From Oscillospiraceae bacterium (GTDB taxonomy: Bacteria; Bacillota; Clostridia; Oscillospirales; SIG627): a DNA stretch of 64,000 nucleotides. Under the pieces are notes generated by a model that was not told where the DNA came from, did not search any database, and saw only the letters and a program-made list of their open reading frames with translations. A program made the translations under genes and the position numbers. The stretch spans positions 3,454-67,453 of the forward strand of contig SVQQ01000003.1 of NCBI GenBank assembly GCA_015065265.1, given 5' to 3'. Positions 1 to 64,000 of this stretch are shown in pieces; within the stretch, counting starts at the first letter, position 1; each line of letters begins with the position of its first letter.

Positions 1-208
1 CGGCGATGCCCTTCTGGAAAATAAAATCGCAGAAGGGGACGTAACCGAGTTTGGACTCTATATTAAAAAAGTAAACGGAATTTCAGGTGACTACGAAAAA
101 GACGGAGTTTACTGGGCGCTTTATAAAGACGGTGAATACCTTATGACAGGTGCCGACACAACCGAAATTACAAGCGGTGAACACTATGAACTCGTCCTGT
201 CAAAATAA
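1..208 (+). CDS. 3' end of DUF4430-like (transcobalamin C-terminal-like) protein, partial
   Basis: Frame from nt 2 reads GDALLENKIAEGDVTEFGLYIKKVNGISGDYEKDGVYWALYKDGEYLMTGADTTEITSGEHYELVLSK*. The G-x-Y-I-x-x-V-N-G...W-x-x-Y...G-A-D pattern resembles DUF4430. It overlaps the ECF S-component gene. Confidence 0.7.
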   Translation, partial: GDALLENKIAEGDVTEFGLYIKKVNGISGDYEKDGVYWALYKDGEYLMTGADTTEITSGEHYELVLSK

Positions 209-725
209 AAGAATACTGTCAATAAAAGAAATAGTAATCTTTTCAATGCTCGGCGCATTGATGTTCGTGTCAAAAATAATTCTCGAAGTACTTCCAAACA
301 TTCATCTGCTGGGTATGTTTACAATGCTATACACCATAGTATATCGTGGTAAAGCCTTAATCCCCATTTACCTTTTCGTCTTCATTCAAGGCGTGTGGTC
401 AGGCTTTGCACTCTGGTGGATTCCATATCTCTATTTATGGTTAGTACTCTGGGGGATAACAATGTTACTTCCCAAAAACCTTCCCACAAGATATGGAGCA
501 ATACTCTATCCTATCATAAACGCCCTTTTCGGACTTCTGTACGGAACACTCTATGCACCGTCACAAGCACTCCTTTTTGGGCTCGACTTTAAGGGAATGC
601 TCTTGTGGATTCTTCAGGGACTGCCATGGGACGTGACCCATGCAATAGGTAATCTGATAGCGGGACTGCTTATTGTGCCTCTTTCAAAAATACTTTTAAA
701 AATAAAGCAATTCCCGACAAAATGA
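186..725 (+). CDS. ECF transporter S component, CbrT-like (probable cobalamin uptake)
   Basis: Hydrophobic ~180 aa with LPNIHL and WWIPYLY motifs and a C-terminal DVTHAIGN helix. ATG at 186 preferred over GTG at 150. Follows the DUF4430-like gene. Confidence 0.7.
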   Translation: MNSSCQNKRILSIKEIVIFSMLGALMFVSKIILEVLPNIHLLGMFTMLYTIVYRGKALIPIYLFVFIQGVWSGFALWWIPYLYLWLVLWGITMLLPKNLPTRYGAILYPIINALFGLLYGTLYAPSQALLFGLDFKGMLLWILQGLPWDVTHAIGNLIAGLLIVPLSKILLKIKQFPTK

Positions 726-763
726 GGCAAAAAAATAAAAATTCCACCAAAATAAAAAAACAC

Positions 764-792
764 TTGATTTTATCTTCATAGTATGGTAAAAT
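764..792 (+). promoter_or_regulatory. sigmaA promoter of the Tyr T-box operon
   Basis: TTGATT (764-769), 17 nt spacer, TGgTAAAAT (extended -10; hexamer 787-792). Confidence 0.75.
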
Positions 793-807
793 GTTTGTAA
801 CATCTAA

Positions 808-1064
808 ATGCGTTTGAGCGAAAACAAGTAAGGATAAGAGTTTATCCAAAGAGAGTCGTTGGCAGGTGTGAAACGACGTTGACCTTATCCCCAATACATT
901 TCGTGAGCAGTGCACCGAACTTACAGTAGGCTGCAACGGGAGTTCCCGTCATAGAACGAGGGTATGTACGTACCCGTAAAGGCTGTTGTCGCGAGACTTC
1001 AGTGAACAGAGGTGGTACCACGGGAAATTCTCGTCCTCTTCTTTTGAAGAGGACGATATTTTTT
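808..1064 (+). promoter_or_regulatory. T-box riboswitch, Tyr specifier (UAC)
   Basis: K-turn TGC..GA / GA-GCA. Lower stem CGAAA (819-823) / TTTCG (899-903). AGTA loop, AGAGA bulge and GGTG distal loop present. Specifier TAC at 895-897 followed by A. T-box GGTGGTACCACG (1011-1022). Terminator TCGTCCTCTTC-TTTT-GAAGAGGACGA plus a T run (1031-1064). Confidence 0.92.
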
Positions 1065-1118
1065 ATCCATTTTAAAGTCTCTTTGAAAGAAAAAAGTACG
1101 AAAGAAGGGATTTTTAAA

Positions 1119-2699
1119 ATGGGTACACAGATTTTAACACTTATAATGCTCGTTGTATTTTTTGCGGTAATGATAGGGGTAGGTCTCTATTGTCGCCGCC
1201 ACTCTACCAACGTTGACGGTTTCGTCCTTGGTGGCAGAAGTGTTGGACCATGGCTTACCGCCTTCGCCTACGGTACTTCATACTTTTCAGCAGTTATTTT
1301 CGTAGGCTACGCAGGACAGTTCGGTTGGGCGTTCGGTATGTCGTCAACCTGGATAGGTCTCGGTAATGCCTTCATCGGCTCACTTCTCGCCTGGGTAGTT
1401 CTTGGCAGAAGAACAAGAGTTATGACCCAACACCTTGAAAGTAAGACAATGCCCGACTTCTTCCAGAAGAGATATAAGTCAAACGCACTGAAAATTGCCG
1501 CATCTTTCATAGTGTTCATTTTCCTCATTCCTTATACAGCGTCCCTCTATAACGGACTTTCAAGCCTCTTTACTATGGCTTTTGACGTGCCTTACTGGTC
1601 AGTAATTCTCATAATGGCAGTCCTTACAGGCATCTACGTCATCTTTGGCGGATATATGGCAACTGCGGTAAATGACTTTATTCAAGGTATTATAATGCTT
1701 GTAGGTATTGTTGCGGTAATCGGCGCAGTTTTACATAGTCAAGGTGGCTTTATGGAAGCATACAGCGCCCTTGGTGCTCTTCCTCACGATACAATGCAAG
1801 GCGCCTTTTCATCATTTGTAGGACCCGACCCAATATTCCTCTTCTTCGTTGTAATGCTCACCTCCCTTGGCACCTGGGGACTTCCTCAGATGATTGGTAA
1901 GTTCTACTCAATCAAAAATGAAGAAGCCATCAATAAAGGAACTATAATTTCAACAGCATTTGCAATCATCGTAGCAGGGGGTTGCTACTTCCTCGGCGGT
2001 TTTGGACGTCTTTTCGACTCACCCGACCTTTACGTAGGTGGAAAACTTATGAACGATAAGATTATCCCATCTATGCTTTCCGAACTTTCCCCCGTAATTG
2101 TGGCGATAGTTATAGTTCTTGTCCTTGCGGCATCAATGTCAACTCTCTCATCACTTGTGCTCACTTCAAGTTCCACCCTGACACTTGACGTAATCGTCCC
2201 CGGACTTGAAAAGAACAAAAAGAGTACAAGCGAGAAGAAAAAACTCTTAATTCTCCGCTTATTTATAGTTTTCTTTATCGTAGTATCTGCAGTAATCGCC
2301 ATTGTTAAGGATATGTTCCCCGGCTTTACCTTTATCGCGCAGATGATGGGCGTGTCTTGGGGCGCTCTTGCAGGAGCATTCCTTGCTCCCTTCCTCTATG
2401 GATTATACTGGAAGAAAACCACAAAATCGGCTGTCGCAGTTTCCTTTATCTTCGGCACAGGAATTGAACTTGTGCAACTGTTAAAAGACTTTGGCGTCTT
2501 TACAATAGACGGCGGACTTTTAGGATTTATTTTCAGAAATTCACTTTACTCGGGAGTATTTGCAATGCTTGGCGGACTTATCCTCGTTCCCATTATCAGC
2601 CTTATCACACCTAAACTTAAAAAAGAGGACACAGATGAAATGTTCTCTTGCTACCATAAGGAAGTAAAAGTATTATCCAAAGAATCACTTGGCAAATAG
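1119..2699 (+). CDS. sodium:solute symporter (SSS/PutP family)
   Basis: Multi-TM protein with FVLGGRSVG, TSYFSAVIFVGYAG and AASMSTLSS motifs. ATG at 1119 follows an AAGGGA RBS. Confidence 0.9.
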   Translation: MGTQILTLIMLVVFFAVMIGVGLYCRRHSTNVDGFVLGGRSVGPWLTAFAYGTSYFSAVIFVGYAGQFGWAFGMSSTWIGLGNAFIGSLLAWVVLGRRTRVMTQHLESKTMPDFFQKRYKSNALKIAASFIVFIFLIPYTASLYNGLSSLFTMAFDVPYWSVILIMAVLTGIYVIFGGYMATAVNDFIQGIIMLVGIVAVIGAVLHSQGGFMEAYSALGALPHDTMQGAFSSFVGPDPIFLFFVVMLTSLGTWGLPQMIGKFYSIKNEEAINKGTIISTAFAIIVAGGCYFLGGFGRLFDSPDLYVGGKLMNDKIIPSMLSELSPVIVAIVIVLVLAASMSTLSSLVLTSSSTLTLDVIVPGLEKNKKSTSEKKKLLILRLFIVFFIVVSAVIAIVKDMFPGFTFIAQMMGVSWGALAGAFLAPFLYGLYWKKTTKSAVAVSFIFGTGIELVQLLKDFGVFTIDGGLLGFIFRNSLYSGVFAMLGGLILVPIISLITPKLKKEDTDEMFSCYHKEVKVLSKESLGK

Positions 2700-2733
2700 A
2701 ATTCATTAAATAGTCTTTTGAAAGGAAATAAAA

Positions 2734-4368
2734 ATGCCCATTACAGAGATTTTACAGAAGAATGCCGACCTTTATCCCAACGACGTAAGTCTCATTGAGA
2801 TAAACCCCAAGTTCGAAAAAGAACGTACCTCTTGGCGCGAATATTCTCTAATTGAGACAAATTCAAGAGAGGTTTATAAAAAGCAGATAACCTGGCAGGA
2901 CTTCAACTGTCGTTCTAACCGCTTTGCAAACCTACTCCTGTCAAGAGGAATAAAAAAAGGGGACAAGGTTGCAATTCTTCTTATGAACTGCCTTGAATGG
3001 CTTCCCGTATATTTCGGAGCCCTTAAATCAGGCGCTATGGCAGTACCTTTAAACTACCGCTATACCGCAGATGAGATTAAGTATTGCCTTGAACTTGCCG
3101 ACGCCGACGTCCTTGTCTTCGGACCTGAATTTATCGGACGAGTTGAAGAGATTTGCACAAAGGTAAAACGTGTGAAAACTTGGCTCTACGTGGGCGGGGA
3201 TTGCCCCACCTTTGCCGAAAGTTACGAGGAACTGGTAGGCTATTGCTCGTCTAAATCACCCGCCATCAAACTCACCGACGACGACGAGGCGGCAATCTAC
3301 TTTTCATCAGGTACAACAGGCTTCCCCAAAGCCATAATACATAAACACAGAAGCCTTATGCACTCCGCCCTTACCGAGAATAATCACCATTCACAGACGA
3401 AAGACGACATCTTCCTGTGTATTCCGCCCCTCTACCATACGGGTGCCAAGATGCACTGGTTCGGCAGTTTCCTTGTAGGTGCAAAATCGGTACTCTTAAA
3501 CGGTATTAAACCCGAATGGATAATGAAGGTCGCAAGTGAAGAGAAGTGCTCTATCGTGTGGTTACTCGTGCCCTGGGCACAGGATATTCTGGATGCCATC
3601 GAGAGAGGGGATATCAAACTTGAAGAATACGACCTTACAAGTTGGCGCCTTATGCACATCGGCGCACAACCTGTACCCCCAAGTCTTATAAAGCGTTGGA
3701 AGAAGTATTTCCCGAACCACGCCTACGACACCAACTACGGACTTTCCGAGTCCATAGGCCCTGGCTGTGTACACCTCGGCGTTGAAAATGAACATAAAGT
3801 CGGCGCTATCGGTAAAGCAGGTTACGGTTGGGAAACTATGATAGTTGACGAAAATAAGAACCCTGTAAAGAGGGGAGAAGTCGGGGAACTTGCAGTAAAA
3901 GGCCCAGGCGTTATGACCGCTTACTATAAAGACGAAAAAGCCACCGCCGAAGTGCTTCGTGACGGTTGGCTCTTTACAGGAGATATGGCAGAGGAAGACG
4001 AGGACGGCTTTATCTGGCTGGTTGACCGCAAGAAAGACGTCATAATTTCAGGCGGTGAAAATCTGTACCCCGTTCAGATTGAAGACTTCTTACGTAAAAA
4101 CGATAAGATTTCCGACGTAGCAGTTATCGGACTTCCCGATGCAAGACTTGGAGAAATAGCCGCCGCTATAATCCAAGTCAAAGAGGGACAGACCTTGACA
4201 GAAGAAGAGGTTGAAGAGTTCTGTATGGACCTTCCCCGATACAAGAGACCTCATAAGGTAATCTTCGCAGACGTACCCCGTAACCCAACAGGTAAAATAG
4301 AAAAGCCCAAACTTCGTAAAATTTACTGTGGCGAAAGCGTTGTGGCTCAACAAAACGAAATAAAGTAA
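2734..4368 (+). CDS. acyl-CoA synthetase (AMP-forming, class I adenylate-forming enzyme)
   Basis: YFSSGTTGFPK P-loop, YGLSE, TGD, DRKKD and GKIEK motifs. Confidence 0.92.
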   Translation: MPITEILQKNADLYPNDVSLIEINPKFEKERTSWREYSLIETNSREVYKKQITWQDFNCRSNRFANLLLSRGIKKGDKVAILLMNCLEWLPVYFGALKSGAMAVPLNYRYTADEIKYCLELADADVLVFGPEFIGRVEEICTKVKRVKTWLYVGGDCPTFAESYEELVGYCSSKSPAIKLTDDDEAAIYFSSGTTGFPKAIIHKHRSLMHSALTENNHHSQTKDDIFLCIPPLYHTGAKMHWFGSFLVGAKSVLLNGIKPEWIMKVASEEKCSIVWLLVPWAQDILDAIERGDIKLEEYDLTSWRLMHIGAQPVPPSLIKRWKKYFPNHAYDTNYGLSESIGPGCVHLGVENEHKVGAIGKAGYGWETMIVDENKNPVKRGEVGELAVKGPGVMTAYYKDEKATAEVLRDGWLFTGDMAEEDEDGFIWLVDRKKDVIISGGENLYPVQIEDFLRKNDKISDVAVIGLPDARLGEIAAAIIQVKEGQTLTEEEVEEFCMDLPRYKRPHKVIFADVPRNPTGKIEKPKLRKIYCGESVVAQQNEIK

Positions 4369-4393
4369 TTTTTGCTTTTAAAGGAGAATTTCA

Positions 4394-6136
4394 ATGAAAA
4401 AGTTATTACTGGGTAACGCCGCAGTTGCCCGTGGCGCCTATGAAGCAGGAGTTAACGTCGTTGCTTCCTATCCAGGCACCCCAAGTACCGAAATTACAGA
4501 AGAAATAGTAAAGTTTGAAGAAATCTACGCCGAATGGTCACCTAACGAAAAGGTTGCCGCCGAAGTTGCAATCGGAGCATCTATTGCAGGTGGCAGAGCC
4601 ATGAGTTGTATGAAACACGTAGGACTCAACGTTATGGCAGACCCTGTCTTCACCGTTAGTTATACGGGAGTTAACGGTGGACTCGTCTTCTGCGTTGCAG
4701 ACGACCCCGGTATGCACTCTTCCCAGAACGAACAGGACTCAAGACACTACGCCAAGGCGTCGAAGATTACAATGCTCGAGCCTTCCGACTCAAAAGAGTG
4801 CCGTGACTTTACCCGCCTTGCTTTCGACCTTTCCGAAAAATTTGATACCCCCGTATTCATCCGCCTTTCCACAAGAGTTTCCCACTCTCAAAGCCTTGTG
4901 GAACTTGAAGAGAGAAAATTAGTTCCCGTAAAGGACTATGAGAAGAATATCGGAAAGTACGTTATGATGCCCGCAAACGCCATAAAGAGACACGTAACCG
5001 TTGAAGAACGCATTAACGCCCTTCGTGAGTTTGCCGAAGTAAGTGACCTTAATACAGTTGAAAATAACGGTTCAAAAATTGGCGTAATTACATCAGGTAT
5101 CACATATATGTACGCGAAAGAAGCACTGGAAGATAAGGTTGACTACCTTAAACTCGGTATGGTTTACCCCCTTCCCGAAAAGAAGATTGTGGATTTTGCG
5201 AAGAATTACGATAAGGTTTTTGTTATCGAAGAACTTGACCCCGTAATCGAAGACCACGCGAAAGCCCTCGGCGTTGAAGTTATCGGTAAAGAGGTGTTCA
5301 CACTTCTTGGCGAATATACCCCCGCTATGATTAAAAAGGCAGTACTTTCAGCCTCTGCCCCCGAAACAATTACCGTAAACGAAAATATCCCTGTCCGTCC
5401 CCCCGTTATGTGCGCAGGTTGCCCACACCGTGGCACCTTCTACGTACTTAAAAAACTCGGACTCGTCGTGTCGGGTGACATCGGTTGTTATACTCTGGGC
5501 GCTACAATGCCCTTGCAGTCGGTAGATACTACAATCTGTATGGGCGCATCCGTTTCAGCCGCACACGGTATGGCAAAAGCAAGAGGCAAGGAATTCAATA
5601 AGAAACTCGTCTCGGTTATAGGGGATTCCACCTTTATGCACTCGGGTATCACAGGACTTGTTGATATCGTTTATAATAAAGGCGCAAACACCGTAATCAT
5701 TCTCGATAACTCTATCACAGGTATGACAGGCCATCAGGACAACCCCACCACAGGCTATACTATCAGAGGTGAAGAGACAAAACAGGTTAACCTCATCACC
5801 CTTTGTAAAGCGGTAGGCGTTGAAAGAGTTGTGGTTGCCGACCCCTTCGACGTAAAACACTTTGAAGAAGTAGTCAAAGCCGAAGTTGAAGCAGACGAAC
5901 CCTCTGTAATTATCGCACAACGCCCCTGCGCACTTTTGAAGAGCGTTAAATATACAGGCGTATGTCAGATTAACGATAAATGTCGCAACTGTAAAATGTG
6001 TATGAAACTCGGTTGCCCCGCCATCACCCTTCGTGACGGTAAGGTAGTAATCGACCCCACCCAGTGTAACGGTTGCGGACTCTGTGTTAACGTTTGCCCG
6101 TTCTCTGCTATCGAAAAGAACGACGAAAGGAGATAA
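4394..6136 (+). CDS. iorA: indolepyruvate:ferredoxin oxidoreductase alpha subunit
   Basis: YPGTPSTE, NEKVA, CAGCPHR, GDIGCY and GDSTF TPP motifs, plus a C-terminal 2x[4Fe-4S] ferredoxin domain. Confidence 0.95.
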   Translation: MKKLLLGNAAVARGAYEAGVNVVASYPGTPSTEITEEIVKFEEIYAEWSPNEKVAAEVAIGASIAGGRAMSCMKHVGLNVMADPVFTVSYTGVNGGLVFCVADDPGMHSSQNEQDSRHYAKASKITMLEPSDSKECRDFTRLAFDLSEKFDTPVFIRLSTRVSHSQSLVELEERKLVPVKDYEKNIGKYVMMPANAIKRHVTVEERINALREFAEVSDLNTVENNGSKIGVITSGITYMYAKEALEDKVDYLKLGMVYPLPEKKIVDFAKNYDKVFVIEELDPVIEDHAKALGVEVIGKEVFTLLGEYTPAMIKKAVLSASAPETITVNENIPVRPPVMCAGCPHRGTFYVLKKLGLVVSGDIGCYTLGATMPLQSVDTTICMGASVSAAHGMAKARGKEFNKKLVSVIGDSTFMHSGITGLVDIVYNKGANTVIILDNSITGMTGHQDNPTTGYTIRGEETKQVNLITLCKAVGVERVVVADPFDVKHFEEVVKAEVEADEPSVIIAQRPCALLKSVKYTGVCQINDKCRNCKMCMKLGCPAITLRDGKVVIDPTQCNGCGLCVNVCPFSAIEKNDERR

Positions 6137-6140
6137 TGTT

Positions 6141-6707
6141 ATGACAAAGAATATAATGATTGTTGGAGTCGGCGGACAGGGAACTCTCCTTGCCAGTCGA
6201 ATTCTCGGTAACACCGTTATAAACGAAGGCTACGACGTAAAGGTCTCCGAAGTTCACGGTATGAGTCAGCGTGGCGGAAGCGTTGTAACCTACGTAAAAT
6301 ATGGCGAAAAGGTCTATTCCCCCATAGTTGATAAAGGATGCGCCGACATAATTTTAGCCTTCGAACTTCTCGAAGCATACCGCGCCCTTCCTTATCTTAA
6401 AAAAGGCGGAAAGATTATTGTAAATAATCAGAAGATTGACCCCATGCCCGTAATTTCAGGCGTTGCCGACTACCCCGATAATATCCCCGAAAAACTCTCG
6501 GGTCTTACCGACTGCACAGTAGTCGATGCCCTCGCCCTTGCAAAAGAGGCGGGAAGCACCAAGGCTGTTAACGTAGTCCTTATCGGCGTTATGGCAAGGA
6601 GCACCGATATCCCCTTTGAAAAGTGGATTGAAACCATAAAGACCACAGTCCCCCCGAAATTCCTCGACATCAACCTCAAAGCCTTTGAACTTGGCTACAA
6701 TAACTAA
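6141..6707 (+). CDS. iorB: indolepyruvate:ferredoxin oxidoreductase beta subunit
   Basis: GVGGQGTLLAS and SEVHGMSQRGGSV motifs. ATG at 6141. Confidence 0.95.
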   Translation: MTKNIMIVGVGGQGTLLASRILGNTVINEGYDVKVSEVHGMSQRGGSVVTYVKYGEKVYSPIVDKGCADIILAFELLEAYRALPYLKKGGKIIVNNQKIDPMPVISGVADYPDNIPEKLSGLTDCTVVDALALAKEAGSTKAVNVVLIGVMARSTDIPFEKWIETIKTTVPPKFLDINLKAFELGYNN

Positions 6708-6714
6708 AAAACAA

Positions 6715-6750
6715 CCCCGAGACAACAACGCTTGCCTCGGGGAAATTTTT
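6715..6750. terminator. hairpin terminator between convergent iorB and the WG-repeat gene
   Basis: CCCCGAG...CTCGGGG stem with flanking A and T runs. Confidence 0.65.
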
Positions 6751-6755
6751 ATGTA

Positions 6756-8465
6756 TTAGTTGTAACTGTAAACAAATTCAATATTATCGTAAACGGGCTG
6801 AATCACCAGTTCCCCATTTTCATTAATAAGTCCACGTTTGTCATTGATTTCGACGATTGTCAAACCGTCATCGGAGAAAGAGTAAATGTAATCATAAACA
6901 GGCTGAACAACAACTTCCCCCTTTTCGTTGATAATTCCCCATTTACCATTGATTTCGACTCTTGCCAAACCATCGTAGAAACTGCCAACGTCATCATATA
7001 TAGACTGAACAACCAACTCGCCCTTTTTGTTAATAAATCCGTATTTACCGTTGATTTCAACTTCTGCTAAACCGTTGTCTGAGAAAGGGTAAAAGACATC
7101 ATAAACAGGCTGAATCACGAAGTCACCCTTATTGTTAATAAATCCCCATTTACCGTTGATTTCGACTCCTGCCAAGCCGTTGTCGGAGAAATAGGAAACG
7201 TCATCATAAACAGGCTGAATCACAAGTTCACCCTTATCGTTGATAAATCCCCATTTACCGTTGATTTTAACTCCTGCCAAACCGTTGTCGGAGAAATAGG
7301 AAACGTCATCATAAACAGGCTGAATCACGAAGTCACCTTTATTGTTAATAAATCCCCATTTACCGTTGATTTTAACTTTTGCCAAAACGTTGTCCGAAAA
7401 AGAACCTGCACTATCATAAACGGGCTGAATCACGAGTTCGCCCTTTTCGTTAATAAATCCGTATTTTCCATTGATTTCGACTCTTGCCAAACCGTTGTAG
7501 AAAGAGTAAACGTCATCATAAACAGGCTGAATCACGAATTCCCCTTTTTCGTTGATAAATCCACATTTACCATTGATTTTGACTTTTGCCAAACCGTTTG
7601 AGAAAGGGTAAAAACCATCATATATAGGCTGAATCACGAGTTCCCCATTTTCATTAATAAGTCCACGTTTGTCATTGATTTTGACGATTGTCAAACCGTT
7701 GTCTGAGAAAGAGTCAATATCATCATAAATAGGCTGAACAACCAACTCGCCCTTTTCGTTAGTAACTCCCCATTTACCGTTGATTTTAACTTTTGCCAAA
7801 CCGTTGTCTGAGAAAGAGTCAATATCATCATAAATAGGCTGAACAACTAACTCGCCCTTTTTGTTAATAGATCCGTATTTACCGTTGATTTCAACTTTTG
7901 CCAAACCGTTGTCGGAGAAAGAGGAAACGTAATCATAAACAGGTTGAACAACGTATTTCCCTTTTTCGTTGATAAATCCCCATTTACCGTTGATTTTAAC
8001 TCCTGCCAAGCCGTTGGAGAAATCGTCAACAGCACCACTAATAGGCTCAATAACCACGATGCCCTTTTTGTTAATAAATCCCCATTTACTTTTGTCTTTG
8101 ATTCTTGCCAAACCGTTGTCTGAGAAAGAGTCAATATCATCATAAATAGGCTGAACAACCAACTCGCCCTTTTCGTTAATAACTCCCCATTTACCGTTGA
8201 TTTTGACTCCTGCCAAACCTTCGGAGAAATCGTCAACGTTATCAAAAATTGTATTTGTATAAGGTTTTCCGTTTAGGTCAAGGTACGACCAACCATTGTT
8301 TGATTGAACAAAAAATCCAACCACTTCAATCTCTGTGGTACTGCCTTCAATCTCTGTGGTACTGCCTTCCTCTGTATTATCCTTTTTTTCTTCCTTTTCA
8401 CAAGAGCAGAGGATTAGAGATAAAGTGAGCAAAATTACCCCAACTGCTTTTAAGAATTTTTTCAT
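6756..8465 (-). CDS. WG (KWG) repeat-containing lipoprotein
   Basis: ATG at 8465 after an AAGGAG RBS. Lipobox-like LILCSC. Fourteen 34-35 aa repeats of type (K/G)VxINGKWGFINxKGExVIQPVYD..FSDNGLA, plus one degenerate N-terminal copy. Confidence 0.9.
   Translation of the reverse strand: MKKFLKAVGVILLTLSLILCSCEKEEKKDNTEEGSTTEIEGSTTEIEVVGFFVQSNNGWSYLDLNGKPYTNTIFDNVDDFSEGLAGVKINGKWGVINEKGELVVQPIYDDIDSFSDNGLARIKDKSKWGFINKKGIVVIEPISGAVDDFSNGLAGVKINGKWGFINEKGKYVVQPVYDYVSSFSDNGLAKVEINGKYGSINKKGELVVQPIYDDIDSFSDNGLAKVKINGKWGVTNEKGELVVQPIYDDIDSFSDNGLTIVKINDKRGLINENGELVIQPIYDGFYPFSNGLAKVKINGKCGFINEKGEFVIQPVYDDVYSFYNGLARVEINGKYGFINEKGELVIQPVYDSAGSFSDNVLAKVKINGKWGFINNKGDFVIQPVYDDVSYFSDNGLAGVKINGKWGFINDKGELVIQPVYDDVSYFSDNGLAGVEINGKWGFINNKGDFVIQPVYDVFYPFSDNGLAEVEINGKYGFINKKGELVVQSIYDDVGSFYDGLARVEINGKWGIINEKGEVVVQPVYDYIYSFSDDGLTIVEINDKRGLINENGELVIQPVYDNIEFVYSYN
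8324..8369. repeat. 21-bp tandem duplication (EGSTTEI x2)
   Basis: CTTCAATCTCTGTGGTACTGC occurs twice in tandem, followed by CTTC. Confidence 0.9.
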
Positions 8466-8486
8466 AGTCCTTTTCTCCTTTAAATT

Positions 8487-8697
8487 AAAAAAGTGTGTGC
8501 AAACCGAAGTCGCACACACCGAAAAAGGCGGCTCCGTTTTGCTACCACACAAAAACCTTTTCACACACCCAATAAGGACGACGCGAAATAGAGCCGACAC
8601 TTTTTACCAAAGTAAAAAGAGTATCGTCTCTCATTGGGCATTTTATTCGATTTTTGTGTGGTAAGAAGATTATATCACAAATTCTTTTGTTTGTAAA
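8487..8697 (-). promoter_or_regulatory. sigmaA promoter plus structured 5' leader with an intrinsic terminator
   Basis: Minus strand: TTTACA-17-TATAAT (8697-8669). 12-bp stem ACCACACAAAAA/TTTTTGTGTGGT with nested stems. Terminator GTGTGTGCGA..TTTGCACACAC-T6 just before the RBS. Confidence 0.7.
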
Positions 8698-8699
8698 GA

Positions 8700-8738
8700 A
8701 AAAACAGCCTACACCGTTTGGTGTAGGCTGAAATTTTT
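8700..8738 (-). terminator. terminator of the MBOAT-DHHW operon
   Basis: CAGCCTACACC-GTTT-GGTGTAGGCTG with flanking A/T runs. Confidence 0.8.
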
Positions 8739-9861
8739 ATTTAAATGAATATGAATCGTTTAAAATCATTGCGCTGTAAAGGAAAAGTACGTCGGCGTCC
8801 TTGAATTCTTCTTCACTGATAAGTGCGCCTATAACGTGAGAGTAAACGTAGCGGATATCAACAAGAATGATTTCCGAGTACCCCTCGGTCATAAGAGGTG
8901 CAAGGCTTGAGGAGAAAGAGTCACGGAAGACGATAAGACGTTTTCCCGAAGTGTTCTCGGGGTTTACAATTCTGATAAGGTAAGAGGCACCCGACAAAAA
9001 CATTTCGTAAGGGTCTTTGGAGTTTAACTTTTCTTCATTGTACACCTTTTCGGGAATAATTGTCTCAAGTACTCCGTTTGTGCCCTCGTAGTTGTAAACT
9101 ACGGAATTTTCGATTGAGTCGGACGTGATATAAGTTATCTTATCGGGGGGAAGGGGGAGAGAAGACTGTCCGTAATAGACACCGTAAAAGTCCTTGTCAA
9201 GAGTTACCTCTTTGTAATTTTTAATCTTTTCAGCACCCATTTCGTCAAGTATCTTGTCTGCCACGTCCTTCACCTTTTCCTGACTCCAATGTGTGTCAGT
9301 CTTGTAGTAGTCTGTGTAGTCAAGGAGAGGTAAAATATCTATATACTTTGCGAAGTCAAGGTCCTCTTTTAACTTTTCCACAATTGCCTTGGCGTCAAGG
9401 TAAGGGTAATTTCCAAGAGGTGCGAGGGTATAAGACTTATCGGGAATTACCGAGAAGTACACCTTGTCACTCTTTTCCTTGACGTAGGTATCGTAGAGGT
9501 ACTTTATCTTTTTAACAGCGTTTTCAACCGACTCCACCTTTATCTCGGAGTCAAGTTTTGACGCGTACCCGTCGTGAATATAAATGTCGTTGTTATCTTT
9601 TTGGTTGAAAATATAGAACTTCGCTATCGCCTTAAGGGTACGCCAAGAGTCACGGGCAGGGAATTGGTCGGTAGCATAGTCCTCAAATTTTGAAGTAAAG
9701 TCACCTGAAAGTATGGTATCAATACTCAGTTCAGGGAACTGCGCAAGAGGTCGGCGTTCACTTAAAGAACTCTCGTCTGCAGGTTTTAAAATTGCCATAA
9801 CCGACAGAGAAAAAAGCATCACAATAAAAACAATAGATGAGATTATATATCTTTTTTTCAT
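8737..9861 (-). CDS. DHHW family protein (AlgJ/AlgX-like SGNH partner of MBOAT)
   Basis: N-terminal TM, SERRPLA, TDTHW and RDSFSS motifs. Directly downstream of the MBOAT gene. Confidence 0.8.
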   Translation of the reverse strand: MKKRYIISSIVFIVMLFSLSVMAILKPADESSLSERRPLAQFPELSIDTILSGDFTSKFEDYATDQFPARDSWRTLKAIAKFYIFNQKDNNDIYIHDGYASKLDSEIKVESVENAVKKIKYLYDTYVKEKSDKVYFSVIPDKSYTLAPLGNYPYLDAKAIVEKLKEDLDFAKYIDILPLLDYTDYYKTDTHWSQEKVKDVADKILDEMGAEKIKNYKEVTLDKDFYGVYYGQSSLPLPPDKITYITSDSIENSVVYNYEGTNGVLETIIPEKVYNEEKLNSKDPYEMFLSGASYLIRIVNPENTSGKRLIVFRDSFSSSLAPLMTEGYSEIILVDIRYVYSHVIGALISEEEFKDADVLFLYSAMILNDSYSFK

Positions 9862-9873
9862 AACGTCACCCCC

Positions 9874-11271
9874 TTAAAATCTGAAATACAGGAATGGGTT
9901 ATAAGACCCATCCACAAGGTAAGCAGTACATAACATAAAGAGCAAAACTGCCACAATGGGTTCAACAACTGCCAGAACTCCCGACATCTTCGAGTTTTCA
10001 AGTTTTGAGTGTAATAACTTCGGAAGAGGAGTTGCACCCACAATGCCGAGGATGAAAATCACAGCGTTACTTGACAGGTGATAAAGAGTTGTGTCGTTTA
10101 CAAACTCATATCCGCCTACCCCTATCATACCGAGTAAATCTTTACCTGCAGTCAGCATATCGGGGGCATTGAATATAACAAAGCCGATTGTTACAAAGAG
10201 CATTGTGTAAATATGAGCAAGGACGTCACTTTTAGTTATAATCTTCTTTATAAAGAACTTTTCCAAAATGAGAAGCAAGGCATAGAGAAGTCCCCAGAAA
10301 ACGAAGTTCCACGCCGCCCCATGCCAGAGTCCTGTCAGCATCCATACCACAAGTGTATTGAATAACCACCTTGTAACCTTAACTCTGTTACCGCCAAGGG
10401 GAATATACACGTAGTCTCTGAACCAAGAGCCAAGGGACATATGCCAACGTCTCCAGAATTCACTAATACTCTTTGAAATGTAAGGATAATTGAAGTTTTC
10501 AATAAAGTTAAAGCCGAAAATCTTGCCAAGACCTATTGCCATATCCGAATATCCCGAAAAGTCGAAATACACGTGTATCGCAAAAGCCAGAGCATAAACC
10601 CAGAAAAAGAGGGTAGACTTTTCACTCGTTTCTCTGAAAATATCACATACAGCGCCCATCTGATTTGCTATAAGTACCTTCTTTGAAAGACCCATAATGA
10701 AGCGTCTTGTGCCAAGATAAAATTTTTCAAAAGAGTGTTCACGCTTTTCAAGTTCACGACATACGTCAACGTATCTTACAATGGGCCCTGCAATAAGTTG
10801 AGGGAAGAGGGCAACGTAGGTTGCAAAGTTTATAATGTTTTTCTGATAAGGTACGTTTCCTCTGTAAACGTCGATAGTGTAACTGAGAATCTGGAACGTG
10901 TAGAAACTGATACCGATGGGAAGGGCAATTTTCAAAAGGGGAAGGGAAAGCCCTGTCACCGCATTGAAGTTATCTATAAAGAAGTCGGCGTATTTGAAAA
11001 AGCCAAGTATTACAACACTTGACACCACCGACAGAGTCAGCCAAATTTTCTTCCCCGTCTTTGACTTCGTCTTGTCTATTGCCATACCGATGAAAAATCC
11101 GAGCAGAATTGAAACTGCCATAAGGAATAAGTACAAAGGCTCACCCCAACCGTAGAAGACAAGGCTTGACAGAAGAAGGACTGTGTTTTTAAGTTTAAAT
11201 GGTACCAAAAAGTAAAGTAAAATTACAGTTGGCAAAAAATAAAAAAGGAAAGGTATTCCCGAAAAAAGCAT
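9874..11271 (-). CDS. MBOAT family O-acyltransferase (AlgI/DltB-like)
   Basis: LPIGISFYTFQ, FPQLIAGPIVR, DFSGYSDMAIG, FWRRWH and GLWHGA motifs. Confidence 0.95.
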   Translation of the reverse strand: MLFSGIPFLFYFLPTVILLYFLVPFKLKNTVLLLSSLVFYGWGEPLYLFLMAVSILLGFFIGMAIDKTKSKTGKKIWLTLSVVSSVVILGFFKYADFFIDNFNAVTGLSLPLLKIALPIGISFYTFQILSYTIDVYRGNVPYQKNIINFATYVALFPQLIAGPIVRYVDVCRELEKREHSFEKFYLGTRRFIMGLSKKVLIANQMGAVCDIFRETSEKSTLFFWVYALAFAIHVYFDFSGYSDMAIGLGKIFGFNFIENFNYPYISKSISEFWRRWHMSLGSWFRDYVYIPLGGNRVKVTRWLFNTLVVWMLTGLWHGAAWNFVFWGLLYALLLILEKFFIKKIITKSDVLAHIYTMLFVTIGFVIFNAPDMLTAGKDLLGMIGVGGYEFVNDTTLYHLSSNAVIFILGIVGATPLPKLLHSKLENSKMSGVLAVVEPIVAVLLFMLCTAYLVDGSYNPFLYFRF

Positions 11272-11285
11272 TTATTCACCGCCTT

Positions 11286-11325
11286 AAAAAAAGGCTGTCA
11301 ACCGTCTGCGGTTTGACAGCCCTTT
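11286..11325 (-). terminator. internal terminator-like hairpin just upstream of the MBOAT RBS
   Basis: GGCTGTCAA..TTGACAGCC followed by T7 on the minus strand. Confidence 0.7.
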
Positions 11326-11336
11326 ATTTAAAATTA

Positions 11337-11914
11337 TTACTTCTTTGTCGCTTCGTAGTCGATAGCGCCTACAACTTCTACAAATGCATCAACAAAACCG
11401 TTGATATCGATTTCCATTTGAGAGTCAATCATAATGAGCATAACTGTGTTACCTGAAACAACAGTTCTGATAAGGTCGGCTTCAACGCACATCCATTTTC
11501 TCTGGTCGATGCCGTTAATCATAGCGTCTGCAACTGCATTTACGTCTTCGCCTTCTTTAACACTTACAAGAACAAGAGAGTAAGCCTGTGAGCCAATCAT
11601 AGATTCAGAAACGTTAACCGCACTGATTTTTGAAGAATCTGTAAGTAAGCGAATGACTCGTCGTTTATCATTTCAGCGGGAACGTCCCCTGCCATAAAGG
11701 GAACAGGGCTCTTTTCATAAATTCCTGCTGTTGCCGCCTGAAGTTCTTCAAGAGTGAGAACGGTAGCGGTGGTTTTGTCATTGTTTTCTGTGTTGTTTTC
11801 ACCGTTGTTTTCAACGATGTCGTTGTTGTTTTCTTCCACAACGTCTTTTGCGCAAGAAACAAGGAGTACTGATGCTACAAGTACAAGTGAGAGAGCGATA
11901 ATAATTTTTTTCAT
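11337..11914 (-). pseudogene. lipoprotein gene split by a frameshift near 11643
   Basis: ORF 11597-11914 has a lipobox (LLVSC). The second frame reads TDSSKISAVNVSESMIGSQAYSLVLV...DQRKWMCVEAD from ~11643 and has no RBS of its own. Confidence 0.7.
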
Positions 11915-11941
11915 GTTTTTTTCCTTTCGGTTGTTTATTTT

Positions 11942-12487
11942 TTATTTCTCTGACAAAATTATACTGTTTCTTTTGTCATCTTTGGAAATACTGTAACAAA
12001 TGAGTTCTTTTTCCTTTTCTATTATAAGGTTATATTCTTGAAGATAAAAGTCTCCTTCTGCCACCCAGACAAGAGAAGTGTCTTTGTCAATTTCAATTTC
12101 CTGAGTGATTATTTCACTATCAGGCAAGGCAAGAAAACCGTTTGTAACGGATACCTTAACCTTCTTGTCGGTCTTGATTTCAAGGGGAATGTTAACGCTT
12201 GACGCGGTGGATAAAGTCATAACTCTGGCGTTTGTGTTTGGAACTTCACCGAGGACTAGCCCCTTTGACGTAACTTTATTCCCGTCAAAATAAAGAGAAG
12301 TGTTATTCATAGGCAAAAACAAGAATACAATCACAACAAGTGCAAGACACGCCGCAAGAGCATAAAAAGAGCGTACTGTGGCAAGGTTTTTACTTCTGCT
12401 TCTTTCTCTTTCAGTCTCTATCCTCACCTTTAATGACTCTGGTGCTTTAATAGATAAATATGCTTCAATTTCTTTTTTGTCAGTCAC
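11942..12487 (-). CDS. putative anti-sigma factor-like membrane protein
   Basis: GTG start after AGGAGG. Short cytoplasmic N-terminus, one TM (FYALAACLALVVIVFLFL). Directly downstream of the ECF sigma gene. Confidence 0.6.
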   Translation of the reverse strand: MTDKKEIEAYLSIKAPESLKVRIETERERSRSKNLATVRSFYALAACLALVVIVFLFLPMNNTSLYFDGNKVTSKGLVLGEVPNTNARVMTLSTASSVNIPLEIKTDKKVKVSVTNGFLALPDSEIITQEIEIDKDTSLVWVAEGDFYLQEYNLIIEKEKELICYSISKDDKRNSIILSEK

Positions 12488-12517
12488 AGGGCAACACCTC
12501 CTTAAAGTGCGTGACTA

Positions 12518-12991
12518 TCAGTCACCTGAAAACTCGCTTTTCAGTTTTTCCCGTGCCCTCTTTAATCGCATTTTGACCGCTGAAACCGATATTCTCATAA
12601 TTCTGGCTGTTTCTTCAACGCTATATCCTTCATAATAGTGAAGCAGTATGGGAGTCTTGTAGGTGTCCTCTAAATTGAACACACTTTCGGTAAACTCGCC
12701 TACACCCGATTCCACCGCAATCTCGTGGGCTTCATCAAGTGGCGAGTGACTTCTCACCTTTCTCTTCCTTCTCATATCGTGACAATGATTTATAGTCACC
12801 CTGATGAACCAGGCCTTTTCGTGTTCTTCACCGAAAAAGTGAAAAGGAGAATTGATGTACTTAACAAATACGTCGTGTACCGCATCCTCTGCATCCTCTT
12901 TATTCAGAAGATGAGACAGAGCAAGTCTGTAAAGAGTATCACAGTACTTCGAGTATATATGTTCAAACTGCTCCGCAGGGGAACTCTTCAT
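12518..12991 (-). CDS. ECF RNA polymerase sigma factor
   Basis: DAEDAVHDVF, KAWFIRVTINHC, LHYYEGYSVEETA and SAVKMRLKRAR (regions 2 and 4). Confidence 0.93.
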   Translation of the reverse strand: MKSSPAEQFEHIYSKYCDTLYRLALSHLLNKEDAEDAVHDVFVKYINSPFHFFGEEHEKAWFIRVTINHCHDMRRKRKVRSHSPLDEAHEIAVESGVGEFTESVFNLEDTYKTPILLHYYEGYSVEETARIMRISVSAVKMRLKRAREKLKSEFSGD

Positions 12992-13010
12992 TTGTACCTC
13001 CTATCATGAA

Positions 13011-13037
13011 CACGTATGAGAGTATCACAAGGTCACA
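13011..13037 (-). promoter_or_regulatory. candidate ECF-type autoregulatory promoter
   Basis: Minus strand TGTGAC-17 nt-CGTG, resembling the general ECF -35/-10 layout, about 20 nt upstream of the sigma start. Confidence 0.4.
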
Positions 13038-13128
13038 TCTTTTTTTAAAAAAATAAAAAATTTCTTTTTCTAATTTTATCATATAGATCCATATTTTGCA
13101 ATAGTCGAAAATATTTCCACTATATCGC

Positions 13129-13157
13129 TTGAAAATTTGAAATTTTTGTGTTAAACT
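13129..13157 (+). promoter_or_regulatory. sigmaA promoter of copA-copZ
   Basis: TTGAAA-17-TAAACT with a TGn extension. Confidence 0.55.
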
Positions 13158-13192
13158 GATGTTAGTCTTAACAAACATTGTAAGGAGAAGGT

Positions 13193-15424
13193 ATGAAAAA
13201 AGTTTTTATTGTTGAATCAATGAGTTGCTCTGCCTGTTCCGCCTCGGTGGAACGTGCCGTCTTACGCATTGACGGTGTAAATAGCGCCTCGGTGAACCTT
13301 CTATCCAAAACCTTACTCTGCGAATTTGATGAGAAAAAGATAGACTCTTCACATATAATAGGTGCTGTTGAAAAGGCAGGTTTTTCGGCAAGTGAAGTTA
13401 CAGACAATAAAAAGGAAGATAAAAAAGAGACTACCAAGGAAAGCGACCTTCCAAAAGAGAAGACGAGACTAATTGTTTCTGGAATATTCCTTGCCCTTCT
13501 CATGTACGTCTCAATGGGGCATATGCTCTCTTTACCCGAAGTGCCTTTCTTCAAAGGTTCAGAAATGTCCCTTGTCTTCGCCTTTACTCAGTTTCTTTTG
13601 TGTTTGCCTATAGTTTTTGTCAATCGCAAGTTCTTTTATTCAGGCTTTCGTGCTATAAAAAACAAAGCACCCAATATGGATACTCTCGTGTCCATCGGGT
13701 CACTTGCAGGACTTATTTACGGAGTTTTTGCAATATATATGATAGGCTACGCCCTTGGAAAAGGGGATATGGCACTTTGTGACACCTACCGCCATAACCT
13801 CTACTTCGAGTCCTCGGGTATGATACTCACCCTTGTCACCGTCGGTAAGTTTTTTGAAGAGAAATCAAAGAACAAAACAGGTGACGCCCTGAATTCCCTT
13901 AAAAATCTCTGCCCCGAAAAAGTTATCGTTGAAAGAGAGGGAAAAGAGATAGAAGTGACACCCGACGAGGTCAAAAAAGGTGATATCGTAGTTCTCCGTC
14001 CTGGTTCAAGAGTTGCCTTCGACGGAATTATTGTTGAAGGAGAAGGCACCTTCGATACGTCAAGCCTTACAGGAGAGAGTATGCCCGTCTATAAGTCGGT
14101 AGGAGACGAAATTCTGTCTTCCACATTACTTCTCGACTCCACCGTTAAATTCAGAGCCACAAGCGTAGGGAATGAAACCACCCTTTCACAGATTATAAGC
14201 CTTGTGGAAAGGGCAGGTGCAACCAAAGCCCCTGTGGCGAAATTCGCCGATAAAATCAGTAGAATTTTTGTACCAACAGTTATTTCACTTTCTCTAATCA
14301 CCCTTACCCTCTGGCTTATAATGGATAAGAGTTTTGAATTTGCACTTTCTCGCGCCCTGTCAGTCCTTGTCATTTCCTGTCCCTGTGCTCTGGGACTTGC
14401 AACCCCCGTTGCAATTACTGTGTCAATAGGCACTCTTGCAAAAGAGGGAATTCTTGTAAAAGAAGCCTCCTTTGCCCAGCGTTGCGCAGACGTGAAAACT
14501 GTAGTTTTCGATAAAACAGGTACCGTTACAAAAGGGGAGATGACAGTTACCGATATAAGTTTTAATGGTGATAAAAATGAATTTCTCTCTCTTATTCACG
14601 GACTTGAAAAGAATAGTGAACACCTACTTGCAAAGGCAGCGGTGAACTTCGCAAAAGATGTAAAGCCTCTTGAAATAAAAGACTTTGTGGCAGTTTCAGG
14701 AAGAGGTGTTAAAGGGAAGGCTGAGGACGTAAAGTGCCTTGGCGGAAACCTTGCCTTTATGAAAGAAAATAAAATTGACACTGCCCCTTTTGAAAAAGAT
14801 GCAGAACGTTATTTTAGTCAAGGTAAAACGGTAATGTACTTTTCAAAGGGAAATGAATGTCAAGGCATTGTGGCTATAAGCGACGCTCTAAAAGAGGGAG
14901 CCGAGGAAACTGTGGCGGGACTTAAAAAGCTTGGTATAAAAACAGTCCTTCTCACAGGCGACAACAAAAAGAGCGCTCAAAGTGTAGCCGATATAATAGG
15001 CGTTGACGAAGTGATTTCAGAAGTTCTACCCGCCGATAAAGAAAACTGTGTTAAAAAATATAAAAAGCATGGCAAAGTTGCTATGGTAGGAGACGGAATA
15101 AACGACAGTCCCTCACTTGCCTCGGCAGATATCGGAATTGCCATTGGCACAGGTACTGATATCGCCATTGACGCCTCTGACGTGGTTCTTATGGGAAGTG
15201 ATATAAAGAGTGTTCTGCGCATCGTTACCTATTCAAAGGCGACCCTTAGGATAATTAAACAAAATCTCTTTTGGGCGTTCTTCTATAACGTTCTGGGTAT
15301 CCCCCTTGCCGCAGGTGCCTTCTATCCAATGGGCATTTTACTAAACCCAATGATAGGGGCTGCCGCTATGAGTTTTAGTTCAATTTTCGTCGTAACAAAC
15401 GCACTTAGACTAATGAGAAAATAA
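13193..15424 (+). CDS. copA: heavy-metal (Cu+) translocating P1B-type ATPase
   Basis: N-terminal CSAC metal-binding domain, TGES, CPCALGLATP, DKTGT and GDGIND motifs. Confidence 0.93.
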   Translation: MKKVFIVESMSCSACSASVERAVLRIDGVNSASVNLLSKTLLCEFDEKKIDSSHIIGAVEKAGFSASEVTDNKKEDKKETTKESDLPKEKTRLIVSGIFLALLMYVSMGHMLSLPEVPFFKGSEMSLVFAFTQFLLCLPIVFVNRKFFYSGFRAIKNKAPNMDTLVSIGSLAGLIYGVFAIYMIGYALGKGDMALCDTYRHNLYFESSGMILTLVTVGKFFEEKSKNKTGDALNSLKNLCPEKVIVEREGKEIEVTPDEVKKGDIVVLRPGSRVAFDGIIVEGEGTFDTSSLTGESMPVYKSVGDEILSSTLLLDSTVKFRATSVGNETTLSQIISLVERAGATKAPVAKFADKISRIFVPTVISLSLITLTLWLIMDKSFEFALSRALSVLVISCPCALGLATPVAITVSIGTLAKEGILVKEASFAQRCADVKTVVFDKTGTVTKGEMTVTDISFNGDKNEFLSLIHGLEKNSEHLLAKAAVNFAKDVKPLEIKDFVAVSGRGVKGKAEDVKCLGGNLAFMKENKIDTAPFEKDAERYFSQGKTVMYFSKGNECQGIVAISDALKEGAEETVAGLKKLGIKTVLLTGDNKKSAQSVADIIGVDEVISEVLPADKENCVKKYKKHGKVAMVGDGINDSPSLASADIGIAIGTGTDIAIDASDVVLMGSDIKSVLRIVTYSKATLRIIKQNLFWAFFYNVLGIPLAAGAFYPMGILLNPMIGAAAMSFSSIFVVTNALRLMRK

Positions 15425-15439
15425 AAAGGAGAAAAGAAA

Positions 15440-15631
15440 ATGGAAAAGATATTTACAGTTGAAGGAATGCATTGTAGCCACTGCTCTTCAAGAGTTATAA
15501 AAGCCCTTGAAGAAATGGGACTCGGGGTAGAAGTTAGTCTCGAAAAAGGCGAGGTTCGGGTTACAGGGGAAAACATAAAGGACTCAGACGTGAAAAACGC
15601 CATCGAAGATTTAGGCTTTATAGTTAAATAA
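15440..15631 (+). CDS. copZ: HMA-domain copper chaperone
   Basis: 63 aa with GMHCSHC. Confidence 0.85.
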   Translation: MEKIFTVEGMHCSHCSSRVIKALEEMGLGVEVSLEKGEVRVTGENIKDSDVKNAIEDLGFIVK

Positions 15632-15680
15632 AAAAGAAAGACTGTTTAAACTGCAAAGCGGTTTAAACAGTCTTTTTTTA
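15632..15680. terminator. bidirectional terminator
   Basis: AAAGACTGTTTAAAC..GTTTAAACAGTCTTT. Confidence 0.85.
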
Positions 15681-17345
15681 GTTCTTAACTATCGTCCACA
15701 AGTCGTCCTTGTTCTTTGGAAGGTATCCGTGAGAAGAGTTTTGTAAGAAACGAATTTCCTTTTCACAGGACATATTGTTGTATGCGGCGCATATTCCCGA
15801 TGCAACACAAATTTCATCCCCCAAAGCGCATCTTCCGATAAGGGTAGGAATACGAATAAACTTTGAGTGATGCGCGGCGTCAAAGTACTCGCAGTTTTCT
15901 GCCCATCTGATACCAAATCTGTTTCTGATGCGTCCCAATTTCTGCCCTGCATAGTCGCACAAAGCAGGAACGGTAACCTCACATTTGGCGCTTTTTATCT
16001 CTTCGTCAAGGAAGTTCAACACCGATGAAAGTGTAAGCGACTGAAATCCTCCAAGACTTCCGCCGATGATGGTAACGTCCCCGTTCCAAAGCCTTACAAT
16101 TTCCGGAAAATCTTTCAAAAGGTCGGAATTTGTGAAAAATCTGAGCATCTGGAAGTTACGAAGTATAATGTAAAGGGAATAGCAGTCACCCTTATCGTCG
16201 AACTTTCCGTTAGGGTGGTCAGTACCTCTGGAGTACCTACCTAAAATACCAGTTCCGTTAAGTTTTTGATAGAATTCCTCGTAACCAAGGTCACAGGGAT
16301 ATCCGTGATGGGTCGCATGTACGGCAATGGCATCGTCGTTAAAGAATGGTGTGGGCGCCGCCGCACCGTAGCCGTCAAAGTAAACCCTTATAGGAAGTGT
16401 GTGACTTTCTTTACCCTTAGGATATGACACGTACCCTGTAGCAGGGCAGGGACCCAAGGATTTAAGAGAATAGTCGAAAAGTTCAAACTTGTCCAGCTCT
16501 TCATCAGGTGACCTTGTGATTTTTTTTAGTCTCAACTTTTCAAGGTCTGACTTTTCGATTTTCTTTATGTGATAGTAGTTGGTTTCGGGGATGTTTCCGT
16601 CATAGATTATCGAGCCCACGTATCCGTCAGAGGTGGTGTCAATAGGGGAAACTTTCTTCTGCTTTTCGCATTGTTCTTTCCAGAATTCCTCGAAATCTTC
16701 GGGAGTATCAACAGAAGTTGAAATTTTCTCAAAATCAAAGAGAGCACCCGATATACTCTTGTCCGAGCCCATTATCTGTTCTTTGTTCTCGTCACAGGCA
16801 ACAAGTACCGCCTTAACTGCGCCGGGACGTGTACAGGTTATGGAAAACTCTAAGGAAGAAGTGTTTTCCACCTCCCCTTGAAGTTCCCCTCCGTCCTCGG
16901 AAAAGACTGAATATGTAATAAAAGGAACCTTTTCAGGTGTATCTGTTGCAGCATTTAAAACAGTGGCTTTAAAGTATGCTATCTCTCCCGCCCTAAAAGA
17001 AATAGGGGGTACAGGAACGAGGTTTTCACCCTCTTTTTTGAAGGTCTCGATATTAAAGTAAAGCCCGTCGGGATGGTCGAGGTTATTAAGCTCCGAAAGT
17101 CCAAGAGTAATATCAACACCGTGAACGTTACTGAAATTTCTGAAAAAGGTTTCAATTGCCACAATAAGATTCATTCCCGAGCCGTCGGGAACAATAAAGT
17201 TTTCAAGTTCACGTCTGTACTCTTCGTCTCTTTCAGACCTTTTGAGAATGGTAAAGAGAATGTTCTGCTTTGATGTCAGTGCAGAGAGTTCTGGCGAATT
17301 TGTAATTGTTGTAAACAGTTTGTAATCACGTTCAACTCTTGTCAT
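15678..17345 (-). CDS. alpha/beta-hydrolase, acetylxylan esterase (CE7/AXE1)-like, with a long N-terminal extension
   Basis: PEDFEEFW, FDGYG, GGSLGG nucleophile elbow, DEICVAS and a C-terminal SHG. Confidence 0.7.
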   Translation of the reverse strand: MTRVERDYKLFTTITNSPELSALTSKQNILFTILKRSERDEEYRRELENFIVPDGSGMNLIVAIETFFRNFSNVHGVDITLGLSELNNLDHPDGLYFNIETFKKEGENLVPVPPISFRAGEIAYFKATVLNAATDTPEKVPFITYSVFSEDGGELQGEVENTSSLEFSITCTRPGAVKAVLVACDENKEQIMGSDKSISGALFDFEKISTSVDTPEDFEEFWKEQCEKQKKVSPIDTTSDGYVGSIIYDGNIPETNYYHIKKIEKSDLEKLRLKKITRSPDEELDKFELFDYSLKSLGPCPATGYVSYPKGKESHTLPIRVYFDGYGAAAPTPFFNDDAIAVHATHHGYPCDLGYEEFYQKLNGTGILGRYSRGTDHPNGKFDDKGDCYSLYIILRNFQMLRFFTNSDLLKDFPEIVRLWNGDVTIIGGSLGGFQSLTLSSVLNFLDEEIKSAKCEVTVPALCDYAGQKLGRIRNRFGIRWAENCEYFDAAHHSKFIRIPTLIGRCALGDEICVASGICAAYNNMSCEKEIRFLQNSSHGYLPKNKDDLWTIVKN

Positions 17346-17355
17346 ATTTTTTCTC

Positions 17356-18234
17356 CTACATATAGTGCTTCATTGTCTTTTCTATCCAATATTCAAAACG
17401 GGTATTCGGACACAGATGTTCAAGGGCTTTGAACTTCTCGAACATCTCAACTCCGTCCGAGGGGTCGTGCCATGTGTCTGCATAAATATAGTCGAAGTTT
17501 TCCTTTGGGGCTACTTCTTTTGCATACTCAAAAGCGTCGGCGCAAACTACCTTCACCTTTTCTTTATTAGGAAACTGAGGAAGAATATATCTCTTGAAAA
17601 TGTCGATTACCACAGGGTCTTTTTCCACCACCGTCACACTTTCAACCTCGTCCATAATTGAGGTCATATAAGGGAAATAGCCAAGCCCCAGTCCATAGGT
17701 GGCAACCTTGCCCTTTGCAATCTTTATTGCATCCCTCATGGTTTCCACTTCGTTTGGAGTCACAAGCATCCACTCAACCGAGTTTTCGAAAATAACGGGG
17801 TAGGGAAATTCGGTGTCGAAAAAAGCCACTTGAGGAATTATTCTTCCGTCATCAAATTCCTTTAAATCGTCAAAGGGTATAAGTTCGTAAGGCTTAATTG
17901 TCGCCTCTCGAAACTCCCAATTTCCCTCTTTTACGGGAGTAACCTTTATGTTCTTGTAGTAAGGGTCACAGTCGTAGTCCTCTTTTTTTATATAGTGTAT
18001 CATTTCGGGAAAATAATTTTCAAACATTTCACGGTCCTCTTCGTCCTCGTCAATGTTCATATAACATGCCGAGGCAAGTACCAGAGAGAAAGCATATTTT
18101 CTGTCAACTCCGCACTCATCTACAAGTTCATCTATAATTTCAGATGTAATAAAATCTGAATTAAAGTTCATAAATGCACTTATACGTGAAATTATTTCAT
18201 TGTTGTACTTTTTTATTTTCTCAGGGGTCAACAT
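17356..18234 (-). CDS. SAM-dependent methyltransferase / spermidine synthase-like protein
   Basis: GLGLGY motif I, VTVVEKD, VCADAF and YIYADTW. Confidence 0.65.
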   Translation of the reverse strand: MLTPEKIKKYNNEIISRISAFMNFNSDFITSEIIDELVDECGVDRKYAFSLVLASACYMNIDEDEEDREMFENYFPEMIHYIKKEDYDCDPYYKNIKVTPVKEGNWEFREATIKPYELIPFDDLKEFDDGRIIPQVAFFDTEFPYPVIFENSVEWMLVTPNEVETMRDAIKIAKGKVATYGLGLGYFPYMTSIMDEVESVTVVEKDPVVIDIFKRYILPQFPNKEKVKVVCADAFEYAKEVAPKENFDYIYADTWHDPSDGVEMFEKFKALEHLCPNTRFEYWIEKTMKHYM

Positions 18235-18253
18235 AAAGGATTTTTCTCCACGT

Positions 18254-19972
18254 CTATTGAACTACAACTTGCTTCTTTTTGAGTTCTTCTTCCTCAAGTT
18301 CACGGTAATTAACCTTACCTACAAGAGTTTTGGGAAGAGTTTCTCTGAACTCAATATCATAAGGCATAGCGTATTTTGCAATATTCTTTCTGCAATATTC
18401 AAAAAGCAGTTCTTTCTTTTCCTCTGTGGGAAGAATACCGGGTTTAAGCATTACGAAAGCCTTAACCTTTTGCATTTTCAAGGGGTCGGGAACACCAATT
18501 ATACAACTCATCTGAACAAACTCGTGAGCATCTAAAATGTTCTCAATCTGTGAGGGATATACGTTATATCCGCTTGTGATTATCATTCTCTTGATTCTCT
18601 GCTTGAAGTATATGAAGCCTTCACTGTCCATATAACCCAAATCCCCTGTGTGTACCCAAACTCTGCCGTCTTTGTGAACTTGCAGGGTGTTGGCGGTTTC
18701 CTCAGGATGATTTATGTATTCCATCATTACGGTAGGACCTGATATACAGATTTCGCCATCGGTATTGTAGTCAAGTTCTTTTGTAGTACCCGGCTCAACT
18801 ATGGTGTAATAAGTGTCGGGGAAGGGTTGACCGATGCTTCCTTCCTTTGACATATGAAGGGGAGTAAGACAACTTGCAGTAACACATTCTGTTGTACCGT
18901 AGCCTTCACGAATCTGAATTTTTGAATTGTGGTCGTAAAGGAATTTGTCAAACTTCTTTTTTAGCTCAACAGACAGAGAGTCGCCACCGCTGAAAACACC
19001 CTTCAGACAAGAAAGGTCGGCATCTTTCATACAGTCCTGACGCAGTAGCGCCTCGAAAAGAGTAGGCACTCCCGCAATAAAGTTGCATTGATACTTCTTT
19101 ATGAGTTTAGCATAACTTTCAGGGGTAAACCTTGGCACAAGAATACATCTTCCGCCGTTTGTCAGCATTGTATGAATACTTACCCCAAGGCCGAACCCGT
19201 GGAAAATGGGCATAGCCGCAAGCATCTTGTCACCCGGACGGAAAATTCTGTTTGTGGCAATTATCTGGGCAGACAAAGCGTTAAAGTTAAGGTTTGAGAG
19301 AAGTATTCCCTTTGTAGTTCCCGTAGTTCCACCGCTGTATAATATTACTGCAGGGTCAGTGTCTTTTTTGTCGGCACGGTACTTCCAGTGATAATTTCTT
19401 CCGTAATTTAAAAATCTCTTCCATCTGATTATGGGCGCATCTTTTGGAATTTTTGCAATCTTCTTACCGTCGGTAAGCATATAACCTGCTTTAAGTGGGG
19501 GAGAGAGGGCATCTTTAATACTTGCAATTATAATGTTTGCAAGGTTTACGTTCTGCCTTATTGCTTCAAACTTTCCGTAAAATTGGTCAAGGGTAATAGC
19601 ATAAAGGCTTCCCGATTCTTTTATGTAAAATTCAATTTCATTCTGACTTGAAAGAGGGTGGATCATATTGGCAATACCGCCAACTAAATTCACCGCATAA
19701 AACATTATTATAGCCTGTGGGCTGTTAGGCATACATATTGTAATTTTGTCATTCTCTCTGACGCCTATGGCTTTAAGTGCACGTGCACAAAGTTCAATGT
19801 TCTTCACGAAATCTCTGTAAGTGGTCTTTGAACCCATAAAATCGTAGGCGATGTATTTCGGATATTTTTCAGCCATCTCTGCTACAAGGTCAAACATAGT
19901 CCCTTTAAAGTAGTCAAGAGTTTTTGGCACGTCCCCGTAATTATCAAGCCAGGGAGTTCTGGTTTCTTTCAT
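18254..19972 (-). CDS. long-chain fatty acid-CoA ligase-like AMP-binding enzyme
   Basis: YSGGTTGTTKG, EGYGTTE, TGDLG and KTLVGK motifs. Confidence 0.9.
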   Translation of the reverse strand: MKETRTPWLDNYGDVPKTLDYFKGTMFDLVAEMAEKYPKYIAYDFMGSKTTYRDFVKNIELCARALKAIGVRENDKITICMPNSPQAIIMFYAVNLVGGIANMIHPLSSQNEIEFYIKESGSLYAITLDQFYGKFEAIRQNVNLANIIIASIKDALSPPLKAGYMLTDGKKIAKIPKDAPIIRWKRFLNYGRNYHWKYRADKKDTDPAVILYSGGTTGTTKGILLSNLNFNALSAQIIATNRIFRPGDKMLAAMPIFHGFGLGVSIHTMLTNGGRCILVPRFTPESYAKLIKKYQCNFIAGVPTLFEALLRQDCMKDADLSCLKGVFSGGDSLSVELKKKFDKFLYDHNSKIQIREGYGTTECVTASCLTPLHMSKEGSIGQPFPDTYYTIVEPGTTKELDYNTDGEICISGPTVMMEYINHPEETANTLQVHKDGRVWVHTGDLGYMDSEGFIYFKQRIKRMIITSGYNVYPSQIENILDAHEFVQMSCIIGVPDPLKMQKVKAFVMLKPGILPTEEKKELLFEYCRKNIAKYAMPYDIEFRETLPKTLVGKVNYRELEEEELKKKQVVVQ

Positions 19973-19991
19973 ATCTTTGTCCTTTCTAAAA

Positions 19992-20879
19992 TCAAACGTC
20001 CACTTCGGTGTTTATGGGAAGGTCGAGAAGTTCGGGATTTTCTATTAGGTGACGGAGAATTTTCACACTCTTTGCAAAATATACACCGTCTGCGATTCTT
20101 TCGTCAATGGTCATGCCAAGTTCAATAGTATCCCTTAGTTCAAAAGTACCGTCTTCCTTAAAGAAGGGCCTTTTCTTTTTCTCGCCAACAACTACGAAAA
20201 ATGAGTTTGTACCCCAGTTTGCAAGGTGATGATAACTTGCATTCATTTTTATACTTCCGAGGTTTGATACAAATACCGAAGAAAAATAAGGGTCCTCTTT
20301 CATTAAGGAATAAGGATATTTTCCGTGATAGTCAAGCCATTTTAAAGTCCTCATAAAGAACCTCAAAACAGGCAAGGGGAGAAGTGACACAAGAGTGTCC
20401 ATTATGTCGGTAGTCCCGTCTTTTTTATTTTCACGACGTACCGAGTAAACGATTTTCTTTACCTTTGTATAAAACTGCTCAACGGGGGAAACATCAGAGT
20501 CCTTGTCAACCTTGATTATTGCCAGAGCCTCGTGGGCATCGTCTTCAAATTTCTTTTTAACAACAAAGGAAAAAGTAATGTCCTTTCTGTCAAAAAGCCT
20601 TGACCCCTCGTAAAAACGGTTAAGTCTTGGGCGAAGCACCATAGTCTTTGCCAGAGCCCCGAGAATTACGTGGAAAAAGGTATATTTGAATTCAGGATTA
20701 TCTGCATTTTTCTTTTCAAGATACTTGTTTAAATTCGTTATGTCAAGAACCTCGTTCATTACCGCTTCATTATCAGTTCTGTTTGGCATAATGAGAGGGG
20801 CAATAACGTGCATGGAGTCAAGATTTCTTACGCGATATCCGTCTTTTCTATCACCGAGACGTCGTTTTGTTTCTTTCAT
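19992..20879 (-). CDS. stand-alone 2-oxo acid dehydrogenase E2-like acyltransferase domain
   Basis: E2 catalytic-fold motifs (SNLGSI, TIDERIADG) and no lipoyl domain. ATG at 20879. Confidence 0.7.
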   Translation of the reverse strand: MKETKRRLGDRKDGYRVRNLDSMHVIAPLIMPNRTDNEAVMNEVLDITNLNKYLEKKNADNPEFKYTFFHVILGALAKTMVLRPRLNRFYEGSRLFDRKDITFSFVVKKKFEDDAHEALAIIKVDKDSDVSPVEQFYTKVKKIVYSVRRENKKDGTTDIMDTLVSLLPLPVLRFFMRTLKWLDYHGKYPYSLMKEDPYFSSVFVSNLGSIKMNASYHHLANWGTNSFFVVVGEKKKRPFFKEDGTFELRDTIELGMTIDERIADGVYFAKSVKILRHLIENPELLDLPINTEVDV

Positions 20880-20923
20880 AAAATCCTCCGAATGTGTTAA
20901 AAAAATGAACATAAACTAAAATA

Positions 20924-20952
20924 ATTTTAACTCCTGTATCGAAAAATGTCAA
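20924..20952 (-). promoter_or_regulatory. sigmaA promoter of the E2-like/ligase/MTase/esterase operon
   Basis: Minus strand TTGACA-17-TAAAAT. Confidence 0.7.
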
Positions 20953-21049
20953 TAGAAAAAACTGTCATCATTTATCTTCCGACGATAAAAAAGTGACGGG
21001 TAAGAAAAAGAGTGAAAAACCCGTTTTCTTACGCGTCACGTAGAAAAAT

Positions 21050-21622
21050 CTATTTTATTATCGGCTGAATTTGCACACCTTGAAGTGCGGCATCAAGAGT
21101 CTTCTCTATGGCGGAAAAATCCGCTACCATTGAACGGTGCTTACTTTCGGGAGCATCCTGACCGAAGGGCACAAAATAAATGTTCTTCGTGTTCATAAGT
21201 AACCCGATATTCTTATGCGTTGCCCCCAGAGCATCGTTTGTAGAGGGCGCGAGAACGATAGGACACTCGTTTCTCAGCGCCGCCTTTACAGCCATAGTTA
21301 CCGACGTGTCGGTTATTCCCAAAGCGATTTTTGATAAAGTGTTACCTGTACAGGGCGCCACTACAATGGCATCAAAAAGTTTCTTTGGACCGATAGGTTC
21401 GGCTTCTTGAATAGTCGTAATCGGTTTCTTCGGAGTTATCAAAAGAAGTTTTGAGTACAAATCATCAAGAGGCATAAATCTGCTTGAAGTTGTTGCCACA
21501 ATGTTTGACAAAATAGGCGTTATCTCGAATTTATCGGGACACAGTTTCCCCATTTCCTCTAAAACCGTTTCAAGAGTACAAAAAGAGCCGGTAATAGCAA
21601 AACCAAGTCTGATTTTGTCCAT
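21050..21622 (-). CDS. spoVFB: dipicolinate synthase subunit B
   Basis: GFAITGSFCT, AEPIGPK, APCTGNT and STNDAL motifs. Confidence 0.93.
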   Translation of the reverse strand: MDKIRLGFAITGSFCTLETVLEEMGKLCPDKFEITPILSNIVATTSSRFMPLDDLYSKLLLITPKKPITTIQEAEPIGPKKLFDAIVVAPCTGNTLSKIALGITDTSVTMAVKAALRNECPIVLAPSTNDALGATHKNIGLLMNTKNIYFVPFGQDAPESKHRSMVADFSAIEKTLDAALQGVQIQPIIK

Positions 21623-21631
21623 AACTGCTCC

Positions 21632-22420
21632 TTAATTAAGATGTCGGAAAATTGCGTTTTTAACGGCGAGTGCGGCAGACTTCGGAGAAACTTTAGCAGG
21701 AAGAGAACCTGCACGTTCACCGTGAAGTGTAAAAGTGTTCATGGCTTTCCAGTCAACGTTGTTTTCACCACTGGCAAGGTCGAGAATGTACACGTTCTCA
21801 TTAAGTTGTGACAGGGTTTCTTGATTTATCACGTGCCTTAACGGAATTGTATTTACAACAGTGTGAAAAATATCCATACTCTCTCTCTGCCACAGATGAC
21901 AGGCGGAAATACCTTGTGTTTTTGCTCGGGTGAGTTCTTCGTCACTTGACGAAAATACTCTCACCGTAGCGCCCAGAGACAGTAGCATACGGGTAAGACG
22001 TTGACCTATTCTTCCATATCCGAAAACTGCCACTCTCATTGAATACAAGGTAGTGTCGGTTGCATTTATAATAAGAGCAAGGGTAGCCTCGGCAGTAATA
22101 AGGGCATTTTCTTTGCAAAATTGCTCCTCGTTTAGTATGTTCACGTAACTGAGGTTTTTGCTGTTTATAATACTGCGACAAATTTCCCCCTCGTGCCCCC
22201 CAAACACCTGACTTCCGTCGTCAAGATTCTTTAAAAAAGAGGCCGCCACTTCATCTTGTATAAAAAAAGGAAGAATGACTATCGGGTTTTCTATTCCCAA
22301 CATTTCTTCCGCCGAATTTAAAGTATATACGTTGTCTTTTAATTTCAAGAGTTTAATTAAAGCAAGGTTTCTCTTGTCACAGGACAACTCGGCTTTCGGT
22401 ATCAGAAAATTGTAATTCAT
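21632..22420 (-). CDS. spoVFA: dipicolinate synthase subunit A-like (divergent)
   Basis: NALITAEA, VAVFGYGRIG, VNTIP, ILDLAS and SLPAKVSP motifs. Directly upstream of spoVFB. Confidence 0.7.
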   Translation of the reverse strand: MNYNFLIPKAELSCDKRNLALIKLLKLKDNVYTLNSAEEMLGIENPIVILPFFIQDEVAASFLKNLDDGSQVFGGHEGEICRSIINSKNLSYVNILNEEQFCKENALITAEATLALIINATDTTLYSMRVAVFGYGRIGQRLTRMLLSLGATVRVFSSSDEELTRAKTQGISACHLWQRESMDIFHTVVNTIPLRHVINQETLSQLNENVYILDLASGENNVDWKAMNTFTLHGERAGSLPAKVSPKSAALAVKNAIFRHLN

Positions 22421-22480
22421 ATTTTTTCCTCCCCTTTTATATTATGCTTTTTCTTTCTCACAGGTGACGGATGTAAAACA

Positions 22481-22512
22481 AAAAAGGCACAGTTTTTAAC
22501 TGTGCCTTTTTA
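22481..22512 (-). terminator. intrinsic terminator
   Basis: AAAAGGCACAG-TTTTTAA-CTGTGCCTTTT. Confidence 0.8.
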
Positions 22513-22520
22513 AATCTCTT

Positions 22521-24089
22521 TTACTTTGCTATCTTGATATAGTTGAAATCTTTAATTGCATTTCCAAAATATCTTGACTGATATACAAGAGTTTCTATAA
22601 CCTTGTCTGCTCTTTCGTCAAATACTATTTCGGGAAGATAAGGATTTTCGCTTGAAGTATTGATAATAGGAATTATGCGGTATGAAACCGACTTCACAGA
22701 GTTTTCGTCCTTCTTGAAGGTCTGACGGAAGAGGAAGGAATAATCGGTGTTTTTCATTGTACTGTCTACACCACCGCTATAAGACAGATCCCCTGTTGAA
22801 AGAACTATCATCTTGTCCTTATAGAGCTGAATTCCTTGAAGAACTCTCGCGCCGTATCCTACGACAAGGTCTGCACCCGCATCGATTGAAGCCTGTGCAA
22901 TTTCCTTGTTATATACGTCGAAATGCGCTTCATATTCACTGATTGTGTTACCAAGATAATCGGAAACAAGAGCGTCGCTAACTCTCTGTCTTGTGTTCCA
23001 ATGAATTTGAACGATAATAAGAGTAGCGCCGTTTTCACGCTCAACCTTTACCGCATTCTTGATAACTTCTTCGTTTCTCGTCTTCTGTTCAAGAGTAACG
23101 GGTGTATCTCTCAAATCGAAGGTTATATAAACTACCTTGCCGAAGTCTGTCTGAATACCCTGTGAGCCTTCCTGAACAGAGTAGGAAATTCCGTTTTCTC
23201 TGAGTACTTTAACTGTGTCGTTAAAGCCTGTGTCACCGTATTCCATCACCCCTGAAGATGCAAGAGAAACCGCCTCAACTCCCAGAAGGCTCTTGACGTA
23301 ATTGGGAGAGCCTTTTGCAGGATTTGTGGAATCCGACTCGATAGCCGAAGTTAAAGGAGCTTCAAGACTTACAAGAGTCAGGTCGTCGTGCATTGTCACA
23401 GATGAAATTTTGTGGAAAGGATAAGGGAAGGTGTATTTTTCAACCTGAGTTGAGAACTTGTCCGCTTCCGCAGTACCAAGTCTGTCACCTAAAAGAACTC
23501 CACCGCCAACTGTTACAACGTATGTGTCAGGGTCACTTCCGCCAAGCCCCATCTCATAAATTGATAAAAGAGCAAGGGTTAAGTCTCCGCCAACAGTTGT
23601 GTCAAGTTCAGGGTAAAGAGAAAGTTTATCACCCGATATCTTTGACGCGGCGTCATCAATATCTTTAAGAATATTTCCTACTTTCACGGAGAAATCTTCA
23701 TCACTTGTAAAGCCTTCCTTTGCACTCTTGAAGGTGGAAGAAAGTGTTTCAAGATATTTTCCCTCGTTTGAGTCTTTAACACTGCCTGAAATCTTATCAA
23801 GGTTTTCTATTATGTAGTCAATGTCAGCAATCGACTTGTCTTTTTCATAAGCAAGGCGCAAAACGAAACTTTCCACCTTGTCGGAAAAAGAAGAAATTGC
23901 CTTGTCGGTCAGTTCTACTTCTTTGTCACCCGATTCAAGAGTGGTGTCATTGTTCACACTCTCATTGTCTTTTGAGGGAACGTAAACGTTAGGTGTTGTT
24001 TCGTCTGAGTTTATCAGATTCACTGTCATTACCATTGACACAACAAGCGCCACAAGGCAAAGACATAAACAAATTATTCTGCTTTTCAT
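22521..24089 (-). CDS. membrane-anchored CapA/PgsA-like protein (degenerate metallophosphatase fold)
   Basis: N-terminal TM. The C-terminal half aligns with the CapA layout (LVSLEAPLT, QIHW, IDAGADLVVG, IQLYKDK). Confidence 0.65.
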   Translation of the reverse strand: MKSRIICLCLCLVALVVSMVMTVNLINSDETTPNVYVPSKDNESVNNDTTLESGDKEVELTDKAISSFSDKVESFVLRLAYEKDKSIADIDYIIENLDKISGSVKDSNEGKYLETLSSTFKSAKEGFTSDEDFSVKVGNILKDIDDAASKISGDKLSLYPELDTTVGGDLTLALLSIYEMGLGGSDPDTYVVTVGGGVLLGDRLGTAEADKFSTQVEKYTFPYPFHKISSVTMHDDLTLVSLEAPLTSAIESDSTNPAKGSPNYVKSLLGVEAVSLASSGVMEYGDTGFNDTVKVLRENGISYSVQEGSQGIQTDFGKVVYITFDLRDTPVTLEQKTRNEEVIKNAVKVERENGATLIIVQIHWNTRQRVSDALVSDYLGNTISEYEAHFDVYNKEIAQASIDAGADLVVGYGARVLQGIQLYKDKMIVLSTGDLSYSGGVDSTMKNTDYSFLFRQTFKKDENSVKSVSYRIIPIINTSSENPYLPEIVFDERADKVIETLVYQSRYFGNAIKDFNYIKIAK

Positions 24090-24178
24090 AAAATTTGACT
24101 TCCTCTCATTTTATCTTTGATACTATCATATCATATTTTGAGAAAAAAGCAAAGTATTTTTTAAAAATTTGTAATCTG

Positions 24179-24856
24179 TTATTCAGTTTGCGCCATAAAG
24201 TCGAAGACGTCACCCTCTTCTTCCTCTGTAAGCCTGTTAATAGAAGTGTAAGCGTCAGGCACTTTTCCTACAATTATAGTGTCCGCAATAAGTACCCTGT
24301 CACTTATATCGACGCTTTTTTGTTTTCTCAGAAGAATTACCGCCATCTTCAAATTTATTATCATTTCGATTTTATGCCGTGACTGATTTATCCCCATTTC
24401 CTCAACCGTGCTTTCAAGAGTGGTTGTAACACTGTCTGCGAGAAGCAGTTTAACGTTTATTTTCGGGCCTCTTCCGGAAAGCAGATACGTTCCGCTTAAA
24501 TTCCCTAAAGGAATACCAAAACTCTTATATTCCCCCTTTATTAAAGATGCAATTTTCAAGGACACTTTACTTTTTATAGTGTTCACCTTTACCATATTTG
24601 CAGATAAACTCATAACGTTACCGTCTTTGTCTCTTGTGGTAGTAATAATGTCAAGGTAGGATACCTCTTCCTCTCTTAAAACGTCTTCTACCGCCTCGTT
24701 TATCACACGTGTTCCTCTGGTGCGTAAAATTGCCAGTGCCTTTGTTGAAACTATAGGCTCAATTCTATTTAGAACGTAACAAAAAAGCAAAAGAAGAAAA
24801 AACAAGGTCAGCAAAAAAATGCCGACCTTCACTTTCAGTTTCTTTGATTTTTTCAT
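24179..24856 (-). CDS. yunB: sporulation protein YunB
   Basis: N-terminal TM, IPLGNLSG, GRGPKI, GINQSRH and IIVGKVP motifs. Confidence 0.9.
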   Translation of the reverse strand: MKKSKKLKVKVGIFLLTLFFLLLLFCYVLNRIEPIVSTKALAILRTRGTRVINEAVEDVLREEEVSYLDIITTTRDKDGNVMSLSANMVKVNTIKSKVSLKIASLIKGEYKSFGIPLGNLSGTYLLSGRGPKINVKLLLADSVTTTLESTVEEMGINQSRHKIEMIINLKMAVILLRKQKSVDISDRVLIADTIIVGKVPDAYTSINRLTEEEEGDVFDFMAQTE

Positions 24857-24972
24857 CTTTTTCACCTCATTAAATTCTATTCTTTTTGGAAAATTTAAGT
24901 GAAAAAGTAAAAAAATGAAAAAATATGATATTAACTTGTTTTTATCTTTTTTTAATTAAAACCTTGACTTTT

Positions 24973-25722
24973 TTAGTCAATTTCAAGATTTTTAAAAACT
25001 TCTATCCCTTTTCTCTTGTGATGTGAGCGATTATGGTAAGAGCGTATTATTTCCTTTGATTTTTCGCTTATCTCTTCACCCTTTATATATTTTTCAACTT
25101 CACTGTATGTCACGCCCATCTCTTTTTCGTCGGTCTGACCCTCGAAAAGTCCCGCCGAAGGAGCCTTCTTTATGATATTTTCAGGACAACCGAGAAATTC
25201 GAGAAATTCATATACTTCGCTGACGTACAAGTCGGATATAGGATTGAAGTCAAAAGCACCGTCTCCCCATTTTGTAAAGTATCCCATATACCTTTCGCAT
25301 CTGTTACCCGTACCTGCTACAAGGAGTCCCTCTGCAGCACCGATAGTGTAAAGGGTAGTCATACGAAGACGGGGTGCTATATTGTTAAGAGCCACAGAGT
25401 TAAGGGGCGAAACCTTTTCACAGCGACGGACAATTTCACCCTTGGCATCTGTTAAGTCCACCACGTGCTTTTCTATACCGAACTTTTCGGACAGACTGTC
25501 CGCATCTGACATATCACTTGTGAAGTTTATTTTTGACTCACAGGGAAGAATTACGCCAACTACACGGGCGTCATCTCCCAACGCCTTTTTGCAGAGAATT
25601 CCCACAAGAGCACTGTCCTTTCCGCCACTGTTTCCGAAAACGACACCTTTTGCCCCTGCACCTTTCACAAGTTCTCTTATATATTCACAACGTTTTTCAA
25701 GTTCTTTTTGCCAATCTCTCAT
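24973..25722 (-). CDS. nadE: NH3-dependent NAD+ synthetase
   Basis: SGGKDS, NIAPRLRM, GYFTKWGDG, KAPSAGL and DEKEMG motifs. Confidence 0.93.
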   Translation of the reverse strand: MRDWQKELEKRCEYIRELVKGAGAKGVVFGNSGGKDSALVGILCKKALGDDARVVGVILPCESKINFTSDMSDADSLSEKFGIEKHVVDLTDAKGEIVRRCEKVSPLNSVALNNIAPRLRMTTLYTIGAAEGLLVAGTGNRCERYMGYFTKWGDGAFDFNPISDLYVSEVYEFLEFLGCPENIIKKAPSAGLFEGQTDEKEMGVTYSEVEKYIKGEEISEKSKEIIRSYHNRSHHKRKGIEVFKNLEID

Positions 25723-25870
25723 AATATTTCCCTTTATTCCTTATTTTATGATATTATACATTAATATTTCTTGATTTTCAAGTTTTTTTGACCTTTTGTG
25801 TGGACTTTTTTACATTATTATGATATTATATTTTTGTAAATGTATATTCTCTTGAAGGAGGAATTTAAAT

Positions 25871-27568
25871 ATGTTTTGTAAAAATTGCGGAACAGAAATT
25901 CAGGAAAACGCAAAATTTTGCTCAAGTTGCGGAGCAAAAATAGAGTTTATAACTCCTGAAGAAACAACACAGGAAAACGTGACACCCCCTGCGGAAAATA
26001 TCCCCGCCCCCAATAACGAGGCACCCTTTTTCCCCGAAAACGATACCCCCACAAAGAAAAAAAGCAAAAAAGGACTCATTTTCGGAATTATAGGTGCAGT
26101 AGTTGTAATTGCAGTAGCCCTCATTTTGTGCTACCCATATATTTCAAACTTTTTAACTGATAAGTTCACCCCCGAAGAAAAATATTATCAGTCTGTTGAA
26201 AAGAAGAACGCCGAAGAGTTTGTAGACGGAATCGGCGACGTTATCGACAACTTGAAAGAAGAGGTAAAAAAGAGAAAAAACAGCGGTACATCCGACTACA
26301 CCTATGACGCTATTTACTCAGTTATAGAAGCCCTTCCAAGCGGTGACAAAACCGAAAAAATTCTCACAAAGTATATTGACGTTATTTTCGCAAATCTCGG
26401 AGAAAGCGAAAAGGAAAAGGACGAAATATATCTTGGAGACAAAGAAATAAAGGTCACAAGAACGACTGTTACGCTAAACGAGAGTGACCTTGAAAAGATT
26501 GCCCTCGCTATCACAAAAGAGGTAAAAGAAGATAAAGAACTTCGCGAAAGTATAACAGACGCAATAAAAACAATCGACCCTTACACCGCTGAGGAAATAG
26601 AACTTCTTTACGACGACCTTGACGACAAGGAAATTGAAGAAGAAATCGACGGACTTTTCGACGGATTTGGTACAATCGAAATTTCTGCTTTCGTTAATTC
26701 AAAGAGCAAGGTTATAGGGCGTGAACTTAAACAAGGGGACACAACCCTTCGCGTTGTAAGTTTTGAAGATGGCAACGAATATAACCTTGAAATAATTGTT
26801 GAAAGTGAAGATGCAAAACTTGAATTTTCAGGTTCAGGAAAAACTTTGGGTGATAAGTTCACAGGTAAATTTACCCTTAAATCTATGGACCAGCCAATTT
26901 TCAATATAAAACTTGACGACCTCGTTCAGGACGAAGAAGCAAATGGTAAATTCACTCTTGAACTTTCAAAAGAACTGACCTCAATGCTTCCTATGATTAT
27001 GGACACTAATACCTTCAAGGAAAAGGGAATAGACCTGTCTTCACTTGCTATTGTCCTTGATATGTCCACCAAAAATGGCATAATTACAGGAAAATACTCA
27101 ATTGTTACAGGTGAAGACACCTTCGTTTCGGTAGAAATTAAAATCGATGAAGACGGTAACGTAATCAACCTCGACAACTTAAAAAACGGAGAGGACGATA
27201 TAGTAAATAATCTTACAGAAGATGACCTTATCGACCTTATTGACGCTCTGCCCTATGAAGTTAAACAAGTTATCTATGGAATGATCTACGGCACAACCGA
27301 TGACGACTACGGTTATGATTATGACTATGACTACGGTTATGATTATGACTATGATTATGGTTATGACTATGACAACGATTATGACTACGACTATGGCAAT
27401 GATTATGACTATGACTATGATTATGGTTATGATTACGACTATGAAGAAGACTTAGACGTAGAATACGGATATGACGTAGGTGGTAACGGATATAACGTCA
27501 GAGTGGAAGCACCTGCTACGTCAATGTCAGGCGCAGCATATGATTTTGCACCTAGTATACTTGAATAA
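25871..27568 (+). CDS. zinc-ribbon domain membrane protein with an Asp/Tyr-rich C-terminal tail
   Basis: MFCKNCG..AKFCSSCG zinc ribbon, a single TM and an acidic extracellular region. Confidence 0.8.
   Translation: MFCKNCGTEIQENAKFCSSCGAKIEFITPEETTQENVTPPAENIPAPNNEAPFFPENDTPTKKKSKKGLIFGIIGAVVVIAVALILCYPYISNFLTDKFTPEEKYYQSVEKKNAEEFVDGIGDVIDNLKEEVKKRKNSGTSDYTYDAIYSVIEALPSGDKTEKILTKYIDVIFANLGESEKEKDEIYLGDKEIKVTRTTVTLNESDLEKIALAITKEVKEDKELRESITDAIKTIDPYTAEEIELLYDDLDDKEIEEEIDGLFDGFGTIEISAFVNSKSKVIGRELKQGDTTLRVVSFEDGNEYNLEIIVESEDAKLEFSGSGKTLGDKFTGKFTLKSMDQPIFNIKLDDLVQDEEANGKFTLELSKELTSMLPMIMDTNTFKEKGIDLSSLAIVLDMSTKNGIITGKYSIVTGEDTFVSVEIKIDEDGNVINLDNLKNGEDDIVNNLTEDDLIDLIDALPYEVKQVIYGMIYGTTDDDYGYDYDYDYGYDYDYDYGYDYDNDYDYDYGNDYDYDYDYGYDYDYEEDLDVEYGYDVGGNGYNVRVEAPATSMSGAAYDFAPSILE
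27299..27445 (+). repeat. low-complexity GAY/TAY coding repeat (DY)n
   Basis: GATTATGACTATGACTACGGTTAT-type iterations encoding DDDYGYDYDYDYGYDYDY... Confidence 0.9.
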
Positions 27569-27694
27569 AAACGGAACAGGTAATTAAATTTTAACTTTTA
27601 CATATTATTAATTATAACCTGTTTATAAGTGAAAACGTCTTCTCTCAGATGAATCTTTCCTAATCTTACCCATGTAGAAAAAACTAAAAATATG

Positions 27695-27723
27695 TTGACA
27701 AACAGAGAAGCGTTTGTTACAAT
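27695..27723 (+). promoter_or_regulatory. sigmaA promoter
   Basis: TTGACA-17-TACAAT with a TGn extension. Confidence 0.75.
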
Positions 27724-27764
27724 AAAGTCATAGAATATTAATATTTTTAAGGAGGATATATCAT

Positions 27765-28415
27765 ATGGCATTTTGTCAGAAGTGCGGTCAGCCAATTGAG
27801 GAAACTGTTAACAACTGTCCTTACTGTGGCGCTCCCAACGCAGCTAACCCCAACCCTAAAAAATCTAACGTTTCAGACATTGTTTCTAAGGCAAAGACAC
27901 TTAATAAGAAGAACGTTGCAATACTTGTAGGTGCAGTTGCAGGAATTGCAATTCTGTGGTTCCTCATCGCTACTCTTGCAGGTGGCGGATATAAGAAAGC
28001 GTTAAAGAACTACGTTGACGTTATCTGGAATGGCAAGGCAAATAAGATTGAAAAACTTGCTCCCGAAGAATACTGGGAATTCTACGAAGAAAGATATGAC
28101 AAAGACATCGACGACGTAATAGACGATTACGAAGACATTTTTGATGAAAAAATGGACTATTACGAAGACGAATATGGAAAGAACGTAAAGTTTAAGTACA
28201 CCATCACCGACAAGGATGAACTTGACGAAGACGACCTTAAAGACCTTAAGGACAGACTTAAAAACGATTACGACATTCCCAGAAAGTCAGTTAAAAAAGC
28301 CTTTGAAGTAGAATATGACTACGTAATTAAAGGTAAAGAAGACGAGTACGAAGGAGAAGGCGAAGTAATTATCGCAAAAATCGACGGAAAATGGTACGTA
28401 ACTAACTTCTTTTAA
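27765..28415 (+). CDS. zinc-ribbon domain membrane protein
   Basis: MAFCQKCG..CPYCG, one TM and a C-terminal KIDGKWY (NTF2-like tail). Confidence 0.8.
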   Translation: MAFCQKCGQPIEETVNNCPYCGAPNAANPNPKKSNVSDIVSKAKTLNKKNVAILVGAVAGIAILWFLIATLAGGGYKKALKNYVDVIWNGKANKIEKLAPEEYWEFYEERYDKDIDDVIDDYEDIFDEKMDYYEDEYGKNVKFKYTITDKDELDEDDLKDLKDRLKNDYDIPRKSVKKAFEVEYDYVIKGKEDEYEGEGEVIIAKIDGKWYVTNFF

Positions 28416-28429
28416 TAAGCATGAAATAA

Positions 28430-28503
28430 AAAGCCGATAGATTTTAAATCTATCGGCTTTTCTTTGTATAATGAAATTCCCCACGTTAAACGTGGGGAAT
28501 TTG
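28430..28503. terminator. two back-to-back terminator hairpins between convergent genes
   Basis: AAAAGCCGATAG..CTATCGGCTTTT and AATTCCCCACG..CGTGGGGAATT. Confidence 0.8.
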
Positions 28504-28525
28504 TTTTGTCCCTTGGGACTTTATT

Positions 28526-29596
28526 TTAGTTTTTCTTTATAGGGCAAGTCCAGTTAAATTTGTCTTCAATTTTGCCCCATTGAATTCCTGTGAGAGTATC
28601 GTAAAGGTGCTGTGTAACCTTACCGATTTTGCCTTCGTTGATAACGAACTTCTTGCCCTTGTAAGCAAGTTCGCCAATGGGTGATACAACTGCCGCTGTA
28701 CCGCAACCCCAAGCCTCTTCAAGAGTTCCGTTTTCGAGAGCCTCTTCAAGTTCGTTTACACTGATAAGGCGTTCACTTACAGTATAGCCTTCACTCTTTA
28801 ATACTTCGATACAAGACTTTCTTGTAATACCGGGAAGAATTGAGCCTGTGAGTGCAGGTGTTACGATTTCTCCGTTTATTTTGAACATAACGTTCATAGC
28901 GCCAACTTCTTCAATGTACTTTCTCTCAACACCGTCAAGCCAAAGTACCTGTGAATAACCCTGAAGTTCTGCCTTCTGACCTGCTCTGTTACTTGCAGCA
29001 TAGTTACCGCCACACTTAGCATAGCCTGTACCACCGCGAACAGCTCTGACGTCGTCGGCTTCAATCATGATTTTAACAGGGTTGATGCCTTCTTTGTAGT
29101 AACTGCCAACGGGAGAAGTGATTATCATAAAGGTTGCATTGTGTACCGCGTGAACGCCGAGAGTTTCGTCACTACCGAACATAAAAGGACGAATGTAAAG
29201 GGAAGTACCCTCTGCAAAAGGTGTCCAGTCCTGTTCGAACTCAACGAATTTAGTAAGAACTTCCATAGCGAGGTCTTCTGGAATCTGAGGAAGACACAAA
29301 CGTTCTGCAGACGTGTTCATTCTGCGAATGTTTTCAATGGGACGGAAAAGCTGAACTGAACCGTCTTTCTTTCGATAGGCTTTAAGACCTTCGAAAATTT
29401 CAGAACCGTAGTGAAGAACTGTACAAGCAGGATGAATCGAGAAAGGACCGAAAGGAACGATTCTCGCATCGTGCCAACCTTCACCCTCGGTGTAATTCAT
29501 AATGAACATATGGTCTGTAAAATACTTTCCAAAGCCCAGAGTAGATGCCTCGGGTTTTTCTTTTGGCTGTGCAATTTTAGTGATTGAAATATCCAT
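28526..29596 (-). CDS. ilvE: branched-chain amino acid aminotransferase
   Basis: FGKYFTDHM, FEGLKAY, LYIRPF, GGTGYAKCGGNYA (PLP Lys) and LPGITRKS motifs. ATG at 29596. Confidence 0.95.
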   Translation of the reverse strand: MDISITKIAQPKEKPEASTLGFGKYFTDHMFIMNYTEGEGWHDARIVPFGPFSIHPACTVLHYGSEIFEGLKAYRKKDGSVQLFRPIENIRRMNTSAERLCLPQIPEDLAMEVLTKFVEFEQDWTPFAEGTSLYIRPFMFGSDETLGVHAVHNATFMIITSPVGSYYKEGINPVKIMIEADDVRAVRGGTGYAKCGGNYAASNRAGQKAELQGYSQVLWLDGVERKYIEEVGAMNVMFKINGEIVTPALTGSILPGITRKSCIEVLKSEGYTVSERLISVNELEEALENGTLEEAWGCGTAAVVSPIGELAYKGKKFVINEGKIGKVTQHLYDTLTGIQWGKIEDKFNWTCPIKKN

Positions 29597-29615
29597 ATTT
29601 TTATCCTCCTGTAAC

Positions 29616-30149
29616 TTAAAAGTCACGTCCGATTTTCATAGCGTCAAGGTTCTTGTCAAGCATATCTATATGCTTTGCGGAAATGACCTTGCGAAGAGCC
29701 GCTTCAACTGATTTTTCATCAAATTCACCGGTCTCTTTGAGAACTTTACCTACCATAATAATGTTAGCAAGGGTAGGAGTCATATTATCGTCGGCAAGTT
29801 TTGTAGCAGGAATTGCAAAAGCACGAACGTCTTTACGGATAACCTCTCTTTCGATAAGAGAAGAATCGTAGAAAATCATTCCACCCTCTGCCACGTCGTT
29901 TTCGTACTTGTCAAGAGAAGGAAGGTTCATAGCGATGAGAATGTCGGGCTTTGAAACGATAGGTGAGCCAACGGGAGTGTCGCTGATAATTACCGAGCAA
30001 CTCGCTGTACCGCCTCTCATTTCAGGACCGTATGAAGGAAGCCATGAAACGTTTTTTCCGTCGGTAAGTCCCTTATATGCAAGGAGTTTTCCCGAGAAGA
30101 GAATACCCTGACCGCCGAAACCTGCAAAAAGATACTTATTAGTACTCAT
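29616..30149 (-). CDS. 2-oxoacid:ferredoxin oxidoreductase gamma subunit (Vor-type)
   Basis: AGFGGQG and [12 protein letters not shown] motifs. Confidence 0.92.
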
Positions 30150-30910
30150 TAGTTTGCCCCCTTTACGATTCCCGCACTTCTGTCTTTATATACTCCCAAA
30201 GGATAATAGGGAATCATTTTTTCGTCTATCCATTCAAGAGCCTTTTGAGGAGTCATACCCCAGTTTGTAGGACAAGAGGAAATAACCTCAACAAGAGAAA
30301 ATCCCTTGTTGTTAACCTGATTTTCAAAAGCCTTTTTAATAGCCTTCTTTGCCGCCTTAACGTTCTTAACGTTGTTTACAGCAACTCTTTCAAGATACTC
30401 AGGACCGTCAAGTTCTGAGAGAAGTTCGCAGACTCTGATGGGGAAACCGCAGTGGTTTGTGTCTCTTCCGTAAGGAGAAGTCTGTGTCACCTGACCTGGA
30501 AGAGAAGTAGGAGCCATCTGACCGCCTGTCATTCCGTAGATCGCATTGTTAATGAAGATTACGGTAATGTTTTCGTTACGAGCTGCAGAGTGAACTGTCT
30601 CTGCCATACCGATTGAAGCAAGGTCACCGTCACCCTGATAAGTAAATACAATGTGTCCTTCGGGGTTCGCACGTTTAACGCCTGTTGCAACAGCAGGAGC
30701 ACGTCCGTGAGCCGCCTCTATCATATCACAGTTAAAATAGTTGTAAGCCATAACCGAGCAACCTACGGGAGCCACACCTATTGTCTTACCTTCAATTCCG
30801 AGTTCATCAATACACTCTGCTACAAGACGGTGAACAATACCGTGTGTACAACCGGGACAATAGTGAAAGGGAATGTCGGCAAGTGCATGGGGTTTATCAA
30901 ATACTACCAT
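30149..30910 (-). CDS. 2-oxoacid:ferredoxin oxidoreductase beta subunit (Vor-type)
   Basis: YCPGCTHG, HGRAPAVATG, YQGDGDLA, YGMTGGQ and SCPTNW motifs. Confidence 0.92.
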   Translation of the reverse strand: MVVFDKPHALADIPFHYCPGCTHGIVHRLVAECIDELGIEGKTIGVAPVGCSVMAYNYFNCDMIEAAHGRAPAVATGVKRANPEGHIVFTYQGDGDLASIGMAETVHSAARNENITVIFINNAIYGMTGGQMAPTSLPGQVTQTSPYGRDTNHCGFPIRVCELLSELDGPEYLERVAVNNVKNVKAAKKAIKKAFENQVNNKGFSLVEVISSCPTNWGMTPQKALEWIDEKMIPYYPLGVYKDRSAGIVKGAN

Positions 30911-31977
30911 TATTTAGCACCTCCGTTTTTATTGGCATTTTTAATAGCATCGAGAATCTGTTCAGGATTGGGTATCATACCACCCGCTCTGTTTACAAGA
31001 GTCACGGGACGACGACATTCTGTAGCAAGACGTACGTCTTCAATCATCTGACCCATTGAAAGTTCAACTGAAATAAACGTATGTACCTTTTCAGCCGCCT
31101 TCTTGAAAGGCTTCTTGGGGAAAGGCCAGAGAGTTATAGGACGGATAAGACCAACCTTGATGCCCTCTTTTCTCGCCTCGTCAATAGCATTCTTTGCAAC
31201 TCTTGAAGCAATACCGAAAGCCGCAATACAGATTTCAGCGTCTTCCATACAGTACTCTTCATACATAACTTCGTTTTCTTCGATTGTTTCGTATCTCTTG
31301 TATCTGTCGAAGTTTCCTTTTTCAAGGGCTTCGGGGTCAAGGTAAAGGGAGTTTGTGATGTTGTGGAAACGTTCAAGTTTCGTACCAGTTGTAGCCCAAG
31401 GCTTTTCGATAGGCTCACCTACTTTAAGGTCAAGGGAAACAGGTTCCATCATCTGACCCATAGTACCGTCGGCAAGAATCATTGAAGTCATACGGTACTT
31501 ATCTGCAAGGTCAAAACCATGAACTGTGAGGTCTGCCATTTCCTGAACTGATGCAGGGGCAAGAACTATCATATGGAAGTCACCGTGAGCAGCACCCTTT
31601 GTAGCCTGGAAATAGTCCGACTGAGAAGGCTGAATACCGCCAAGACCGGGACCACCTCTTTGAACGTTAACTACAAGAGAGGGAAGGTCAGCACCTGCAA
31701 GGTAGGAAAGTCCTTCTCCTTTAAGAGAAATTCCTGGGCTTGAAGATGATGTCATTACACGAAGTCCGCAAGATGCAACTCCGTAAACCATATTTATAGC
31801 GGCAACTTCACTTTCTGCCTGAAGGAAGCAACCACCGATTTTAGGCATTCTTTTTGCCATATAAGCGGCAATTTCTGTTTGAGGAGTAATGGGGTAACCG
31901 AAATAGTGTCTGCAACCTGCGATGATTGCCGCTTCGGCTATAGCCTCATTACCTTTCATTAAAACTTTATCTGACAT
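30910..31977 (-). CDS. vorB: 2-ketoisovalerate:ferredoxin oxidoreductase alpha subunit (VorB family)
   Basis: MKGNEA, GYPITPQ, QAESE, TSSSSPGISL and RGGPGLGGIQPSQSDY motifs. Confidence 0.9.
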   Translation of the reverse strand: MSDKVLMKGNEAIAEAAIIAGCRHYFGYPITPQTEIAAYMAKRMPKIGGCFLQAESEVAAINMVYGVASCGLRVMTSSSSPGISLKGEGLSYLAGADLPSLVVNVQRGGPGLGGIQPSQSDYFQATKGAAHGDFHMIVLAPASVQEMADLTVHGFDLADKYRMTSMILADGTMGQMMEPVSLDLKVGEPIEKPWATTGTKLERFHNITNSLYLDPEALEKGNFDRYKRYETIEENEVMYEEYCMEDAEICIAAFGIASRVAKNAIDEARKEGIKVGLIRPITLWPFPKKPFKKAAEKVHTFISVELSMGQMIEDVRLATECRRPVTLVNRAGGMIPNPEQILDAIKNANKNGGAK

Positions 31978-31992
31978 TTTTTCACGACCTTT

Positions 31993-32199
31993 CTATTTCT
32001 CAATCTTGATTATACAGTCGGGACACATTGTAGCGCAGAAAGTACAACCGATACAAGCCTCTTCATTTACTGCTTCTACGGGGTGATGTCCTTTTTTGTT
32101 GATTTTTTCCTTGGCAAGTGCCAGAACTTTTTTAGGACAAGCGTCAACGCACAGTCCACAGCCCTTGCAATTGTCTGTTTTAAAAGTGAGTTTAGGCAT
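31993..32199 (-). CDS. 2x[4Fe-4S] delta subunit of the 2-oxoacid oxidoreductase
   Basis: CKGCGLCVDACP and CIGCTFCATMCP. Confidence 0.92.
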   Translation of the reverse strand: MPKLTFKTDNCKGCGLCVDACPKKVLALAKEKINKKGHHPVEAVNEEACIGCTFCATMCPDCIIKIEK

Positions 32200-32211
32200 T
32201 TTTTACACTCC

Positions 32212-32874
32212 TTACATGATTTTTTTCTGCAAATTTAAGGGTATTAAATTTGCAACTTTATTTTCAAGGGAGGGGAAAATCTTCGAGTGCACAGTTGTTG
32301 CTATCAAAGGAAGGGAAGTGGCTTTCGCAAGTTCCTCTGCCTTGTGATAAAGGTTTAGCACTAACTCGGGTGTTGTTTCTTCTCCGATGTTTGAATTGTT
32401 TATGATTGCAGTGAAAGGGATTTTTCCCGCAATCTCTATTTCCCTCATCACTTCAATGGCACTTTCGATGTTTGAGGTGAGGGGTCGACAGGCATTGTAA
32501 ACGAAAATCATTTCATAATCGTTTTCTTCAAGAATGTAGGGGGTATATCTTCCAAGCACCAGAGCCCCTCGCTCGTCTCCGCCAATGTCAAGAATACAGT
32601 GACCTGTGTTCTTGTCCACAAGGGAATACATTTCTTGGGGCAGGGCAGGTAAGTCAACGTTTGACCCTGCAAAAGGCGATGCAATAAGTTTTATCCCCGC
32701 ATCTTCAAATTCTTTTTGACTGTCTTTTGTACGGAAATAAGGATTGACAATGTCCATATCGGCAACTGTTACTTTACCATACCTCTTTTTAATTTCAAAG
32801 GCAAGATTTACAGCAATATTTGTCTTTCCGCTTCCGTAATGTCCTGACAAAAGGGTTAATCTTTTAAATTCCAT
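32212..32874 (-). CDS. P-loop NTP-binding protein of unknown function (CobQ/MinD-like)
   Basis: GHYGSGKT Walker A, DMDIVNPYFR and DIGGDERG motifs. Confidence 0.8.
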   Translation of the reverse strand: MEFKRLTLLSGHYGSGKTNIAVNLAFEIKKRYGKVTVADMDIVNPYFRTKDSQKEFEDAGIKLIASPFAGSNVDLPALPQEMYSLVDKNTGHCILDIGGDERGALVLGRYTPYILEENDYEMIFVYNACRPLTSNIESAIEVMREIEIAGKIPFTAIINNSNIGEETTPELVLNLYHKAEELAKATSLPLIATTVHSKIFPSLENKVANLIPLNLQKKIM

Positions 32875-35162
32875 TACAGTTTATTCCTTTGTATCTTTCC
32901 GCTGACAGTTTTGGGAAGAGAGTCTCTGAATACAACTATTCTCGGATACTTATAAGGAGCAGTTCTGCTCTTAACGTAATCCTGAATTTCCTTTTTGAGA
33001 GCGTCTGTGGGTTCAGTACCTTTAACAAGAACGATACTTGCCTTAACTACCTGTCCTCTCACCTCGTCGGGCGCTGCGGATACACCGCATTCAAGAACGT
33101 AGGGCAGTTCCATAATAACGCTTTCAATTTCAAAAGGACCGATTCGGTAGCCTGAGGACTTGATAACGTCGTCAGTTCTGCCAACGTACCAGTAGAATCC
33201 GTCTTCATCACGCCAAGCAACGTCGCCTGTGTGATAATAGCCGTCGTACCATACCTCATCTGTCTTTTCTTTATTCTGATAGTAGCCCTTGAAGAGTCCG
33301 CAAGGAGCACCGTCCTGAACTCTTACGCAAATTTCTCCCGATTCACCGTCAGAAACTTCGTTTCCGTCTGCATCAAGAAGATGTACGTCATATATGGGAG
33401 CAGGTTTACCCATAGAACCTATTTTATGATTTGCTCCCACCAGATTTCCTATAATCATAGTACTTTCCGTCTGACCAAAGCCTTCAAGAATTTGAAGACC
33501 TGTAAGTTTTTCAAACTGATAATATACCTCGGGGTTAAGTGCCTCACCTGCTGTTGTCATATGCTTAACGGAAGACAGGTCGTACTTTGAAATGTCCTCT
33601 TTTACCATCATACGAAGTATAGTGGGAGGGGCACAGAAGGTAGTAATATGATATTTACTGAACATGGGAAGTATGTCTGCCGCGTCAAAACGGTCAAAGT
33701 CATATACGAAGGTGGCCGCCTCGCATATCCACTGTCCGTAAAGTTTACCCCACATAGCCTTTGCCCAACCTGTGTCGGATATAGTAAGGTGAAGTCCGTT
33801 GGGGTCAACCGTATGCCAGTATTTTGCAGTATGGAAGTGACCGAGTGCATATTTAAATGAGTGACAGGCAATTTTCGGATAACCTGTTGTGCCCGAAGTG
33901 AAGTACATAAGCATCAGGTCGTCACCACCTGCCGACTCGGACGTTCTGTCAAAGTGAGTACTAAAGAGTGACATCTCACTGTCAAAGTCACGCCAACCGT
34001 CAATCTTCTTGTCGCCAACTAAAATCTTGTATTCAAGAGTGGGGCAGTGCTCTGCGGCAAGGTCTACCTGCTTTGCAGTTTGGTCAGAGGCAGTACAAAC
34101 AATAGCCTTAACTCCCGCAGAATTGAAGCGGTATTCAAAGTCGTGCTCCTGAAGTTGATTTGTTGCAGGAATTGCAATCGCACCAAGTTTATGAAGACCG
34201 AGCATTGCTATCCAGAATTGGTAGTGACGTTTAAGAACCAGCATTACTCTGTCACCCTTCTTGATACCAAGTGACTTAAAGTAGTTTGCCGCCTGTGACG
34301 AAAGTTTCTTCATATCCTTGAAGGTGAAGCGCCTCTCAGTCTTGTCAATGGAAATATGTAACATTGCAAGTTTGTCAGGGTCTTTATCTGCAATAGCATC
34401 AACTATGTCGTATGCAAAGTTGAAGTTTTCGATGTTCTTGAATTTTATTGAAAGGGGAGTACCGTTTTCATCTTCGACAGTATCGATGAAATTCTTATAT
34501 ACTCTCTCCTTGGTGTCCTTTGGAACTTTTCTTTCAATAATTGTATTTGAGTGAACGAGTTCGGATATGGGCTCACCTGTGGGATTAAGAACGATAGCAT
34601 AGAAAAGACAGTCCGCATTATCTACAGCAATCATACCGTGAGGAGTTGAACTGTTGTAATAAATACTGTCACCTGGGCCAAGAACTTCCGTGTGGTCGCC
34701 TACCTGAACTTTAAGGTGCCCCTCAATGATGATATCACATTCCTGACCTGCGTGAGTTGTCAGTTCAATTGCCTTGTTTTGAGCCTCGGCACTGTATGCC
34801 GCCTTTACGTAAAGGGGCTCGGCAATTCTGTTCTGGAAAGAGGGCGCCAGATTATAGTAAATCATTCCGTGGGCCTGTTCAATCTTCTGACCCATACCAC
34901 GCCTTGTAACAGTATATGTTTTAAGTTTGGGACTATAACCTTCAATAATGTCGGTAACGTCAACGTTAAGGGCCTGAGCACAACGGTAGATAAATGCGAA
35001 AGTGAGGTCCATTTCACCCTTTTCGCAACTTATGTATTCTTCTGTAGAAACACCTGTCTTCTGTGACATTTCCTCGGGGGATAGAGCCACGATTTCGCGA
35101 AGTTCTTTTATTCTCCCCGCCATTTCCTTGATTTTGCAATCAAGTTCAGAAAATTTGTTCAT
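32874..35162 (-). CDS. XRE-HTH/cupin regulator domain fused to a medium/branched-chain acyl-CoA synthetase
   Basis: N-terminal HTH (RIKELRE..EYISCEKG) and cupin (THAGQE..YYNSSTPHG), then an ACS domain (YFTSGTTGYPK, DTGWAK, EGFGQTE, TGD, KTVSGK). Confidence 0.9.
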   Translation of the reverse strand: MNKFSELDCKIKEMAGRIKELREIVALSPEEMSQKTGVSTEEYISCEKGEMDLTFAFIYRCAQALNVDVTDIIEGYSPKLKTYTVTRRGMGQKIEQAHGMIYYNLAPSFQNRIAEPLYVKAAYSAEAQNKAIELTTHAGQECDIIIEGHLKVQVGDHTEVLGPGDSIYYNSSTPHGMIAVDNADCLFYAIVLNPTGEPISELVHSNTIIERKVPKDTKERVYKNFIDTVEDENGTPLSIKFKNIENFNFAYDIVDAIADKDPDKLAMLHISIDKTERRFTFKDMKKLSSQAANYFKSLGIKKGDRVMLVLKRHYQFWIAMLGLHKLGAIAIPATNQLQEHDFEYRFNSAGVKAIVCTASDQTAKQVDLAAEHCPTLEYKILVGDKKIDGWRDFDSEMSLFSTHFDRTSESAGGDDLMLMYFTSGTTGYPKIACHSFKYALGHFHTAKYWHTVDPNGLHLTISDTGWAKAMWGKLYGQWICEAATFVYDFDRFDAADILPMFSKYHITTFCAPPTILRMMVKEDISKYDLSSVKHMTTAGEALNPEVYYQFEKLTGLQILEGFGQTESTMIIGNLVGANHKIGSMGKPAPIYDVHLLDADGNEVSDGESGEICVRVQDGAPCGLFKGYYQNKEKTDEVWYDGYYHTGDVAWRDEDGFYWYVGRTDDVIKSSGYRIGPFEIESVIMELPYVLECGVSAAPDEVRGQVVKASIVLVKGTEPTDALKKEIQDYVKSRTAPYKYPRIVVFRDSLPKTVSGKIQRNKL

Positions 35163-35179
35163 TTTTACCTCCGATTAGG

Positions 35180-35445
35180 GACAAAAAAATCGCCCCAAAG
35201 ATATGTTCCTTGAGACGAGTTGTTTACACATTACCCGCGGTACCACTCAATTTGCAGTAAAACTGCCACTCTTGGAATCTAGCAATTCCTATGCCTTTAC
35301 GCAGCAATCACGGAGAGGTTCTACCGGCAAACGCTTTCTTCCTCTCGGCTCGGAAACTACAAATGACGTCTCTTTTTTGCGACTCGCACCACCCGTCGCC
35401 TCTCTGTAAAAAAAGTATTACGCCACACTCTTCGTCATAGCCTTT
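35180..35445 (-). promoter_or_regulatory. T-box riboswitch, Val specifier (GUA)
   Basis: Minus strand: K-turn GGC-TAT-GA / GA-GCC; lower stem GAAG/TTTC; specifier GTA (35360-35358) followed by G; upper stems GGCGT/ACGTC and CTTTTTT/AAAAAAG; AGAGA and GGTG motifs; T-box GAGTGGTACCGCG (35248-35236); terminator TCGTCTCAAGG..CTTTGGGGCGA-T7. Confidence 0.9.
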
Positions 35446-35460
35446 ATCTTGAATAAAACA

Positions 35461-35489
35461 AGTATAACATATTCTTTATGTTTTGTCAA
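35461..35489 (-). promoter_or_regulatory. sigmaA promoter of the Val T-box operon
   Basis: Minus strand TTGACA-17-TATACT with a TGn extension. Confidence 0.85.
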
Positions 35490-35498
35490 CAATTTAAT

Positions 35499-35535
35499 TA
35501 AACCCGTCTCAAAGTTGTCTTTGAGACGGGTTATA
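35499..35535 (-). terminator. 14-bp stem terminator
   Basis: AACCCGTCTCAAAG (35501-35514) / CTTTGAGACGGGTT (35519-35532). Confidence 0.8.
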
Positions 35536-35640
35536 AAAAGCCATCTGAATTATCACACTGTAAGGGCTCGAAAATTAAGGGCTCATTAGTGTCAGAAAAC
35601 CGTCTTTGACATAGCCTTTTTTATATAAATATATATTATA
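35500..35640 (-). ncRNA. candidate small RNA
   Basis: Has its own TTGACA-17-TATATT promoter (35675-35647), a closing stem, two GAGCCCTT copies, a terminator at 35500 and no ORF. Confidence 0.4.
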
Positions 35641-35671
35641 TGTAAGAATATAACACTAAAAAAGGACTTTG

Positions 35672-37066
35672 TCAAGAGTTTTTGTACATTGTGAGGTATT
35701 CTTTGGTATTGTCGATCATTTCGTCGAAAAGTTGTCTTGCTTCCTTGGTATTTATTGTCACAAGTTGGTCGTTTGCAAAGGCTGTAAACGCTTTTTCAAG
35801 GTCACGTTCAAAAGCCGCCTCAATTACAAGTTCCTGTTCGCCTACAACTCTTGAAATGATGGGGTAAAGTTCTTTTGGGAGAGGCCCTGCACATACAGGC
35901 TTTAGACTTCCGTTTGTGAAGGAAGCGTTAGTTTCAACAACCGCGTCCATTGGAAGATTGGGAATTTGTCCCATATTAGGCAGGTTTACGTTAGTGATAA
36001 GGTCTTCAAGACCAAGAAGTGCACGCATCTGATTTACGCCTTCTTCACCTGTCTTTTTGATTACAACGGGAATTTTTCCGTTTCTCATATCTTCGCTCTT
36101 CTGAAGTCTGTCCCCAAGGTCCTTAATTCTCCAAGCAACCGTAGTAAGTCCAAACCCCCACTCTTTTACCTTCTCGGGAGATTCGAGATACCACTTACCT
36201 TCGCAGTCCTCTGCAAGATGTCTGTCACCTGCCGCCGCGATGTATCCGTAACGCTTGAAGAGGTCGAACTTAACCTTGTCAGAGCAGTCGAAATGGTCGT
36301 TGAGCCAGTTGTCGTCCTTGCCCTTGGTGTAGCCTGTTTCGGCATATTTTTCTGCAAATACTTTATAATCTTTGAAAATATCAATGTCCTTGTACTTTGC
36401 CGCAGTTATCCAGGTAAAGTGGTTAAGACCTGTAACTTCAACGTTTATTTCTTCTCTCTTAACACCCTTGATTCCGTGCATATCTTCAAGAAGACTTGCA
36501 AGGAGTTTCTGAGTGCCGAATACTTCGTGACAACATCCGAAAGCCTTGATTTTCGGGAACGCCTTGTAAAGTGCTCTTGTACATATGGTCATAGGATTTG
36601 TGTAGTTTATAACCCAAGCGTCAGGACAGTACTTTTCAATGTTCTTTGCAATTTCTTCAAACATAGGAACAGTACGAAGCGCCCTTACAATACCGCCTGG
36701 TCCTACAGTATCTCCAACAGACTGGTAAATTCCGTATTTTTCGGGAGTATGTACGTCACTTTCCATTTCCTTAAAAGTTCCGGGAAGAATTGATATAACT
36801 ACGAAATTTGCGCCTGTCAGAGCCTCACCGATAGTCTTTGTCGCCTTGTAATCCCAGTGAGTACAAGCACCTTCAGCAGAATTGTACATATTGCCGATTA
36901 TTTCGTTGTGCTGTGCCGCTTCATAATCAATGTCGTAAAGGGCAACTTCGCCGCTGATATCACCCGCTGATACAAGGTCACTCATAAGACCCCAAGCCCA
37001 ACCTCTTGAGCCACCGCCGATATACGCAATTTTAATACCTTCTACGCCTTTGTCTGTGTATTTCAT
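35672..37066 (-). CDS. family 4 glycoside hydrolase, probable alpha-galacturonidase (LplD-like)
   Basis: NAD-binding IAYIGGGS, QSVGDTVGPGG, NYTNP and the CHEV motif. Confidence 0.85.
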   Translation of the reverse strand: MKYTDKGVEGIKIAYIGGGSRGWAWGLMSDLVSAGDISGEVALYDIDYEAAQHNEIIGNMYNSAEGACTHWDYKATKTIGEALTGANFVVISILPGTFKEMESDVHTPEKYGIYQSVGDTVGPGGIVRALRTVPMFEEIAKNIEKYCPDAWVINYTNPMTICTRALYKAFPKIKAFGCCHEVFGTQKLLASLLEDMHGIKGVKREEINVEVTGLNHFTWITAAKYKDIDIFKDYKVFAEKYAETGYTKGKDDNWLNDHFDCSDKVKFDLFKRYGYIAAAGDRHLAEDCEGKWYLESPEKVKEWGFGLTTVAWRIKDLGDRLQKSEDMRNGKIPVVIKKTGEEGVNQMRALLGLEDLITNVNLPNMGQIPNLPMDAVVETNASFTNGSLKPVCAGPLPKELYPIISRVVGEQELVIEAAFERDLEKAFTAFANDQLVTINTKEARQLFDEMIDNTKEYLTMYKNS

Positions 37067-37209
37067 AACTTTTTTCCTCTTTTATGTATTTTATAGTTTG
37101 ATTTTATATCAATTTTTCAAAAAAATCCTCTGTAATATTGACAAAATGTATAGTTTTTCTTGATTTTTTTGATATTTTGTCTTATACTAATATAAAAGGT
37201 GGTGAAGAA

Positions 37210-38010
37210 ATGGAACAGGGCATTTCATTTTCCGATAAAAAGAACTTCTATTACGAACAGGTGGAAAACGACCCTAAGAGGTCAGCACAAATGTTGTCCC
37301 ACCATTATCACAGTTTCTTTGAAGTCTATTATCTTGAAAAAGGGGAGTGTAACTACTTCGTAGGCGGTCGCACCTATCACGCGATTGCAGGTGACGTTGT
37401 GATTATCCCCGAGGGAGTAATACATAAGACTACCTATAACGCTCCATACCTTCGCAGAATTATATACTTCACCAGACACTTTCTTCCATCGTCTGTAATA
37501 AAAGCCCTTCCCACAATGCTCTACCTCTACCGAAACCCCGATATTTCAGACAGTATAAGAGAAATATTCGACGAAATAAAAGGGGAGTATAACTGCCCTG
37601 ACCAATATACCGAGGACAGTCTCAAAAGCCTTGTGTACAGACTGTTTTTCCTACTTGCAAGAAACCTTAACAAAACTATGGAAAAAGCAAGTAACTCGGA
37701 CTTCGTTATCGAGGCGGTAAAACTTGTAGGTGATAACTATATGTCGGACATCACCCTTAAAAGTATGGCACAGAAACTCTCGGTAAGCCCCGAACACCTG
37801 TCCCGAACCTTCAAGAAAGAAACAGGCTTTGGCTTTAACGAATATCTCACCCTGGTAAGACTTCAAAAAGCCGAGACTATGCTCCGCGAAGAAGATAATA
37901 TAAGTATCTCCCACGTGTCCTCAAAATGCGGATTTAATGACAGTAACTACTTTTCGGATAAATTCAAAAAGTATTACGGAGTGTCCCCACTGAAATATAG
38001 AAAGAACTGA
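37210..38010 (+). CDS. AraC family transcriptional regulator
   Basis: Cupin HYHSFFEVYY, HLSRTFKKETG and CGFNDSNYFS motifs. ATG at 37210. Confidence 0.93.
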   Translation: MEQGISFSDKKNFYYEQVENDPKRSAQMLSHHYHSFFEVYYLEKGECNYFVGGRTYHAIAGDVVIIPEGVIHKTTYNAPYLRRIIYFTRHFLPSSVIKALPTMLYLYRNPDISDSIREIFDEIKGEYNCPDQYTEDSLKSLVYRLFFLLARNLNKTMEKASNSDFVIEAVKLVGDNYMSDITLKSMAQKLSVSPEHLSRTFKKETGFGFNEYLTLVRLQKAETMLREEDNISISHVSSKCGFNDSNYFSDKFKKYYGVSPLKYRKN

Positions 38011-38015
38011 TTTTT

Positions 38016-38056
38016 AATCTTTGCACCCTAAAATAAATTTTGGGGTGCATTTTTTA
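38016..38056. terminator. bidirectional terminator
   Basis: GCACCCTA..TGGGGTGC with flanking T runs. Confidence 0.6.
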
Positions 38057-39541
38057 TTTCTTTATAATTTTAAGGCCTTCACCTTCACCGTAACGCTTTC
38101 CCGTCTTGTCATAAAGAACTTTATAACAAACACCGTCAATCCACAGGTTGTCCACTAAAAAATAGTCCCAGTTTTCAGGAATGTTCGGAGTCACCTCAAG
38201 TTTACCCATATTACTTTTTATTCCTAAAACACCTCTGAGAACAATGTGACAGAACGCCGAGTGATTGTAGTCTCGTCCTCTTTCGACGCCGCCTTTTCTT
38301 TCAGGCCAACCCCAATTTTCAAGGACCTTTCTGCTACTCCATTCATCAGTTATAGGGTCTTTTACTTCGTCTATCCAACAGATTTTCTTTCCGTCTTCCA
38401 TAACTCTGTAATGCATCTTTGCATAGTCTGAAACCATTTTGTAAAAGTCTGTGTATGTAAGATACTCTTGCTCATAGTTTTCAAGCAGATTTATTACCGC
38501 CACAAGTGTTTGAGTCGTAGCATAGGGCCACACGTATCCGTTCCACAAACAAGAATGAGGGTAAGAGTACATAAAGCGCGGATGCCTCTGTTCCGCAGTT
38601 GTTAACCCGTTATTTGACATAAACCCGCAAGGGTCTGTCAAATCCCGAAAAACTTTCTCATACCCTTTTGGCATAAGGTTGAAATACCAAGGTAGATATC
38701 CTATAAGTTCTCTTGCATTCCTGTCTTGTTGTACCTCTGTCACCTTGGGAAAATTTGCAGGGATACGGGTTAAAGAATGAGTTGCCTTAAAGAAAGACCC
38801 GTCCCAGAGAAGTTCTATCATTTTTTGAATAATAAATTCACCTTTTTTTCGATACTTCTCCTCAAGGTCTAATCTACCACTTGCCTTTGCAATTTTAGAC
38901 AGAGCAAAAGCGTTACCCGCCATATAGGAGTTGAGAGTAGGACGAAGCCCCGGGAAAGCCTTTTCCTCAATGGTACGCCCACCGCTTATACTGCACTCCA
39001 TAGCATCGTCACCGTCATAGGAAAAATAGAGTCCAGTGTCAGTTATATGCGCCTTTTCAAAGGTCTCGAAATACTGGACGAGTAAATCAAGATTTTTTAT
39101 TGCAAACTCCATATTGTTGCAGTGAATACAATACTCTAAAACGGAATAAATAAACCAAGTGCTGTAATCGTAAATATTACCTTTTTTATCAAGGTAAAAC
39201 TGGGTGTAATCTGCAAGAATTTCTTTTCCGCATTTAAGCCACTTCGCCTCGTTTACCTGATGCCCGAAGGGCGCAACAATGGCATTGTGAAGTGAAGCCC
39301 AAGGAACGTTAGGTAAAAACTCCGTTATAACGTATCCGTCACAGGTGTGCTTTATGTGCTTTCTGAAAGTCCACCAACGAAAATAGTATATTTCTTCAAG
39401 AGTGGCGTCAGGACACTCAAAAAGAGGAATATTCTCTTTTAAAAATTCAAAAGCACGGCTGTTGTCAATGGTGTTTTTGTGCATTTCACAGTCGTCCGAA
39501 TTGAACTTATCAACGTAATTTTTGAGTTTATTTAAAAGCAT
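38054..39541 (-). CDS. (alpha/alpha)6-barrel glycoside hydrolase (MGH1/GH63-like)
   Basis: YYFRWWTFRKHI, DGDDAME, WNGYVWPYAT and RDYNHS motifs. ATG at 39541 after AAGGAG. Confidence 0.7.
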   Translation of the reverse strand: MLLNKLKNYVDKFNSDDCEMHKNTIDNSRAFEFLKENIPLFECPDATLEEIYYFRWWTFRKHIKHTCDGYVITEFLPNVPWASLHNAIVAPFGHQVNEAKWLKCGKEILADYTQFYLDKKGNIYDYSTWFIYSVLEYCIHCNNMEFAIKNLDLLVQYFETFEKAHITDTGLYFSYDGDDAMECSISGGRTIEEKAFPGLRPTLNSYMAGNAFALSKIAKASGRLDLEEKYRKKGEFIIQKMIELLWDGSFFKATHSLTRIPANFPKVTEVQQDRNARELIGYLPWYFNLMPKGYEKVFRDLTDPCGFMSNNGLTTAEQRHPRFMYSYPHSCLWNGYVWPYATTQTLVAVINLLENYEQEYLTYTDFYKMVSDYAKMHYRVMEDGKKICWIDEVKDPITDEWSSRKVLENWGWPERKGGVERGRDYNHSAFCHIVLRGVLGIKSNMGKLEVTPNIPENWDYFLVDNLWIDGVCYKVLYDKTGKRYGEGEGLKIIKK

Positions 39542-39706
39542 AACGGTACTCCTTACAGTTACTAAGTAAGATTGTAGCACAAAGAAAAAGTTTTTTCAAG
39601 ATAAATAGTTTGCACTAAAAAAAGAAGCCTCTTAAAGAAAATTCAACAAAAGTTAGTTTTTGCATATGATACATTGACCGAATAATAAATTTAGGAGGAA
39701 ATCAGA

Positions 39707-40519
39707 ATGATTCAAAAATGTTGTGCAACCGACGATAAAAACTGTTGTTGCAACGAAGACTTTTGTTGCATTGACACTAACCGCATATATGACACCAGCA
39801 GAACACAGGACTGTATTGAAGGTCTGAGAGTAATTCTCACACCGTCGGGTATGCAAGTACTTGAAAATTGCAGAAGCCCGAGAGCCAAGGAAGTACGCGT
39901 TATCTGGACCCAGATAAACACAGAGGAAATGCCCTTTAACAGCGGATACTATCAGGTAACGATACGCTATTATTTCTACGTAGTATTGACCTGTTGCGTA
40001 AACGGAACAAGTCAGGACATTGAAGGCCTTGCCATAAGCGAGAAAACGGTCGTTCTCTACGGAGGCGAGGGAAACGTCAGCGTCTTCATTTCAGACACTA
40101 ACCAGAACCCCTGCTACACTCCCAATTTGTGCAATACCTTACCTGCTTCAAACCGCCCCAAAGTAGTAGTTGAAGTGGCAACACCCATACCCCTTGCAGT
40201 AAGTGTCGTTGAAAACTGTAACGGAATACCCTTGCCACCCGAATACGACAATATTCCCGAACAGATATCCTGCCTCTTTGACGGAGGACTGGATACTTCA
40301 AATTGCGCTAAAATCGCAGTGTGTCTCACCCTTGGAATTTTTGCACTTGTAAGGATTGAACGCCCCTCACAACTTATCATACCTGCTTGTGACTATTGCA
40401 TTCCCGATACCGATAAGAGTCCCGTCAGCGTTACCGACCCTTGCTCAATGTTCTGCAATACGCCTTTTCCCATTGAGGAATTTTACCCCAGTGTCTGTGC
40501 CCAAAACAGAAACCAATAA
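39707..40519 (+). CDS. Cys-rich conserved hypothetical protein (possible spore coat protein)
   Basis: Many Cys (KCCATDDKNCCCNEDFCC, IDTNRIYD, CDYCIP). No TM or signal peptide. Confidence 0.7.
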   Translation: MIQKCCATDDKNCCCNEDFCCIDTNRIYDTSRTQDCIEGLRVILTPSGMQVLENCRSPRAKEVRVIWTQINTEEMPFNSGYYQVTIRYYFYVVLTCCVNGTSQDIEGLAISEKTVVLYGGEGNVSVFISDTNQNPCYTPNLCNTLPASNRPKVVVEVATPIPLAVSVVENCNGIPLPPEYDNIPEQISCLFDGGLDTSNCAKIAVCLTLGIFALVRIERPSQLIIPACDYCIPDTDKSPVSVTDPCSMFCNTPFPIEEFYPSVCAQNRNQ

Positions 40520-40536
40520 ATTTTTTTAAAAAACGC

Positions 40537-40565
40537 TTGACAAGAACGCTGTTTTATGATAATAT
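40537..40565 (+). promoter_or_regulatory. sigmaA promoter of tRNA-Val
   Basis: TTGACA-17-TAATAT with a TGn extension. Confidence 0.75.
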
Positions 40566-40575
40566 AGACAGCGTT

Positions 40576-40651
40576 GGGGGTTTAGCTCAGCTGGGAGAGC
40601 ATCTGCCTTACAAGCAGAGGGTCACAGGTTCGAGCCCTGTAGTCCCCACCA
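40576..40651 (+). tRNA. tRNA-Val (anticodon TAC)
   Basis: 76-nt cloverleaf with acceptor GGGGGTT/AGTCCCC, anticodon loop CTTACAA, TTCGA T-loop and encoded CCA. Confidence 0.97.
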
Positions 40652-40655
40652 AAAC

Positions 40656-40686
40656 AAAAAGGAACACCGAAGGGTGTTCCTTTTTT
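40656..40686 (+). terminator. tRNA terminator (copy 1)
   Basis: AAAAAGGAACACC-GAAG-GGTGTTCCTTTTT. Confidence 0.9.
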
Positions 40687-40843
40687 GTTTTGGTATAGAA
40701 TAGAAGAGAGGAGTTTTGTATCGTATACAAAAGCCCTTTTCCTTTACAAGAGCAAGAAAAATAGTAAAAATTTATTGCAAAAACATTTGAATTATGATAC
40801 AATATTTTATATGTATTTATGTGTTATTATGGGTGGTGAAAAT

Positions 40844-42070
40844 ATGGCAAAGACTAAAATAACAAATTATTTTCAAAAAATATTAGAAAAGTCAATGAAA
40901 TATTTGAAAGAAACCTTTTCCGATGATGAAATTAATGATTTAATACACCAGTGTCAACATTTAAATCAATTAAAAAAACATGATGAAATAGTATCCAAAT
41001 GGACAGAAATATATATATCAAATGTCAAAAGAAAATATCAAAAGGAACACGAGTATGATGATGATATAGCTTCATTTGTTGAACACAATCAACCTGAAAA
41101 AGTTAAAGTGATATGGGGTGATTGTCTAAACGTATTAAAATCATTAAAAAGCGAATCGGTTCATTTAATGGTTACCTCACCTCCATACTATAACGCGAGA
41201 GAGTACTCTCATTGGGATGACTTAAAAAAATACTTAGAGGATATGCGAGCAATTATAAAAGAGGCCTATAGAGTTCTTGATAATCACAGAGTTTTTGTGT
41301 GGAATGTAGGAGATATTTTCGATAACGATAATTTATTTACAAAATCAACATGGGGGAAAAGAAGGATCCCTTTAGGAGCATATTTTATTTCAATTTTTGA
41401 AGAAGAAGGTTTTACTTTTGTTGATGATTATATTTGGGATAAAGGAGAAGTACAATCTCAAAGGCACAAAAACGGAAATAAGCCCTATCCTTTTTATCAA
41501 TATCCAATGAATTGTTATGAACACATTCTTATTTTTCATAAACACAGAACTGATTACACAAGATATCCTTGTCCTGTTTGTGGATGTCTACAAGTAAATG
41601 GAAATGCATATAGCGAAATAGGTCATAAAAGTTGGGAATGCAAGAATCAAGAATGTTTTGAAAGAAGTGAAGCAAATAGAGGTAAGCGTTTTTCTGTTAA
41701 ATCTATACTTACACAAAGTCGTCAAAGTAATGAATTTGAAATTGAAGAAGATTTTATAAAAAAATGGCGGAGGGATGTTATAAAAATATCTCCGGTAATA
41801 AAGATTAATTCTAAAGGGGAAAATACATTAGGACATACTGCCCCATTCCCAGAAGAAATTCCTGAAATGGCAATAAAGTTCTTCTCATATCCTGGAGAAA
41901 TTGTAATGGATCCTTTTGGAGGAAGCATGACAACTCCAATTGTCGCGTCCAAGTTAAATAGAAATGGAGTAGGAGTAGAATTAAACAAAAATATGTTTGA
42001 AGATAGTATAAGAAAAAATATTACTAATAAACTCGGAATTGATAAAATGGAGGAATTTGAATATGAGTAA
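40844..42070 (+). CDS. site-specific DNA methyltransferase (beta-class N4/N6, SPPY motif)
   Basis: WGDCL, VTSPPYY (motif IV) preceding DPFGGS (motif I), HTAPFP and a CPVCGC..CKNQEC insert. ATG at 40844 after GGTGGTGA. Confidence 0.9.
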   Translation: MAKTKITNYFQKILEKSMKYLKETFSDDEINDLIHQCQHLNQLKKHDEIVSKWTEIYISNVKRKYQKEHEYDDDIASFVEHNQPEKVKVIWGDCLNVLKSLKSESVHLMVTSPPYYNAREYSHWDDLKKYLEDMRAIIKEAYRVLDNHRVFVWNVGDIFDNDNLFTKSTWGKRRIPLGAYFISIFEEEGFTFVDDYIWDKGEVQSQRHKNGNKPYPFYQYPMNCYEHILIFHKHRTDYTRYPCPVCGCLQVNGNAYSEIGHKSWECKNQECFERSEANRGKRFSVKSILTQSRQSNEFEIEEDFIKKWRRDVIKISPVIKINSKGENTLGHTAPFPEEIPEMAIKFFSYPGEIVMDPFGGSMTTPIVASKLNRNGVGVELNKNMFEDSIRKNITNKLGIDKMEEFEYE

Positions 42071-42710
42071 TTTTTCTGCCGATAGCATAGAAGAAAAAAA
42101 GAAATTAGTTATTGGATTATATGGTGAAATGCATTTGTCAATGCATCTTCATGAATTAGGGTGGCAGGTACATCGTGCATATATTGACGAAGGAATAGAT
42201 TTTACTATCACAAAATATTGGTGCCCTAAATGTAAAAAATATAGCAATCAATGGATTAGAAAAAGCAAATGGAAAACATCAACAGCAAAATGTGTTACTA
42301 ATTTATGCGAACATTGTAAAGAAACTGAGCTCAAGGTGATTTCAAGATATTTGCAAGTAAAGACATCAGAAGGAAAAGAAGTTACCGGCGATGATACTTG
42401 TAGAGATTTTAGTTTTCATCCCAAAATAAGATATGATATGGGCGATGATGTTTTTTATGTGTGGATTGCAGTTTTTAGTGATGATAAGGGAGAAAAACAA
42501 TGCTATTATTATATTTTTAACACAAAAGATGTAACCAAGTTTGATAATATAAATATTGATACATATCAAATAACAGACAACCAAAAAACAACTTTAAGAA
42601 TCAGGAAAGTTGACGGTGCGGTTATAAACAAAGGAAAAATATATGATTACAGTTGTTTTAACAAAAAATTCTTCTGCGATTTTAGTTGTCTGGAGCTAGA
42701 ACGAAAATAA
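42063..42710 (+). CDS. putative type II restriction endonuclease (PD-(D/E)xK-like, QxK variant)
   Basis: GLYGE..., DEGIDF and YLQVKTS core with a CPKC..CEHC insert. Overlaps the MTase stop codon. Confidence 0.65.
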   Translation: MSNFSADSIEEKKKLVIGLYGEMHLSMHLHELGWQVHRAYIDEGIDFTITKYWCPKCKKYSNQWIRKSKWKTSTAKCVTNLCEHCKETELKVISRYLQVKTSEGKEVTGDDTCRDFSFHPKIRYDMGDDVFYVWIAVFSDDKGEKQCYYYIFNTKDVTKFDNINIDTYQITDNQKTTLRIRKVDGAVINKGKIYDYSCFNKKFFCDFSCLELERK

Positions 42711-42780
42711 GATCGATGTAGGTGTACTTTTTTAACTTTTTACCTCGATTCTATTTCGTTTAGTTGTTCTTTAGCAAAAT

Positions 42781-42811
42781 AAAAAGGAACACCGAAAGGT
42801 GTTCCTTTTTT
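42781..42811 (+). terminator. terminator (copy 2, near-identical to the tRNA terminator)
   Basis: AAAAAGGAACACC-GAAA-GGTGTTCCTTTTT. Confidence 0.9.
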
Positions 42812-42981
42812 ATCCAATCCGAAGGATTGGTATGTAATCGCCGTAAGGCGTATGTAATCACGCGTTAGCGTGAATGTTATCACCGCAGGTGTATTTTCAT
42901 CGGATTGATTACATACATTTTCTTTGGAAAATGATTACATTCCGACTTCGTCGTATTACATACAAGGCTCCGCCTTGATTT
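42812..42981. repeat. multi-hairpin palindromic element A
   Basis: Three TATGTAATC-like units each followed by a short hairpin, mirrored by three GATTACAT(AC)-like units with hairpins. Ends CATACAAGGCTCCGCCTTGATTT. Confidence 0.8.
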
Positions 42982-43052
42982 GTTTTTAGTTGCTATGCCT
43001 GAGGAGAGAGCAGACCGAAGGTATGCGTCGAGCCCTGTAGTCCCCACCAACA

Positions 43053-43091
43053 AAAAACGCACTTTTGTCTACCGACAAAGGTGCGTTTTTT
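43053..43091 (+). terminator. terminator after the att copy
   Basis: AAAAAACGCACTTTTGTC-TACC-GACAAAGGTGCGTTTTTT. Confidence 0.85.
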
Positions 43092-43295
43092 GAATGATGT
43101 TTGCCTTCGGCAAATGATGTTGGCTTCGCCAATGATGACGGCTGCGCCTATTGATGCGCGGCTTCGCCACATTTTGGGGCAAACATCGCATCATTGCGAC
43201 CAACGGGAGCAACATCGTTTTGAGCATAGCGAAAACATCATATCGCCGTAAGGCGATGCATCATTTTCAAAGCATACAAGGCTCCGCCTTGATTT
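43092..43295. repeat. multi-hairpin palindromic element B
   Basis: AATGATGTT-like units with hairpins (GCCTTCGGC, GGCTTCGCC), mirrored by AACATC(A/G)T-like units. Has the same 23-nt 3' end as element A. Confidence 0.8.
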
Positions 43296-43317
43296 ATTTC
43301 TGCTTTTGTGCTATATT
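43289..43317 (+). promoter_or_regulatory. sigmaA promoter of the MATE gene, with its -35 inside element B
   Basis: TTGATT (43289-43294)-17-TATATT (43312-43317) with a TGn extension. Confidence 0.65.
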
Positions 43318-43350
43318 TGATAGGTAACGAAAACAAGCGAGGGAAAGACT

Positions 43351-44715
43351 TTGAAACTCTTTGTAAATGATAAAAAATTCTATAAAACCGTATTACTTAT
43401 CGCAATTCCGATAGCACTTCAAGGACTGATTACCACAGGCGTCAATATGATGGACACCATAATGGTTGGTAAAGTAGGGGAGACACAACTCTCCGCTGTA
43501 TCCCTTGCCAATCAGTTTATAAATATATTCCACATTTTCTGTATGGGTATCGGTATGGGCGCCTCTGTTCTCGTGGCAAGATACTACGGAATGAAAGACA
43601 ATATGGCACTTAAAAAAACCGTTGCCATTATGCTACGCCTTTGCCTTTTGATGTCCACCCTTTTTTGCGTTCTGACAATCTTCTTCCCCGAAGAAATTAT
43701 GAAAATTTACACCGTCGAAAAAGATATAATTGCCTATGGCGTACGATATCTGAAATACTCGGTTATAACCTACTATCTTTTAGGATTATCCCTTACCTGT
43801 ACCATTGTTTTAAGAAACGTCGGGCAGGTAAAAATTCCCCTTTATACCTCTATTGCAGCCTTTTTTATAAACGTTCTTGCAAACTACGTTTTTATTTTTG
43901 GAAAACTCGGCGCACCAAAAATGGACGTTGCAGGTGCCGCAATAGGTACGCTTATTGCCCGAATTTTTGAATTCTCTGCAATATGCGGATACCTGTTCTT
44001 TAAGGACAAGGAAATCGGTTTCAGAATTAAACACCTGTTTATGAAAGTAGGAAACTTCTGGAAAGAGTACATCAGAGTCAGTATCCCCGTCCTTGTCAGT
44101 GACGGAATACTTGCTTTTGGTAATAACTCTGTGGCAATGGTTATCGGAAGACTTGGCAAAAGTTTCGTTGCCGCAAACGCCGTTACCGCAGTGACCCAAC
44201 AACTCAGTTCCGTTATGATTCAAGGCTTTTCACAAGCAGGAGGTATTGTCACAGGCCACACTCTTGGTGAGGGTGACAAAGAGAAAGCCTACCGCCAAGG
44301 CTACGCCTTTTTACTCCTTGGGATTGTATTCGGCGCTATTTCCGCCCTTATAATTATGCTTATAAGCCCAATAATTATAAATGCCTACGACTTGTCTCAT
44401 GACACCCGAAAACTTGCAAGTGAACTTATGGTGTCAATCAGTATTATCGTCCTCTTCCAAGCCACAAACAGTATAATGACAAAAGGCGTTTTAAGAGGGG
44501 GCGGAGACACCAAAATACTTATGGCAGCCGATAATATCTTCCTTTGGGTTGCATCTATCCCCCTTGGAATTCTGGCAGGTTTCGTGTTCCACCTGTCTGC
44601 CTTCTGGATTTACTTCTTTTTAAAGATTGACCAAGTCTTAAAAGCCATCTGGTGCGTCATAAGACTTAAAAGCGGAAAATGGATAAAGAGAATAAAATCT
44701 TCCAGTGAAATGTAA
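43351..44715 (+). CDS. MATE family efflux transporter
   Basis: TTG start, about 12 TMs, DTIMVGKVG, AGAAIGT and LRGGGDT motifs. Confidence 0.92.
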   Translation: MKLFVNDKKFYKTVLLIAIPIALQGLITTGVNMMDTIMVGKVGETQLSAVSLANQFINIFHIFCMGIGMGASVLVARYYGMKDNMALKKTVAIMLRLCLLMSTLFCVLTIFFPEEIMKIYTVEKDIIAYGVRYLKYSVITYYLLGLSLTCTIVLRNVGQVKIPLYTSIAAFFINVLANYVFIFGKLGAPKMDVAGAAIGTLIARIFEFSAICGYLFFKDKEIGFRIKHLFMKVGNFWKEYIRVSIPVLVSDGILAFGNNSVAMVIGRLGKSFVAANAVTAVTQQLSSVMIQGFSQAGGIVTGHTLGEGDKEKAYRQGYAFLLLGIVFGAISALIIMLISPIIINAYDLSHDTRKLASELMVSISIIVLFQATNSIMTKGVLRGGGDTKILMAADNIFLWVASIPLGILAGFVFHLSAFWIYFFLKIDQVLKAIWCVIRLKSGKWIKRIKSSSEM

Positions 44716-44745
44716 AAAAACGCCACTCATTTTGAGTGGCGTTTA
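44716..44745. terminator. bidirectional terminator
   Basis: AAACGCCACTC-ATTTT-GAGTGGCGTTT. Confidence 0.8.
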
Positions 44746-44760
44746 AACTTTTATATTCTT

Positions 44761-45864
44761 TTACACGTTAAATCTGAAGAGGGTAATGTCCCCGTCTTTC
44801 ATAACGTAGTCCTTGCCTTCACTTCTCACAAGGCCCTTTTCTTTTGCCGCGTTCATCGAACCGCAAGACATAAGGTCGTCAAAGGAAATAATCTCGGCAC
44901 GGATAAATCCGCGTTCGATATCCGAGTGAATTTTTCCTGCCGCCTGAGGAGCCTTTGTGCCGTTCTTGATAGTCCAAGCCCTCACTTCAGGCTGACCTGC
45001 TGTAAGGAAACTTATAAGTCCTAAAAGAGAGTAACTTTCGCGAATAAGCCTGTCAAGACCCGAACACTTAAGCCCCAGGTCTTCAAGGAACATCGCCTTT
45101 TCGTCGTCGTCAAGTTCTGCAATTTCCGCCTCAATGTTGGCACAAATGGGAAGAACGCCGGAATTTTCACTTCTTGCAAAGTCTGCCACCGCTTTGTAAT
45201 GAGGATTTTTGTCTTCAAGGTCGTCAATGTCGGGAATGTCGTTTTCCCCAATGTTAGCCGCGTAAATTATAGGCTTTTCACTAAGGAGGGGAATTTCTTC
45301 GAGAAACTTTTCTTCGTCTTCCGTACGTTCAAGACTTCTTGCGCTGAGTCCCGCATCAAGATGTGCTTTAAGCCTTGTGAGGAAATCTATTTCCACCTGA
45401 ACGCTCTTGTCACCCTTAAGCGCCTTCATAGCGCGGTCGATACGTCTGTCGAGAATTTCAATATCCGAAAGGATAAGTTCGGTGTTGATTGTCTGAATGT
45501 CGTCAAGAGGGTCAATTTTTGAATTCACGTGAATAACGTCGTCGTTGACAAAACAACGAACAACGTGAACAATAGCGTCAACCTCTCGTATGTGAGATAA
45601 GAACTTGTTTCCAAGACCTTCACCCTGAGACGCGCCCTTAACAAGACCCGCAATGTCAACGAATTCAATTACGGCGTGTGTAACTTTTTCGGGGGAATAC
45701 ATCTTCTTTAGTTCATCAAGTCTCTCGTCGGGTACAGTAACAACCCCTACGTTAGGGTCAATGGTACAAAAAGGATAGTTCGCAGCCTCTGCCCCCGCCC
45801 CCGTAATAGCATTAAAAAGAGTACTTTTTCCAACGTTTGGAAGTCCTACTATACCAAGTTTCAT
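44761..45864 (-). CDS. ychF: redox-regulated ATPase YchF
   Basis: GIVGLPNVGKST, NYPFCTI, DIAGLV, GKIHSD and YVMKDGD motifs. Confidence 0.96.
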   Translation of the reverse strand: MKLGIVGLPNVGKSTLFNAITGAGAEAANYPFCTIDPNVGVVTVPDERLDELKKMYSPEKVTHAVIEFVDIAGLVKGASQGEGLGNKFLSHIREVDAIVHVVRCFVNDDVIHVNSKIDPLDDIQTINTELILSDIEILDRRIDRAMKALKGDKSVQVEIDFLTRLKAHLDAGLSARSLERTEDEEKFLEEIPLLSEKPIIYAANIGENDIPDIDDLEDKNPHYKAVADFARSENSGVLPICANIEAEIAELDDDEKAMFLEDLGLKCSGLDRLIRESYSLLGLISFLTAGQPEVRAWTIKNGTKAPQAAGKIHSDIERGFIRAEIISFDDLMSCGSMNAAKEKGLVRSEGKDYVMKDGDITLFRFNV

Positions 45865-45974
45865 ATGTTTCTCCTCATACAAAATAGTTTAACGATTTAT
45901 TTTAACACATAAGATAGTATTTTTCAAGTAGAAGCAAACAAAAATATAAAAAGTGGCGCAAAAGCGCCACTTTT

Positions 45975-46826
45975 TTATTTTACAATATTGAAAACAACAG
46001 GTGGATTTTCGGCACAAAGGGGAGAGATGTACTCGGGTACACCGCCTTCACCCTCAAGGATGCTCAAATGGTCGTTGTGCTTGTCTCCGCAAATCATGGC
46101 AAATACTGGAGAGTCGGGGGCATTTATTAAGTCAAGAACCGTCTTCCAGCTGTCGTTTAAGCAGATTCCCTCGCCGCCGAGAGACAGGTCACGCCCGTGA
46201 CGTCCGTTTATATATTCTTCGTGAAGTTCCTTTGTTGAAAGAGGAACGTGTTGAGTGAGGATTACGTGCTTTTCACCTTTTAACGCCTCTTTTAAATAAA
46301 CAAGCGTCTGTTCTTCATAGAAGTTTCTGGTGTCGTCAAGTCCGATGATGGCAACGTCGCCTACCTTGAGTTTTTGCAGATATGTACTGCCACCGCAAAT
46401 TTTCTCGAATCTCTGACGTACTACTTCAACAGGAGTGCACGAAAAGATAAAATCGTGATTTCCCGGTGTGTAAATATAAGGTATAGGAAGTTTTGCTAAC
46501 TGCTCTTCAAGAAATTCCACAGCCTTATCGGTGTAGAAATCAAGAATGTCGCCTGTAAAAAATACAGCATCAAAATCCTTTGCATTGTCTCTTATCCAAT
46601 CGCAGAGTGTTGCAAATTTTTCACAAGAGGGAACAGAGTCAATAGTGAAACGTTCATAACGTGCAGCTGCCCAGTCGGACACCCTTTTGCCCTTATGCGC
46701 ACCACCCTGAATTATCTTTTTGTCGTCTCTTTCATCCCACAAAACAAGGTGAGCATCGGTTACGTGTAACAGACGAAGATTTTTTTCAATACCCTCACGC
46801 TTAATTGTCTTTTCAATTAAATTCAT
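45975..46826 (-). CDS. metallophosphoesterase
   Basis: TDAHL, TGD, PGNHD, QHVP and CGDKH motifs. Confidence 0.8.
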   Translation of the reverse strand: MNLIEKTIKREGIEKNLRLLHVTDAHLVLWDERDDKKIIQGGAHKGKRVSDWAAARYERFTIDSVPSCEKFATLCDWIRDNAKDFDAVFFTGDILDFYTDKAVEFLEEQLAKLPIPYIYTPGNHDFIFSCTPVEVVRQRFEKICGGSTYLQKLKVGDVAIIGLDDTRNFYEEQTLVYLKEALKGEKHVILTQHVPLSTKELHEEYINGRHGRDLSLGGEGICLNDSWKTVLDLINAPDSPVFAMICGDKHNDHLSILEGEGGVPEYISPLCAENPPVVFNIVK

Positions 46827-46839
46827 TTTAATTTTCCTC

Positions 46840-48198
46840 TTAAATTTTTAAATCAATTATATTTCCTGCCCCCATAATGAGAACAAGGTCATCTTCTTTT
46901 ACGTTTATTTTAAGGTACTCTTCAATTTCCTCAAACGAGCCGAGATATTTTCCGTTTTCCACAGCATCGGACAAATCCTTTGAGGTTATGCCGAACCTGT
47001 TTTTTTCACGTGCTGCATAAATGTCTGCAAAAATTACCTCGTCACAGTCTTTGAAGGAAGTGGCGAAATCGTCAAAAAGGTCGTGAGTACGTGTATATGT
47101 GTGAGGTTGATAAACCACAACTACACGCCCTTTTTCAAAGGCTTTTGCAGTGGCAAGAGTTGCTTTGATTTCGTCGGGGTGATGAGCATAGTCGTCGTAA
47201 ACGTCAGCCCCATTTAGTTTCCCTCTGAATTGGAAACGCCGTCCAACGCCAGTAAAGTTTTCAAGTCCCTTCACAATGGCATCTGATTCAATGCCCGACA
47301 AAGTTGCCACCGCTATTGCCGCAAGAGCGTTTTCAACCTGAAAAGCCCCTGGTACACCAAGTTTTGCATGAAGTAAAAATTCATTGTTATAATACGCATC
47401 AAATTCCGCAAAACCGCGATTTAACTTAAAGTTTTTCGCATAGAAGTCGCAGTCTGTACTTTTTGCCGAGTAATATACTACACGGGCAGAAGTTGTCTTC
47501 GCGGCATCCCTTGCATTTTCACTGTCAAAACAAACTACTGCAACCTTTGAAATATTCATAAATTTTGTATAAGAATCTTTCATTTGGTCAAGACTTAAAA
47601 AGTAATCGGTATGGTCGAGTTCAACGTTTAAAACTACCGACAGAGTAGGGGAAAAGGAAAGAAAGGAGTCCTTGTACTCACAAGCCTCGAAAACGAAATG
47701 CTCGTCGCCACCGATTCTCAGACCTGTTTTTATTACAGGCAGGTCCGCACCTACCATTAAGGTAGGATTGATATCAGCATCCATAAAAATCTGTGATATC
47801 ATACCAGAAGCAGTTGACTTTCCGTGGGTACCTGAAACGCCTATTCTGTTTTTATAGCATTTCATCATTTCCCCCAGAAAGGGCGCTCTGACAACTGTTA
47901 GAATATTAAGTTCACGTGCCTTAACTAAAATTTTGTTATCCTCTTTTATGGCAGCGGTATAAACCACAACCCCAACGTTATCAAGTTCGGGCATCTGGTC
48001 GCCGTACACAACGTCAATACCGTTTTTCTCAACAAGGTCTGTATATACGCCTTTTTTCTCATCGTAACCGGCAACTTTGTAACCCATGTCACACAGCATC
48101 AAAGCGATGGCAGACATACTTACACCGCCAATTCCGAGAACCAGACAAACCTTGTCAGAAATATATTTATCATAGAAGAATTTACTATTTGTTAACAT
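46840..48198 (-). CDS. murC: UDP-N-acetylmuramate--L-alanine ligase
   Basis: GIGGVSMS, GTHGKST, EACEY, DHTDY, DDYAHHP and QPHTYTR motifs. Confidence 0.95.
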   Translation of the reverse strand: MLTNSKFFYDKYISDKVCLVLGIGGVSMSAIALMLCDMGYKVAGYDEKKGVYTDLVEKNGIDVVYGDQMPELDNVGVVVYTAAIKEDNKILVKARELNILTVVRAPFLGEMMKCYKNRIGVSGTHGKSTASGMISQIFMDADINPTLMVGADLPVIKTGLRIGGDEHFVFEACEYKDSFLSFSPTLSVVLNVELDHTDYFLSLDQMKDSYTKFMNISKVAVVCFDSENARDAAKTTSARVVYYSAKSTDCDFYAKNFKLNRGFAEFDAYYNNEFLLHAKLGVPGAFQVENALAAIAVATLSGIESDAIVKGLENFTGVGRRFQFRGKLNGADVYDDYAHHPDEIKATLATAKAFEKGRVVVVYQPHTYTRTHDLFDDFATSFKDCDEVIFADIYAAREKNRFGITSKDLSDAVENGKYLGSFEEIEEYLKINVKEDDLVLIMGAGNIIDLKI

Positions 48199-48292
48199 CT
48201 TGGCACCTTCCATGTAATAATATGATTATATAATGATTTTATTCTTATCAGAGTAAGGATTTAATACAACATAAGAAAAGGAGTTCGGATTT

Positions 48293-48580
48293 ATGCAGAT
48301 TACAGACATTAAAATCAGGAAAACTTTCGACGACGGTCCGTTGAAAGCGGTTGTATCTCTTACTTTTGACGCAGAACTTGCAGTACACGACATCAAGGTT
48401 ATTTATGCAAACGACAGATACTTTATTGTAATGCCAAGTCGCAAAAACGGAGATGGAACCTATCGTGACATTACTCACCCCATCAATGCAGAATTCAGAG
48501 TAATGGTAGAGGAAGCAGTCCTCAAAGCCTACCGCGAAGAAATCGCAAAAGCGCCTACCGAAGCAATTGCCACAGAATAA
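48293..48580 (+). CDS. spoVG: SpoVG family protein
   Basis: MQITDIKIR, VHDIKVI, MPSRK and DITHPI motifs. Confidence 0.93.
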   Translation: MQITDIKIRKTFDDGPLKAVVSLTFDAELAVHDIKVIYANDRYFIVMPSRKNGDGTYRDITHPINAEFRVMVEEAVLKAYREEIAKAPTEAIATE

Positions 48581-48687
48581 GAAACCCTAAAAGAAAAACG
48601 GGAGAGTTTAACTCTCCCGTTTTATTTTTTAAGGAGAAATTTCATTAAATACATTTTAACACCATTTCTCCAAAAAGTCCATACTTT

Positions 48688-49536
48688 TTATGCGTTTTTA
48701 ACTGCTTCTTCTATTTTTTCACTTGCAAGGTGTACCTTCGAGGACCAGATAATGTGTCTTGGACAAACCTCAAAGCATTTACCACAGTGAGTACAAGTGG
48801 AATAATCAATCTTTGCTAAATTGTTTACTACCTTGATTGCTTCCACGGGGCAGTTCTTTTCGCATATCTTACAGCCGATACAGCCGATATCACACCAGGT
48901 CTTTGTGTTTGCTCCCTTTTCAACACACTTACATCCAACCCAGTACTCCGCTTCAAAGGGTACAAGTTCGATAAGTGATTTGGGACAAGCATTTACACAA
49001 GCACCACAAGCCTGACATTTGTTGTAGTCAACTGCTGCAGTTCCGTTAATAATCTTTATGGCATCGAACTTACAAGCCTCAACACAAGTTCCAAAGCCCA
49101 TACAACCGTTGGGACAAAGTTTGTGTCCACCTGCAAGTTTTGCCGCAGAAATACAGTCGTGTATTCCTTCGTACTCATATTTGAGTTTCGCATGGTCGTT
49201 AGTTCCGCTGCACATTACCTGTGCTCTCATACGAACTTGCTTTTCGGCTTTAATGCCCATTATTTCAGATATCTTTTCTATTGCCTCTTTACTTGCAACA
49301 GCGCACTTTGCGGGACTGACTTCTCCCTTTACGATGGCGTCCGCCATAGCACCGCAACCTGCATATCCGCAACCGCCACAGTTAGCGGCAGGAAGATTTT
49401 CAAGTACTTCTTCTGTTCGGGGGTCTTCTTCGACTCTGAAGAACTTTGCCGCAAAGGCAAGTGCAACGCCAAGAGCCCCGCCTATAACGAGGAACCAGAC
49501 TCCCGCCCAGACTATATTCATTATATATTCACTCAT
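48688..49536 (-). CDS. rnfB: Rnf complex subunit B
   Basis: LPAANCGGCGYAGC and several CxxCxxCxxxCP ferredoxin motifs. Confidence 0.93.
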   Translation of the reverse strand: MSEYIMNIVWAGVWFLVIGGALGVALAFAAKFFRVEEDPRTEEVLENLPAANCGGCGYAGCGAMADAIVKGEVSPAKCAVASKEAIEKISEIMGIKAEKQVRMRAQVMCSGTNDHAKLKYEYEGIHDCISAAKLAGGHKLCPNGCMGFGTCVEACKFDAIKIINGTAAVDYNKCQACGACVNACPKSLIELVPFEAEYWVGCKCVEKGANTKTWCDIGCIGCKICEKNCPVEAIKVVNNLAKIDYSTCTHCGKCFEVCPRHIIWSSKVHLASEKIEEAVKNA

Positions 49537-49554
49537 TACTTTTCTCCTTTCAAA

Positions 49555-50136
49555 TTAGAGGCTTATTCCCGAAAATCCCGAGAATGCCATGGCAATAAGT
49601 CCTGCTGAAACGAGAAGAAGGGGAAGCCCCTTGAAAGCATTTGGCGGAGTCGCAAATTTAAGTCTCTCTCTAACCCCTGCAAATATGAGAAGTGCTACGG
49701 TAAAGCCTATTGCCGCCGCAAATCCGAAAACTACAGACTCACCGAAGTTGAAACCGTTTTGAATGTTCAAAAGGGCTGCACCGAGTACCGCACAGTTTGT
49801 GGTAATAAGGGGAAGATAAATACCCAGTGCCTGATAAAGAGCGGGTATAAACTTTTTAAGGAACATTTCAATTATCTGTACCAATGCCGCGATAATGAGG
49901 ATAAAGGCAATAGTCTTTATGTATTCAAGACCGCTTGGCACAAGAATAAACTTATAAACAAGCCAGGTCAGTGCCGAGGCAATTGTCATAACGAACATTA
50001 CTGCAAAACCCATACCCATAGCGGTGGAAGGCTTTTCGGAAACGCCAAGGAAAGGACAAATGCCAAGGAAACGTGAGAAGATAAAGTTTTCTGTAATTAT
50101 CGCCGCAAAGGCTATAAGCAAAAGTTCTTTTACCAT
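49555..50136 (-). CDS. rnfA: Rnf complex subunit A
   Basis: FLGICPFLG and YLPLITTNCAVLG motifs. Confidence 0.95.
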   Translation of the reverse strand: MVKELLLIAFAAIITENFIFSRFLGICPFLGVSEKPSTAMGMGFAVMFVMTIASALTWLVYKFILVPSGLEYIKTIAFILIIAALVQIIEMFLKKFIPALYQALGIYLPLITTNCAVLGAALLNIQNGFNFGESVVFGFAAAIGFTVALLIFAGVRERLKFATPPNAFKGLPLLLVSAGLIAMAFSGFSGISL

Positions 50137-50137
50137 A

Positions 50138-50773
50138 TTACTTTACCTCCTTCTTTTCGGCTTTCTTCTTAACTGAATCCATTATTTTGTTCATTCCCGC
50201 AATAACGAAGGCGAGAGTGAAGAAAGCACCTGCCGACATTATGAAGATAAGAGCGGGTTCAAAGGAGACGGGTGTAACTCTCACTCCAAGGAAGGTTCCC
50301 GAACCTAAAAACTCACGTATGGCGGAAACTACAACCAGTGCCATGGTAAATCCCGCACCCATAGCAACACCGTCAAGCATTGCAAGGAAAGGCTTATTCT
50401 TTGAAGCAAAGGACTCGGCACGTGACAAAATAATACAGTTAACAACTATAAGAGGAATAAATACTCCAAGTGATTTGTTGATTTCGGGAAGGAACGCCTT
50501 GATTAGTAGTTCAATGGCAGTTACAAATCCCGATATAACTACTATGTAAGATGCAATTCGTACTTCTTTTGGAATAAAGTTTCTAAGAAGTGATATAAAA
50601 AGGTTTGAACAAACAAGCACTGCGGTAGTTGAAAGACCCATTGCAAGTCCGTTTGAAACGGAAGTCGTTACCGCAAGGGTAGCACAGGTACCAAGAAGTT
50701 GAACAAGGATAGGGTTTTTGTCAAATAAACCGTCGGTAAATATCTTTTTAATACTGGTTTTTTCTTTCGACAT
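50138..50773 (-). CDS. rnfE: Rnf complex subunit E
   Basis: NPILVQLLGTC and FIPLIVVNCIIL motifs. Confidence 0.95.
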   Translation of the reverse strand: MSKEKTSIKKIFTDGLFDKNPILVQLLGTCATLAVTTSVSNGLAMGLSTTAVLVCSNLFISLLRNFIPKEVRIASYIVVISGFVTAIELLIKAFLPEINKSLGVFIPLIVVNCIILSRAESFASKNKPFLAMLDGVAMGAGFTMALVVVSAIREFLGSGTFLGVRVTPVSFEPALIFIMSAGAFFTLAFVIAGMNKIMDSVKKKAEKKEVK

Positions 50774-51319
50774 TTATTTACCCTCCTTTATTATATTTTC
50801 AATAGTTTCAGTAGCGCTTTCAATTCCAGCCTTTACAGCCTTTGAACTGATGGTCGCACCTGTAATGGCAGTAACAGAGTTTACGTCATCTGATTTAAGA
50901 CCACTGAATTTTGCAAGGTAAGATGCGTCGGTAGCCTTTGTTCCGACACCTGGAGTCTCACTTGCGGAAAGCAAAGAGACTTTAAGTACTTTCCCCTCTG
51001 TATCCGTACCCACTATAAGTCCGATTTCACCCTTGAAACCTACGGGTGCAACGTCTGCATAGTAGCCGATAACGTCACCTTCTTTATTAAGTACAACTCC
51101 CGCGTCACTTACGTTTGAAGAAAACAAAGAGGAGTTTTCTTCACTTTCAAAGTTTTCGCATTCAGTAAAAATTCCCTTAATTGCCTGTGTCTTTTCGTTC
51201 AAAGTGTTTTCGATTATTCTGTCTGCTGTCACAGCGTTTACAAGGGCAAGAAGCAGAGCAATTATCACACAGATAAAAGTGAGGGGAAGAGCAGGTCTTA
51301 AAAATTTAAGCTTTTGCAT
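50774..51319 (-). CDS. rnfG: Rnf complex subunit G
   Basis: GFKGEI, ETPGVG and the flavinylation motif ITGATISS. Confidence 0.92.
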   Translation of the reverse strand: MQKLKFLRPALPLTFICVIIALLLALVNAVTADRIIENTLNEKTQAIKGIFTECENFESEENSSLFSSNVSDAGVVLNKEGDVIGYYADVAPVGFKGEIGLIVGTDTEGKVLKVSLLSASETPGVGTKATDASYLAKFSGLKSDDVNSVTAITGATISSKAVKAGIESATETIENIIKEGK

Positions 51320-52292
51320 TTTTTACCCTCCCTCCGAATTTGGTAGGTTTGGTAGCGCGGTCGAGATACCAAACGAAGAGATTCATTATAAGGATAGCGA
51401 AGGAAACACCTTCAGGATATCCACCGAAGAATCTTATAAATACCGTCAACGCTCCGCATCCGATACCGTAGATGATACGTCCCAGAGGAGTAACGGGAGA
51501 GGTAACGTAGTCGGTTGCCATGAAGAATGCACCAATCATAAGACCACCGCTTAAAATTTCAGAAAGCATAAAATTAAGAGAAGAAACGTTGTCGGGTGCA
51601 AATACAAAGGTAATTAAGGCAACTGTAAGAACGAAAGAAACAGGGATGTGCCAGGTTATTACCTTTCTTACAAGCAAGTATATACCACCTGCTATAATGA
51701 GAAGAGCAGAAATTTCACCTATACAACCTGCCATATTTCCGATAAACATATCGAAAACAGACACGTCGGGAAGTTCTCCGCCCTTGAGAACTGTAAGAGA
51801 AGTAGCGGAAGAAACCGCATCTGCCTCTGTGATTTTGTCAAAGAAAGACAGTCTTACAAGAGGCTCACTGTAATTTGTCATATGACCGGGCCATGATGCG
51901 AAAAGGAATACACGTGCGGCAAGGACAGGATTCATTATGTTTTTACCTATTCCGCCGAAAATGCCCTTTACTATTACCATGGCAAATAAAGCACCTATTA
52001 CAGGTATCCACAAAGGAATAGTGGCAGGGAGATTGAATGCAAGGAGCATTCCGCTGACAACGGCAGACATATCTCCTACTGTGCAAGGCTTTTTAACTAT
52101 AAGATTAAATATGTATTCAAATAATACACAACTGATTACGGAAATCGCAGTAACTGTAATTACTCTTGGTCCGAAAATATATGCTCCCCATATAAACAAA
52201 GGAATCATTGCCAAAATAACGTCGCTCATGAGGACTCTGGTGGTATCCTCGTGTCTGATATGAGGGGAAGCGGAAACTTTTAGAAGTCCCAT
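51306..52292 (-). CDS. rnfD: Rnf complex subunit D
   Basis: SASPHI, FGGIGKNIMNP, SSAT flavinylation site and FMATDYVTSP. Confidence 0.95.
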   Translation of the reverse strand: MGLLKVSASPHIRHEDTTRVLMSDVILAMIPLFIWGAYIFGPRVITVTAISVISCVLFEYIFNLIVKKPCTVGDMSAVVSGMLLAFNLPATIPLWIPVIGALFAMVIVKGIFGGIGKNIMNPVLAARVFLFASWPGHMTNYSEPLVRLSFFDKITEADAVSSATSLTVLKGGELPDVSVFDMFIGNMAGCIGEISALLIIAGGIYLLVRKVITWHIPVSFVLTVALITFVFAPDNVSSLNFMLSEILSGGLMIGAFFMATDYVTSPVTPLGRIIYGIGCGALTVFIRFFGGYPEGVSFAILIMNLFVWYLDRATKPTKFGGRVKNAKA

Positions 52293-52313
52293 TTTATTCA
52301 TCCTTTCTCTAGC

Positions 52314-53612
52314 TTATTTCTTGAGTTTACCTTTTGCAGTCCTGATATATTGAACGATAGGAACGTTTCCTGGACACTGATATGTACAGCAACCGCACTC
52401 AACGCAACTCATCACGTCAAATGCCTTACAACTGTCCCAATCGCCAATTTTAGCAAAAGAAGCAAGATACAAGGGCATAAGGTGCATAGGACAAGAGCCG
52501 ACACACTTTCCGCAGTGGATACAGTTTTCAGGTCCTCTGTTTGTCTTTGACTTGCCAAAACAGAGAATAGATGCAGTTCCCTTTATAACGGGAGCATCTT
52601 TGTCCCACTGTGCAATTCCCATCATAGGACCGCCACTGATTATCTTTTCAACTTCACTTGTAAATCCGCCACAGAATTCAATGATATCCGAGAAAGAAGT
52701 ACCAAGAGGTACGCGCAGGTTTTTAGGCTCACGAACACAGTCGCCCGTTACAGTCATAATTCTGTCTATAAGTGGCATACCGTACTTGAATGCGCGCCAG
52801 ATAGCCGACGAGGTTTCGGCGTTAAGTACCACGCGTCCCACGTCTGCAGGGAGTTTACCTGCAGGGATTTCAACCTTGTCAATAGCGTAAATTAACTGTC
52901 TTTCGTCTCCCTGAGGATACTTGGTCTTCAGTATCTTTACACAGATGCCCTCTTCTTTTTCGAGAAGTTCGTTTAATACTTTAATTGCATCTTTTTTGTT
53001 GTCCTCAACTGCAATATCGCAAAGTTTTAAGTCGAGTGCCTTCATAACCACCTTGACACCGTTTATAATATCGGAAGGTCTTTCAAGCATAAGACGGTGA
53101 TTTGCAGTAATGTAAGGTTCGCACTCACAACAGTTTACAATAAGTTTTGAAACTTTTCCTTTTGCTGAAGAAATTTTAAAATGAGTAGGGAAGGTAGCAC
53201 CCCCCATACCCGCAATTCCTGCATTCTTTATAATGTCAACAATCTGTTCAAACTCCGCTTCTTCAAGAGGAGTTTCACAGGGTTTTATTTCAGGGTAAAG
53301 TTCTGATTTAAAATCGTTTTCAATAACAACGTGGGTGACCTTTTGTCCGAAAGCGCCCACTCTGTCCTCAAGTTTTAAAACGGTTCCCGATATGCTCGAG
53401 TGAACAGGACAGGTAAGAGCCCCCTGGGCTTCACCTATAGGCTGACCCTTAAAAACGTAGTCACCTTTTTTTACGGTAGGATTGCAAGGCGCACCGATGT
53501 GCTGTGACATTGCAATAGCAACCGTAGCGGGTTCAGGCATTACTTCAATGGGAGATTTCGCCGTTATCTTATTCTCCTCGGGATGAAGACCGCCCTTGAA
53601 AGTTAATGACAT
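52314..53612 (-). CDS. rnfC: Rnf complex subunit C
   Basis: FKGGLHP, QHIGAP, GIAGMGGATFP, NCCECEP and two CxxCxxCxxxCP motifs. ATG at 53612. Confidence 0.95.
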   Translation of the reverse strand: MSLTFKGGLHPEENKITAKSPIEVMPEPATVAIAMSQHIGAPCNPTVKKGDYVFKGQPIGEAQGALTCPVHSSISGTVLKLEDRVGAFGQKVTHVVIENDFKSELYPEIKPCETPLEEAEFEQIVDIIKNAGIAGMGGATFPTHFKISSAKGKVSKLIVNCCECEPYITANHRLMLERPSDIINGVKVVMKALDLKLCDIAVEDNKKDAIKVLNELLEKEEGICVKILKTKYPQGDERQLIYAIDKVEIPAGKLPADVGRVVLNAETSSAIWRAFKYGMPLIDRIMTVTGDCVREPKNLRVPLGTSFSDIIEFCGGFTSEVEKIISGGPMMGIAQWDKDAPVIKGTASILCFGKSKTNRGPENCIHCGKCVGSCPMHLMPLYLASFAKIGDWDSCKAFDVMSCVECGCCTYQCPGNVPIVQYIRTAKGKLKK

Positions 53613-53724
53613 TTTTTCACACTCCTTTACGTTCGCGTATATTTTACCACTTTTAATTTCACTTTGCAACACCTAAAACAATCTTTTTTCTCTTTTTTAA
53701 TAATTTTTTCACGAATGTCACAAA

Positions 53725-53742
53725 TTGATAATTTTTTAACAA
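53725..53742. promoter_or_regulatory. candidate Rex operator upstream of rnf
   Basis: TTGATAA-TTTT-TTAACAA, one mismatch to the clostridial Rex consensus TTGTTAA-N4-TTAACAA. Confidence 0.6.
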
Positions 53743-54094
53743 TCTTTTTTCGAAAAAATGCCTTTATTATAGGGGTAAATCCCGATTGTTAAAAAATGTG
53801 TATTACTATTCTGAAAACGAAATGTAAATGCTTACATTTTTATGCGGACCAATATGTGATTTGCAAAGGCAAAATGTTATAAAAATACAAATAGTCTCAT
53901 AAATATTCAAAAGTTTTTAATGTTTTTGTTGTTAATTTATGCATAAATATGGCAAAAAATGTGGTAAAAAATGAATAAAAATAAACTAAAATATAAAAAG
54001 TTTTGTAAAAAAGGTTGATTTTTATATAAAATGATGTGTAATCTTTTTATCCCCTCGGGGATTTTAACAGATTTATTTTAAGGAGAAAAGAAAA

Positions 54095-54901
54095 ATGAAA
54101 AAGATTCTTTCTTTAGTGCTCGTAGCAGCAATGCTCGTTATGTGCTTTGCTCTTACTGCATGTAATGAAAAAGAAGATGTTATCGGCGGAGCAGACGATA
54201 AGACAGATATCGTAGTTGATGACAACAAAGACAAAGCAACTCTCAAGATGGCTACAAACGCTTACTTCCAGCCCTATGAATATTATCAGGACGGCGTTAT
54301 TGTAGGTATCGACGCTGAAATTGCAGCGGCAATCGCAGAATATCTCGATATGGAACTCGTTATCGAAGATATGCAATTTGATACAATCATCACCGCAGTT
54401 AAGGGCGGTTCGGTTGACTTCGGTATGGCAGGTATGACCGTTAATGAAGAAAGACTTCTTGAAGTTAACTTCACAAACAGTTATGCTTCAGGCGTACAGG
54501 TTGTTATCGTTAAGGAAGATTCAGCCATCACAACTGTTGACGACCTCTTCGCAGATGACGCTACCTACAAGGCAGGCGTTCAGCTCGGTACAACAGGTGA
54601 TACATATGCAACAGGCGACCTTGGTGCTGACAGAGTTACACAGTACGACAACGCTAACAATGCAGTTCTTGGTCTTATAGGCGGTGACGTTGATTGCGTT
54701 ATCATCGACAACGAACCTGCAAAGGCACTCGTACAGGCTAACGAAGGACTCAAGATTCTTGACACCACTTATGCTGACGAAGACTACGCTATCTGCGTAA
54801 AGAAAGAAAATACCGAACTTCTTGAAAAACTCAACGAAGCAATCGTTGAACTTACCAAGAACGGTAAAATCAGCGAAATTGTTGCAAAATACATTAAGTA
54901 A
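54095..54901 (+). CDS. polar amino acid ABC transporter substrate-binding lipoprotein
   Basis: Lipobox LTAC, ATNAYFQPYEY, GIDAE, VDFGMAGMT and GVQLGTTG motifs. Confidence 0.93.
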   Translation: MKKILSLVLVAAMLVMCFALTACNEKEDVIGGADDKTDIVVDDNKDKATLKMATNAYFQPYEYYQDGVIVGIDAEIAAAIAEYLDMELVIEDMQFDTIITAVKGGSVDFGMAGMTVNEERLLEVNFTNSYASGVQVVIVKEDSAITTVDDLFADDATYKAGVQLGTTGDTYATGDLGADRVTQYDNANNAVLGLIGGDVDCVIIDNEPAKALVQANEGLKILDTTYADEDYAICVKKENTELLEKLNEAIVELTKNGKISEIVAKYIK

Positions 54902-54930
54902 TTAAAGTATAAAATCAATAATTTTGACGC

Positions 54931-54966
54931 AAAAAAATAGGACGGTCTCGGCTTTCCTATTTTTTT
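54931..54966 (+). terminator. hairpin between the SBP and permease genes
   Basis: AAAAATAGGA..TCCTATTTTT. Confidence 0.6.
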
Positions 54967-55006
54967 GTGTCTTGGCATTTTAAAAAAATCAGAAAGGCGA
55001 TTTTCA

Positions 55007-56398
55007 ATGTTAAAGAACAAATTTTTCAGAATATCCCTATTTGTTCTGGCAGGTATATTTATAATTTCGGCAGTATTCGGCGCAGCCCTTTTTATCGAAA
55101 AGCAGTCGAATACCGTAGATACCAAAATCACGATAGAAGAAGCACAGGAAATTGTTGATACACAACTTTCATCACTTCCCAATAACGTTGCCGACTGTGC
55201 GAAATTTCTTTTAGAGAACACATCAGTCAAGGTAAAAGATATTGAATACGGAAACGAAAAAAATATCATTTTGAATTGCGACTATAAAACCCTTGACATT
55301 TATAGCGTTGTTTCAAGTAATATAAACGACCTTCTGAACATAAGCCTTACGGACGAAATAACTGGCAAGGCGAAAAACGCTACTACAATTCAGCTTGAAA
55401 TCAACGACAAACTCTTTTTACTTCTCGAAAACGCCCCTACTCTTTCGGGAGAGGTTCAGATAAATATTTACGAGACCGAAGACAAAGGACTTATCCTTTA
55501 CCTTGACGACAACACCGTCAACACGGTGCTTGGAGGTATCGTTGACGCCAAAAACATCGTAAATAATACAAACTACATAACAGTTAATTCTGAAGAGATT
55601 GACATTTCAAACAAGAATTCGTTAAGACGAGGACTGGAACAGTGCTTCGCTTTAAAAAACTACGATTCCAAAAAGCCCGATACTTCTTCTCCTCTTATTA
55701 AATGGGTAAACAGTCTTGCCGACGAGTTTTACCGCAACTTTATTAAGGAAGCAAGATGGCAGTACCTTGCAAGGGGGCTACGCACCACCCTTTCCATTAC
55801 CTTCCTCTCTCTCGTTTTAGGACTTGTAATCGGCTTTATCGTAGCCATTATCCGTTGCACCTTTGCAAAAACAGGTAAACTTAAAATCCTTGATGCCATT
55901 TGTCGTCTGTACATAACGGTTATGCGCGGAACACCCGTTATGGTACAACTTATGATAATTTTCTTCGTAATTCTTTTACCTATGGGCGTTGAGAAGTTCA
56001 CAGCGGCAGTTCTTTGCTTCGGTATAAACTCGGGAGCATACGTAGCGGAAATTGTCAGAGGCGGAATTATGTCGGTTGACAACGGTCAACTTGAGGCGGG
56101 TAGAAGCCTTGGCTTTAACTACGTTTCTACAATGTGGTACATAGTTATCCCTCAGGCAATAAAGGCAGTACTTCCTGCCCTTGCAAACGAATTTATAGCA
56201 CTACTGAAAGAGACGTCAGTCGCTTTCTATATAGGCGTTGCCGACCTTACTCAAGGCGGACTTAAAATTCGTTCAATAACCTACAGTAACTTTATGCCCC
56301 TTATTGCAATAGGACTTATATATCTTGTACTGGTACTCGGTCTTTCCTACCTTGTATCCTTGCTTGAAAGGAGGCTGAATAAGAGTGATAGAGGTTAA
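55007..56398 (+). CDS. amino acid ABC permease with a ~240 aa extra N-terminal domain
   Basis: C-terminal HisM/GlnP domain ([36 protein letters not shown]) preceded by a TM and a soluble region. Confidence 0.9.
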
Positions 56399-57119
56399 AA
56401 ATCTTGTAAAAAATTTCGGCAAGAACGGTGAAATAAAAGTTCTTCGCGGAATAGATATTAAAATTGAAAAAGGCGAAAAAGTAGTAGTTATCGGACCATC
56501 AGGTGGCGGAAAGAGCACCTTCCTTCGTTGCCTTAATATGCTTGAAATTCCAAGTGAGGGCGAAATCTACTTTGACGGAAAGAAAGTTGACCACAAGAAA
56601 CGTGAAATCAATAAAATCCGTCAGAAAATGGGAATGGTTTTCCAGCACTTTAACCTTTTCCCACACCTTACAATTCTCGATAACATTACTATTGCTCCCA
56701 TAAAACTCGGACTTATGAATAAGAAGGACGCAGAAAAAAGAGCATATGAACTTCTTGAAAGAATAGGACTTCGTGACAAGGCAGAAGCCTTCCCATCGCA
56801 ACTGTCAGGCGGACAAAAGCAGAGAATTGCCATAGTCCGCGCCCTTGCTATGAACCCAGAAGTTCTTCTTTTCGACGAACCTACCTCTGCCCTTGATCCC
56901 GAAATGGTAGGCGAAGTTCTCGAACTTATGAAGCAACTTGCAAGTGAAGGAATGACAATGGTTGTAGTAACTCACGAAATGGGCTTTGCAAAAGAAGTTG
57001 GCTCAAGAATGCTCTTTATCGATAACGGAATTATCGCCGAAGAAGCACCCCCCGAAGAGTTCTTTAAAAATCCCAAAAACCCAAGACTTAAAGACTTCCT
57101 TTCAAAAGTTCTTCAATAA
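56385..57119 (+). CDS. amino acid ABC transporter ATP-binding protein (GlnQ family)
   Basis: [17 protein letters not shown] and [12 protein letters not shown] motifs. Confidence 0.95.
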
Positions 57120-57130
57120 GGGAGCACAAT

Positions 57131-57463
57131 ATGGGATTTCTCTCAAGATTTATTAAAGCAAAACCGGGCTCAAAAGCATATAAACTTGAAATGGCAGAAA
57201 AGTTCAATAACCTAATTATTGACTCCGCCACCGAGCGTATTGACAATGAGGAAATACTCATTGGAAAAAAAGGCTCAATTTCAATAAAGGATAAAACTTT
57301 TATCGTCTGCTGTGAAGGAAAAACTGTCTTTCACGGAAGGGCAGACGAGATTAACGTGTCCGAACTTATGAGCAAAAACGGGATTATCATCAGCGGTTAC
57401 GATGATGAAAGGGAAGAAGACAGAACCATTGTCGCCCACTTCTCTTATTATAGGAAGTTGTGA
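57131..57463 (+). CDS. hypothetical protein
   Basis: 110 aa ORF with an AAGGGAG RBS and host-like codon usage. Confidence 0.65.
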   Translation: MGFLSRFIKAKPGSKAYKLEMAEKFNNLIIDSATERIDNEEILIGKKGSISIKDKTFIVCCEGKTVFHGRADEINVSELMSKNGIIISGYDDEREEDRTIVAHFSYYRKL

Positions 57464-57467
57464 TTTG

Positions 57468-57850
57468 TGTTTTTGGTTAAAACCGAAATGAAATGATGTT
57501 ATAAGAATCAGGTAAAGCGTAGTCTTAAAAGCAGACTATGCTTTATTTATTATACTGTGCATATTGTAAATGCAGAGTGCAGAATGCAGAATGCAGAATT
57601 AAGGAACAAATGCTTTGCATTTGAGTTGATTTTTATACATTTAGCGGATTTTCCGCTAAACTAATATAAATGAAGATTTGCAAAGCAAATCATCCGTAAT
57701 TCAGCATTCAGCACTCATCATTCTGCATTCTGAACTATATTAGCGATTTTTCCTCAAAAACACATTCTCTCTTCAGGCTGTGTGTTGAAGTTTTGTTTTT
57801 GGTTAAAACCGAAATGAAAAAAATGTAGTCTTTTTCAAGACTACATTTTT
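57468..57850. repeat. heptamer-flanked palindromic element between 26-bp direct repeats
   Basis: TGTTTTTGGTTAAAACCGAAATGAAA at 57468-57493 and 57794-57819. (N)TGCAGA x4 at 57570-57597 is mirrored by ATTC(A/T)GC-like heptamers at ~57698-57735. Confidence 0.75.
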
Positions 57851-58816
57851 TTATTTAAAACTTCCGTAGTATATTTTTTCACCGTCTTGGGTAACCCACA
57901 TAACTCCGATATTGTCGAAGTTTTCGAGAATTTCTTTTCCCTCTTCAACGCTCATACAAAAGAGTGCAGTGGACAGGGCGTCAGCTAAAGCACCGTTTTC
58001 ATATAGAACGGACACCGAGGAATAGAGGGTTGCAGGGTAAAGGGTATCGGGGGAAATTATGTGGTGATACTTTACGCCGTCATACTCAAAAAACCTCTGA
58101 TAACTACCACTTGTAACAAGGCAGGAATCTTTTACCGAGATTGTGTGGGCAAGACCGTCCTCATCTTCGGGGGACTGAACGCCCACAAGCCAACCGTCCC
58201 CGTCTTTGTCACCTAAAACTACTACGTTACCGCCGAGATTTATCAATAGATTTGTAAATCCGCTCTCTTGTAGCCTTTCTCTTAGAACGTCCGAAACGTA
58301 CCCCTTGGCAATAGCCCCCATATCAAGAGAAATGTTTTCGTCAAGGAAGACAACACCAAAATTTTCTTCAAGACTTACTTTTTCAATATCGGTGTGTAGG
58401 GACTTTTCATATAAGTCATCATAAGAGGGAAGATAGGGAATTTCCGACTCTCTTGCATTATGCCACAGGGAGAGTACCGACCCCAAAGCCACGTTGCAGT
58501 AACCATTTGTAAGTCTTTCTACCTCTTTTGAAAAAAGGATAGCATCATAAAGGGCGGGGGAAACGGTCAAAGACTTTTCTTCATTTAGTTTTTTAAGTTC
58601 CCCGTCGTCGTAAATATCGAAAACTCCGTCATAGTATCCCAGAGTATCTTCTATAATTTTACAGGCGTTGTTGAAATCTTCTGCGTTTTCAAAATAACCG
58701 TCAACACTTATTACGGTATCAAAATAGTTAAAGTAGTGAGTAGAAAACCTTGTCTCACCGCAGGAAGTTAAAAAGAGAAGCGCCAAAAGAGACAAGAAAA
58801 GAGAAATTTTCTTCAT
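57851..58816 (-). CDS. apbE: FAD:protein FMN transferase (ApbE)
   Basis: Lipobox LTSC, YFDTVI, DMGAIAKGY, NLGGN, TSGSYQR, HHIISP and ADALSTA motifs. Confidence 0.93.
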   Translation of the reverse strand: MKKISLFLSLLALLFLTSCGETRFSTHYFNYFDTVISVDGYFENAEDFNNACKIIEDTLGYYDGVFDIYDDGELKKLNEEKSLTVSPALYDAILFSKEVERLTNGYCNVALGSVLSLWHNARESEIPYLPSYDDLYEKSLHTDIEKVSLEENFGVVFLDENISLDMGAIAKGYVSDVLRERLQESGFTNLLINLGGNVVVLGDKDGDGWLVGVQSPEDEDGLAHTISVKDSCLVTSGSYQRFFEYDGVKYHHIISPDTLYPATLYSSVSVLYENGALADALSTALFCMSVEEGKEILENFDNIGVMWVTQDGEKIYYGSFK

Positions 58817-59322
58817 CGTTCTTTCCCCCACAGTTTAAAAAATGGACCTTCAACAGCACGTAACAAAATAGCGTTAAGTACCCCGAAGATAAGTCCTGAA
58901 ATTACAAGGACAGGCAGATAGGGCAGAAGGGAAGTTGGAGAATATACAAAACTCACCACCAAAAACTGTCCAAGGTTGTGAGTAAGTGCTGAGAAAACGC
59001 TGACAACCGACAGAGATACGTTTTTAAAAATAGAGGTTATTATTATCATAACAAGAATAGAAGAAATGCCCCCCACAAGACTTAAAACCGATGCCATAAC
59101 ACCCCTTGTCAAAAGCACGAAAAGGGATTTTAATACACCTACCTCAAGGGCGGTTTTTTTGTCTATAAAAAACAGGGCAAACATAACCGCAACGTTAGAA
59201 AGCCCCATTTTTATTCCGGGAAATTGCGGTATTATCACAAAACTCGACTCCACGAAATTAAGCACGAGAGCAATAGCAAAGAGCAGGGAGGTCAGAGTGA
59301 CAGTTCTTACTTTTTTATTCAT
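58813..59322 (-). CDS. Gx transporter family protein (heptaprenyl diphosphate synthase component I-like)
   Basis: PGIKMGLSN, SLVGGI and ALTHNLGQ motifs. Confidence 0.85.
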   Translation of the reverse strand: MNKKVRTVTLTSLLFAIALVLNFVESSFVIIPQFPGIKMGLSNVAVMFALFFIDKKTALEVGVLKSLFVLLTRGVMASVLSLVGGISSILVMIIITSIFKNVSLSVVSVFSALTHNLGQFLVVSFVYSPTSLLPYLPVLVISGLIFGVLNAILLRAVEGPFFKLWGKER

Positions 59323-59323
59323 A

Positions 59324-59680
59324 TTAACTTACTGTGTCGGCACTTTTTTTCTTGCCTGTAATCTTAATTACAGTTTCATTAGGTAAGCACGCCGCCCATT
59401 CTCCTTCCTTGGAGAGTTTGCCTGTGTTTATACACACCTTGTCGGGACAGTCGGAGTGCGAGAAAAATGCACTTTCCCCATTCCCCTTAATTGTAACGTC
59501 AAAGTCAAGTTCAAGTTCAAAAGGCTTTTCAAGAGGGAAACTTTGGTACATCTCCCCCTGAACCCACACTTCAACCATTTCTCCCTTGTTATTAGATTTT
59601 AATAAAAAGAAAACAAGAGCAAGAAACAAAAGTACTACAAAAACTGCAATATCAGAAACTTTAAACAGTCGTCTTTTCAT
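59324..59680 (-). CDS. NusG domain II-containing protein
   Basis: N-terminal TM, SDCPDKVC and ACLPN motifs. Confidence 0.85.
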   Translation of the reverse strand: MKRRLFKVSDIAVFVVLLFLALVFFLLKSNNKGEMVEVWVQGEMYQSFPLEKPFELELDFDVTIKGNGESAFFSHSDCPDKVCINTGKLSKEGEWAACLPNETVIKITGKKKSADTVS

Positions 59681-59805
59681 CTTGCCCTCCTAAAAAATTA
59701 CTAATAAAAGTATATAACATTTAACCTACATCGTCAAGTTTTTTTGACAAAAGCATAATTATGTAATATAATGTGTACGGTACAAATTCAAAAACGGAGG
59801 TAAAT

Positions 59806-60618
59806 ATGGCAACAAACGTTTTTCTTGCCTTTATAGTAGGAATAATTGAAGGTATTACCGAGTGGCTGCCAATAAGCAGTACAGGTCATATGATTCTCTT
59901 TCAGGAGTTCTTCCCAATGAAAGTTTCCGCATCTTTTTGGGAAATGTTCCTTGTAGTAATTCAACTTGGTGCAGTTCTGTCGGTAGTTATGATTTACTTT
60001 AAAAAACTGTTCCCATTTTCCTTAAAAAAAGGGGAGGACTTCATAAAAAAAGATATCTTTTCCCTTTGGATTAAAATTATAGTGTCCTGCCTTCCTGCCG
60101 CAGTTATCGGCATACTTTTTGAGGACACCTTCGACCGACTTTTCTATAATTCCCGCTCTGTATCTATTGCCCTTATTGTTTTCGGAATTCTCTTTATAGC
60201 AGTAGAAATGTTAAATAAGAAAAGTGCAAAGATAAACTCAATTTCGGAAATCACATACAATACCGCAATTCTTATAGGAATTTTCCAAGTCCTTGCCGCA
60301 GTATTTCCAGGAGTTTCAAGGTCAGGAGCGACAATTCTCGGAGCAATAATTATTGGAGTGTCAAGAACCGTTGCCGCAGAATACACCTTCTTCCTAGCTG
60401 TACCCGTTATGGCAGGAGCGAGCCTCCTGAAAATTGTGAAGTTTGGCTTTGATTTTTCACTTGAGGAAGTTGTAATTCTTATAGTTGGAATGGTCACCGC
60501 ATTTTTGGTGTCCGTTCTTGCAATCAAATTCCTTGTGGGCTACGTTAAAAAACACGACTTTAAAGTCTTTGGTATATACCGAATAATTCTTGGAATTTTA
60601 GTGCTTCTTTTACTATAA
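59806..60618 (+). CDS. uppP: undecaprenyl-diphosphate phosphatase
   Basis: EGITEWLPISSTGH, IQLGA and PGVSRSGATI motifs. Confidence 0.95.
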   Translation: MATNVFLAFIVGIIEGITEWLPISSTGHMILFQEFFPMKVSASFWEMFLVVIQLGAVLSVVMIYFKKLFPFSLKKGEDFIKKDIFSLWIKIIVSCLPAAVIGILFEDTFDRLFYNSRSVSIALIVFGILFIAVEMLNKKSAKINSISEITYNTAILIGIFQVLAAVFPGVSRSGATILGAIIIGVSRTVAAEYTFFLAVPVMAGASLLKIVKFGFDFSLEEVVILIVGMVTAFLVSVLAIKFLVGYVKKHDFKVFGIYRIILGILVLLLL

Positions 60619-60676
60619 AAAATAGTTGATTTTTAAATAAAAAAGTTGTATAATCTCACTTGAAGGAGTGATTGTT

Positions 60677-61231
60677 TTGAAATACTATCCTATGAATATT
60701 GCAGGAGTTGACAGAAAACTCCCTATCTGCCGTGTGAACGACGATTTATATATAGGAGCTTTTGTAATATTCGGCGACGCGGAACTTACAGTTGCCGCAG
60801 CAAAAGCCTTGCTTGAAAGAGCGCCCGAATACGATTATATTATTACCGCAGAAGCCAAAGGAATACCTCTTGTTCACGAAATGGCACGTCAGGCAGGGGA
60901 CGAAAAATACATATTGGCAAGAAAGAACCCCAAACTTTATATGACAGGCGTCTTCGAAGTCAACGTAAATTCCATCACCACCGAGAAACAGCAAAAACTG
61001 TATCTTGACGTGGAAGATGCAAGCCTTATGAAAGATAAAAAGATTCTCATTGTCGACGACGTAATATCCACAGGAGAATCCCTTCACGCTATTGAAACTC
61101 TTGTAGAAAAGGCAGGAGGCAACATCTGTGGCAGAATGGCAATCCTTGCCGAAGGAGATGCCGCTGACAGAAAAGACATAATATATCTTGAAAAACTTCC
61201 TCTTTTCAATGCCGACGGTAGCATAAAATAA
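60677..61231 (+). CDS. phosphoribosyltransferase family protein (adenine PRT-like)
   Basis: TAEAKGI, ARK and VDDVISTGES PRPP-binding motifs. TTG start inferred from RBS spacing. Confidence 0.85.
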   Translation: MKYYPMNIAGVDRKLPICRVNDDLYIGAFVIFGDAELTVAAAKALLERAPEYDYIITAEAKGIPLVHEMARQAGDEKYILARKNPKLYMTGVFEVNVNSITTEKQQKLYLDVEDASLMKDKKILIVDDVISTGESLHAIETLVEKAGGNICGRMAILAEGDAADRKDIIYLEKLPLFNADGSIK

Positions 61232-61296
61232 TATGGAAACCAAGAAGCGAGTGTAAACTCGCTTCTTTCGTTATATTACAAAATTTGAACTTTTTC

Positions 61297-61325
61297 TTGA
61301 CAAATCGACAACAGGGTGTTAATAT
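61297..61325 (+). promoter_or_regulatory. sigmaA promoter
   Basis: TTGACA-17-TAATAT with a TGn extension. Confidence 0.8.
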
Positions 61326-61334
61326 TAGCTTAGT

Positions 61335-61497
61335 GATAGAGGTGCGACGATTATAAGTAATTTCCCACACGTGCAAAGGAGCAGGGTAATGAAAGGAATC
61401 GCCGCCGAAATCCGAAAAATATCCTTGAACTGTTTTTCGGGTTGGTTGACTTGTAGAATATGCAGTCGACTGTCACAATTATTTGTGGAGTGCTATC
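61335..61497 (+). promoter_or_regulatory. lysine riboswitch (L-box)
   Basis: GATAGAGGTGCG..AGTA..GAAAGG..CGCCGAA..CTGTCAC..GTGGAGTGCTATC; P1 is GATAG/CTATC. Confidence 0.9.
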
Positions 61498-61565
61498 TTT
61501 TGTGACTTTTTTGTCGTGGGTGATAGTACCCATGACATTTTTTATTTTTTTAGGAGGATTTTTCT

Positions 61566-63071
61566 ATGTTTGAAGCAACAATCTGGTCGCTTTTGCCCCC
61601 TGTTATTGCTATTGCTTTGGCACTTATAACAAAAGAAGTTTTCTCTTCTCTGTTTATAGGTATTTTAGCGGGTGGTCTCATGTTTGCAAACTTCAATCCC
61701 GTAAAAACTATTGACGCGGTAGTTAATGAAGGCGTAATTGCCGCAGTTTCCGATACAGCAGGTATTTTCGTATTCCTTGTTGTACTTGGAGTTATGGTAG
61801 CCCTCATCAATAAGTCGGGCGGTTCTGCCGCTTTTGGTAGATGGGCGGAAACCCATGTTAAAACAAAAGTAGGTGCAGCTCTTGCAACCTTTGCTCTCGG
61901 CATTCTCATTTTCATCGACGACTATTTTAACTGTCTTACAGTTGGTTCAGTAATGCGCCCCGTAACCGATGCTCACAAGATTTCAAGAGTAAAACTCGCA
62001 TATCTTATCGATGCTACAGCAGCACCTATTTGTATGATTGCCCCCATCTCATCTTGGGCAGCAGCAGTTTCCGAATACGTTGCAGACGGACAGGGCCTTA
62101 CATACTTCATTAAGGCAATTCCCTATAACTTCTATTCACTTCTTACCCTCGTGTTCATCATAACTATCACAGTTATAGGCTTTGACTTCGGAAAAATGTC
62201 AGAATACGAAATCAAGGCACAACAGGGCGATATCGTAGGTGATACAAGTAACCTTTCCAAGTCAGAAAAACTTGAAGTAAACGAAAAGGGAATAGTATTC
62301 GACCTCATTTTCCCCATTATCGTTCTTATCATAACTTGTGTTACAGCCCTTCTGTACGTTGGCGGATTCTTCCCCGGCGGAGACTATACCTGGGACCTTA
62401 TCGGTGCATTTGGTAACACCGATGCAACAGTAGGACTTCCCATGGGCTCACTTGTAGCACTTGTTGTAACAATCATCTACCTTCTCCTTCGTAGAGTCGT
62501 TACCTTCAAAAAGGCTATGGAAGCCATTCCTCAGGGCTTTATCGCAATGGTACCCGCAATACTTATCCTCACCCTTGCAACTGCCCTTAAGAATATGACA
62601 GGACTTCTTGACGCATCTTCATACGTAAAGGGAATTCTTGCAAATGCAGGTGCTCTTGAATATTTCCTTCCCGTAATAGTATTCCTTGTTGCATGCTTCC
62701 TTGCATTCTCAACAGGAACCTCTTGGGGAACATTTGGAATTCTCATTCCTATCGTTTCAGAAGCAATCGGACTTGACTCGGAACTTGGAGTAATCGCAAT
62801 GTCCGCTTGTCTTGCAGGTTCAGTTTTCGGAGACCACTGCTCACCCATTTCGGACACAACAATTATGTCTTCCGCAGGTGCAGAGTGTAACCACATCGCA
62901 CACGTTTCAACACAGATTCCTTACGCTTCGACCGTTGCTGCCGTTTCCGCGGTATCATACATCATCGCAGGTTTCGTGAGAAACGCTCTCATCGTTCTTC
63001 CTATTGCAATAGTGCTTATGTTCGCAACCATTTTCACTTTAAAGGTTGTAACTGCAAAGAAAGCAAAATAA
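61566..63071 (+). CDS. NhaC-family Na+/H+ antiporter-like protein, probable lysine transporter (LysW type)
   Basis: FIDDYFN, IDATAAP, GTSWGTFG and GDHCSPISDTT motifs. Lies under a lysine riboswitch. Confidence 0.88.
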   Translation: MFEATIWSLLPPVIAIALALITKEVFSSLFIGILAGGLMFANFNPVKTIDAVVNEGVIAAVSDTAGIFVFLVVLGVMVALINKSGGSAAFGRWAETHVKTKVGAALATFALGILIFIDDYFNCLTVGSVMRPVTDAHKISRVKLAYLIDATAAPICMIAPISSWAAAVSEYVADGQGLTYFIKAIPYNFYSLLTLVFIITITVIGFDFGKMSEYEIKAQQGDIVGDTSNLSKSEKLEVNEKGIVFDLIFPIIVLIITCVTALLYVGGFFPGGDYTWDLIGAFGNTDATVGLPMGSLVALVVTIIYLLLRRVVTFKKAMEAIPQGFIAMVPAILILTLATALKNMTGLLDASSYVKGILANAGALEYFLPVIVFLVACFLAFSTGTSWGTFGILIPIVSEAIGLDSELGVIAMSACLAGSVFGDHCSPISDTTIMSSAGAECNHIAHVSTQIPYASTVAAVSAVSYIIAGFVRNALIVLPIAIVLMFATIFTLKVVTAKKAK

Positions 63072-63085
63072 GAAACTAAAAAATA

Positions 63086-63122
63086 AAAAAGGAGTTGTTT
63101 GATAAAAACAACTCCTTTTTTG
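63086..63122 (+). terminator. intrinsic terminator
   Basis: AAAAGGAGTTGTTT..AAACAACTCCTTTT. Confidence 0.85.
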
Positions 63123-63185
63123 TCTTGCAAAGTTCTTTAATATATATTATAATATTATAAATATACTTATTTTTTAGAGGTAGAT

Positions 63186-64000
63186 ATGGTAAATACAGTT
63201 TATACAGTGGCAATGTGGGGAATAGACGGTTTTGAAGTCAGCGTTGAATGTAACGTAGAAAGAGGACTTCCCGAAATTTCTGTTATAGGACTTCCCGATG
63301 CCTCGGTTAAAGAAGCCACCGATAGAATACGTTCGGTTGCCACAAATAACTCCCTGCCCTTCATAAAAGGGCGCACCACTATAAACCTTGCCCCCGCCGA
63401 CAAAAAGAAAATAGGTTCTTATTACGACCTTGCCATATTCATTTCACTTCTTAAACATTCGGTTATAGAAAACGTATTCACCGACGATGCAGTCTTTATC
63501 GGAGAACTGTCTCTTGCAGGAGATTTAAGAGCAGTATCAGGCGCTCTGCCTATGTGCCTTGCGGCAAGAGATGCAGGAAAGAAAAGAATATTCCTGCCAT
63601 ATCAGAACGTCTTTGAAGCATCTGTTGTAAAAGGCATGGAAATCTACGGAGTTAAGAACATAACCGAACTTATCTCCCACCTTAAAGGCGAAGAACTTAT
63701 AACTCCCGTCACCTATAACGAAAGCCTTGTGGAAACGAGAAACTCGCCCATAATCGATTTTGCCGACATCAAAGGTCAGGAAAAAGCCAAAAGGGCTATG
63801 GAAATTGCCGCCGCTGGTAACCATAACGTTCTTCTTATAGGCCCTCCAGGTTCGGGAAAAAGTATGCTTTCAAAAGCGCTGATAGGTATTCTTCCCGATA
63901 TGACCTACGACGAGATAATCGATGCAACGAAAGTCCATTCCGTCACAGGTAACCTTTCTGAAAAAACACCTGTAATAAACACCCGTCCTTTCCGTTCACC
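63186..64000 (+). CDS. YifB/ComM family Mg-chelatase-like AAA ATPase, 5' part (runs off the window)
   Basis: [72 protein letters not shown]. Not in the ORF track because it has no stop codon in the window. Confidence 0.92.

Follow-up and report, generated by a model that had tools for sequence, protein, structure and literature searches.

The leader of the Bacillus subtilis tyrS gene is reportedly a T-box with the Tyr specifier UAC (work credited to Grundy and Henkin). Methanococcus maripaludis is said to reach the aromatic amino acids through an aryl-acid pathway that depends on indolepyruvate:ferredoxin oxidoreductase (IOR; credited to Porat et al.), and rumen bacteria reportedly assimilate phenylacetate and indoleacetate (credited to Allison). 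The rumen microbiology of the 1960s is likewise said to have found that fermentation acids serve anaerobes as starting material for aromatic and branched-chain amino acids; in the literature, we came across no account of the genes by which bacteria do so, or of how these are controlled. In gut bacteria, IOR is usually taken to be catabolic, yielding phenylacetate and related host-active metabolites. In Bacteroides, the IOR genes lie together with that of an AMP-forming arylacetate-CoA ligase, and a biosynthetic role of the enzyme has been suggested (PMC13285125, 2026).

We analyzed a stretch of 64,000 nt from an Oscillospiraceae genome (the window), in which a T-box leader precedes four genes that all lie on the + strand and encode a sodium:solute symporter (SSS) family protein, an acyl-CoA ligase, IorA and IorB (Table 1). 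The original prediction treated these genes and a terminator as one transcription unit, and the locus bears this out: the genes are co-oriented, the intergenic gaps are 34, 25 and 4 nt, and a closing hairpin ends both the operon and a convergent WG-repeat gene. As also predicted, there is no aminotransferase among the four genes.

Table 1. Features of the T-box operon, in coordinates of the window.
Feature	Position	Strand	Basis and remarks
Promoter-like site (predicted)	764-792	+	TTGATT, 17 nt, extended -10 TG-TAAAAT; consensus scan
T-box leader RF00230, class I transcriptional type	804-1041	+	cmscan
Specifier codon UAC (Tyr)	895-897	+	cmscan alignment, fold, register of 33 related leaders
Antiterminator	1008-1039	+	7-nt bulge UGGUACC at 1013-1019; cmscan, fold -9.6 kcal/mol
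Leader terminator hairpin, 11 bp, plus U run	1031-1066	+	hairpin 1031-1056; -19.4 kcal/mol, z -7.2
Sodium:solute symporter family protein, 526 aa	1119-2699	+	PF00474, E 1.6e-53; proposed arylacetate importer
ANL-superfamily AMP-forming acyl-CoA ligase, 544 aa, FadD13/4CL-like	2734-4368	+	PF00501 + PF13193; proposed 4-hydroxyphenylacetate-CoA ligase
IorA, indolepyruvate:ferredoxin oxidoreductase alpha subunit, 580 aa	4394-6136	+	TIGR03336; TPP and 2x[4Fe-4S]
IorB, IOR beta subunit, 188 aa	6141-6707	+	NF005325
Bidirectional terminator hairpin	6715-6742	.	CCCCGAG...CTCGGGG, A run before, T run after

The locus resembles each of the described systems in part. It shares with the tyrS leader a Stem I specifier loop, the UAC codon followed by a purine, a UGGN antiterminator bulge and a competing intrinsic terminator, but instead of a tyrosyl-tRNA synthetase gene it governs IOR together with a transporter and a CoA ligase. 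As in the IOR-PaaK(-ACT) clusters of Bacteroides and other anaerobes, IorAB stands beside an AMP-forming ligase, and relatives have the arrangement ACS-IorAB-PaaK-ACT. Unlike in the Bacteroides clusters, the ligase is a FadD13/4CL-like ANL protein that lacks PF14535, a symporter and a T-box are added, and PaaK-ACT is placed behind a separate Phe T-box. The chemistry proposed here (activation of an arylacetate to its CoA thioester, reductive carboxylation to the arylpyruvate, and transamination) would be that of the M. maripaludis and rumen route, and here too the de novo pathway coexists with it. Those cases reportedly rest on labelling and mutants and have no known RNA switch, whereas our case consists of a switch and candidate genes.

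The T-box leader is real. It matches RF00230 over the full model (1-219) with 105.9 bits (gathering score 93; E 2.3e-22), which settles the Rfam check that the original prediction had called for, and it begins 12 nt after the promoter-like site. The same prediction had read the specifier as UAC in the standard register, and two approaches agree with it. In the cmscan alignment, UAC is followed by A898 and then by UUUCG (899-903), the 3' strand of the lower stem, paired with CGAAA (819-823); folding 804-910 independently produced the identical lower stem, with CCAAUACA unpaired. The bulge was expected to fit an A discriminator. In its UGGU (1013-1016), U1016 lies opposite the tRNA discriminator, and the genome's own tRNA-Tyr has anticodon GUA and the matching discriminator A (A73). 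The leader terminator is much stronger than the antiterminator (-19.4 vs -9.6 kcal/mol), and the two are mutually exclusive because they have the 5' arm of the terminator (1031-1039) in common. The predicted default state of the leader is a strong terminator. It is the sole Tyr T-box that we found in the genome.

The two IOR subunits are securely assigned. IorA scores 762.9 bits against TIGR03336 (cut-off 650.9) and IorB 289.8 bits against NF005325 (cut-off 230), both above the thresholds of these equivalog models. IorA contains PF02775, PF01855 and Fer4 domains, and its translation carries the cysteine motifs CRNCKMCMKLGCP and CNGCGLCVNVCP. According to tblastn, IorA is single copy in the genome, and the sole other match to IorB is a VOR gamma subunit with 24% identity.

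The ligase belongs to the ANL superfamily, with PF00501 (E 7.9e-75), PF13193 (AMP-binding_C; E 1.2e-11) and the motifs SSGTTGFPKA, YGLSE, TGD and PTGKIEK, which are invariant across 15 homologues. It falls under every named NCBIfam cut-off. The best model is that of a long-chain fatty-acid-CoA ligase (NF004837 / PRK06187), an identity that we rejected because the protein reaches 416.3 bits against a curated cut-off of 476. We also rejected a PaaK-type identity since PF13193 is present and PF14535 (AMP-binding_C_2) is absent. The genome's true PaaK, on contig C4, bears PF14535, and tblastn with the operon ligase retrieved from the genome seven further loci with E <=1e-5, none of them the PaaK gene. 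Among solved structures, the closest is FadD13 of M. tuberculosis (3r44), and the fold and motifs are shared with FadD5, feruloyl-CoA synthetase (8wev) and 4-coumarate-CoA ligase (5bsm; phmmer E 4e-73 to 4e-54). The PDB sequence search returned no arylacetate ligase relative, the nearest entries being fatty-acyl, feruloyl, coumaroyl and malonyl ligases. Unlike FadD13 and 4CL, however, this ligase sits with IOR and a Tyr T-box, not with lipid or phenylpropanoid genes. The family is tightly conserved, with 72-93% identity across bacterial families among the best 80 matches, out of 595 or more stretches matched in species genomes.

For the symporter, only the general SSF family PF00474 could be assigned, the fold family of PutP and PanF. 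These two, not ActP-type carriers, are the best NCBIfam models, but the scores are far below both cut-offs (198.3 bits vs 515.5 for PutP, TIGR02121; 170 vs 328 for PanF), which rules out both identities. Its conserved neighbours, unlike those of PutP and PanF, are arylacetate-type ligases: orthologues stand beside the ligase in 29 of the 80 best-matching loci, and in other genomes orthologues with 62-65% identity lie directly upstream of PaaK-type ligases, where there is no T-box at all.

Elsewhere in the genome, PaaK-ACT has a Phe (UUC) T-box of its own, and four or more aminotransferases of class I/II could act in trans. By gene content, all steps of the aryl-acid route are thus encoded, with the ligase and IorAB in the operon and the aminotransferases outside it. 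The supposition that the shikimate/tyrA route might be missing proved wrong, because the aro operon is complete and both tyrA and pheA are present (DAHP synthase, aroB, aroQ, aroE-aroK, aroA, aroC, tyrA and CM-PDT), which rules out tyrosine auxotrophy. Salvage would therefore be an optional supplement rather than the replacement of a missing pathway. The sequencing runs that contain this stretch are DNA metagenomes, with no RNA runs among them.

In order to see how the arrangement is kept in relatives, we searched for leaders with an nhmmer profile built from confirmed ones, because the Rfam gathering threshold misses genuine T-boxes: four of the genome's own nine fall under it. At that threshold, Rfam gave no T-box at 11 related loci. 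A T-box upstream of the operon ligase reads UAC in 33 of 34 cases and UUC in one, and at the closest loci all 19 leaders before the unit are UAC. A sample drawn evenly from the order has a T-box at 15 of 40 loci (14 UAC, one UUC), so that a strict rule linking specifier to ligase is true in 14 of 15 loci of this unbiased sample. The exception, G063 of genus g50, has the same operon type, and its two sister genomes have UAC. By the profile search, which very divergent leaders may escape, about 60 to 75% of the orthologous loci are without a T-box, including those of Ruminococcus flavefaciens and R. albus. At 11 other loci examined, no T-box was present upstream of IorAB or PaaK2-IorAB.

Some genomes separate the parts of the operon. 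For instance, G154, of the same family, has a Tyr T-box (UAC) followed by the ligase alone, a strong terminator and then convergent genes, while its IorA is on a separate contig and has no T-box. Directly upstream of the ligase, a Tyr T-box also occurs where there is no SSS gene (L019, L029-L031, L054, L058, L078 and G154). T-boxes immediately upstream of PaaK-ACT are UUC (Phe) in all 15 cases, in this genome and 14 others. Where the two ligases are wired separately (this genome, G154 and G056), the FadD-like one is always under Tyr and PaaK always under Phe. A 518-aa ORF downstream of the ligase in G056 was considered as an SSS homologue and rejected by comparison.

The synteny that the original prediction had proposed to look for is present. 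At the 80 closest ligase loci, the neighbours include IorA in 41, IorB in 37, SSS in 29, PaaK in 25 and ACT in 21. IorA and PaaK both occur in 44 of the 45 ligase-positive genomes of the order, and IorA in 49 of the 106 ligase-negative ones (Fisher p = 8e-11 against the ligase-positive genomes, in a test that ignores the kinship of the genomes). Of the genomes with IOR and PaaK, about half have this ligase in addition, which suggests a substrate that PaaK does not cover.

Taken with the regulation, this makes the unit probably a salvage operon, induced by tyrosine starvation, that converts 4-hydroxyphenylacetate to tyrosine. As in established T-box biology, uncharged tRNA-Tyr (GUA, A73) would pair with UAC and with the bulge, and this pairing would stabilise the antiterminator and allow read-through into the four genes. 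The symporter would take up 4-hydroxyphenylacetate produced by other gut microbes, and the ligase would convert it to 4-hydroxyphenylacetyl-CoA (ATP to AMP + PPi). With reduced ferredoxin, IorAB would carboxylate the thioester to 4-hydroxyphenylpyruvate, and an aminotransferase encoded elsewhere would yield tyrosine. Phenylacetate may enter a parallel branch, through PaaK-ACT under the Phe (UUC) T-box and the same IOR. Triggered by low charging of tRNA-Tyr, such salvage would be a cheaper supplement beside the de novo route.

All that the original prediction had read from the sequence proved right (specifier, register, bulge, gene order, terminator and the lack of an aminotransferase); the one expectation that failed was a missing tyrosine pathway. 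Salvage is the best-supported reading of the operon, by comparison only: the Tyr specifier is kept in 33 of 34 cases, the ligase stands alone under Tyr in G154, PaaK is separately under Phe, the ligase is nearly confined to genomes with IOR, SSS orthologues also accompany PaaK ligases, and the Val T-box operon in the window follows the same logic. The support is partial because the aro operon with tyrA and pheA is complete, because one relative has UUC, and because the substrates and the direction of flux are read from regulation and context. The UUC leader on the same operon type in G063 implies that the specifier marks what triggers the operon, and not strictly the substrate of its first ligase. 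Points that partly count against salvage are that the ligase's solved relatives are not arylacetate ligases, that the symporter is nearest to PutP and PanF, and that most loci have no T-box. A further difficulty for salvage is the supply of IOR under Phe starvation alone, as the sole IorAB is behind the Tyr switch and PaaK behind the Phe one.

Some of these observations could also fit a broad aryl-acid module, in which the FadD-like ligase takes several arylacetates (phenylacetate, 4-hydroxyphenylacetate, indoleacetate) or arylpropionates and the Tyr specifier merely triggers the whole operon. PaaK-ACT does occur inside the T-box-led operon at 25 of 80 related loci, one operon of this type does read UUC, all three arylpyruvates are IOR substrates, and the ligase beside IOR in Bacteroides is presented as one for arylacetates in general (PMC13285125). 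We nevertheless regard this as unlikely, because separately wired ligases keep to Tyr (FadD-like) and Phe (PaaK), the operon-type ligase of G154 has a Tyr T-box to itself, and the pattern of gain in genomes that already have IOR and PaaK points to a substrate outside the range of PaaK.

Amino-acid transporters are common T-box targets, and the SSS protein is nearest to the model of an amino-acid carrier, PutP, though far under its cut-off. The T-box could thus serve tyrosine uptake by a Na+/tyrosine symporter, with the ligase and IorAB as co-transcribed passengers of catabolic or unrelated function. This is very improbable given the many Tyr T-boxes that directly precede the ligase with no SSS gene between, and the SSS orthologues that precede PaaK-type ligases with no T-box; AMP-forming ligases, moreover, favour thioester synthesis, which is at odds with catabolism (PMC13285125). 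We give a still smaller chance to the ligase acting on another acid (4-hydroxyphenylpropionate, 4-hydroxyphenyllactate, p-coumarate or a fatty acid) beside IorAB by coincidence. Its nearest solved structures, which include FadD13 and feruloyl- and 4-coumarate-CoA ligases, would suit such substrates, but IorA adjoins the ligase in about half of the 80 loci and IOR is present in all but one of the 45 ligase-bearing genomes. Only arylacetyl-CoA is a direct IOR substrate, and the operon has no further enzymes for propionate, lactate or cinnamate side chains.

A sensor of tRNA charging upstream of IOR and its ligases is direct regulatory evidence for the anabolic direction, contrary to the usual catabolic view, in a large group of gut and rumen Clostridia, and two unnamed protein families, the ligase and the symporter, gain testable functions from it. 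We found no literature that joins T-boxes to IOR, PaaK or a CoA ligase/oxidoreductase, although a mention in a 2008 survey of T-box regulons (Vitreschak et al.) is possible. Cross-feeding on 4-hydroxyphenylacetate and phenylacetate is also predicted. Since 4-hydroxyphenylacetate is the precursor of p-cresol, its consumers could matter for the exposure of the host to these metabolites.

More tentatively, the operon may belong to an undescribed, widespread acid-salvage regulon of gut and rumen Clostridia, for which the T-box specifiers would serve as natural annotation. The FadD-like family would then be specialised for activating 4-hydroxyphenylacetate to its CoA thioester, the SSS family would be Na+/arylacetate symporters and PaaK would be the ligase dedicated to Phe. 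The Phe leaders would have arisen from the Tyr leader by duplication and a single-base change of the specifier, UAC to UUC. Of the nine T-boxes in the genome, five (Val, Ile, Leu, Phe and Tyr) would be devoted to rebuilding amino acids from neighbours' fermentation acids via ferredoxin-driven CO2 fixation. A search of the genome found neither IlvD nor TrpA, and if this regulon exists, the absence of IlvD would make reductive carboxylation the only branched-chain biosynthetic route. Ile and Leu T-boxes do control ligases in the genome, and a Val T-box operon in the window itself encodes VOR subunits together with a ligase and a branched-chain aminotransferase of class IV.

The Tyr operon is headed by a complete T-box leader (coordinates of all features are collected in the table). 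In the covariance-model alignment the specifier is UAC (895-897), followed by A898, directly after which UUUCG (899-903) pairs with CGAAA (819-823). The minimum-energy fold of 804-910, computed independently, has the identical lower stem and leaves CCAAUACA unpaired. Covariance model and fold thus agree with the original prediction, made from the sequence alone, on the UAC specifier, its register and the UGGU bulge. The host genome encodes a single tRNA-Tyr (anticodon GUA). A direct reading of the end of contig C42 gives an acceptor stem of GGGAGCG/CGCUCCC for this tRNA and then a discriminator A, which matches U1016 of the leader bulge. The alternative register ACA (Thr) is disfavoured because the Thr and Cys T-boxes of the same genome carry a UGGA bulge. 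The 3' arm of the antiterminator is also the 5' arm of the 11-bp terminator, and with the antiterminator at -9.6 kcal/mol and the terminator at -19.4 kcal/mol the default state of the leader is therefore off. From established T-box biology, uncharged tRNA-Tyr would stabilise the antiterminator and let transcription proceed.

Features of the Tyr operon and the nine T-boxes of the host genome (positions without a contig name, C4 to C29, refer to the window)
Feature	Position	Details
Promoter-like site	764-792	extended -10
Tyr (UAC) T-box leader	804-1041 (+)	heads the Tyr operon; Rfam covariance model 105.9 bits vs gathering score 93, E 2.3e-22
Antiterminator bulge	1013-1019	UGGUACC, 7 nt
Leader terminator	1031-1056	11 bp, then U run; z -7.2
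SSS symporter	1119-2699	PF00474; PutP model 198 bits vs cut-off 515
ANL ligase (FadD-like)	2734-4368	PF00501 + PF13193; under every named NCBIfam cut-off
IorA	4394-6136	TIGR03336, 762.9 vs 650.9
IorB	6141-6707	NF005325, 289.8 vs 230
Bidirectional terminator closing the Tyr operon	6715-6742	
Val (GUA) T-box	35208-35447 (-)	heads seven-gene operon, 28526-35447
Phe (UUC) T-box	C4	true PaaK ligase (PF14535) + ACT protein
Leu (CUC) T-box	C22, within 5964-12822 (locus L094)	LeuA-like protein + 819-aa xylose-isomerase-like TIM barrel-AMP ligase fusion
Ile (AUC) T-box	C22, within 5964-12822, directly after Leu unit (L094)	773-aa HTH-cupin-AMP ligase, paralogue of the Val-operon fusion
Trp (UGG) T-box	C29	lone trpB at C29:1802-3019
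Remaining T-boxes		pheST; thrS; cysE-cysS

The predicted gene order (SSS, ligase, iorA, iorB, terminator) was borne out in all details checked. The four genes are separated by 34, 25 and 4 nt, and IorA and IorB, the subunits of indolepyruvate:ferredoxin oxidoreductase (IOR), occur once each in the genome. The best NCBIfam model for the ligase is a long-chain fatty-acid ligase (416 vs a cut-off of 476). Among proteins of solved structure it is closest to fatty-acyl, feruloyl, coumaroyl and malonyl ligases, and therefore its substrate cannot be named from sequence alone. For the SSS protein, curated cut-offs rule out a PutP or PanF identity. Orthologues with 63-64% identity lie directly 5' of PaaK-ACT (PaaK, phenylacetate-CoA ligase type) in four genomes of one genus, loci at which no T-box was found. 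In four more genomes, homologues that are mostly 62-65% identical lie 5' of a second PaaK paralogue adjoining IorA. On this context, arylacetate import is an easier reading of the protein than tyrosine transport, since the carrier is paired with one or the other arylacetate-type ligase.

The ligase family is strongly conserved: species genomes contain at least 595 matching stretches, the best 80 of which show 72-93% identity. These 80 loci include Ruminococcus flavefaciens, R. albus, Lachnospiraceae MAGs and bins labelled Lentisphaerae. Bins labelled Lentisphaerae/Victivallales (loci L025, L040, L045, L051, L075 and L087) hold orthologues with 73-76% identity, which could reflect horizontal transfer or mis-binning. 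Recurrent neighbours in the best 80 loci are IorA (41), IorB (37), SSS (29), PaaK (25) and ACT (21). The common full operon has the order (SSS)-ligase-IorA-IorB-PaaK-ACT.

Using a profile made from confirmed leaders, we found a T-box directly 5' of the unit in 19 of the best 80 ligase loci. All 19 leaders read GAA-UAC-(A/C), the register being constant though the stems vary. We also drew 151 genomes evenly from across the order as an independent sample; the ligase is present in 45, and the upstream region was fetched for 40 of these. Fifteen of these 40 loci have a T-box, with UAC in 14 and UUC in one; the majority of orthologous ligase loci have none. The UUC leader (G063:C1, locus L153) precedes a ligase-IorAB-PaaK operon, whereas the same-genus genomes G108 (L159) and G160 (L162) have UAC. 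This one-base difference with unchanged register is a natural specifier switch. In G154, from the window's own family, a UAC T-box and the ligase are followed by a strong terminator and convergent genes, and IorA lies on a separate contig with no T-box within 2.8 kb upstream. The Tyr switch therefore tracks the ligase itself, without need for an adjoining IOR.

In the host genome PaaK-ACT is not 3' of IorB but on contig C4, so that the sole IOR is under the Tyr switch and PaaK under the Phe switch. In 15 of the 30 PaaK loci that are closest within the order (the host genome included), a T-box lies directly 5' of PaaK-ACT, and all 15 leaders read GAA-UUC-(A/C). In a rough leader tree, built from a short alignment without branch support, the PaaK Phe leaders fall among the Tyr leaders and apart from the pheS, Leu, Ile, Val, Cys and Trp leaders. 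This suggests that they may have arisen by duplication of a Tyr leader followed by a one-base switch. A supply of IOR when Phe alone runs short would depend on leaky read-through, on joint starvation, or on a side activity of VOR, the 2-oxoacid:ferredoxin oxidoreductase of the Val operon. Across the 151 genomes, IorA is present in 93, PaaK in 95 (including every IorA-positive genome) and the ligase in 45. IorA and PaaK are both present in 44 of the 45 ligase-positive genomes (Fisher p = 8e-11 for IorA, uncorrected for phylogeny). This distribution is that of a ligase added to an IOR-PaaK core, the pattern expected if it served a second substrate.

The window belongs to an assembly of 1.65 Mb (40% GC, 96% complete). 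Named homologues come from MAGs of Oscillospiraceae and Acutalibacteraceae recovered from the guts of ruminants and from other guts, and the sequencing runs in which the stretch occurs are metagenomes of faeces and gut. Acid-activating genes lie behind five of the genome's nine T-boxes. The Val operon encodes a 762-aa HTH-cupin-AMP ligase fusion, a 220-aa protein without a Pfam match, a 68-aa ferredoxin, the three subunits of VOR (POR_N/PFOR_II, TPP_enzyme_C, POR) and a class IV (IlvE-type) aminotransferase, which looks like all steps from isobutyrate to valine. As an internal parallel, it supports an anabolic direction for the Tyr operon. An acyl-CoA ligase fused to a DNA-binding domain, like the 773-aa protein of the Ile unit, is unusual. 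IlvD (PF00920) and TrpA (PF00290) were not found in the 96%-complete genome, and both are present in 14 of 14 control genomes; the genome's only apparent sources of branched-chain amino acids and tryptophan are import and salvage from acids and indole.

The original prediction had proposed a check for loss of the shikimate/tyrA route, but the route is present in one operon on contig C46 (DAHP synthase, prephenate dehydrogenase, aroB, aroA, aroC, chorismate mutase-prephenate dehydratase, aroE-aroK and aroQ), a contig on which the T-box scan found no T-box. Tyrosine salvage would therefore be an optional supplement. De novo and aryl-acid routes reportedly coexist in Methanococcus maripaludis, and the host genome likewise has de novo genes beside the predicted aryl-acid route.

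Beyond the switch anatomy, gene families, conservation and wiring observed for the Tyr operon, the route would begin with import of 4-hydroxyphenylacetate, which the AMP-forming ligase would convert to its CoA thioester, a reaction argued to favour synthesis (PMC13285125). IorAB with reduced ferredoxin would then carboxylate the thioester reductively, and an aminotransferase encoded outside the operon would transaminate the product; at least four class I/II aminotransferases are encoded elsewhere in the genome. A 2026 paper (PMC13285125) notes that in Bacteroides an AMP-forming arylacetate-CoA ligase colocalises with IOR, for which it considers a biosynthetic role possible. Our full-text literature search, outside which lay the 2008 T-box regulon survey, returned nothing relevant joining a T-box with indolepyruvate, phenylacetate-CoA ligase or a CoA ligase/oxidoreductase, and no paper naming a 4-hydroxyphenylacetate-CoA ligase. 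The T-box is an ordinary one and the chemistry of the route has been described before; the novelty lies in the link of the T-box to this chemistry, together with the ligase and transporter families.

The operon is flanked by two further genes. Just 5' of the T-box promoter (150-725, plus strand) lies a gene for a 191-aa multi-pass membrane protein with no match in Pfam or NCBIfam. Convergent with the operon (6756-8600, minus strand) is a gene for a 614-aa protein with about 15 WG-containing beta repeats (PF14903, E 5e-181) and a signal/lipobox-like segment at its N-terminus. The window also contains a lysine riboswitch aptamer (RF00168) at 61329-61503 on the plus strand (108.4 bits).

Follow-up and report, generated by a model that had tools for sequence, protein, structure and literature searches.

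Introduction

Protein-controlled attenuators of Firmicutes typically layer an anti-antiterminator, an antiterminator and a terminator. In the PyrR-controlled pyr attenuators of Bacillus subtilis, these three elements are nested within the 5′ leader. Among small-molecule sensors, the c-di-GMP-I and c-di-GMP-II riboswitches of Clostridia occur in many copies per genome, ahead of diverse genes for surface proteins and adhesins, and are carried by phages, and for c-di-GMP-I the multi-copy, varied regulon is a recognised pattern.

Here we analysed a leader located within a 64,000-nucleotide stretch of DNA from an Oscillospiraceae bacterium (the whole stretch is referred to as the window, and positions are numbered from its first letter). 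A preliminary description had pointed to a structured minus-strand RNA with attenuator or riboswitch architecture upstream of a WG-repeat lipoprotein gene. We find that this element belongs to a large family, uncatalogued in Rfam 15, of ~175-nt leader RNAs from Clostridia and their phages. The family is a new RNA family, although its kind, the transcription attenuator, is already known.

Results

A structured leader between a promoter and a lipoprotein gene

The 201-nt minus-strand RNA folds at -73.9 kcal/mol, compared with -46 ± 4 kcal/mol for 200 dinucleotide shuffles, none of which folded as well (z = -6.91). The promoter, closing helix (P1), inner helices, hairpin and terminator named in the preliminary description were all located where it had placed them. 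The features of the locus are as follows.

8669-8697, minus strand: sigma-A type promoter; -35 TTTACA (8697-8692), 17-nt spacer, -10 TATAAT (8674-8669)
8651-8662, minus strand: 5′ strand of P1, ACCACACAAAAA, beginning approximately at the transcription start
8621-8639, minus strand: 5′ strand of P2, GCCCAATGAGAGACGATAC, variable in sequence among family members
8639-8633 with 8573-8567, minus strand: inner helix GCCCAAT/ATTGGGT
8628-8624 with 8581-8577, minus strand: inner helix GACGA/TCGTC
8612-8622, minus strand: segment 1, the 5′ strand of P3, ACTCTTTTTAC, followed by the loop TTTG (8611-8608)
8618-8612 with 8607-8601, minus strand: core of the P3 hairpin, TTTTTAC/GTAAAAA, with loop TTTG
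8591-8607, minus strand: segment 2 (X), comprising the P3 3′ strand and a single-stranded toehold, GTAAAAAGTGTCGGCTC
8567-8585, minus strand: 3′ strand of P2, CGCGTCGTCCTTATTGGGT, partner of GCCCAATGAGAGACGATAC
8544-8555, minus strand: 3′ strand of P1, TTTTTGTGTGGT, partner of ACCACACAAAAA
8596-8591 with 8534-8529, minus strand: long-range pair CGGCTC/GAGCCG, core of helix B
8522-8543, minus strand: linker AGCAAAA plus segment 3 (Y, CGGAGCCGCCTTTTT)
8536-8527 with 8515-8505, minus strand: antiterminator of the present copy, weak at -9.2 kcal/mol
8487-8520, minus strand: intrinsic terminator; 11-bp stem (8520-8492) and T6 tract (8492-8487), comprising segment 4 (5′ arm GGTGTGTGCGAC plus loop TTCG) and segment 5 (3′ arm GTTTGCACACAC plus T6)
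8480-8475 and 8465-8463, minus strand: Shine-Dalgarno (SD) sequence AAGGAG and start codon ATG
6756-8480 (SD included), minus strand: downstream lipoprotein gene, signal peptide ending LILCSC, at least 12 WG repeats

The promoter carries a near-consensus extended -10 element (TG at 8677-8676, giving TGaTATAAT at 8677-8669) and matches the consensus at 11 of 12 positions. The terminator ends 7 nt upstream of the ribosome-binding site of the lipoprotein gene, whose product matches PF14903 (WG_beta_rep) in 12 stretches with an E-value of 3.8e-156. Promoter, fold and the position of the terminator between promoter and ribosome-binding site thus support the attenuator architecture that had been proposed.

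An uncatalogued family in Clostridia and their phages

Scanning the whole window against Rfam 15 at the gathering score returned only lysine, T-box and tRNA families, all of them elsewhere in the window. A genuine T-box was recovered at 804-1041 by the same scan. At E ≤ 10, the interval 8380-8780 yielded nothing credible across 8487-8662, and 20 diverse members of the family scanned at E ≤ 0.01 gave zero matches on the element. On the element, the gathering threshold was not reached by any Rfam family, including T-box, c-di-GMP-I/II, ydaO/c-di-AMP, SAM, TPP, FMN, lysine, PyrR and EAR; what the preliminary description had said of the families it named holds for Rfam 15 as a whole. A full-text literature search retrieved no description of the present leader RNA family.

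A covariance model of the element detected three copies in its own genome, each ahead of a lipoprotein or surface-protein gene, and identified carriers among 34/51 genomes of the taxonomic family, 103/301 of the order and 119/399 of the Clostridia. Approximately 290 genomes from other classes of the phylum gave no match. Carriers often contain 3-10 copies, ten being the maximum. A full-length match was present in all 80 IMG/VR phage contigs tested, while blastn against GenBank phages gave none. Three of the IMG/VR hits bear accession numbers whose format suggests an origin in isolate genomes. In a survey of 61 members every unit had a -10 element (≥4/6 matches), 46 of them TG-extended, and P1 started 6 nt past the -10 in 46/61.

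The genes downstream mostly encode lipoproteins, cell-wall-binding or surface-repeat proteins and phage accessory functions (lipoproteins and BspA-type LRR, PASTA, PG-binding, NlpC/P60 and M23 proteins). The proposed gating of a WG-repeat lipoprotein gene thus applies to the present locus and not to the family, since other members precede very different genes. On phage contigs, the unit and an exported-protein gene together fill one slot amid DNA-metabolism genes with interchangeable cargo, and the unit moves between chromosomes and phage accessory-gene slots. Clustering of open reading frames at 120 loci of up to 8 kb revealed no recurrent neighbour gene other than the cargo, and a locally encoded regulator was dismissed on this basis.

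Covariation supports two alternative folds

On an ordinary MAFFT alignment, in which P2 cannot be aligned by sequence, RNAalifold found no helices other than P1 and the terminator; the 53 homologues were therefore analysed using a model-guided alignment combined with per-sequence duplex tests. The OFF fold (P1, helix B, terminator) was 97.2% paired with double changes at 26/37 pairs, supplying the covarying homologues that had been sought, and the ON fold was 90.7% paired with double changes at 26/39 pairs. None of 500 shuffles matched either value. When the partner strands of the OFF fold were displaced by 1-3 columns, pairing fell to 33-61%. Judged from the alignments, the conserved structure exceeds chance.

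Individual helices behaved similarly across the 53 members. P1 was 97.6% paired (double changes at 10/13 pairs), the terminator 99% (9/11) and helix B 92-97% (7/13). Helix B could form in all 53, with an energy of -14.8 kcal/mol for its own partner against -10.4 kcal/mol for partners from other members. The CGGCTC/GAGCCG pairing, offered only tentatively in the preliminary description, is real and forms the core of this conserved 14-15 bp long-range helix. P3 helices were 89-94% paired. The antiterminator pairs the linker AACGGAGCCGCC with the terminator 5′ arm and loop over 10-16 bp in nearly all members; as a 13-pair helix it was 88.6% paired with double changes at 7 pairs. The P2 duplex, although variable in sequence, was strongly specific for its own partner (-20.7 kcal/mol against -8.5 kcal/mol with other members' partners), the own partner being the best of 53 in 41 members. 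Segment 2 can therefore choose between segment 1, giving P3, and segment 3, giving helix B; segment 3 in turn can take up X, in helix B (the anti-antiterminator), or the terminator 5′ arm and loop, in the antiterminator. The four competitors are close in energy, with P3 at -14.5, the antiterminator at -14.2, helix B at -14.8 and the terminator at -17.4 kcal/mol. The element shows two features of the attenuator class, an intrinsic terminator between promoter and ribosome-binding site and a conserved helix using one of its arms.

G-U pairs are common on the element's strand (for example in 46/53 members at one antiterminator pair), consistent with an RNA read from that strand. A DNA-level repeat or mobile element was considered unlikely given the covarying helices, the one-strand G-U pairs, the differences in P2 between copies and the precise placement of each unit between promoter and ribosome-binding site.

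A different switch had been suggested at first, in which the P1 5′ strand (ACCACAC) would leave P1, pair with the GTGTG arm of the terminator and so block termination. CACAC and GUGUG are indeed complementary in the present copy, and the P1 3′ strand resembles the terminator 5′ arm. However, across the 53 members this pairing is weak and lacks partner specificity (mean -8.45 kcal/mol for own against -8.03 kcal/mol for foreign partners), it would have to compete with P1 itself at -20.7 kcal/mol, and another antiterminator, which does covary, is present. We regard this switch as very improbable. Nor was a pairing between the P1 3′ strand and the terminator 3′ strand adopted, since its considerable energy (-13 kcal/mol) was almost matched by foreign partners (-12.1 kcal/mol).

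A five-segment relay model

Our main reading, to which we assign a probability of roughly 0.7, is that the element is a cis-acting transcription attenuator belonging to this large uncatalogued family of Clostridia and their phages. According to the model, the first nucleotide transcribed from a strong constitutive promoter would also be the first of a long P1-P2 rod, whose tip carries the A/U-rich P3 hairpin. Five segments would then act as a relay (the P3 5′ strand; X; Y, in the linker after P1; the terminator 5′ arm and loop; the terminator 3′ arm and U-tract), in which neighbours pair as 1:2 (P3), 2:3 (helix B), 3:4 (antiterminator) and 4:5 (terminator). In the ON fold, P3 and the antiterminator would form and polymerase would read into the gene, whereas in the OFF fold helix B and the terminator would stop transcription at ~8487 and release an RNA of ~175 nt. 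Both termination at this point and conditional read-through are predicted from the fold. Y would emerge ~25-30 nt ahead of its antiterminator partner and could seize the exposed toehold, and OFF is therefore the likely default; switching ON would presumably need P3 to be clamped, the toehold masked or the rod tip held away from Y. In most members a start codon preceded by an SD sequence lies at most ~30 nt past the terminator, which leaves no space for a second promoter.

Several observations weigh against the relay. Helix B crosses P1/P2 as a pseudoknot, such that the 7-nt linker must span to the tip of a ~30-bp rod, a reach that appears feasible only if the rod is bent or partly opened. The antiterminator of the present copy is, as listed above, weak. 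The trigger is postulated, neither a conserved unpaired pocket nor a partner protein having been found. Finally, members that lack a following gene, or that stand in tandem with their own promoters, would equally fit a free-standing small RNA.

This last point raises the alternative that the unit chiefly encodes a stable, trans-acting small RNA of ~175 nt, with downstream expression arising from incidental read-through. Every unit comes with a strong promoter and a terminator of its own and has its 5′ end buried in P1, orphan units and tandem arrays with their own promoters occur (L011, L015, L016, L018 and L049), and a genome may hold up to 10 copies. Against this, a conserved, covarying antiterminator that rivals the terminator would serve no purpose in a simple small-RNA gene, most units are followed within ~30 nt by a ribosome-binding site and a promoterless gene, and the most variable part, P2, is double-stranded and so offers no obvious exposed seed. 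We consider a primarily trans-acting role improbable, and a trans role and an attenuator role could coexist.

Candidate triggers of the proposed attenuator

GGDEF domains were present in 40/103 carrier genomes and in 132/198 non-carriers (odds ratio 0.32); 63/103 carriers (61%) encode none, and c-di-GMP was rejected as the trigger. A census of RNA-binding proteins in 57 high-quality carrier genomes likewise led us to reject as obligate factors Hfq (present in 11), CsrA (3) and cold-shock proteins (domain in 2), all three absent from the element's own genome. A LoaP-like NusG paralogue was rejected because 53/57 carriers encode a single NGN domain and just 3 encode a second one. A leader peptide was also discarded, an ATG open reading frame with an SD sequence being found in only 1/61 members, and so was a thermodynamic temperature switch, for which the computed balance was almost flat (-2.7 to -4.0 kcal/mol over 20-50 °C).

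A true riboswitch, in which a universal metabolite or ion would bind either in the P3/internal-loop module or at the P1-P2 junction, thereby setting P3 against helix B, would accord with the expression-platform architecture and its balanced alternative folds, with a multi-copy, phage-borne family and its varied envelope-protein regulon, and with the absence of each examined protein factor from most carrier genomes. We nevertheless judge it unlikely: no conserved unpaired pocket is evident, nearly every conserved nucleotide being explained by the competing helices; the varied regulon itself indicates no metabolite; and c-di-GMP is excluded by the carriers devoid of GGDEF domains.

Rather unlikely, too, is an element with no dedicated effector, acting either as a kinetic sensor that responds, at the U-runs, to how fast polymerase moves or how well nucleotides are supplied, or as a fixed-ratio attenuator or insulator that travels with accessory-gene cassettes. 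RNA-RNA pairings account for all conserved features, conserved U5 runs lie exactly between the decision segments, and chromosomes and phage accessory-gene slots exchange the unit. On the other hand, a fixed ratio would not require such elaborate and well-balanced alternatives, and the flat temperature response makes a simple thermometer unlikely.

An RNA-binding protein, novel or universal (NusA, NusG or a ribosomal protein), could instead bind the invariant UNGGUAAAA/U-run module and flip the relay in the manner of PyrR or TRAP, a possibility that we take seriously but doubt. The three layers of anti-antiterminator, antiterminator and terminator are those of protein-controlled attenuators, and the sequences of P1 (ACAYAA/UURUGU) and of GGUAAAA are more conserved than pairing alone would demand. 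Yet no conserved regulator gene adjoins the element at the 120 loci, and the proteins of the census are each confined to a minority of carriers (second NGN domain, 3/57).

Returning to the attenuator itself, we tentatively suggest, as one possible reading, that it represents a new class of riboregulator without a dedicated protein (a universal small-molecule or ion riboswitch, or a kinetic sensor of transcription). Such a regulator would work through a five-strand relay in which a toehold-driven pseudoknot serves as anti-antiterminator, and would provide gut Clostridia and their phages with a portable on/off module for proteins that are exported or bind the cell wall, likely superinfection-exclusion lipoproteins among them.

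Discussion

If the attenuator reading is correct, few unclassified leader RNAs of gut and rumen Clostridia would be as widespread as this family, which is present in about one third of the genomes sampled and would govern the cell-surface repertoire of largely uncultured commensals, with the same module also travelling on phages ahead of accessory genes. Its trigger, once found, would reveal either a new signal that regulates envelope remodelling and the interplay of gut phages with their hosts, or a protein-free switch built from a relay of mimicking helices. In the latter case the relay could serve as a compact synthetic-biology part for Firmicutes.

The phage units resemble "moron" cassettes (promoter, gene, terminator) in occupying one slot with interchangeable cargo, but to our knowledge morons do not bear a conserved structured switch leader common to host chromosomes. 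Like the c-di-GMP-I/II riboswitches, the present family is multi-copy, lies ahead of surface genes and occurs on phages; it differs in having no Rfam match and in that 61% of its carriers lack a GGDEF cyclase. The T-box (RF00230), common in Firmicutes and similar in size, also places a long 5′ rod before an antiterminator/terminator choice, whereas the present family has no RF00230 match, specifier loop or UGGN bulge, and its cargo is not related to amino acids. With attenuators of the trp/his type (1:2, 2:3, 3:4) it shares a chain of neighbour-pairing segments and two exclusive folds, but it lacks the leader peptide, and its chain comprises five segments embedded in a long closing rod. In the pyr attenuators controlled by PyrR, as proposed here, the choice is made by stabilising an upstream helix. 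The present family has neither the PyrR-binding loop motif nor a match in Rfam; its anti-antiterminator is a long-range pseudoknot helix that itself competes with a fourth hairpin, P3, its regulon consists of envelope proteins instead of pyrimidine genes, and it is both multi-copy and phage-borne.

A structured leader precedes the WG-repeat lipoprotein gene

The leader lies on the minus strand between the terminator of an upstream gene and a lipoprotein gene whose product contains at least 12 WG repeats (PF14903, E = 3.8e-156). The following elements were located:

8730-8705, minus strand: terminator of the upstream DHHW-type gene, followed by the promoter of the leader
8697-8669, minus strand: near-consensus promoter (11/12), TTTACA, 17 nt, TG-extended TATAAT
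about 8662 to the T6 tract at 8492-8487, minus strand: non-coding RNA of ~175 nt
8480-8475, minus strand: Shine-Dalgarno (SD) sequence, with the ATG of the lipoprotein gene at 8465, directly after the leader

The computed fold energy of the 201-nt stretch was -73.9 kcal/mol, versus -46 +/- 4 kcal/mol in shuffled sequences (z = -6.9). Together with the promoter and the T6 terminator end, this confirms the structured leader proposed in the preliminary description, all of whose listed helices were found in place on the minus strand. Directly upstream, the region 8737-11271 (minus strand) appears by eye to encode a 465-aa membrane protein resembling MBOAT/AlgI-DltB-type acyltransferases and a protein of 374 aa that contains a DHHW-like motif (TDTHWS); these genes are followed by a terminator of their own (8730-8705).

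The preliminary description could not match the leader to the T-box, c-di-GMP, c-di-AMP, SAM, TPP, FMN or lysine families, and scanning the window copy and 20 diverse members against Rfam 15 gave no match to any family. The Rfam scan of the window detected a T-box leader (804-1041, plus strand, 105.9 bits), a lysine riboswitch (61329-61503, plus strand, 108.4 bits) and a tRNA (40576-40648, plus strand), which act as positive controls for the scan on this DNA. A literature search found no description of the leader family.

The leader family is widespread in Clostridia

The leader belongs to a family that is real, large, phage-associated and uncatalogued. BLAST within the assembly identified a second copy (74% identity) preceding a 68-aa ORF and a BspA-type LRR surface protein; helix P2 differs throughout between the two copies, with pairing kept in both. 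A covariance model made from 11 relatives detected a third copy in the same genome, before another lipoprotein. Using this model, the leader was found in 34 of 51 genomes at family rank (up to 10 copies each), in 103 of 301 genomes and 58 of 153 genera at order rank, and in 119 of 399 genomes at class rank. BLAST and the covariance model recovered the homologous leaders for which the preliminary description had proposed a search. As a specificity control, about 290 genomes from other classes of the phylum yielded no match to the model. According to their record titles, carriers include uncultured Oscillospiraceae, Acutalibacteraceae, Ruminococcus, Monoglobus and Oscillibacter from human, rodent and ruminant guts.

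A striking share of members map no more than a few hundred bases from the end of a contig (e.g. G073:C103:267-443, G014:C64:198-357 and G072:C167:118-261, given as genome, contig and position). This likely reflects short-read assemblies broken by repeat-rich surface-protein genes downstream or by the near-identical 3′ halves of the leaders.

Leader anatomy was read from a model-guided alignment of 53 members. Each of the 61 units examined has a promoter, TG-extended in 46; the distance from the -10 element to the start of P1 is 6 nt in 46 of the 61, indicating that the transcript starts inside P1. This helix (12-13 bp) shows sequence conservation (RCNACAYAA / UURUGUNGY) but also evident double changes at a number of positions. 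The sequence of P2 (11-23 bp, with an extra hairpin in some members) could not be aligned, and its duplex energy was -20.7 kcal/mol with the own partner versus -8.5 kcal/mol with foreign partners; in 41 cases the own partner ranked first among the 53. The A/U-rich hairpin P3 has the loop UUNG and an almost invariant GGUAAAA, and is followed on its 3′ side by a single-stranded stretch (the toehold). The linker after P1 starts AGCAAUCGGAG, and a conserved U5 run lies between it and the terminator, whose loop is of the CUUCGG type and which ends in a U-tract.

Competing helices form a relay

Two further helices share one strand. Helix B (14-15 bp) pairs segment X (the P3 3′ half plus the toehold) with segment Y (the linker plus the U5 run); a CGGCTC/GAGCCG pairing tentatively suggested at the outset proved to be its centre. 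Helix B can form in 53 of 53 members and had an energy of -14.8 kcal/mol with the own partner versus -10.4 kcal/mol with foreign partners, its columns were 92-97% paired, and double changes occurred in 7 of 13 pairs. In the antiterminator, a hairpin of 10-16 bp with the U5CGG run as its loop, Y pairs instead with the terminator 5′ arm and loop, and the GCAA/GCAGC of Y with the start of the 3′ arm (-14.1 kcal/mol own versus -11.6 kcal/mol foreign; 88.6% paired; double changes in 7 of 13 pairs). In effect, X mimics the terminator 5′ arm and Y the P3 5′ strand.

Five consecutive segments (P3 5′ strand, X, Y, terminator 5′ arm and loop, terminator 3′ arm and U-tract) can pair as a chain, 1:2 (P3), 2:3 (helix B), 3:4 (antiterminator) and 4:5 (terminator), that allows two consistent folds: ON (P3 plus antiterminator) and OFF (helix B plus terminator). 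Both scored above 500 of 500 column shuffles and both collapsed when partners were slid by 1-3 columns. The helices are balanced (P3 -14.5, antiterminator -14.2, helix B -14.8, terminator -17.4 kcal/mol), and the computed balance across members favours OFF by 3.6 +/- 4.4 kcal/mol. The window copy has a weak antiterminator (-9.2 kcal/mol), such that OFF is favoured there by about 7 kcal/mol.

These sequence comparisons support reading the leader as a transcription attenuator, one of the two options (attenuator or riboswitch) of the preliminary description, with a different switch. The pairing it had proposed, between the 5′ ACCACAC and the terminator GUGUG arm, has little strength and shows no preference for the own partner in the family as a whole (-8.45 kcal/mol own versus -8.03 kcal/mol foreign) and was rejected in favour of the Y-based antiterminator.

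According to the proposed model, the ON fold would give read-through and the OFF fold termination. Y would be transcribed about 25-30 nt ahead of its antiterminator partner and the toehold would be exposed once P2 closes, so we think that helix B normally wins and termination is the default; for read-through, some signal would have to lock P3 or mask the toehold. The toehold has another potential partner in the distal part of P2; this pairing lengthens P3, would hide the toehold and adds a further layer. Helix B crosses P1/P2, and a 7-nt linker would have to span to the tip of a ~30-bp rod, so the rod would need either to open in part or to bend at its internal loop, which is A/U- and purine-rich; this geometry may be where the signal acts.

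Candidate triggers

No recurrent neighbouring regulator was found across 120 loci. Leader-peptide attenuation was rejected, an ATG ORF with an SD occurring in only 1 of 61 members, and c-di-GMP was excluded because GGDEF domains occur in only 40 of 103 carrier genomes versus 132 of 198 non-carriers. Among 57 carrier genomes that are 96% complete or more, Hfq (11), CsrA (3), cold-shock domain proteins (2) and a second NusG-type NGN domain (3) are too rare for any to be an obligate partner. No simple thermometer was seen: from 20 to 50 C the computed ON/OFF balance moved only slightly, from -2.7 to -4.0 kcal/mol. The remaining candidates are a kinetic mechanism, another protein, and a universal factor or metabolite.

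Of 57 near-complete genomes of the order, 55 lack cold-shock domain proteins (PF00313), which the search detected in 10 of 14 control genomes; such a near-absence is unusual for bacteria. The window's own assembly (95.9% complete) yielded no NusG NGN domain, most likely because the nusG region is missing from it.

The leader precedes extracytoplasmic and accessory genes

An SD-preceded start codon lies at most 60 nt after the U-tract in 48 of 61 chromosomal units. A Pfam search of 70 downstream proteins, chromosomes and phages pooled, identified PASTA (6), BspA-type LRR (5), DUF6591 (3) and DUF4839 (3) domains, as well as zinc ribbons, WG repeats, M23 and NlpC/P60 peptidases, PG_binding_1, SH3_3, SPFH and an AbrB/MazE-like protein. 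These domains, and the lipoprotein or signal peptides on many of the proteins, indicate an extracytoplasmic and accessory rather than metabolic regulon. Members of one protein family (~75-81 aa, starting MGK(L/I/F)(L/I)(D/E)E(M/A)W) recur after the leader in genomes of the window's genus (loci L013:1644-1886, L012:1246-1470 and L011:1263-1493); by eye they lack a signal peptide and look cytoplasmic, unlike most other cargo.

Some units are not followed by a gene. Others are arranged in tandem, with a separate promoter and terminator for every unit (L011:1513-1699 and 1746-1920; L015:1515-1685 and 1730-1888; L044:257-426 and 579-748). No gene separates the units in L011 and L015, and in L044 an AbrB/SpoVT-like gene follows each. 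X and Y are the same in sequence within an array, making cross-talk in trans conceivable.

The leader is carried by phages

A conserved-core pattern matched more than 109 IMG/VR contigs, and all 80 contigs tested contained one full-length leader each. In two related phage contigs, the same slot, bordered by the small conserved phage protein phrog_6568 and by a VRR-NUC-like endonuclease and exonuclease pair, holds the leader with different cargo:

L264:9593-11696 and L234:7544-10019: slot with the leader and either a lipoprotein or a PASTA-domain membrane protein
L234:10552-13299, plus strand (IMG/VR contig 3300045988_077879): phrog_4291 protein

The cargo is either a lipoprotein of 256 aa (phrog_29396) or a protein of 186 aa without a PHROG match, with a glycine/alanine-rich N-terminus that appears to span the membrane. 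NrdD is encoded near the slot, as is a YonO-like single-subunit RNA polymerase, which is what we take the 915-aa protein of leader-carrying contigs to be (it matches phrog_4291, 'RNA-dependent RNA polymerase', E = 0). We speculate that such a phage polymerase, if it ignores the leader's terminator, might account for the passage of phage operons through the cassette. Leader and cargo together behave as a phage accessory ('moron') cassette.

What the first reader, a model, noticed from the sequence alone, without database searches (positions are those of the whole stretch)
28526..35489. Val T-box operon: acyl-CoA synthetase, Vor-type oxidoreductase and IlvE as a complete isobutyrate-to-valine reductive carboxylation pathway
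Seen: a full T-box (GUA specifier at 35360-35358, same register as canonical valS leaders) precedes six co-oriented genes with gaps of 0-20 nt plus ilvE: XRE-cupin-ACS, P-loop protein, delta, alpha, beta and gamma subunits, ilvE. Established: these enzymes are usually annotated as BCAA catabolism. Branched-chain VFA-requiring rumen anaerobes are known to make BCAAs from isobutyrate, 2-methylbutyrate and isovalerate by reductive carboxylation. Inference: induction by Val starvation only makes sense in the anabolic direction, so this operon encodes all three steps (activation, carboxylation, transamination). I recall T-box surveys mentioning oxidoreductase operons under BCAA T-boxes, so the partial precedent should be checked.
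Basis: partly seen in the sequence, partly recalled or inferred. Interest (0 to 1): 0.8.

Follow-up and report, generated by a model that had tools for sequence, protein, structure and literature searches.

The report
tRNA-Val-switched isobutyrate-to-valine salvage operon
An uncultured gut bacterium that lacks the normal valine pathway carries a seven-gene operon, switched on by uncharged valine tRNA, that most likely rebuilds valine from the fermentation acid isobutyrate; this gives testable genes for a nutritional habit of rumen and gut bacteria known since the 1960s.

Summary
A T-box leader lies at window 35208-35447 (-). Its GUA (Val) specifier is at 35360-35358, and it has a UGGU bulge and a terminator.

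It heads one tightly packed operon:
- an HTH-cupin-acyl-CoA synthetase fusion;
- a SIMIBI-class P-loop NTPase;
- four subunits (delta, alpha, beta, gamma) of a Vor-type 2-oxoacid:ferredoxin oxidoreductase;
- IlvE.

GUA plus a purine is invariant in all 78 orthologous leaders from other species, and the gene order is conserved there.

The genome (1.65 Mb, 96% complete, Acutalibacteraceae-like gut MAG) has no ilvB, ilvC, ilvD or leuBCD. This operon holds its only Vor-type oxidoreductase and its only branched-chain aminotransferase. The synthetase domain is 53% identical to Methanosarcina MacsMa, which prefers 2-methylbutyrate.

The anabolic reading (isobutyrate to isobutyryl-CoA to 2-oxoisovalerate to valine) is therefore well supported, but only by inference.

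It is one arm of a larger design. Six of the genome's nine T-boxes (Val, Ile, Leu, Phe, Tyr, Trp) gate precursor-salvage enzymes. The oxidoreductase and IlvE probably also serve Ile and Leu.

The chemistry is old. I found no published description of the T-box-gated gene layout. Earlier AI notes of this scan describe the same layout in relatives.

The parts
35461..35489 (-). Promoter: TTGACA, 17-nt spacer, TATACT with upstream TG
   Evidence: 11 of 12 consensus match. A TTGAC / TGnTAnAAT pair sits at the same place in the related leaders.
35208..35447 (-). T-box leader: Stem I, Stem III, antiterminator with T-box sequence
   Evidence: RF00230, 86.5 bits, E 2.2e-19, full model length. Orthologous leaders score 94-102 bits.
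35358..35360 (-). Specifier codon GUA (Val), followed by purine G
   Evidence: Same register as UAC+A in the window's other T-box. GUA plus a purine is invariant in 78 of 78 relatives while the preceding bases vary.
35242..35245 (-). UGGU of the antiterminator bulge; pairs with the ACCA 3' end of tRNA-Val
   Evidence: alignment. tRNA-Val(UAC) has discriminator A73.
35190..35218 (-). Leader terminator: 12-bp hairpin plus U7; its 5' arm overlaps the 3' strand of the antiterminator
   Evidence: hairpin in both the MFE and the centroid structure.
32874..35162 (-). XRE-HTH + cupin + AMP-forming short/medium-chain acyl-CoA synthetase (762 aa); proposed isobutyrate-CoA ligase
   Evidence: Pfam HTH_19/HTH_3, Cupin_2, AMP-binding, AMP-binding_C. 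Best NCBIfam hit is MbcS, 438 bits, below its cut-off. 53% identical to MacsMa, PDB 3ETC.
32212..32874 (-). SIMIBI-class P-loop NTPase (220 aa), function unknown; candidate maturation or helper factor of the oxidoreductase
   Evidence: Weak ParA/CbiA Pfam hits. Conserved between the ACS and delta genes in relatives. AF2 model pLDDT 85; nearest folds are SRP54/FtsY, ATPase-type HypB, ApbC and MipZ at TM 0.5-0.6. No conserved cysteine.
31993..32199 (-). Oxidoreductase delta subunit, 2x[4Fe-4S] ferredoxin-like (68 aa)
   Evidence: Pfam Fer4 families; NCBIfam PorD_KorD and OGOR_delta below their cut-offs.
30910..31977 (-). Oxidoreductase alpha subunit (355 aa)
   Evidence: POR_N + PFOR_II. NCBIfam NF005507 'VorB' subfamily, 539.7 bits against a cut-off of 399.
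30149..30910 (-). Oxidoreductase beta subunit, TPP-binding (253 aa)
   Evidence: TPP_enzyme_C. PorB_KorB-type NCBIfam hits, below their cut-offs.
29616..30149 (-). Oxidoreductase gamma subunit (177 aa)
   Evidence: Pfam POR, 130.8 bits.
28526..29596 (-). IlvE, class IV branched-chain aminotransferase (356 aa from the ATG after AGGAGG)
   Evidence: NF009897 486 bits (cut-off 307) and TIGR01123 400 bits (cut-off 250). RBS and start. Only copy in the genome.
28429..28502 (.). Two palindromic hairpins between the convergent ilvE and the next + strand gene: the operon end
40576..40648 (+). tRNA-Val(UAC) gene, the predicted ligand of the leader
   Evidence: Rfam tRNA. ARAGORN gives anticodon TAC and an A-CCA 3' end; it is the only Val isoacceptor type found.

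Best explanation
The locus is a valine-starvation-induced salvage operon.

Switch. When tRNA-Val(UAC) is uncharged, it pairs with the GUA specifier and with the UGGU bulge of the leader. This stabilises the antiterminator and lets RNA polymerase read into seven genes.

Pathway.
1. The AMP-forming acyl-CoA synthetase activates imported isobutyrate to isobutyryl-CoA, at the cost of ATP to AMP + PPi.
2. The four-subunit Vor-type 2-oxoacid:ferredoxin oxidoreductase runs in the synthase direction: isobutyryl-CoA + CO2 + reduced ferredoxin gives 2-oxoisovalerate. The ferredoxin can be reduced by, for example, the genome's PFOR.
3. IlvE transaminates 2-oxoisovalerate to valine.

Context. The genome has no acetolactate synthase, ketol-acid reductoisomerase or dihydroxy-acid dehydratase. 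This is therefore the only biosynthetic route to valine; the alternative is uptake.

Shared core. The oxidoreductase and IlvE are single-copy. They most likely also serve isoleucine and leucine. The acyl-CoA substrates for those would come from separate ligases gated by Ile (AUC) and Leu (CUC) T-boxes on another contig. Amino-acid specificity would then be set mainly at the activation step.

What is shown: the RNA element, the codon, its conservation, the gene content and order, and the absence of the ilv genes. What is inferred: the direction of flux, the substrates, co-transcription, and the role of the P-loop protein.
For: T-box and specifier:
- RF00230 matches with E 2e-19 and a GUA+G specifier.
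- GUA plus a purine is invariant in 78 of 78 leaders from other species, while the flanking bases vary.
- Orthologous leaders pass the Rfam cut-off.
- tRNA-Val(UAC) with A73 matches the UGGU bulge.
- The terminator overlaps the antiterminator.

Operon:
- Gene gaps are -1 to 19 nt with no internal terminator.
- The order ACS, P-loop, delta, alpha, beta, gamma, ilvE is kept in essentially all related loci long enough to show it.

Enzymes:
- The synthetase is 53% identical to MacsMa (3ETC), whose preferred substrate is 2-methylbutyrate (PMC10455477).
- Its best NCBIfam model is the S. aureus branched-acid ligase MbcS.
- The alpha subunit passes the VorB subfamily cut-off, and IlvE passes its equivalog cut-offs.

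Need for the route:
- There is no ilvC, ilvD, ilvB/ilvI or ilvH.
- The leuCD/leuB-like genes are aconitase and isocitrate dehydrogenase.
- 11 of 15 genomes of the same genus also lack ilvC.

Direction:
- No butyrate kinase scores above its cut-off.
- PFOR is present as a source of reduced ferredoxin.

Parallel design:
- A paralogous HTH-cupin-ACS with an invariant AUC (Ile) T-box lies directly upstream in 56-61 relatives, and on contig C22 here.
- In this genome, Leu, Phe and Tyr T-boxes gate other acyl-CoA ligases and IorAB, and a Trp T-box gates a stand-alone TrpB-like protein.
- Val-type and Ile-type ligases differ at fixed positions near acyl-pocket motifs. The Val type carries the bulkier residues: A467/M470 against G/L.
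Against: - There is no expression or biochemical data. No RNA-seq run holds the locus.
- The window's leader scores 86.5 bits, under the Rfam gathering score of 93.
- Oxidoreductase substrate specificity cannot be read from sequence. The beta, gamma and delta subunits score best on generic or 2-oxoglutarate models, below their cut-offs.
- The ligase misses the MbcS equivalog cut-off (438 against 850).
- The genome is a 50-contig MAG, about 4% incomplete, so a missing ilv operon cannot be fully excluded. Four of 15 genomes of the same genus have ilvC as well as the ligase, so the operon is not simply a replacement for the ilv pathway.
- If the oxidoreductase and IlvE serve Ile and Leu too, control by a Val leader alone is unexplained in this genome.
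- Reductive carboxylation needs very low-potential electrons. How these are supplied is inferred.
Confidence: 0.8

Rival explanations
1. Catabolic reading. The operon ferments valine: IlvE deaminates it, the oxidoreductase oxidises 2-oxoisovalerate to isobutyryl-CoA and reduces ferredoxin. The T-box would be incidental, or would work with inverted logic.
For: Vor-type enzymes and IlvE are usually annotated as catabolic. The NCBIfam name of the alpha subunit is '3-methyl-2-oxobutanoate dehydrogenase'. The reactions of both enzymes are reversible.
Against: - All known T-boxes turn genes on when the cognate tRNA is uncharged. Degrading valine at that moment would be self-defeating.
- The first gene is an AMP-forming ligase, which consumes ATP to make acyl-CoA and cannot conserve energy from it.
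- No butyrate kinase scores above its cut-off.
- The genome cannot otherwise make valine.
- The same logic recurs with Ile, Leu, Phe and Tyr leaders.
Confidence: 0.04
2. Lipid-primer reading. The ligase, like S. aureus MbcS, makes branched acyl-CoA primers for branched-chain fatty acids. The oxidoreductase makes the same primers oxidatively from oxo acids. Valine is a precursor, not the product.
For: MbcS is the best NCBIfam model for the ligase. MbcS supports branched-chain fatty acid synthesis (PMC10026030, listed).
Against: - A tRNA-Val sensor reports the needs of protein synthesis, not of the membrane.
- IlvE lies in the same unit, and paralogous ligases have matched specifiers (GUA, AUC), which fits amino-acid supply.
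- The ligase scores far below the MbcS equivalog cut-off (438 against 850).
Confidence: 0.05
3. Partial-control reading. The T-box gates only the ligase gene. The P-loop, oxidoreductase and ilvE genes are expressed from internal promoters, constitutively or under other control.
For: The oxidoreductase and IlvE are single-copy and are probably needed for Ile and Leu as well. Control by Val alone would be awkward. Weak promoter-like matches exist inside the operon. In a few relatives the Val-type ligase stands without vor genes next to it (L016, L034, L058, L069, L087-L089).
Against: - Start and stop codons overlap, or gaps are at most 19 nt.
- No terminator follows the ligase gene.
- The order is conserved across about 65 species-level loci.
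- The internal promoter matches are no better than those in the shuffled controls (24 found against 13 +/- 3.7 expected over the whole 7.8 kb, most at 9 of 12).
Confidence: 0.08

Closest known systems
T-box leaders of branched-chain amino acid genes in Firmicutes, e.g. the B. subtilis ilv-leu operon (Leu, CUC) and valS leaders (own knowledge; Rfam RF00230)
   Same: Same RNA architecture and the same logic: uncharged cognate tRNA prevents termination and turns on supply of that amino acid. The specifier register, the UGGN bulge and the terminator/antiterminator overlap all match.
   Different: The genes controlled are not ilv/leu biosynthetic genes, aminoacyl-tRNA synthetases or transporters. 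They are an acyl-CoA ligase, a ferredoxin-dependent 2-oxoacid oxidoreductase and IlvE, that is, a salvage route from a fermentation acid. I found no such cargo in the T-box literature I could search.
Reductive carboxylation of isobutyrate, 2-methylbutyrate and isovalerate to Val, Ile and Leu in rumen anaerobes (Allison and co-workers, 1960s-80s, e.g. Allison & Peel 1971 on Megasphaera elsdenii and Prevotella ruminicola; own knowledge)
   Same: The same three chemical steps and the same ecological setting: gut or rumen, cross-feeding on branched volatile fatty acids.
   Different: That work was labelling and enzymology in other phyla or families, and to my knowledge did not assign genes or regulation. 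Here a complete gene set with a built-in specificity label (the specifier codon) is predicted in uncultured Acutalibacteraceae-like Clostridia.
Anabolic 2-oxoisovalerate and indolepyruvate oxidoreductases of Methanothermobacter (Tersteegen et al. 1997; own knowledge)
   Same: Multi-subunit Vor-type enzyme proposed to work in the synthase direction for amino acid synthesis. The alpha subunit falls in the NCBIfam 'VorB' subfamily.
   Different: This one is bacterial, has a separate delta subunit, is linked to a dedicated ligase, a SIMIBI NTPase and IlvE, and is under riboswitch control.
MacsMa, medium-chain acyl-CoA synthetase of Methanosarcina acetivorans (PDB 3ETC; PMC10455477)
   Same: 53% identity over 518 residues. 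MacsMa is an AMP-forming ligase whose preferred substrate is branched 2-methylbutyrate.
   Different: The window protein carries an extra N-terminal XRE-HTH + cupin module of about 235 residues. At the WGKxxW motif it has A467/M470, where MacsMa and the Ile-type paralogs have G at the 467 position. The substrate is untested.
MbcS, branched short-chain acyl-CoA synthetase of Staphylococcus aureus (PMC10026030, PMC11167679)
   Same: Best-scoring NCBIfam model. MbcS activates isobutyrate and 2-methylbutyrate.
   Different: The score is 438 bits against an equivalog cut-off of 850, so this is not an ortholog. MbcS feeds lipid synthesis, has no HTH-cupin module, and no T-box is reported for it.

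Membership tests
T-box leader (Rfam RF00230) | Stem I with a specifier loop: codon followed by a purine, directly 5' of the closing helix | tested here: met
   GUA+G, then UUUC pairing with GAAG. Same register as UAC+A at 804-1041. Invariant in 78 of 78 relatives.
T-box leader (Rfam RF00230) | Conserved Stem I motifs (AGAGA bulge, distal GGUGNNA loop) and the T-box sequence with a UGGN bulge complementary to the tRNA NCCA end | tested here: met
   AGAGA, GGUGCGA and UGGUACCGCG align to the model. UGGU matches A73-CCA of tRNA-Val(UAC).
T-box leader (Rfam RF00230) | Mutually exclusive antiterminator and intrinsic terminator | tested here: met
   A 12-bp hairpin plus U7 at 35218-35190. Its 5' arm is the 3' strand of the antiterminator.
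T-box leader (Rfam RF00230) | Score at or above Rfam's curated gathering cut-off (an operational threshold, not a biological feature) | tested here: inconclusive
   The window copy scores 86.5 bits against 93 (E 2.2e-19). Orthologous Val leaders in L013, L023, L032 and L037 score 94-102 bits.
T-box leader (Rfam RF00230) | Read-through stimulated specifically by uncharged cognate tRNA | not testable with these tools
   Needs an in vitro antitermination or reporter assay.
2-oxoacid:ferredoxin oxidoreductase, four-subunit Vor type | Alpha (POR_N + PFOR_II), beta (TPP-binding), gamma (POR) and delta (2x[4Fe-4S]) subunits encoded together | tested here: met
   Pfam domains of the four adjacent genes.
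2-oxoacid:ferredoxin oxidoreductase, four-subunit Vor type | Membership of the curated VorB alpha-subunit subfamily | tested here: met
   NF005507 scores 539.7 bits against a cut-off of 399. The Thermococcales-type VOR alpha model NF006232 scores only 72.6 against 646.
2-oxoacid:ferredoxin oxidoreductase, four-subunit Vor type | Activity on 2-oxoisovalerate / isobutyryl-CoA, in the synthase direction | not testable with these tools
   Inferred only from the Val T-box, IlvE, the ligase and the missing ilv genes.
[quoted passage not shown] | AMP-binding and AMP-binding_C domains; close similarity to a characterised branched-acid ligase | tested here: met
   Pfam. 53% identity and 639 bits to 3ETC MacsMa.
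MbcS equivalog (NF047394) | Score above the curated equivalog cut-off | tested here: not met
   438.1 bits against 850. Not filed as MbcS.
Branched-chain amino acid aminotransferase IlvE (class IV) | Score above the curated equivalog cut-offs | tested here: met
   NF009897 scores 486.4 against 307; TIGR01123 scores 400.7 against 250.
Reductive-carboxylation route from branched fatty acids to branched-chain amino acids | Genes for all three steps (activation, carboxylation, transamination) in one regulated unit | tested here: met
Reductive-carboxylation route from branched fatty acids to branched-chain amino acids | No competing de novo route (ilvBNCD) in the genome | tested here: met
   No hit by tblastn or by the HMMs for ilvC, ilvD and ilvB. 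Caveat: the MAG is 95.9% complete.
Reductive-carboxylation route from branched fatty acids to branched-chain amino acids | Carbon from isobutyrate and CO2 appears in valine | not testable with these tools
   Needs isotope labelling.

The most novel reading that the evidence does not exclude
The ligase may itself be a second sensor.

- Its N-terminal XRE-HTH + cupin module is conserved as strongly as the catalytic domain (70-78% against 75-79% identity).
- The module exists as a separate gene next to the ligase in at least one relative (G033).
- It holds 11 of the 18 positions that separate Val-type from Ile-type paralogs.

This fits a 'trigger enzyme' in the manner of BirA. The cupin would bind the end product (Val or Ile) or the acid, and would tune catalysis and/or DNA binding. 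Each arm would then compute demand (uncharged tRNA, at the RNA level) AND supply or feedback (small ligand, at the protein level).

The conserved cysteine-free SIMIBI NTPase between the ligase and the oxidoreductase would be a dedicated assembly or gating factor for an oxidoreductase that must run in reverse.
Probability: 0.25. Interest if true: 0.75.

Novelty: new variant of a known kind. Interest (0 to 1): 0.62.

Why it matters
Many fibre-degrading rumen and gut bacteria need branched volatile fatty acids. Feeding these acids improves ruminant digestion. Even so, the genes behind the classic 'isobutyrate to valine' labelling results have stayed poorly defined in Firmicutes.

This locus gives a complete, compact candidate gene set. 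It also carries its own annotation: the specifier codon says which amino acid each ligase paralog serves (GUA for Val, AUC for Ile, CUC for Leu). That turns thousands of proteins now labelled only 'AMP-binding protein' (at least 7481 clusters) into testable substrate predictions.

The locus also warns that 'Vor/Ior + IlvE' in gut metagenomes should not be counted automatically as amino acid fermentation. In this genome they look biosynthetic. The organism appears to depend on its neighbours' fermentation acids for Val, Ile, Leu, Phe and Tyr, and probably on indole for Trp. This matters for cultivating such uncultured Clostridia and for models of cross-feeding.

Tried and rejected
- Expression evidence. 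No RNA run holds the locus; only faecal and gut DNA metagenomes do. Leader versus body coverage could not be read.
- Literature precedent. Ten full-text searches combining T-box with oxidoreductase, CoA-ligase, isobutyrate or reductive-carboxylation terms found nothing relevant. The Wels 2008 text has no such terms. Vitreschak 2008, Gutierrez-Preciado 2009, Shah 2009 and Meng 2010 are not held. A precedent in those papers cannot be excluded.
- Operator for the HTH module. The palindrome AACATA-N5-TATGTT in the promoter spacer of the window is not conserved in relatives. k-mer counting upstream of 78 Val and 53 Ile leaders found only the -35 box and the start of the T-box. Rejected as evidence for autoregulation.
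- Possible LeuABCD route from 2-oxoisovalerate. The leuC/D/B-like hits on contig C29 are a 641-aa aconitase and a 403-aa isocitrate dehydrogenase, next to a citrate/homocitrate-synthase-like gene. The LeuA-like gene under the Leu T-box has lost the RDGEQ and HxH catalytic motifs.
- P-loop protein as an Fe-S carrier (Mrp/ApbC) or a NifH-like electron pump. No conserved cysteines. Only generic SIMIBI fold matches at TM 0.5-0.6. The sequence search of the PDB gave nothing significant.
- The operon as a simple replacement for the ilv pathway. Rejected, because four genomes of the same genus carry both ilvC and the ligase.

Full report
**What is there**

The window is contig C2:3454-67453 of a 1.65-Mb, 39.8% G+C, 50-contig genome. 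The genome is estimated 95.9% complete.

Its closest relatives in public genomes are uncultured MAGs. They are labelled Acutalibacteraceae, Oscillospiraceae or Clostridia, and come from ruminant, deer, buffalo and human (Hadza) gut. DNA runs that hold the locus are faecal or gut metagenomes.

Seven genes lie on the minus strand between 35489 and 28430, behind a leader:

- a 762-aa fusion of XRE-type HTH, cupin and AMP-forming acyl-CoA synthetase (32874-35162);
- a 220-aa P-loop protein (32212-32874);
- a 68-aa 2x[4Fe-4S] delta subunit (31993-32199);
- a 355-aa alpha subunit, which passes the NCBIfam VorB subfamily cut-off (30910-31977);
- a 253-aa TPP-binding beta subunit (30149-30910);
- a 177-aa gamma subunit (29616-30149);
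- IlvE, which passes two equivalog cut-offs (28526-29596; ATG preceded by AGGAGG).

Neighbouring genes overlap by one base or are at most 19 nt apart. Two palindromic hairpins at 28429-28502 separate ilvE from a convergent gene. Upstream lies an unrelated GH4-type glycosidase gene with its own terminator.

**The leader**

Rfam's T-box model matches 35208-35447 (-) end to end, at 86.5 bits and E 2.2e-19. This is a little under the curated cut-off of 93, which is why the default scan missed it. The orthologous leaders of four relatives score 94-102 bits.

The alignment shows:
- the AGAGA bulge;
- the GGUGCGA distal loop;
- the specifier loop, with GUA at 35360-35358 followed by G and then the closing helix;
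- the UGGUACCGCG T-box sequence.

The specifier is in the same register as UAC+A in the window's other T-box.

A 12-bp hairpin with seven U's (35218-35190) shares its 5' arm with the antiterminator. A near-consensus promoter lies at 35489-35461.

The genome encodes tRNA-Val only with anticodon UAC (two copies, one at window 40576-40648). Its discriminator A73 fits the UGGU bulge.

**Is the codon assignment more than chance?**

I fetched the 80 best of at least 582 species-level loci that encode a relative of the ligase. I then aligned the 340 nt upstream of the gene.

In all 78 leaders that could be extracted, GUA plus a purine is invariant. The three bases before it vary (UUU, UCU, GCU, UCG, AUU, UAU and others). 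The overlapping triplets UUG and UGU are therefore not conserved.

The order ligase, P-loop, delta, alpha, beta, gamma, ilvE is kept in essentially every locus long enough to show it. In a handful the ligase stands alone.

**What it most likely does**

T-boxes turn genes on when the cognate tRNA is uncharged. The cargo should therefore raise the valine supply.

- The first enzyme is an AMP-forming ligase. It spends ATP to make an acyl-CoA and cannot harvest energy from one.
- Its catalytic part is 53% identical over 518 residues to MacsMa of Methanosarcina acetivorans (PDB 3ETC). The preferred substrate of MacsMa is the branched acid 2-methylbutyrate.
- Its best NCBIfam model is the staphylococcal branched-acid ligase MbcS, though well below the equivalog cut-off.

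The genome has no match to ilvC, ilvD or the large acetolactate synthase subunit by HMM. It also has no match to E. coli IlvC, IlvD, IlvI, IlvH or IlvM by tblastn.

The leuC/D/B-like hits are an aconitase and an isocitrate dehydrogenase. The operon holds the only Vor-type oxidoreductase and the only IlvE in the genome.

A PFOR that can reduce ferredoxin is present. No butyrate kinase above its cut-off is present.

The coherent reading is:

1. isobutyrate to isobutyryl-CoA (ligase);
2. reductive carboxylation to 2-oxoisovalerate (oxidoreductase, reduced ferredoxin);
3. transamination to valine (IlvE).

These steps are inferred from sequence and context. None has been measured.

**One arm of a larger design**

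The genome has nine T-boxes. Three precede aminoacyl-tRNA synthetase operons (pheST, thrS-like, cysE-cysS). The other six precede salvage enzymes:

| Specifier | Location | Genes gated |
|---|---|---|
| Val (GUA) | this operon | ligase, P-loop, oxidoreductase, IlvE |
| Ile (AUC) | contig C22 | a 63%-identical HTH-cupin-ligase paralog |
| Leu (CUC) | contig C22 | a LeuA-like protein and a TIM-barrel-ligase fusion |
| Phe (UUC) | contig C4 | a PaaK-like phenylacetate-CoA ligase and an ACT protein |
| Tyr (UAC) | window 804-1041 | a sodium:solute symporter, a ligase and IorAB |
| Trp (UGG) | contig C29 | a stand-alone TrpB-like protein |

In 56-61 of the 80 related loci, a paralogous HTH-cupin-ligase lies directly upstream of the Val unit. 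It has its own T-box, whose specifier AUC is invariant. In many relatives the Leu unit follows ilvE. In the present genome the cluster has been split: the Val unit is alone on C2, and the Leu and Ile units are on C22.

The oxidoreductase and IlvE are single-copy, so they probably serve all three branched-chain amino acids. Specificity would then be set at the ligase. Why they answer only to the Val leader here is not explained.

Val-type and Ile-type ligases differ at 18 positions that are fixed within each group. Seven lie in the catalytic domain. These include A467/M470 (Val) against G/L (Ile; MacsMa also has G at 467) in the WxKxxW motif, and M569/G572 against L/A near the GQTE motif. This is compatible with a tighter pocket for the smaller acid. 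It is suggestive only.

**Unknown parts**

The P-loop protein is conserved in place at 53-62% identity. It has GHYGSGKT, DIGGD and NNSN motifs and no conserved cysteine. A confident model (pLDDT 85) resembles SIMIBI-class NTPases only broadly: SRP54/FtsY, ATPase-type HypB, ApbC and MipZ at TM 0.5-0.6. A maturation or helper role for the oxidoreductase is a guess.

The HTH-cupin module is as conserved as the enzyme and carries 11 of the 18 group-specific positions. In one relative it is a separate gene next to the ligase. I found no conserved operator. The fusion family is very large (at least 7481 clusters). It is named only 'AMP-binding protein' or 'acetyl-CoA synthetase'.

**Limits**

- The genome is a MAG, so a short missing contig could hide the ilv genes. 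However, 11 of 15 genomes of the same genus also lack ilvC.
- Four genomes of the same genus have both ilvC and the ligase. The operon is therefore a salvage option in some relatives and apparently the sole route here.
- No transcript data exist.
- Oxidoreductase specificity is not readable from sequence.

**Novelty**

The chemistry (Allison and co-workers) and anabolic Vor/Ior enzymes in methanogens (Tersteegen et al.) are old; I cite these from my own knowledge. T-boxes are textbook.

What I could not find in the searchable literature is a T-box regulon made of acyl-CoA ligases plus a ferredoxin oxidoreductase. Two key surveys are not held, so a brief earlier mention cannot be excluded.

Earlier AI notes of this scan describe the same cluster in about eight related genomes and reach the same reading. 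I saw them after forming mine. They are not independent evidence.

What this genome adds:
- it lacks ilvBNCD and leuBCD outright;
- the cluster is split;
- two-thirds of its T-boxes are devoted to precursor salvage, including the aromatic arms.

Noticed in passing
window 804-6750: A second T-box (105.9 bits, UAC = Tyr specifier) heads a sodium:solute symporter, a 544-aa AMP-forming ligase, IorA (580 aa) and IorB. It looks like the aromatic counterpart: arylacetate to arylpyruvate to Tyr. Another finding of this scan (e1-5252415) already flags it.
   Followed up: partly
G000:C22:5964-12783 (outside the window): A Leu (CUC) T-box precedes a LeuA-like protein that has lost the RDGEQ and HxH catalytic motifs but keeps the LeuA_dimer regulatory domain. 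A TIM-barrel (AP_endonuc_2) + AMP-ligase fusion of 819 aa follows. Directly after that comes an Ile (AUC) T-box and a 773-aa HTH-cupin-ligase paralog.
   Followed up: partly
G000:C4:18554-18793 (-) and downstream: A Phe (UUC) T-box precedes a PaaK-like phenylacetate-CoA ligase (435 aa) and a double-ACT protein (143 aa). This suggests phenylacetate-to-phenylalanine salvage, with IorAB encoded elsewhere.
   Followed up: partly
G000:C29:3139-3370 (-): A Trp (UGG) T-box precedes a stand-alone TrpB-like PLP enzyme (405 aa). This fits tryptophan made from indole plus serine rather than de novo.
   Followed up: no
window 32212-32874 (-): A cysteine-free SIMIBI-class NTPase (motifs GHYGSGKT, DIGGD, NNSN) is always found between the ligase and the oxidoreductase genes. 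It has no close solved structure and no specific family.
   Followed up: partly
window 61329-61503 (+): Lysine riboswitch, 108.4 bits.
   Followed up: no
G033:C1:943703-945963 (relative, complete genome): The HTH-cupin module is a separate 200-aa gene directly upstream of a 565-aa ligase. This is the unfused state of the window's 762-aa protein, and this genome also has ilvC.
   Followed up: no
L036:24-100: A Gut-1 RNA (RF01706, 72.8 bits) lies a few kb upstream of the Ile/Val/Leu cluster in one relative.
   Followed up: no
relatives L012-L091, junction between the Ile-type ligase stop and the Val promoter: The -35 box of the Val unit lies about 20-60 nt after the stop codon of the upstream Ile-type ligase, and no hairpin is evident between them. 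Transcripts from the Ile unit probably run into the Val attenuator in series.
   Followed up: no
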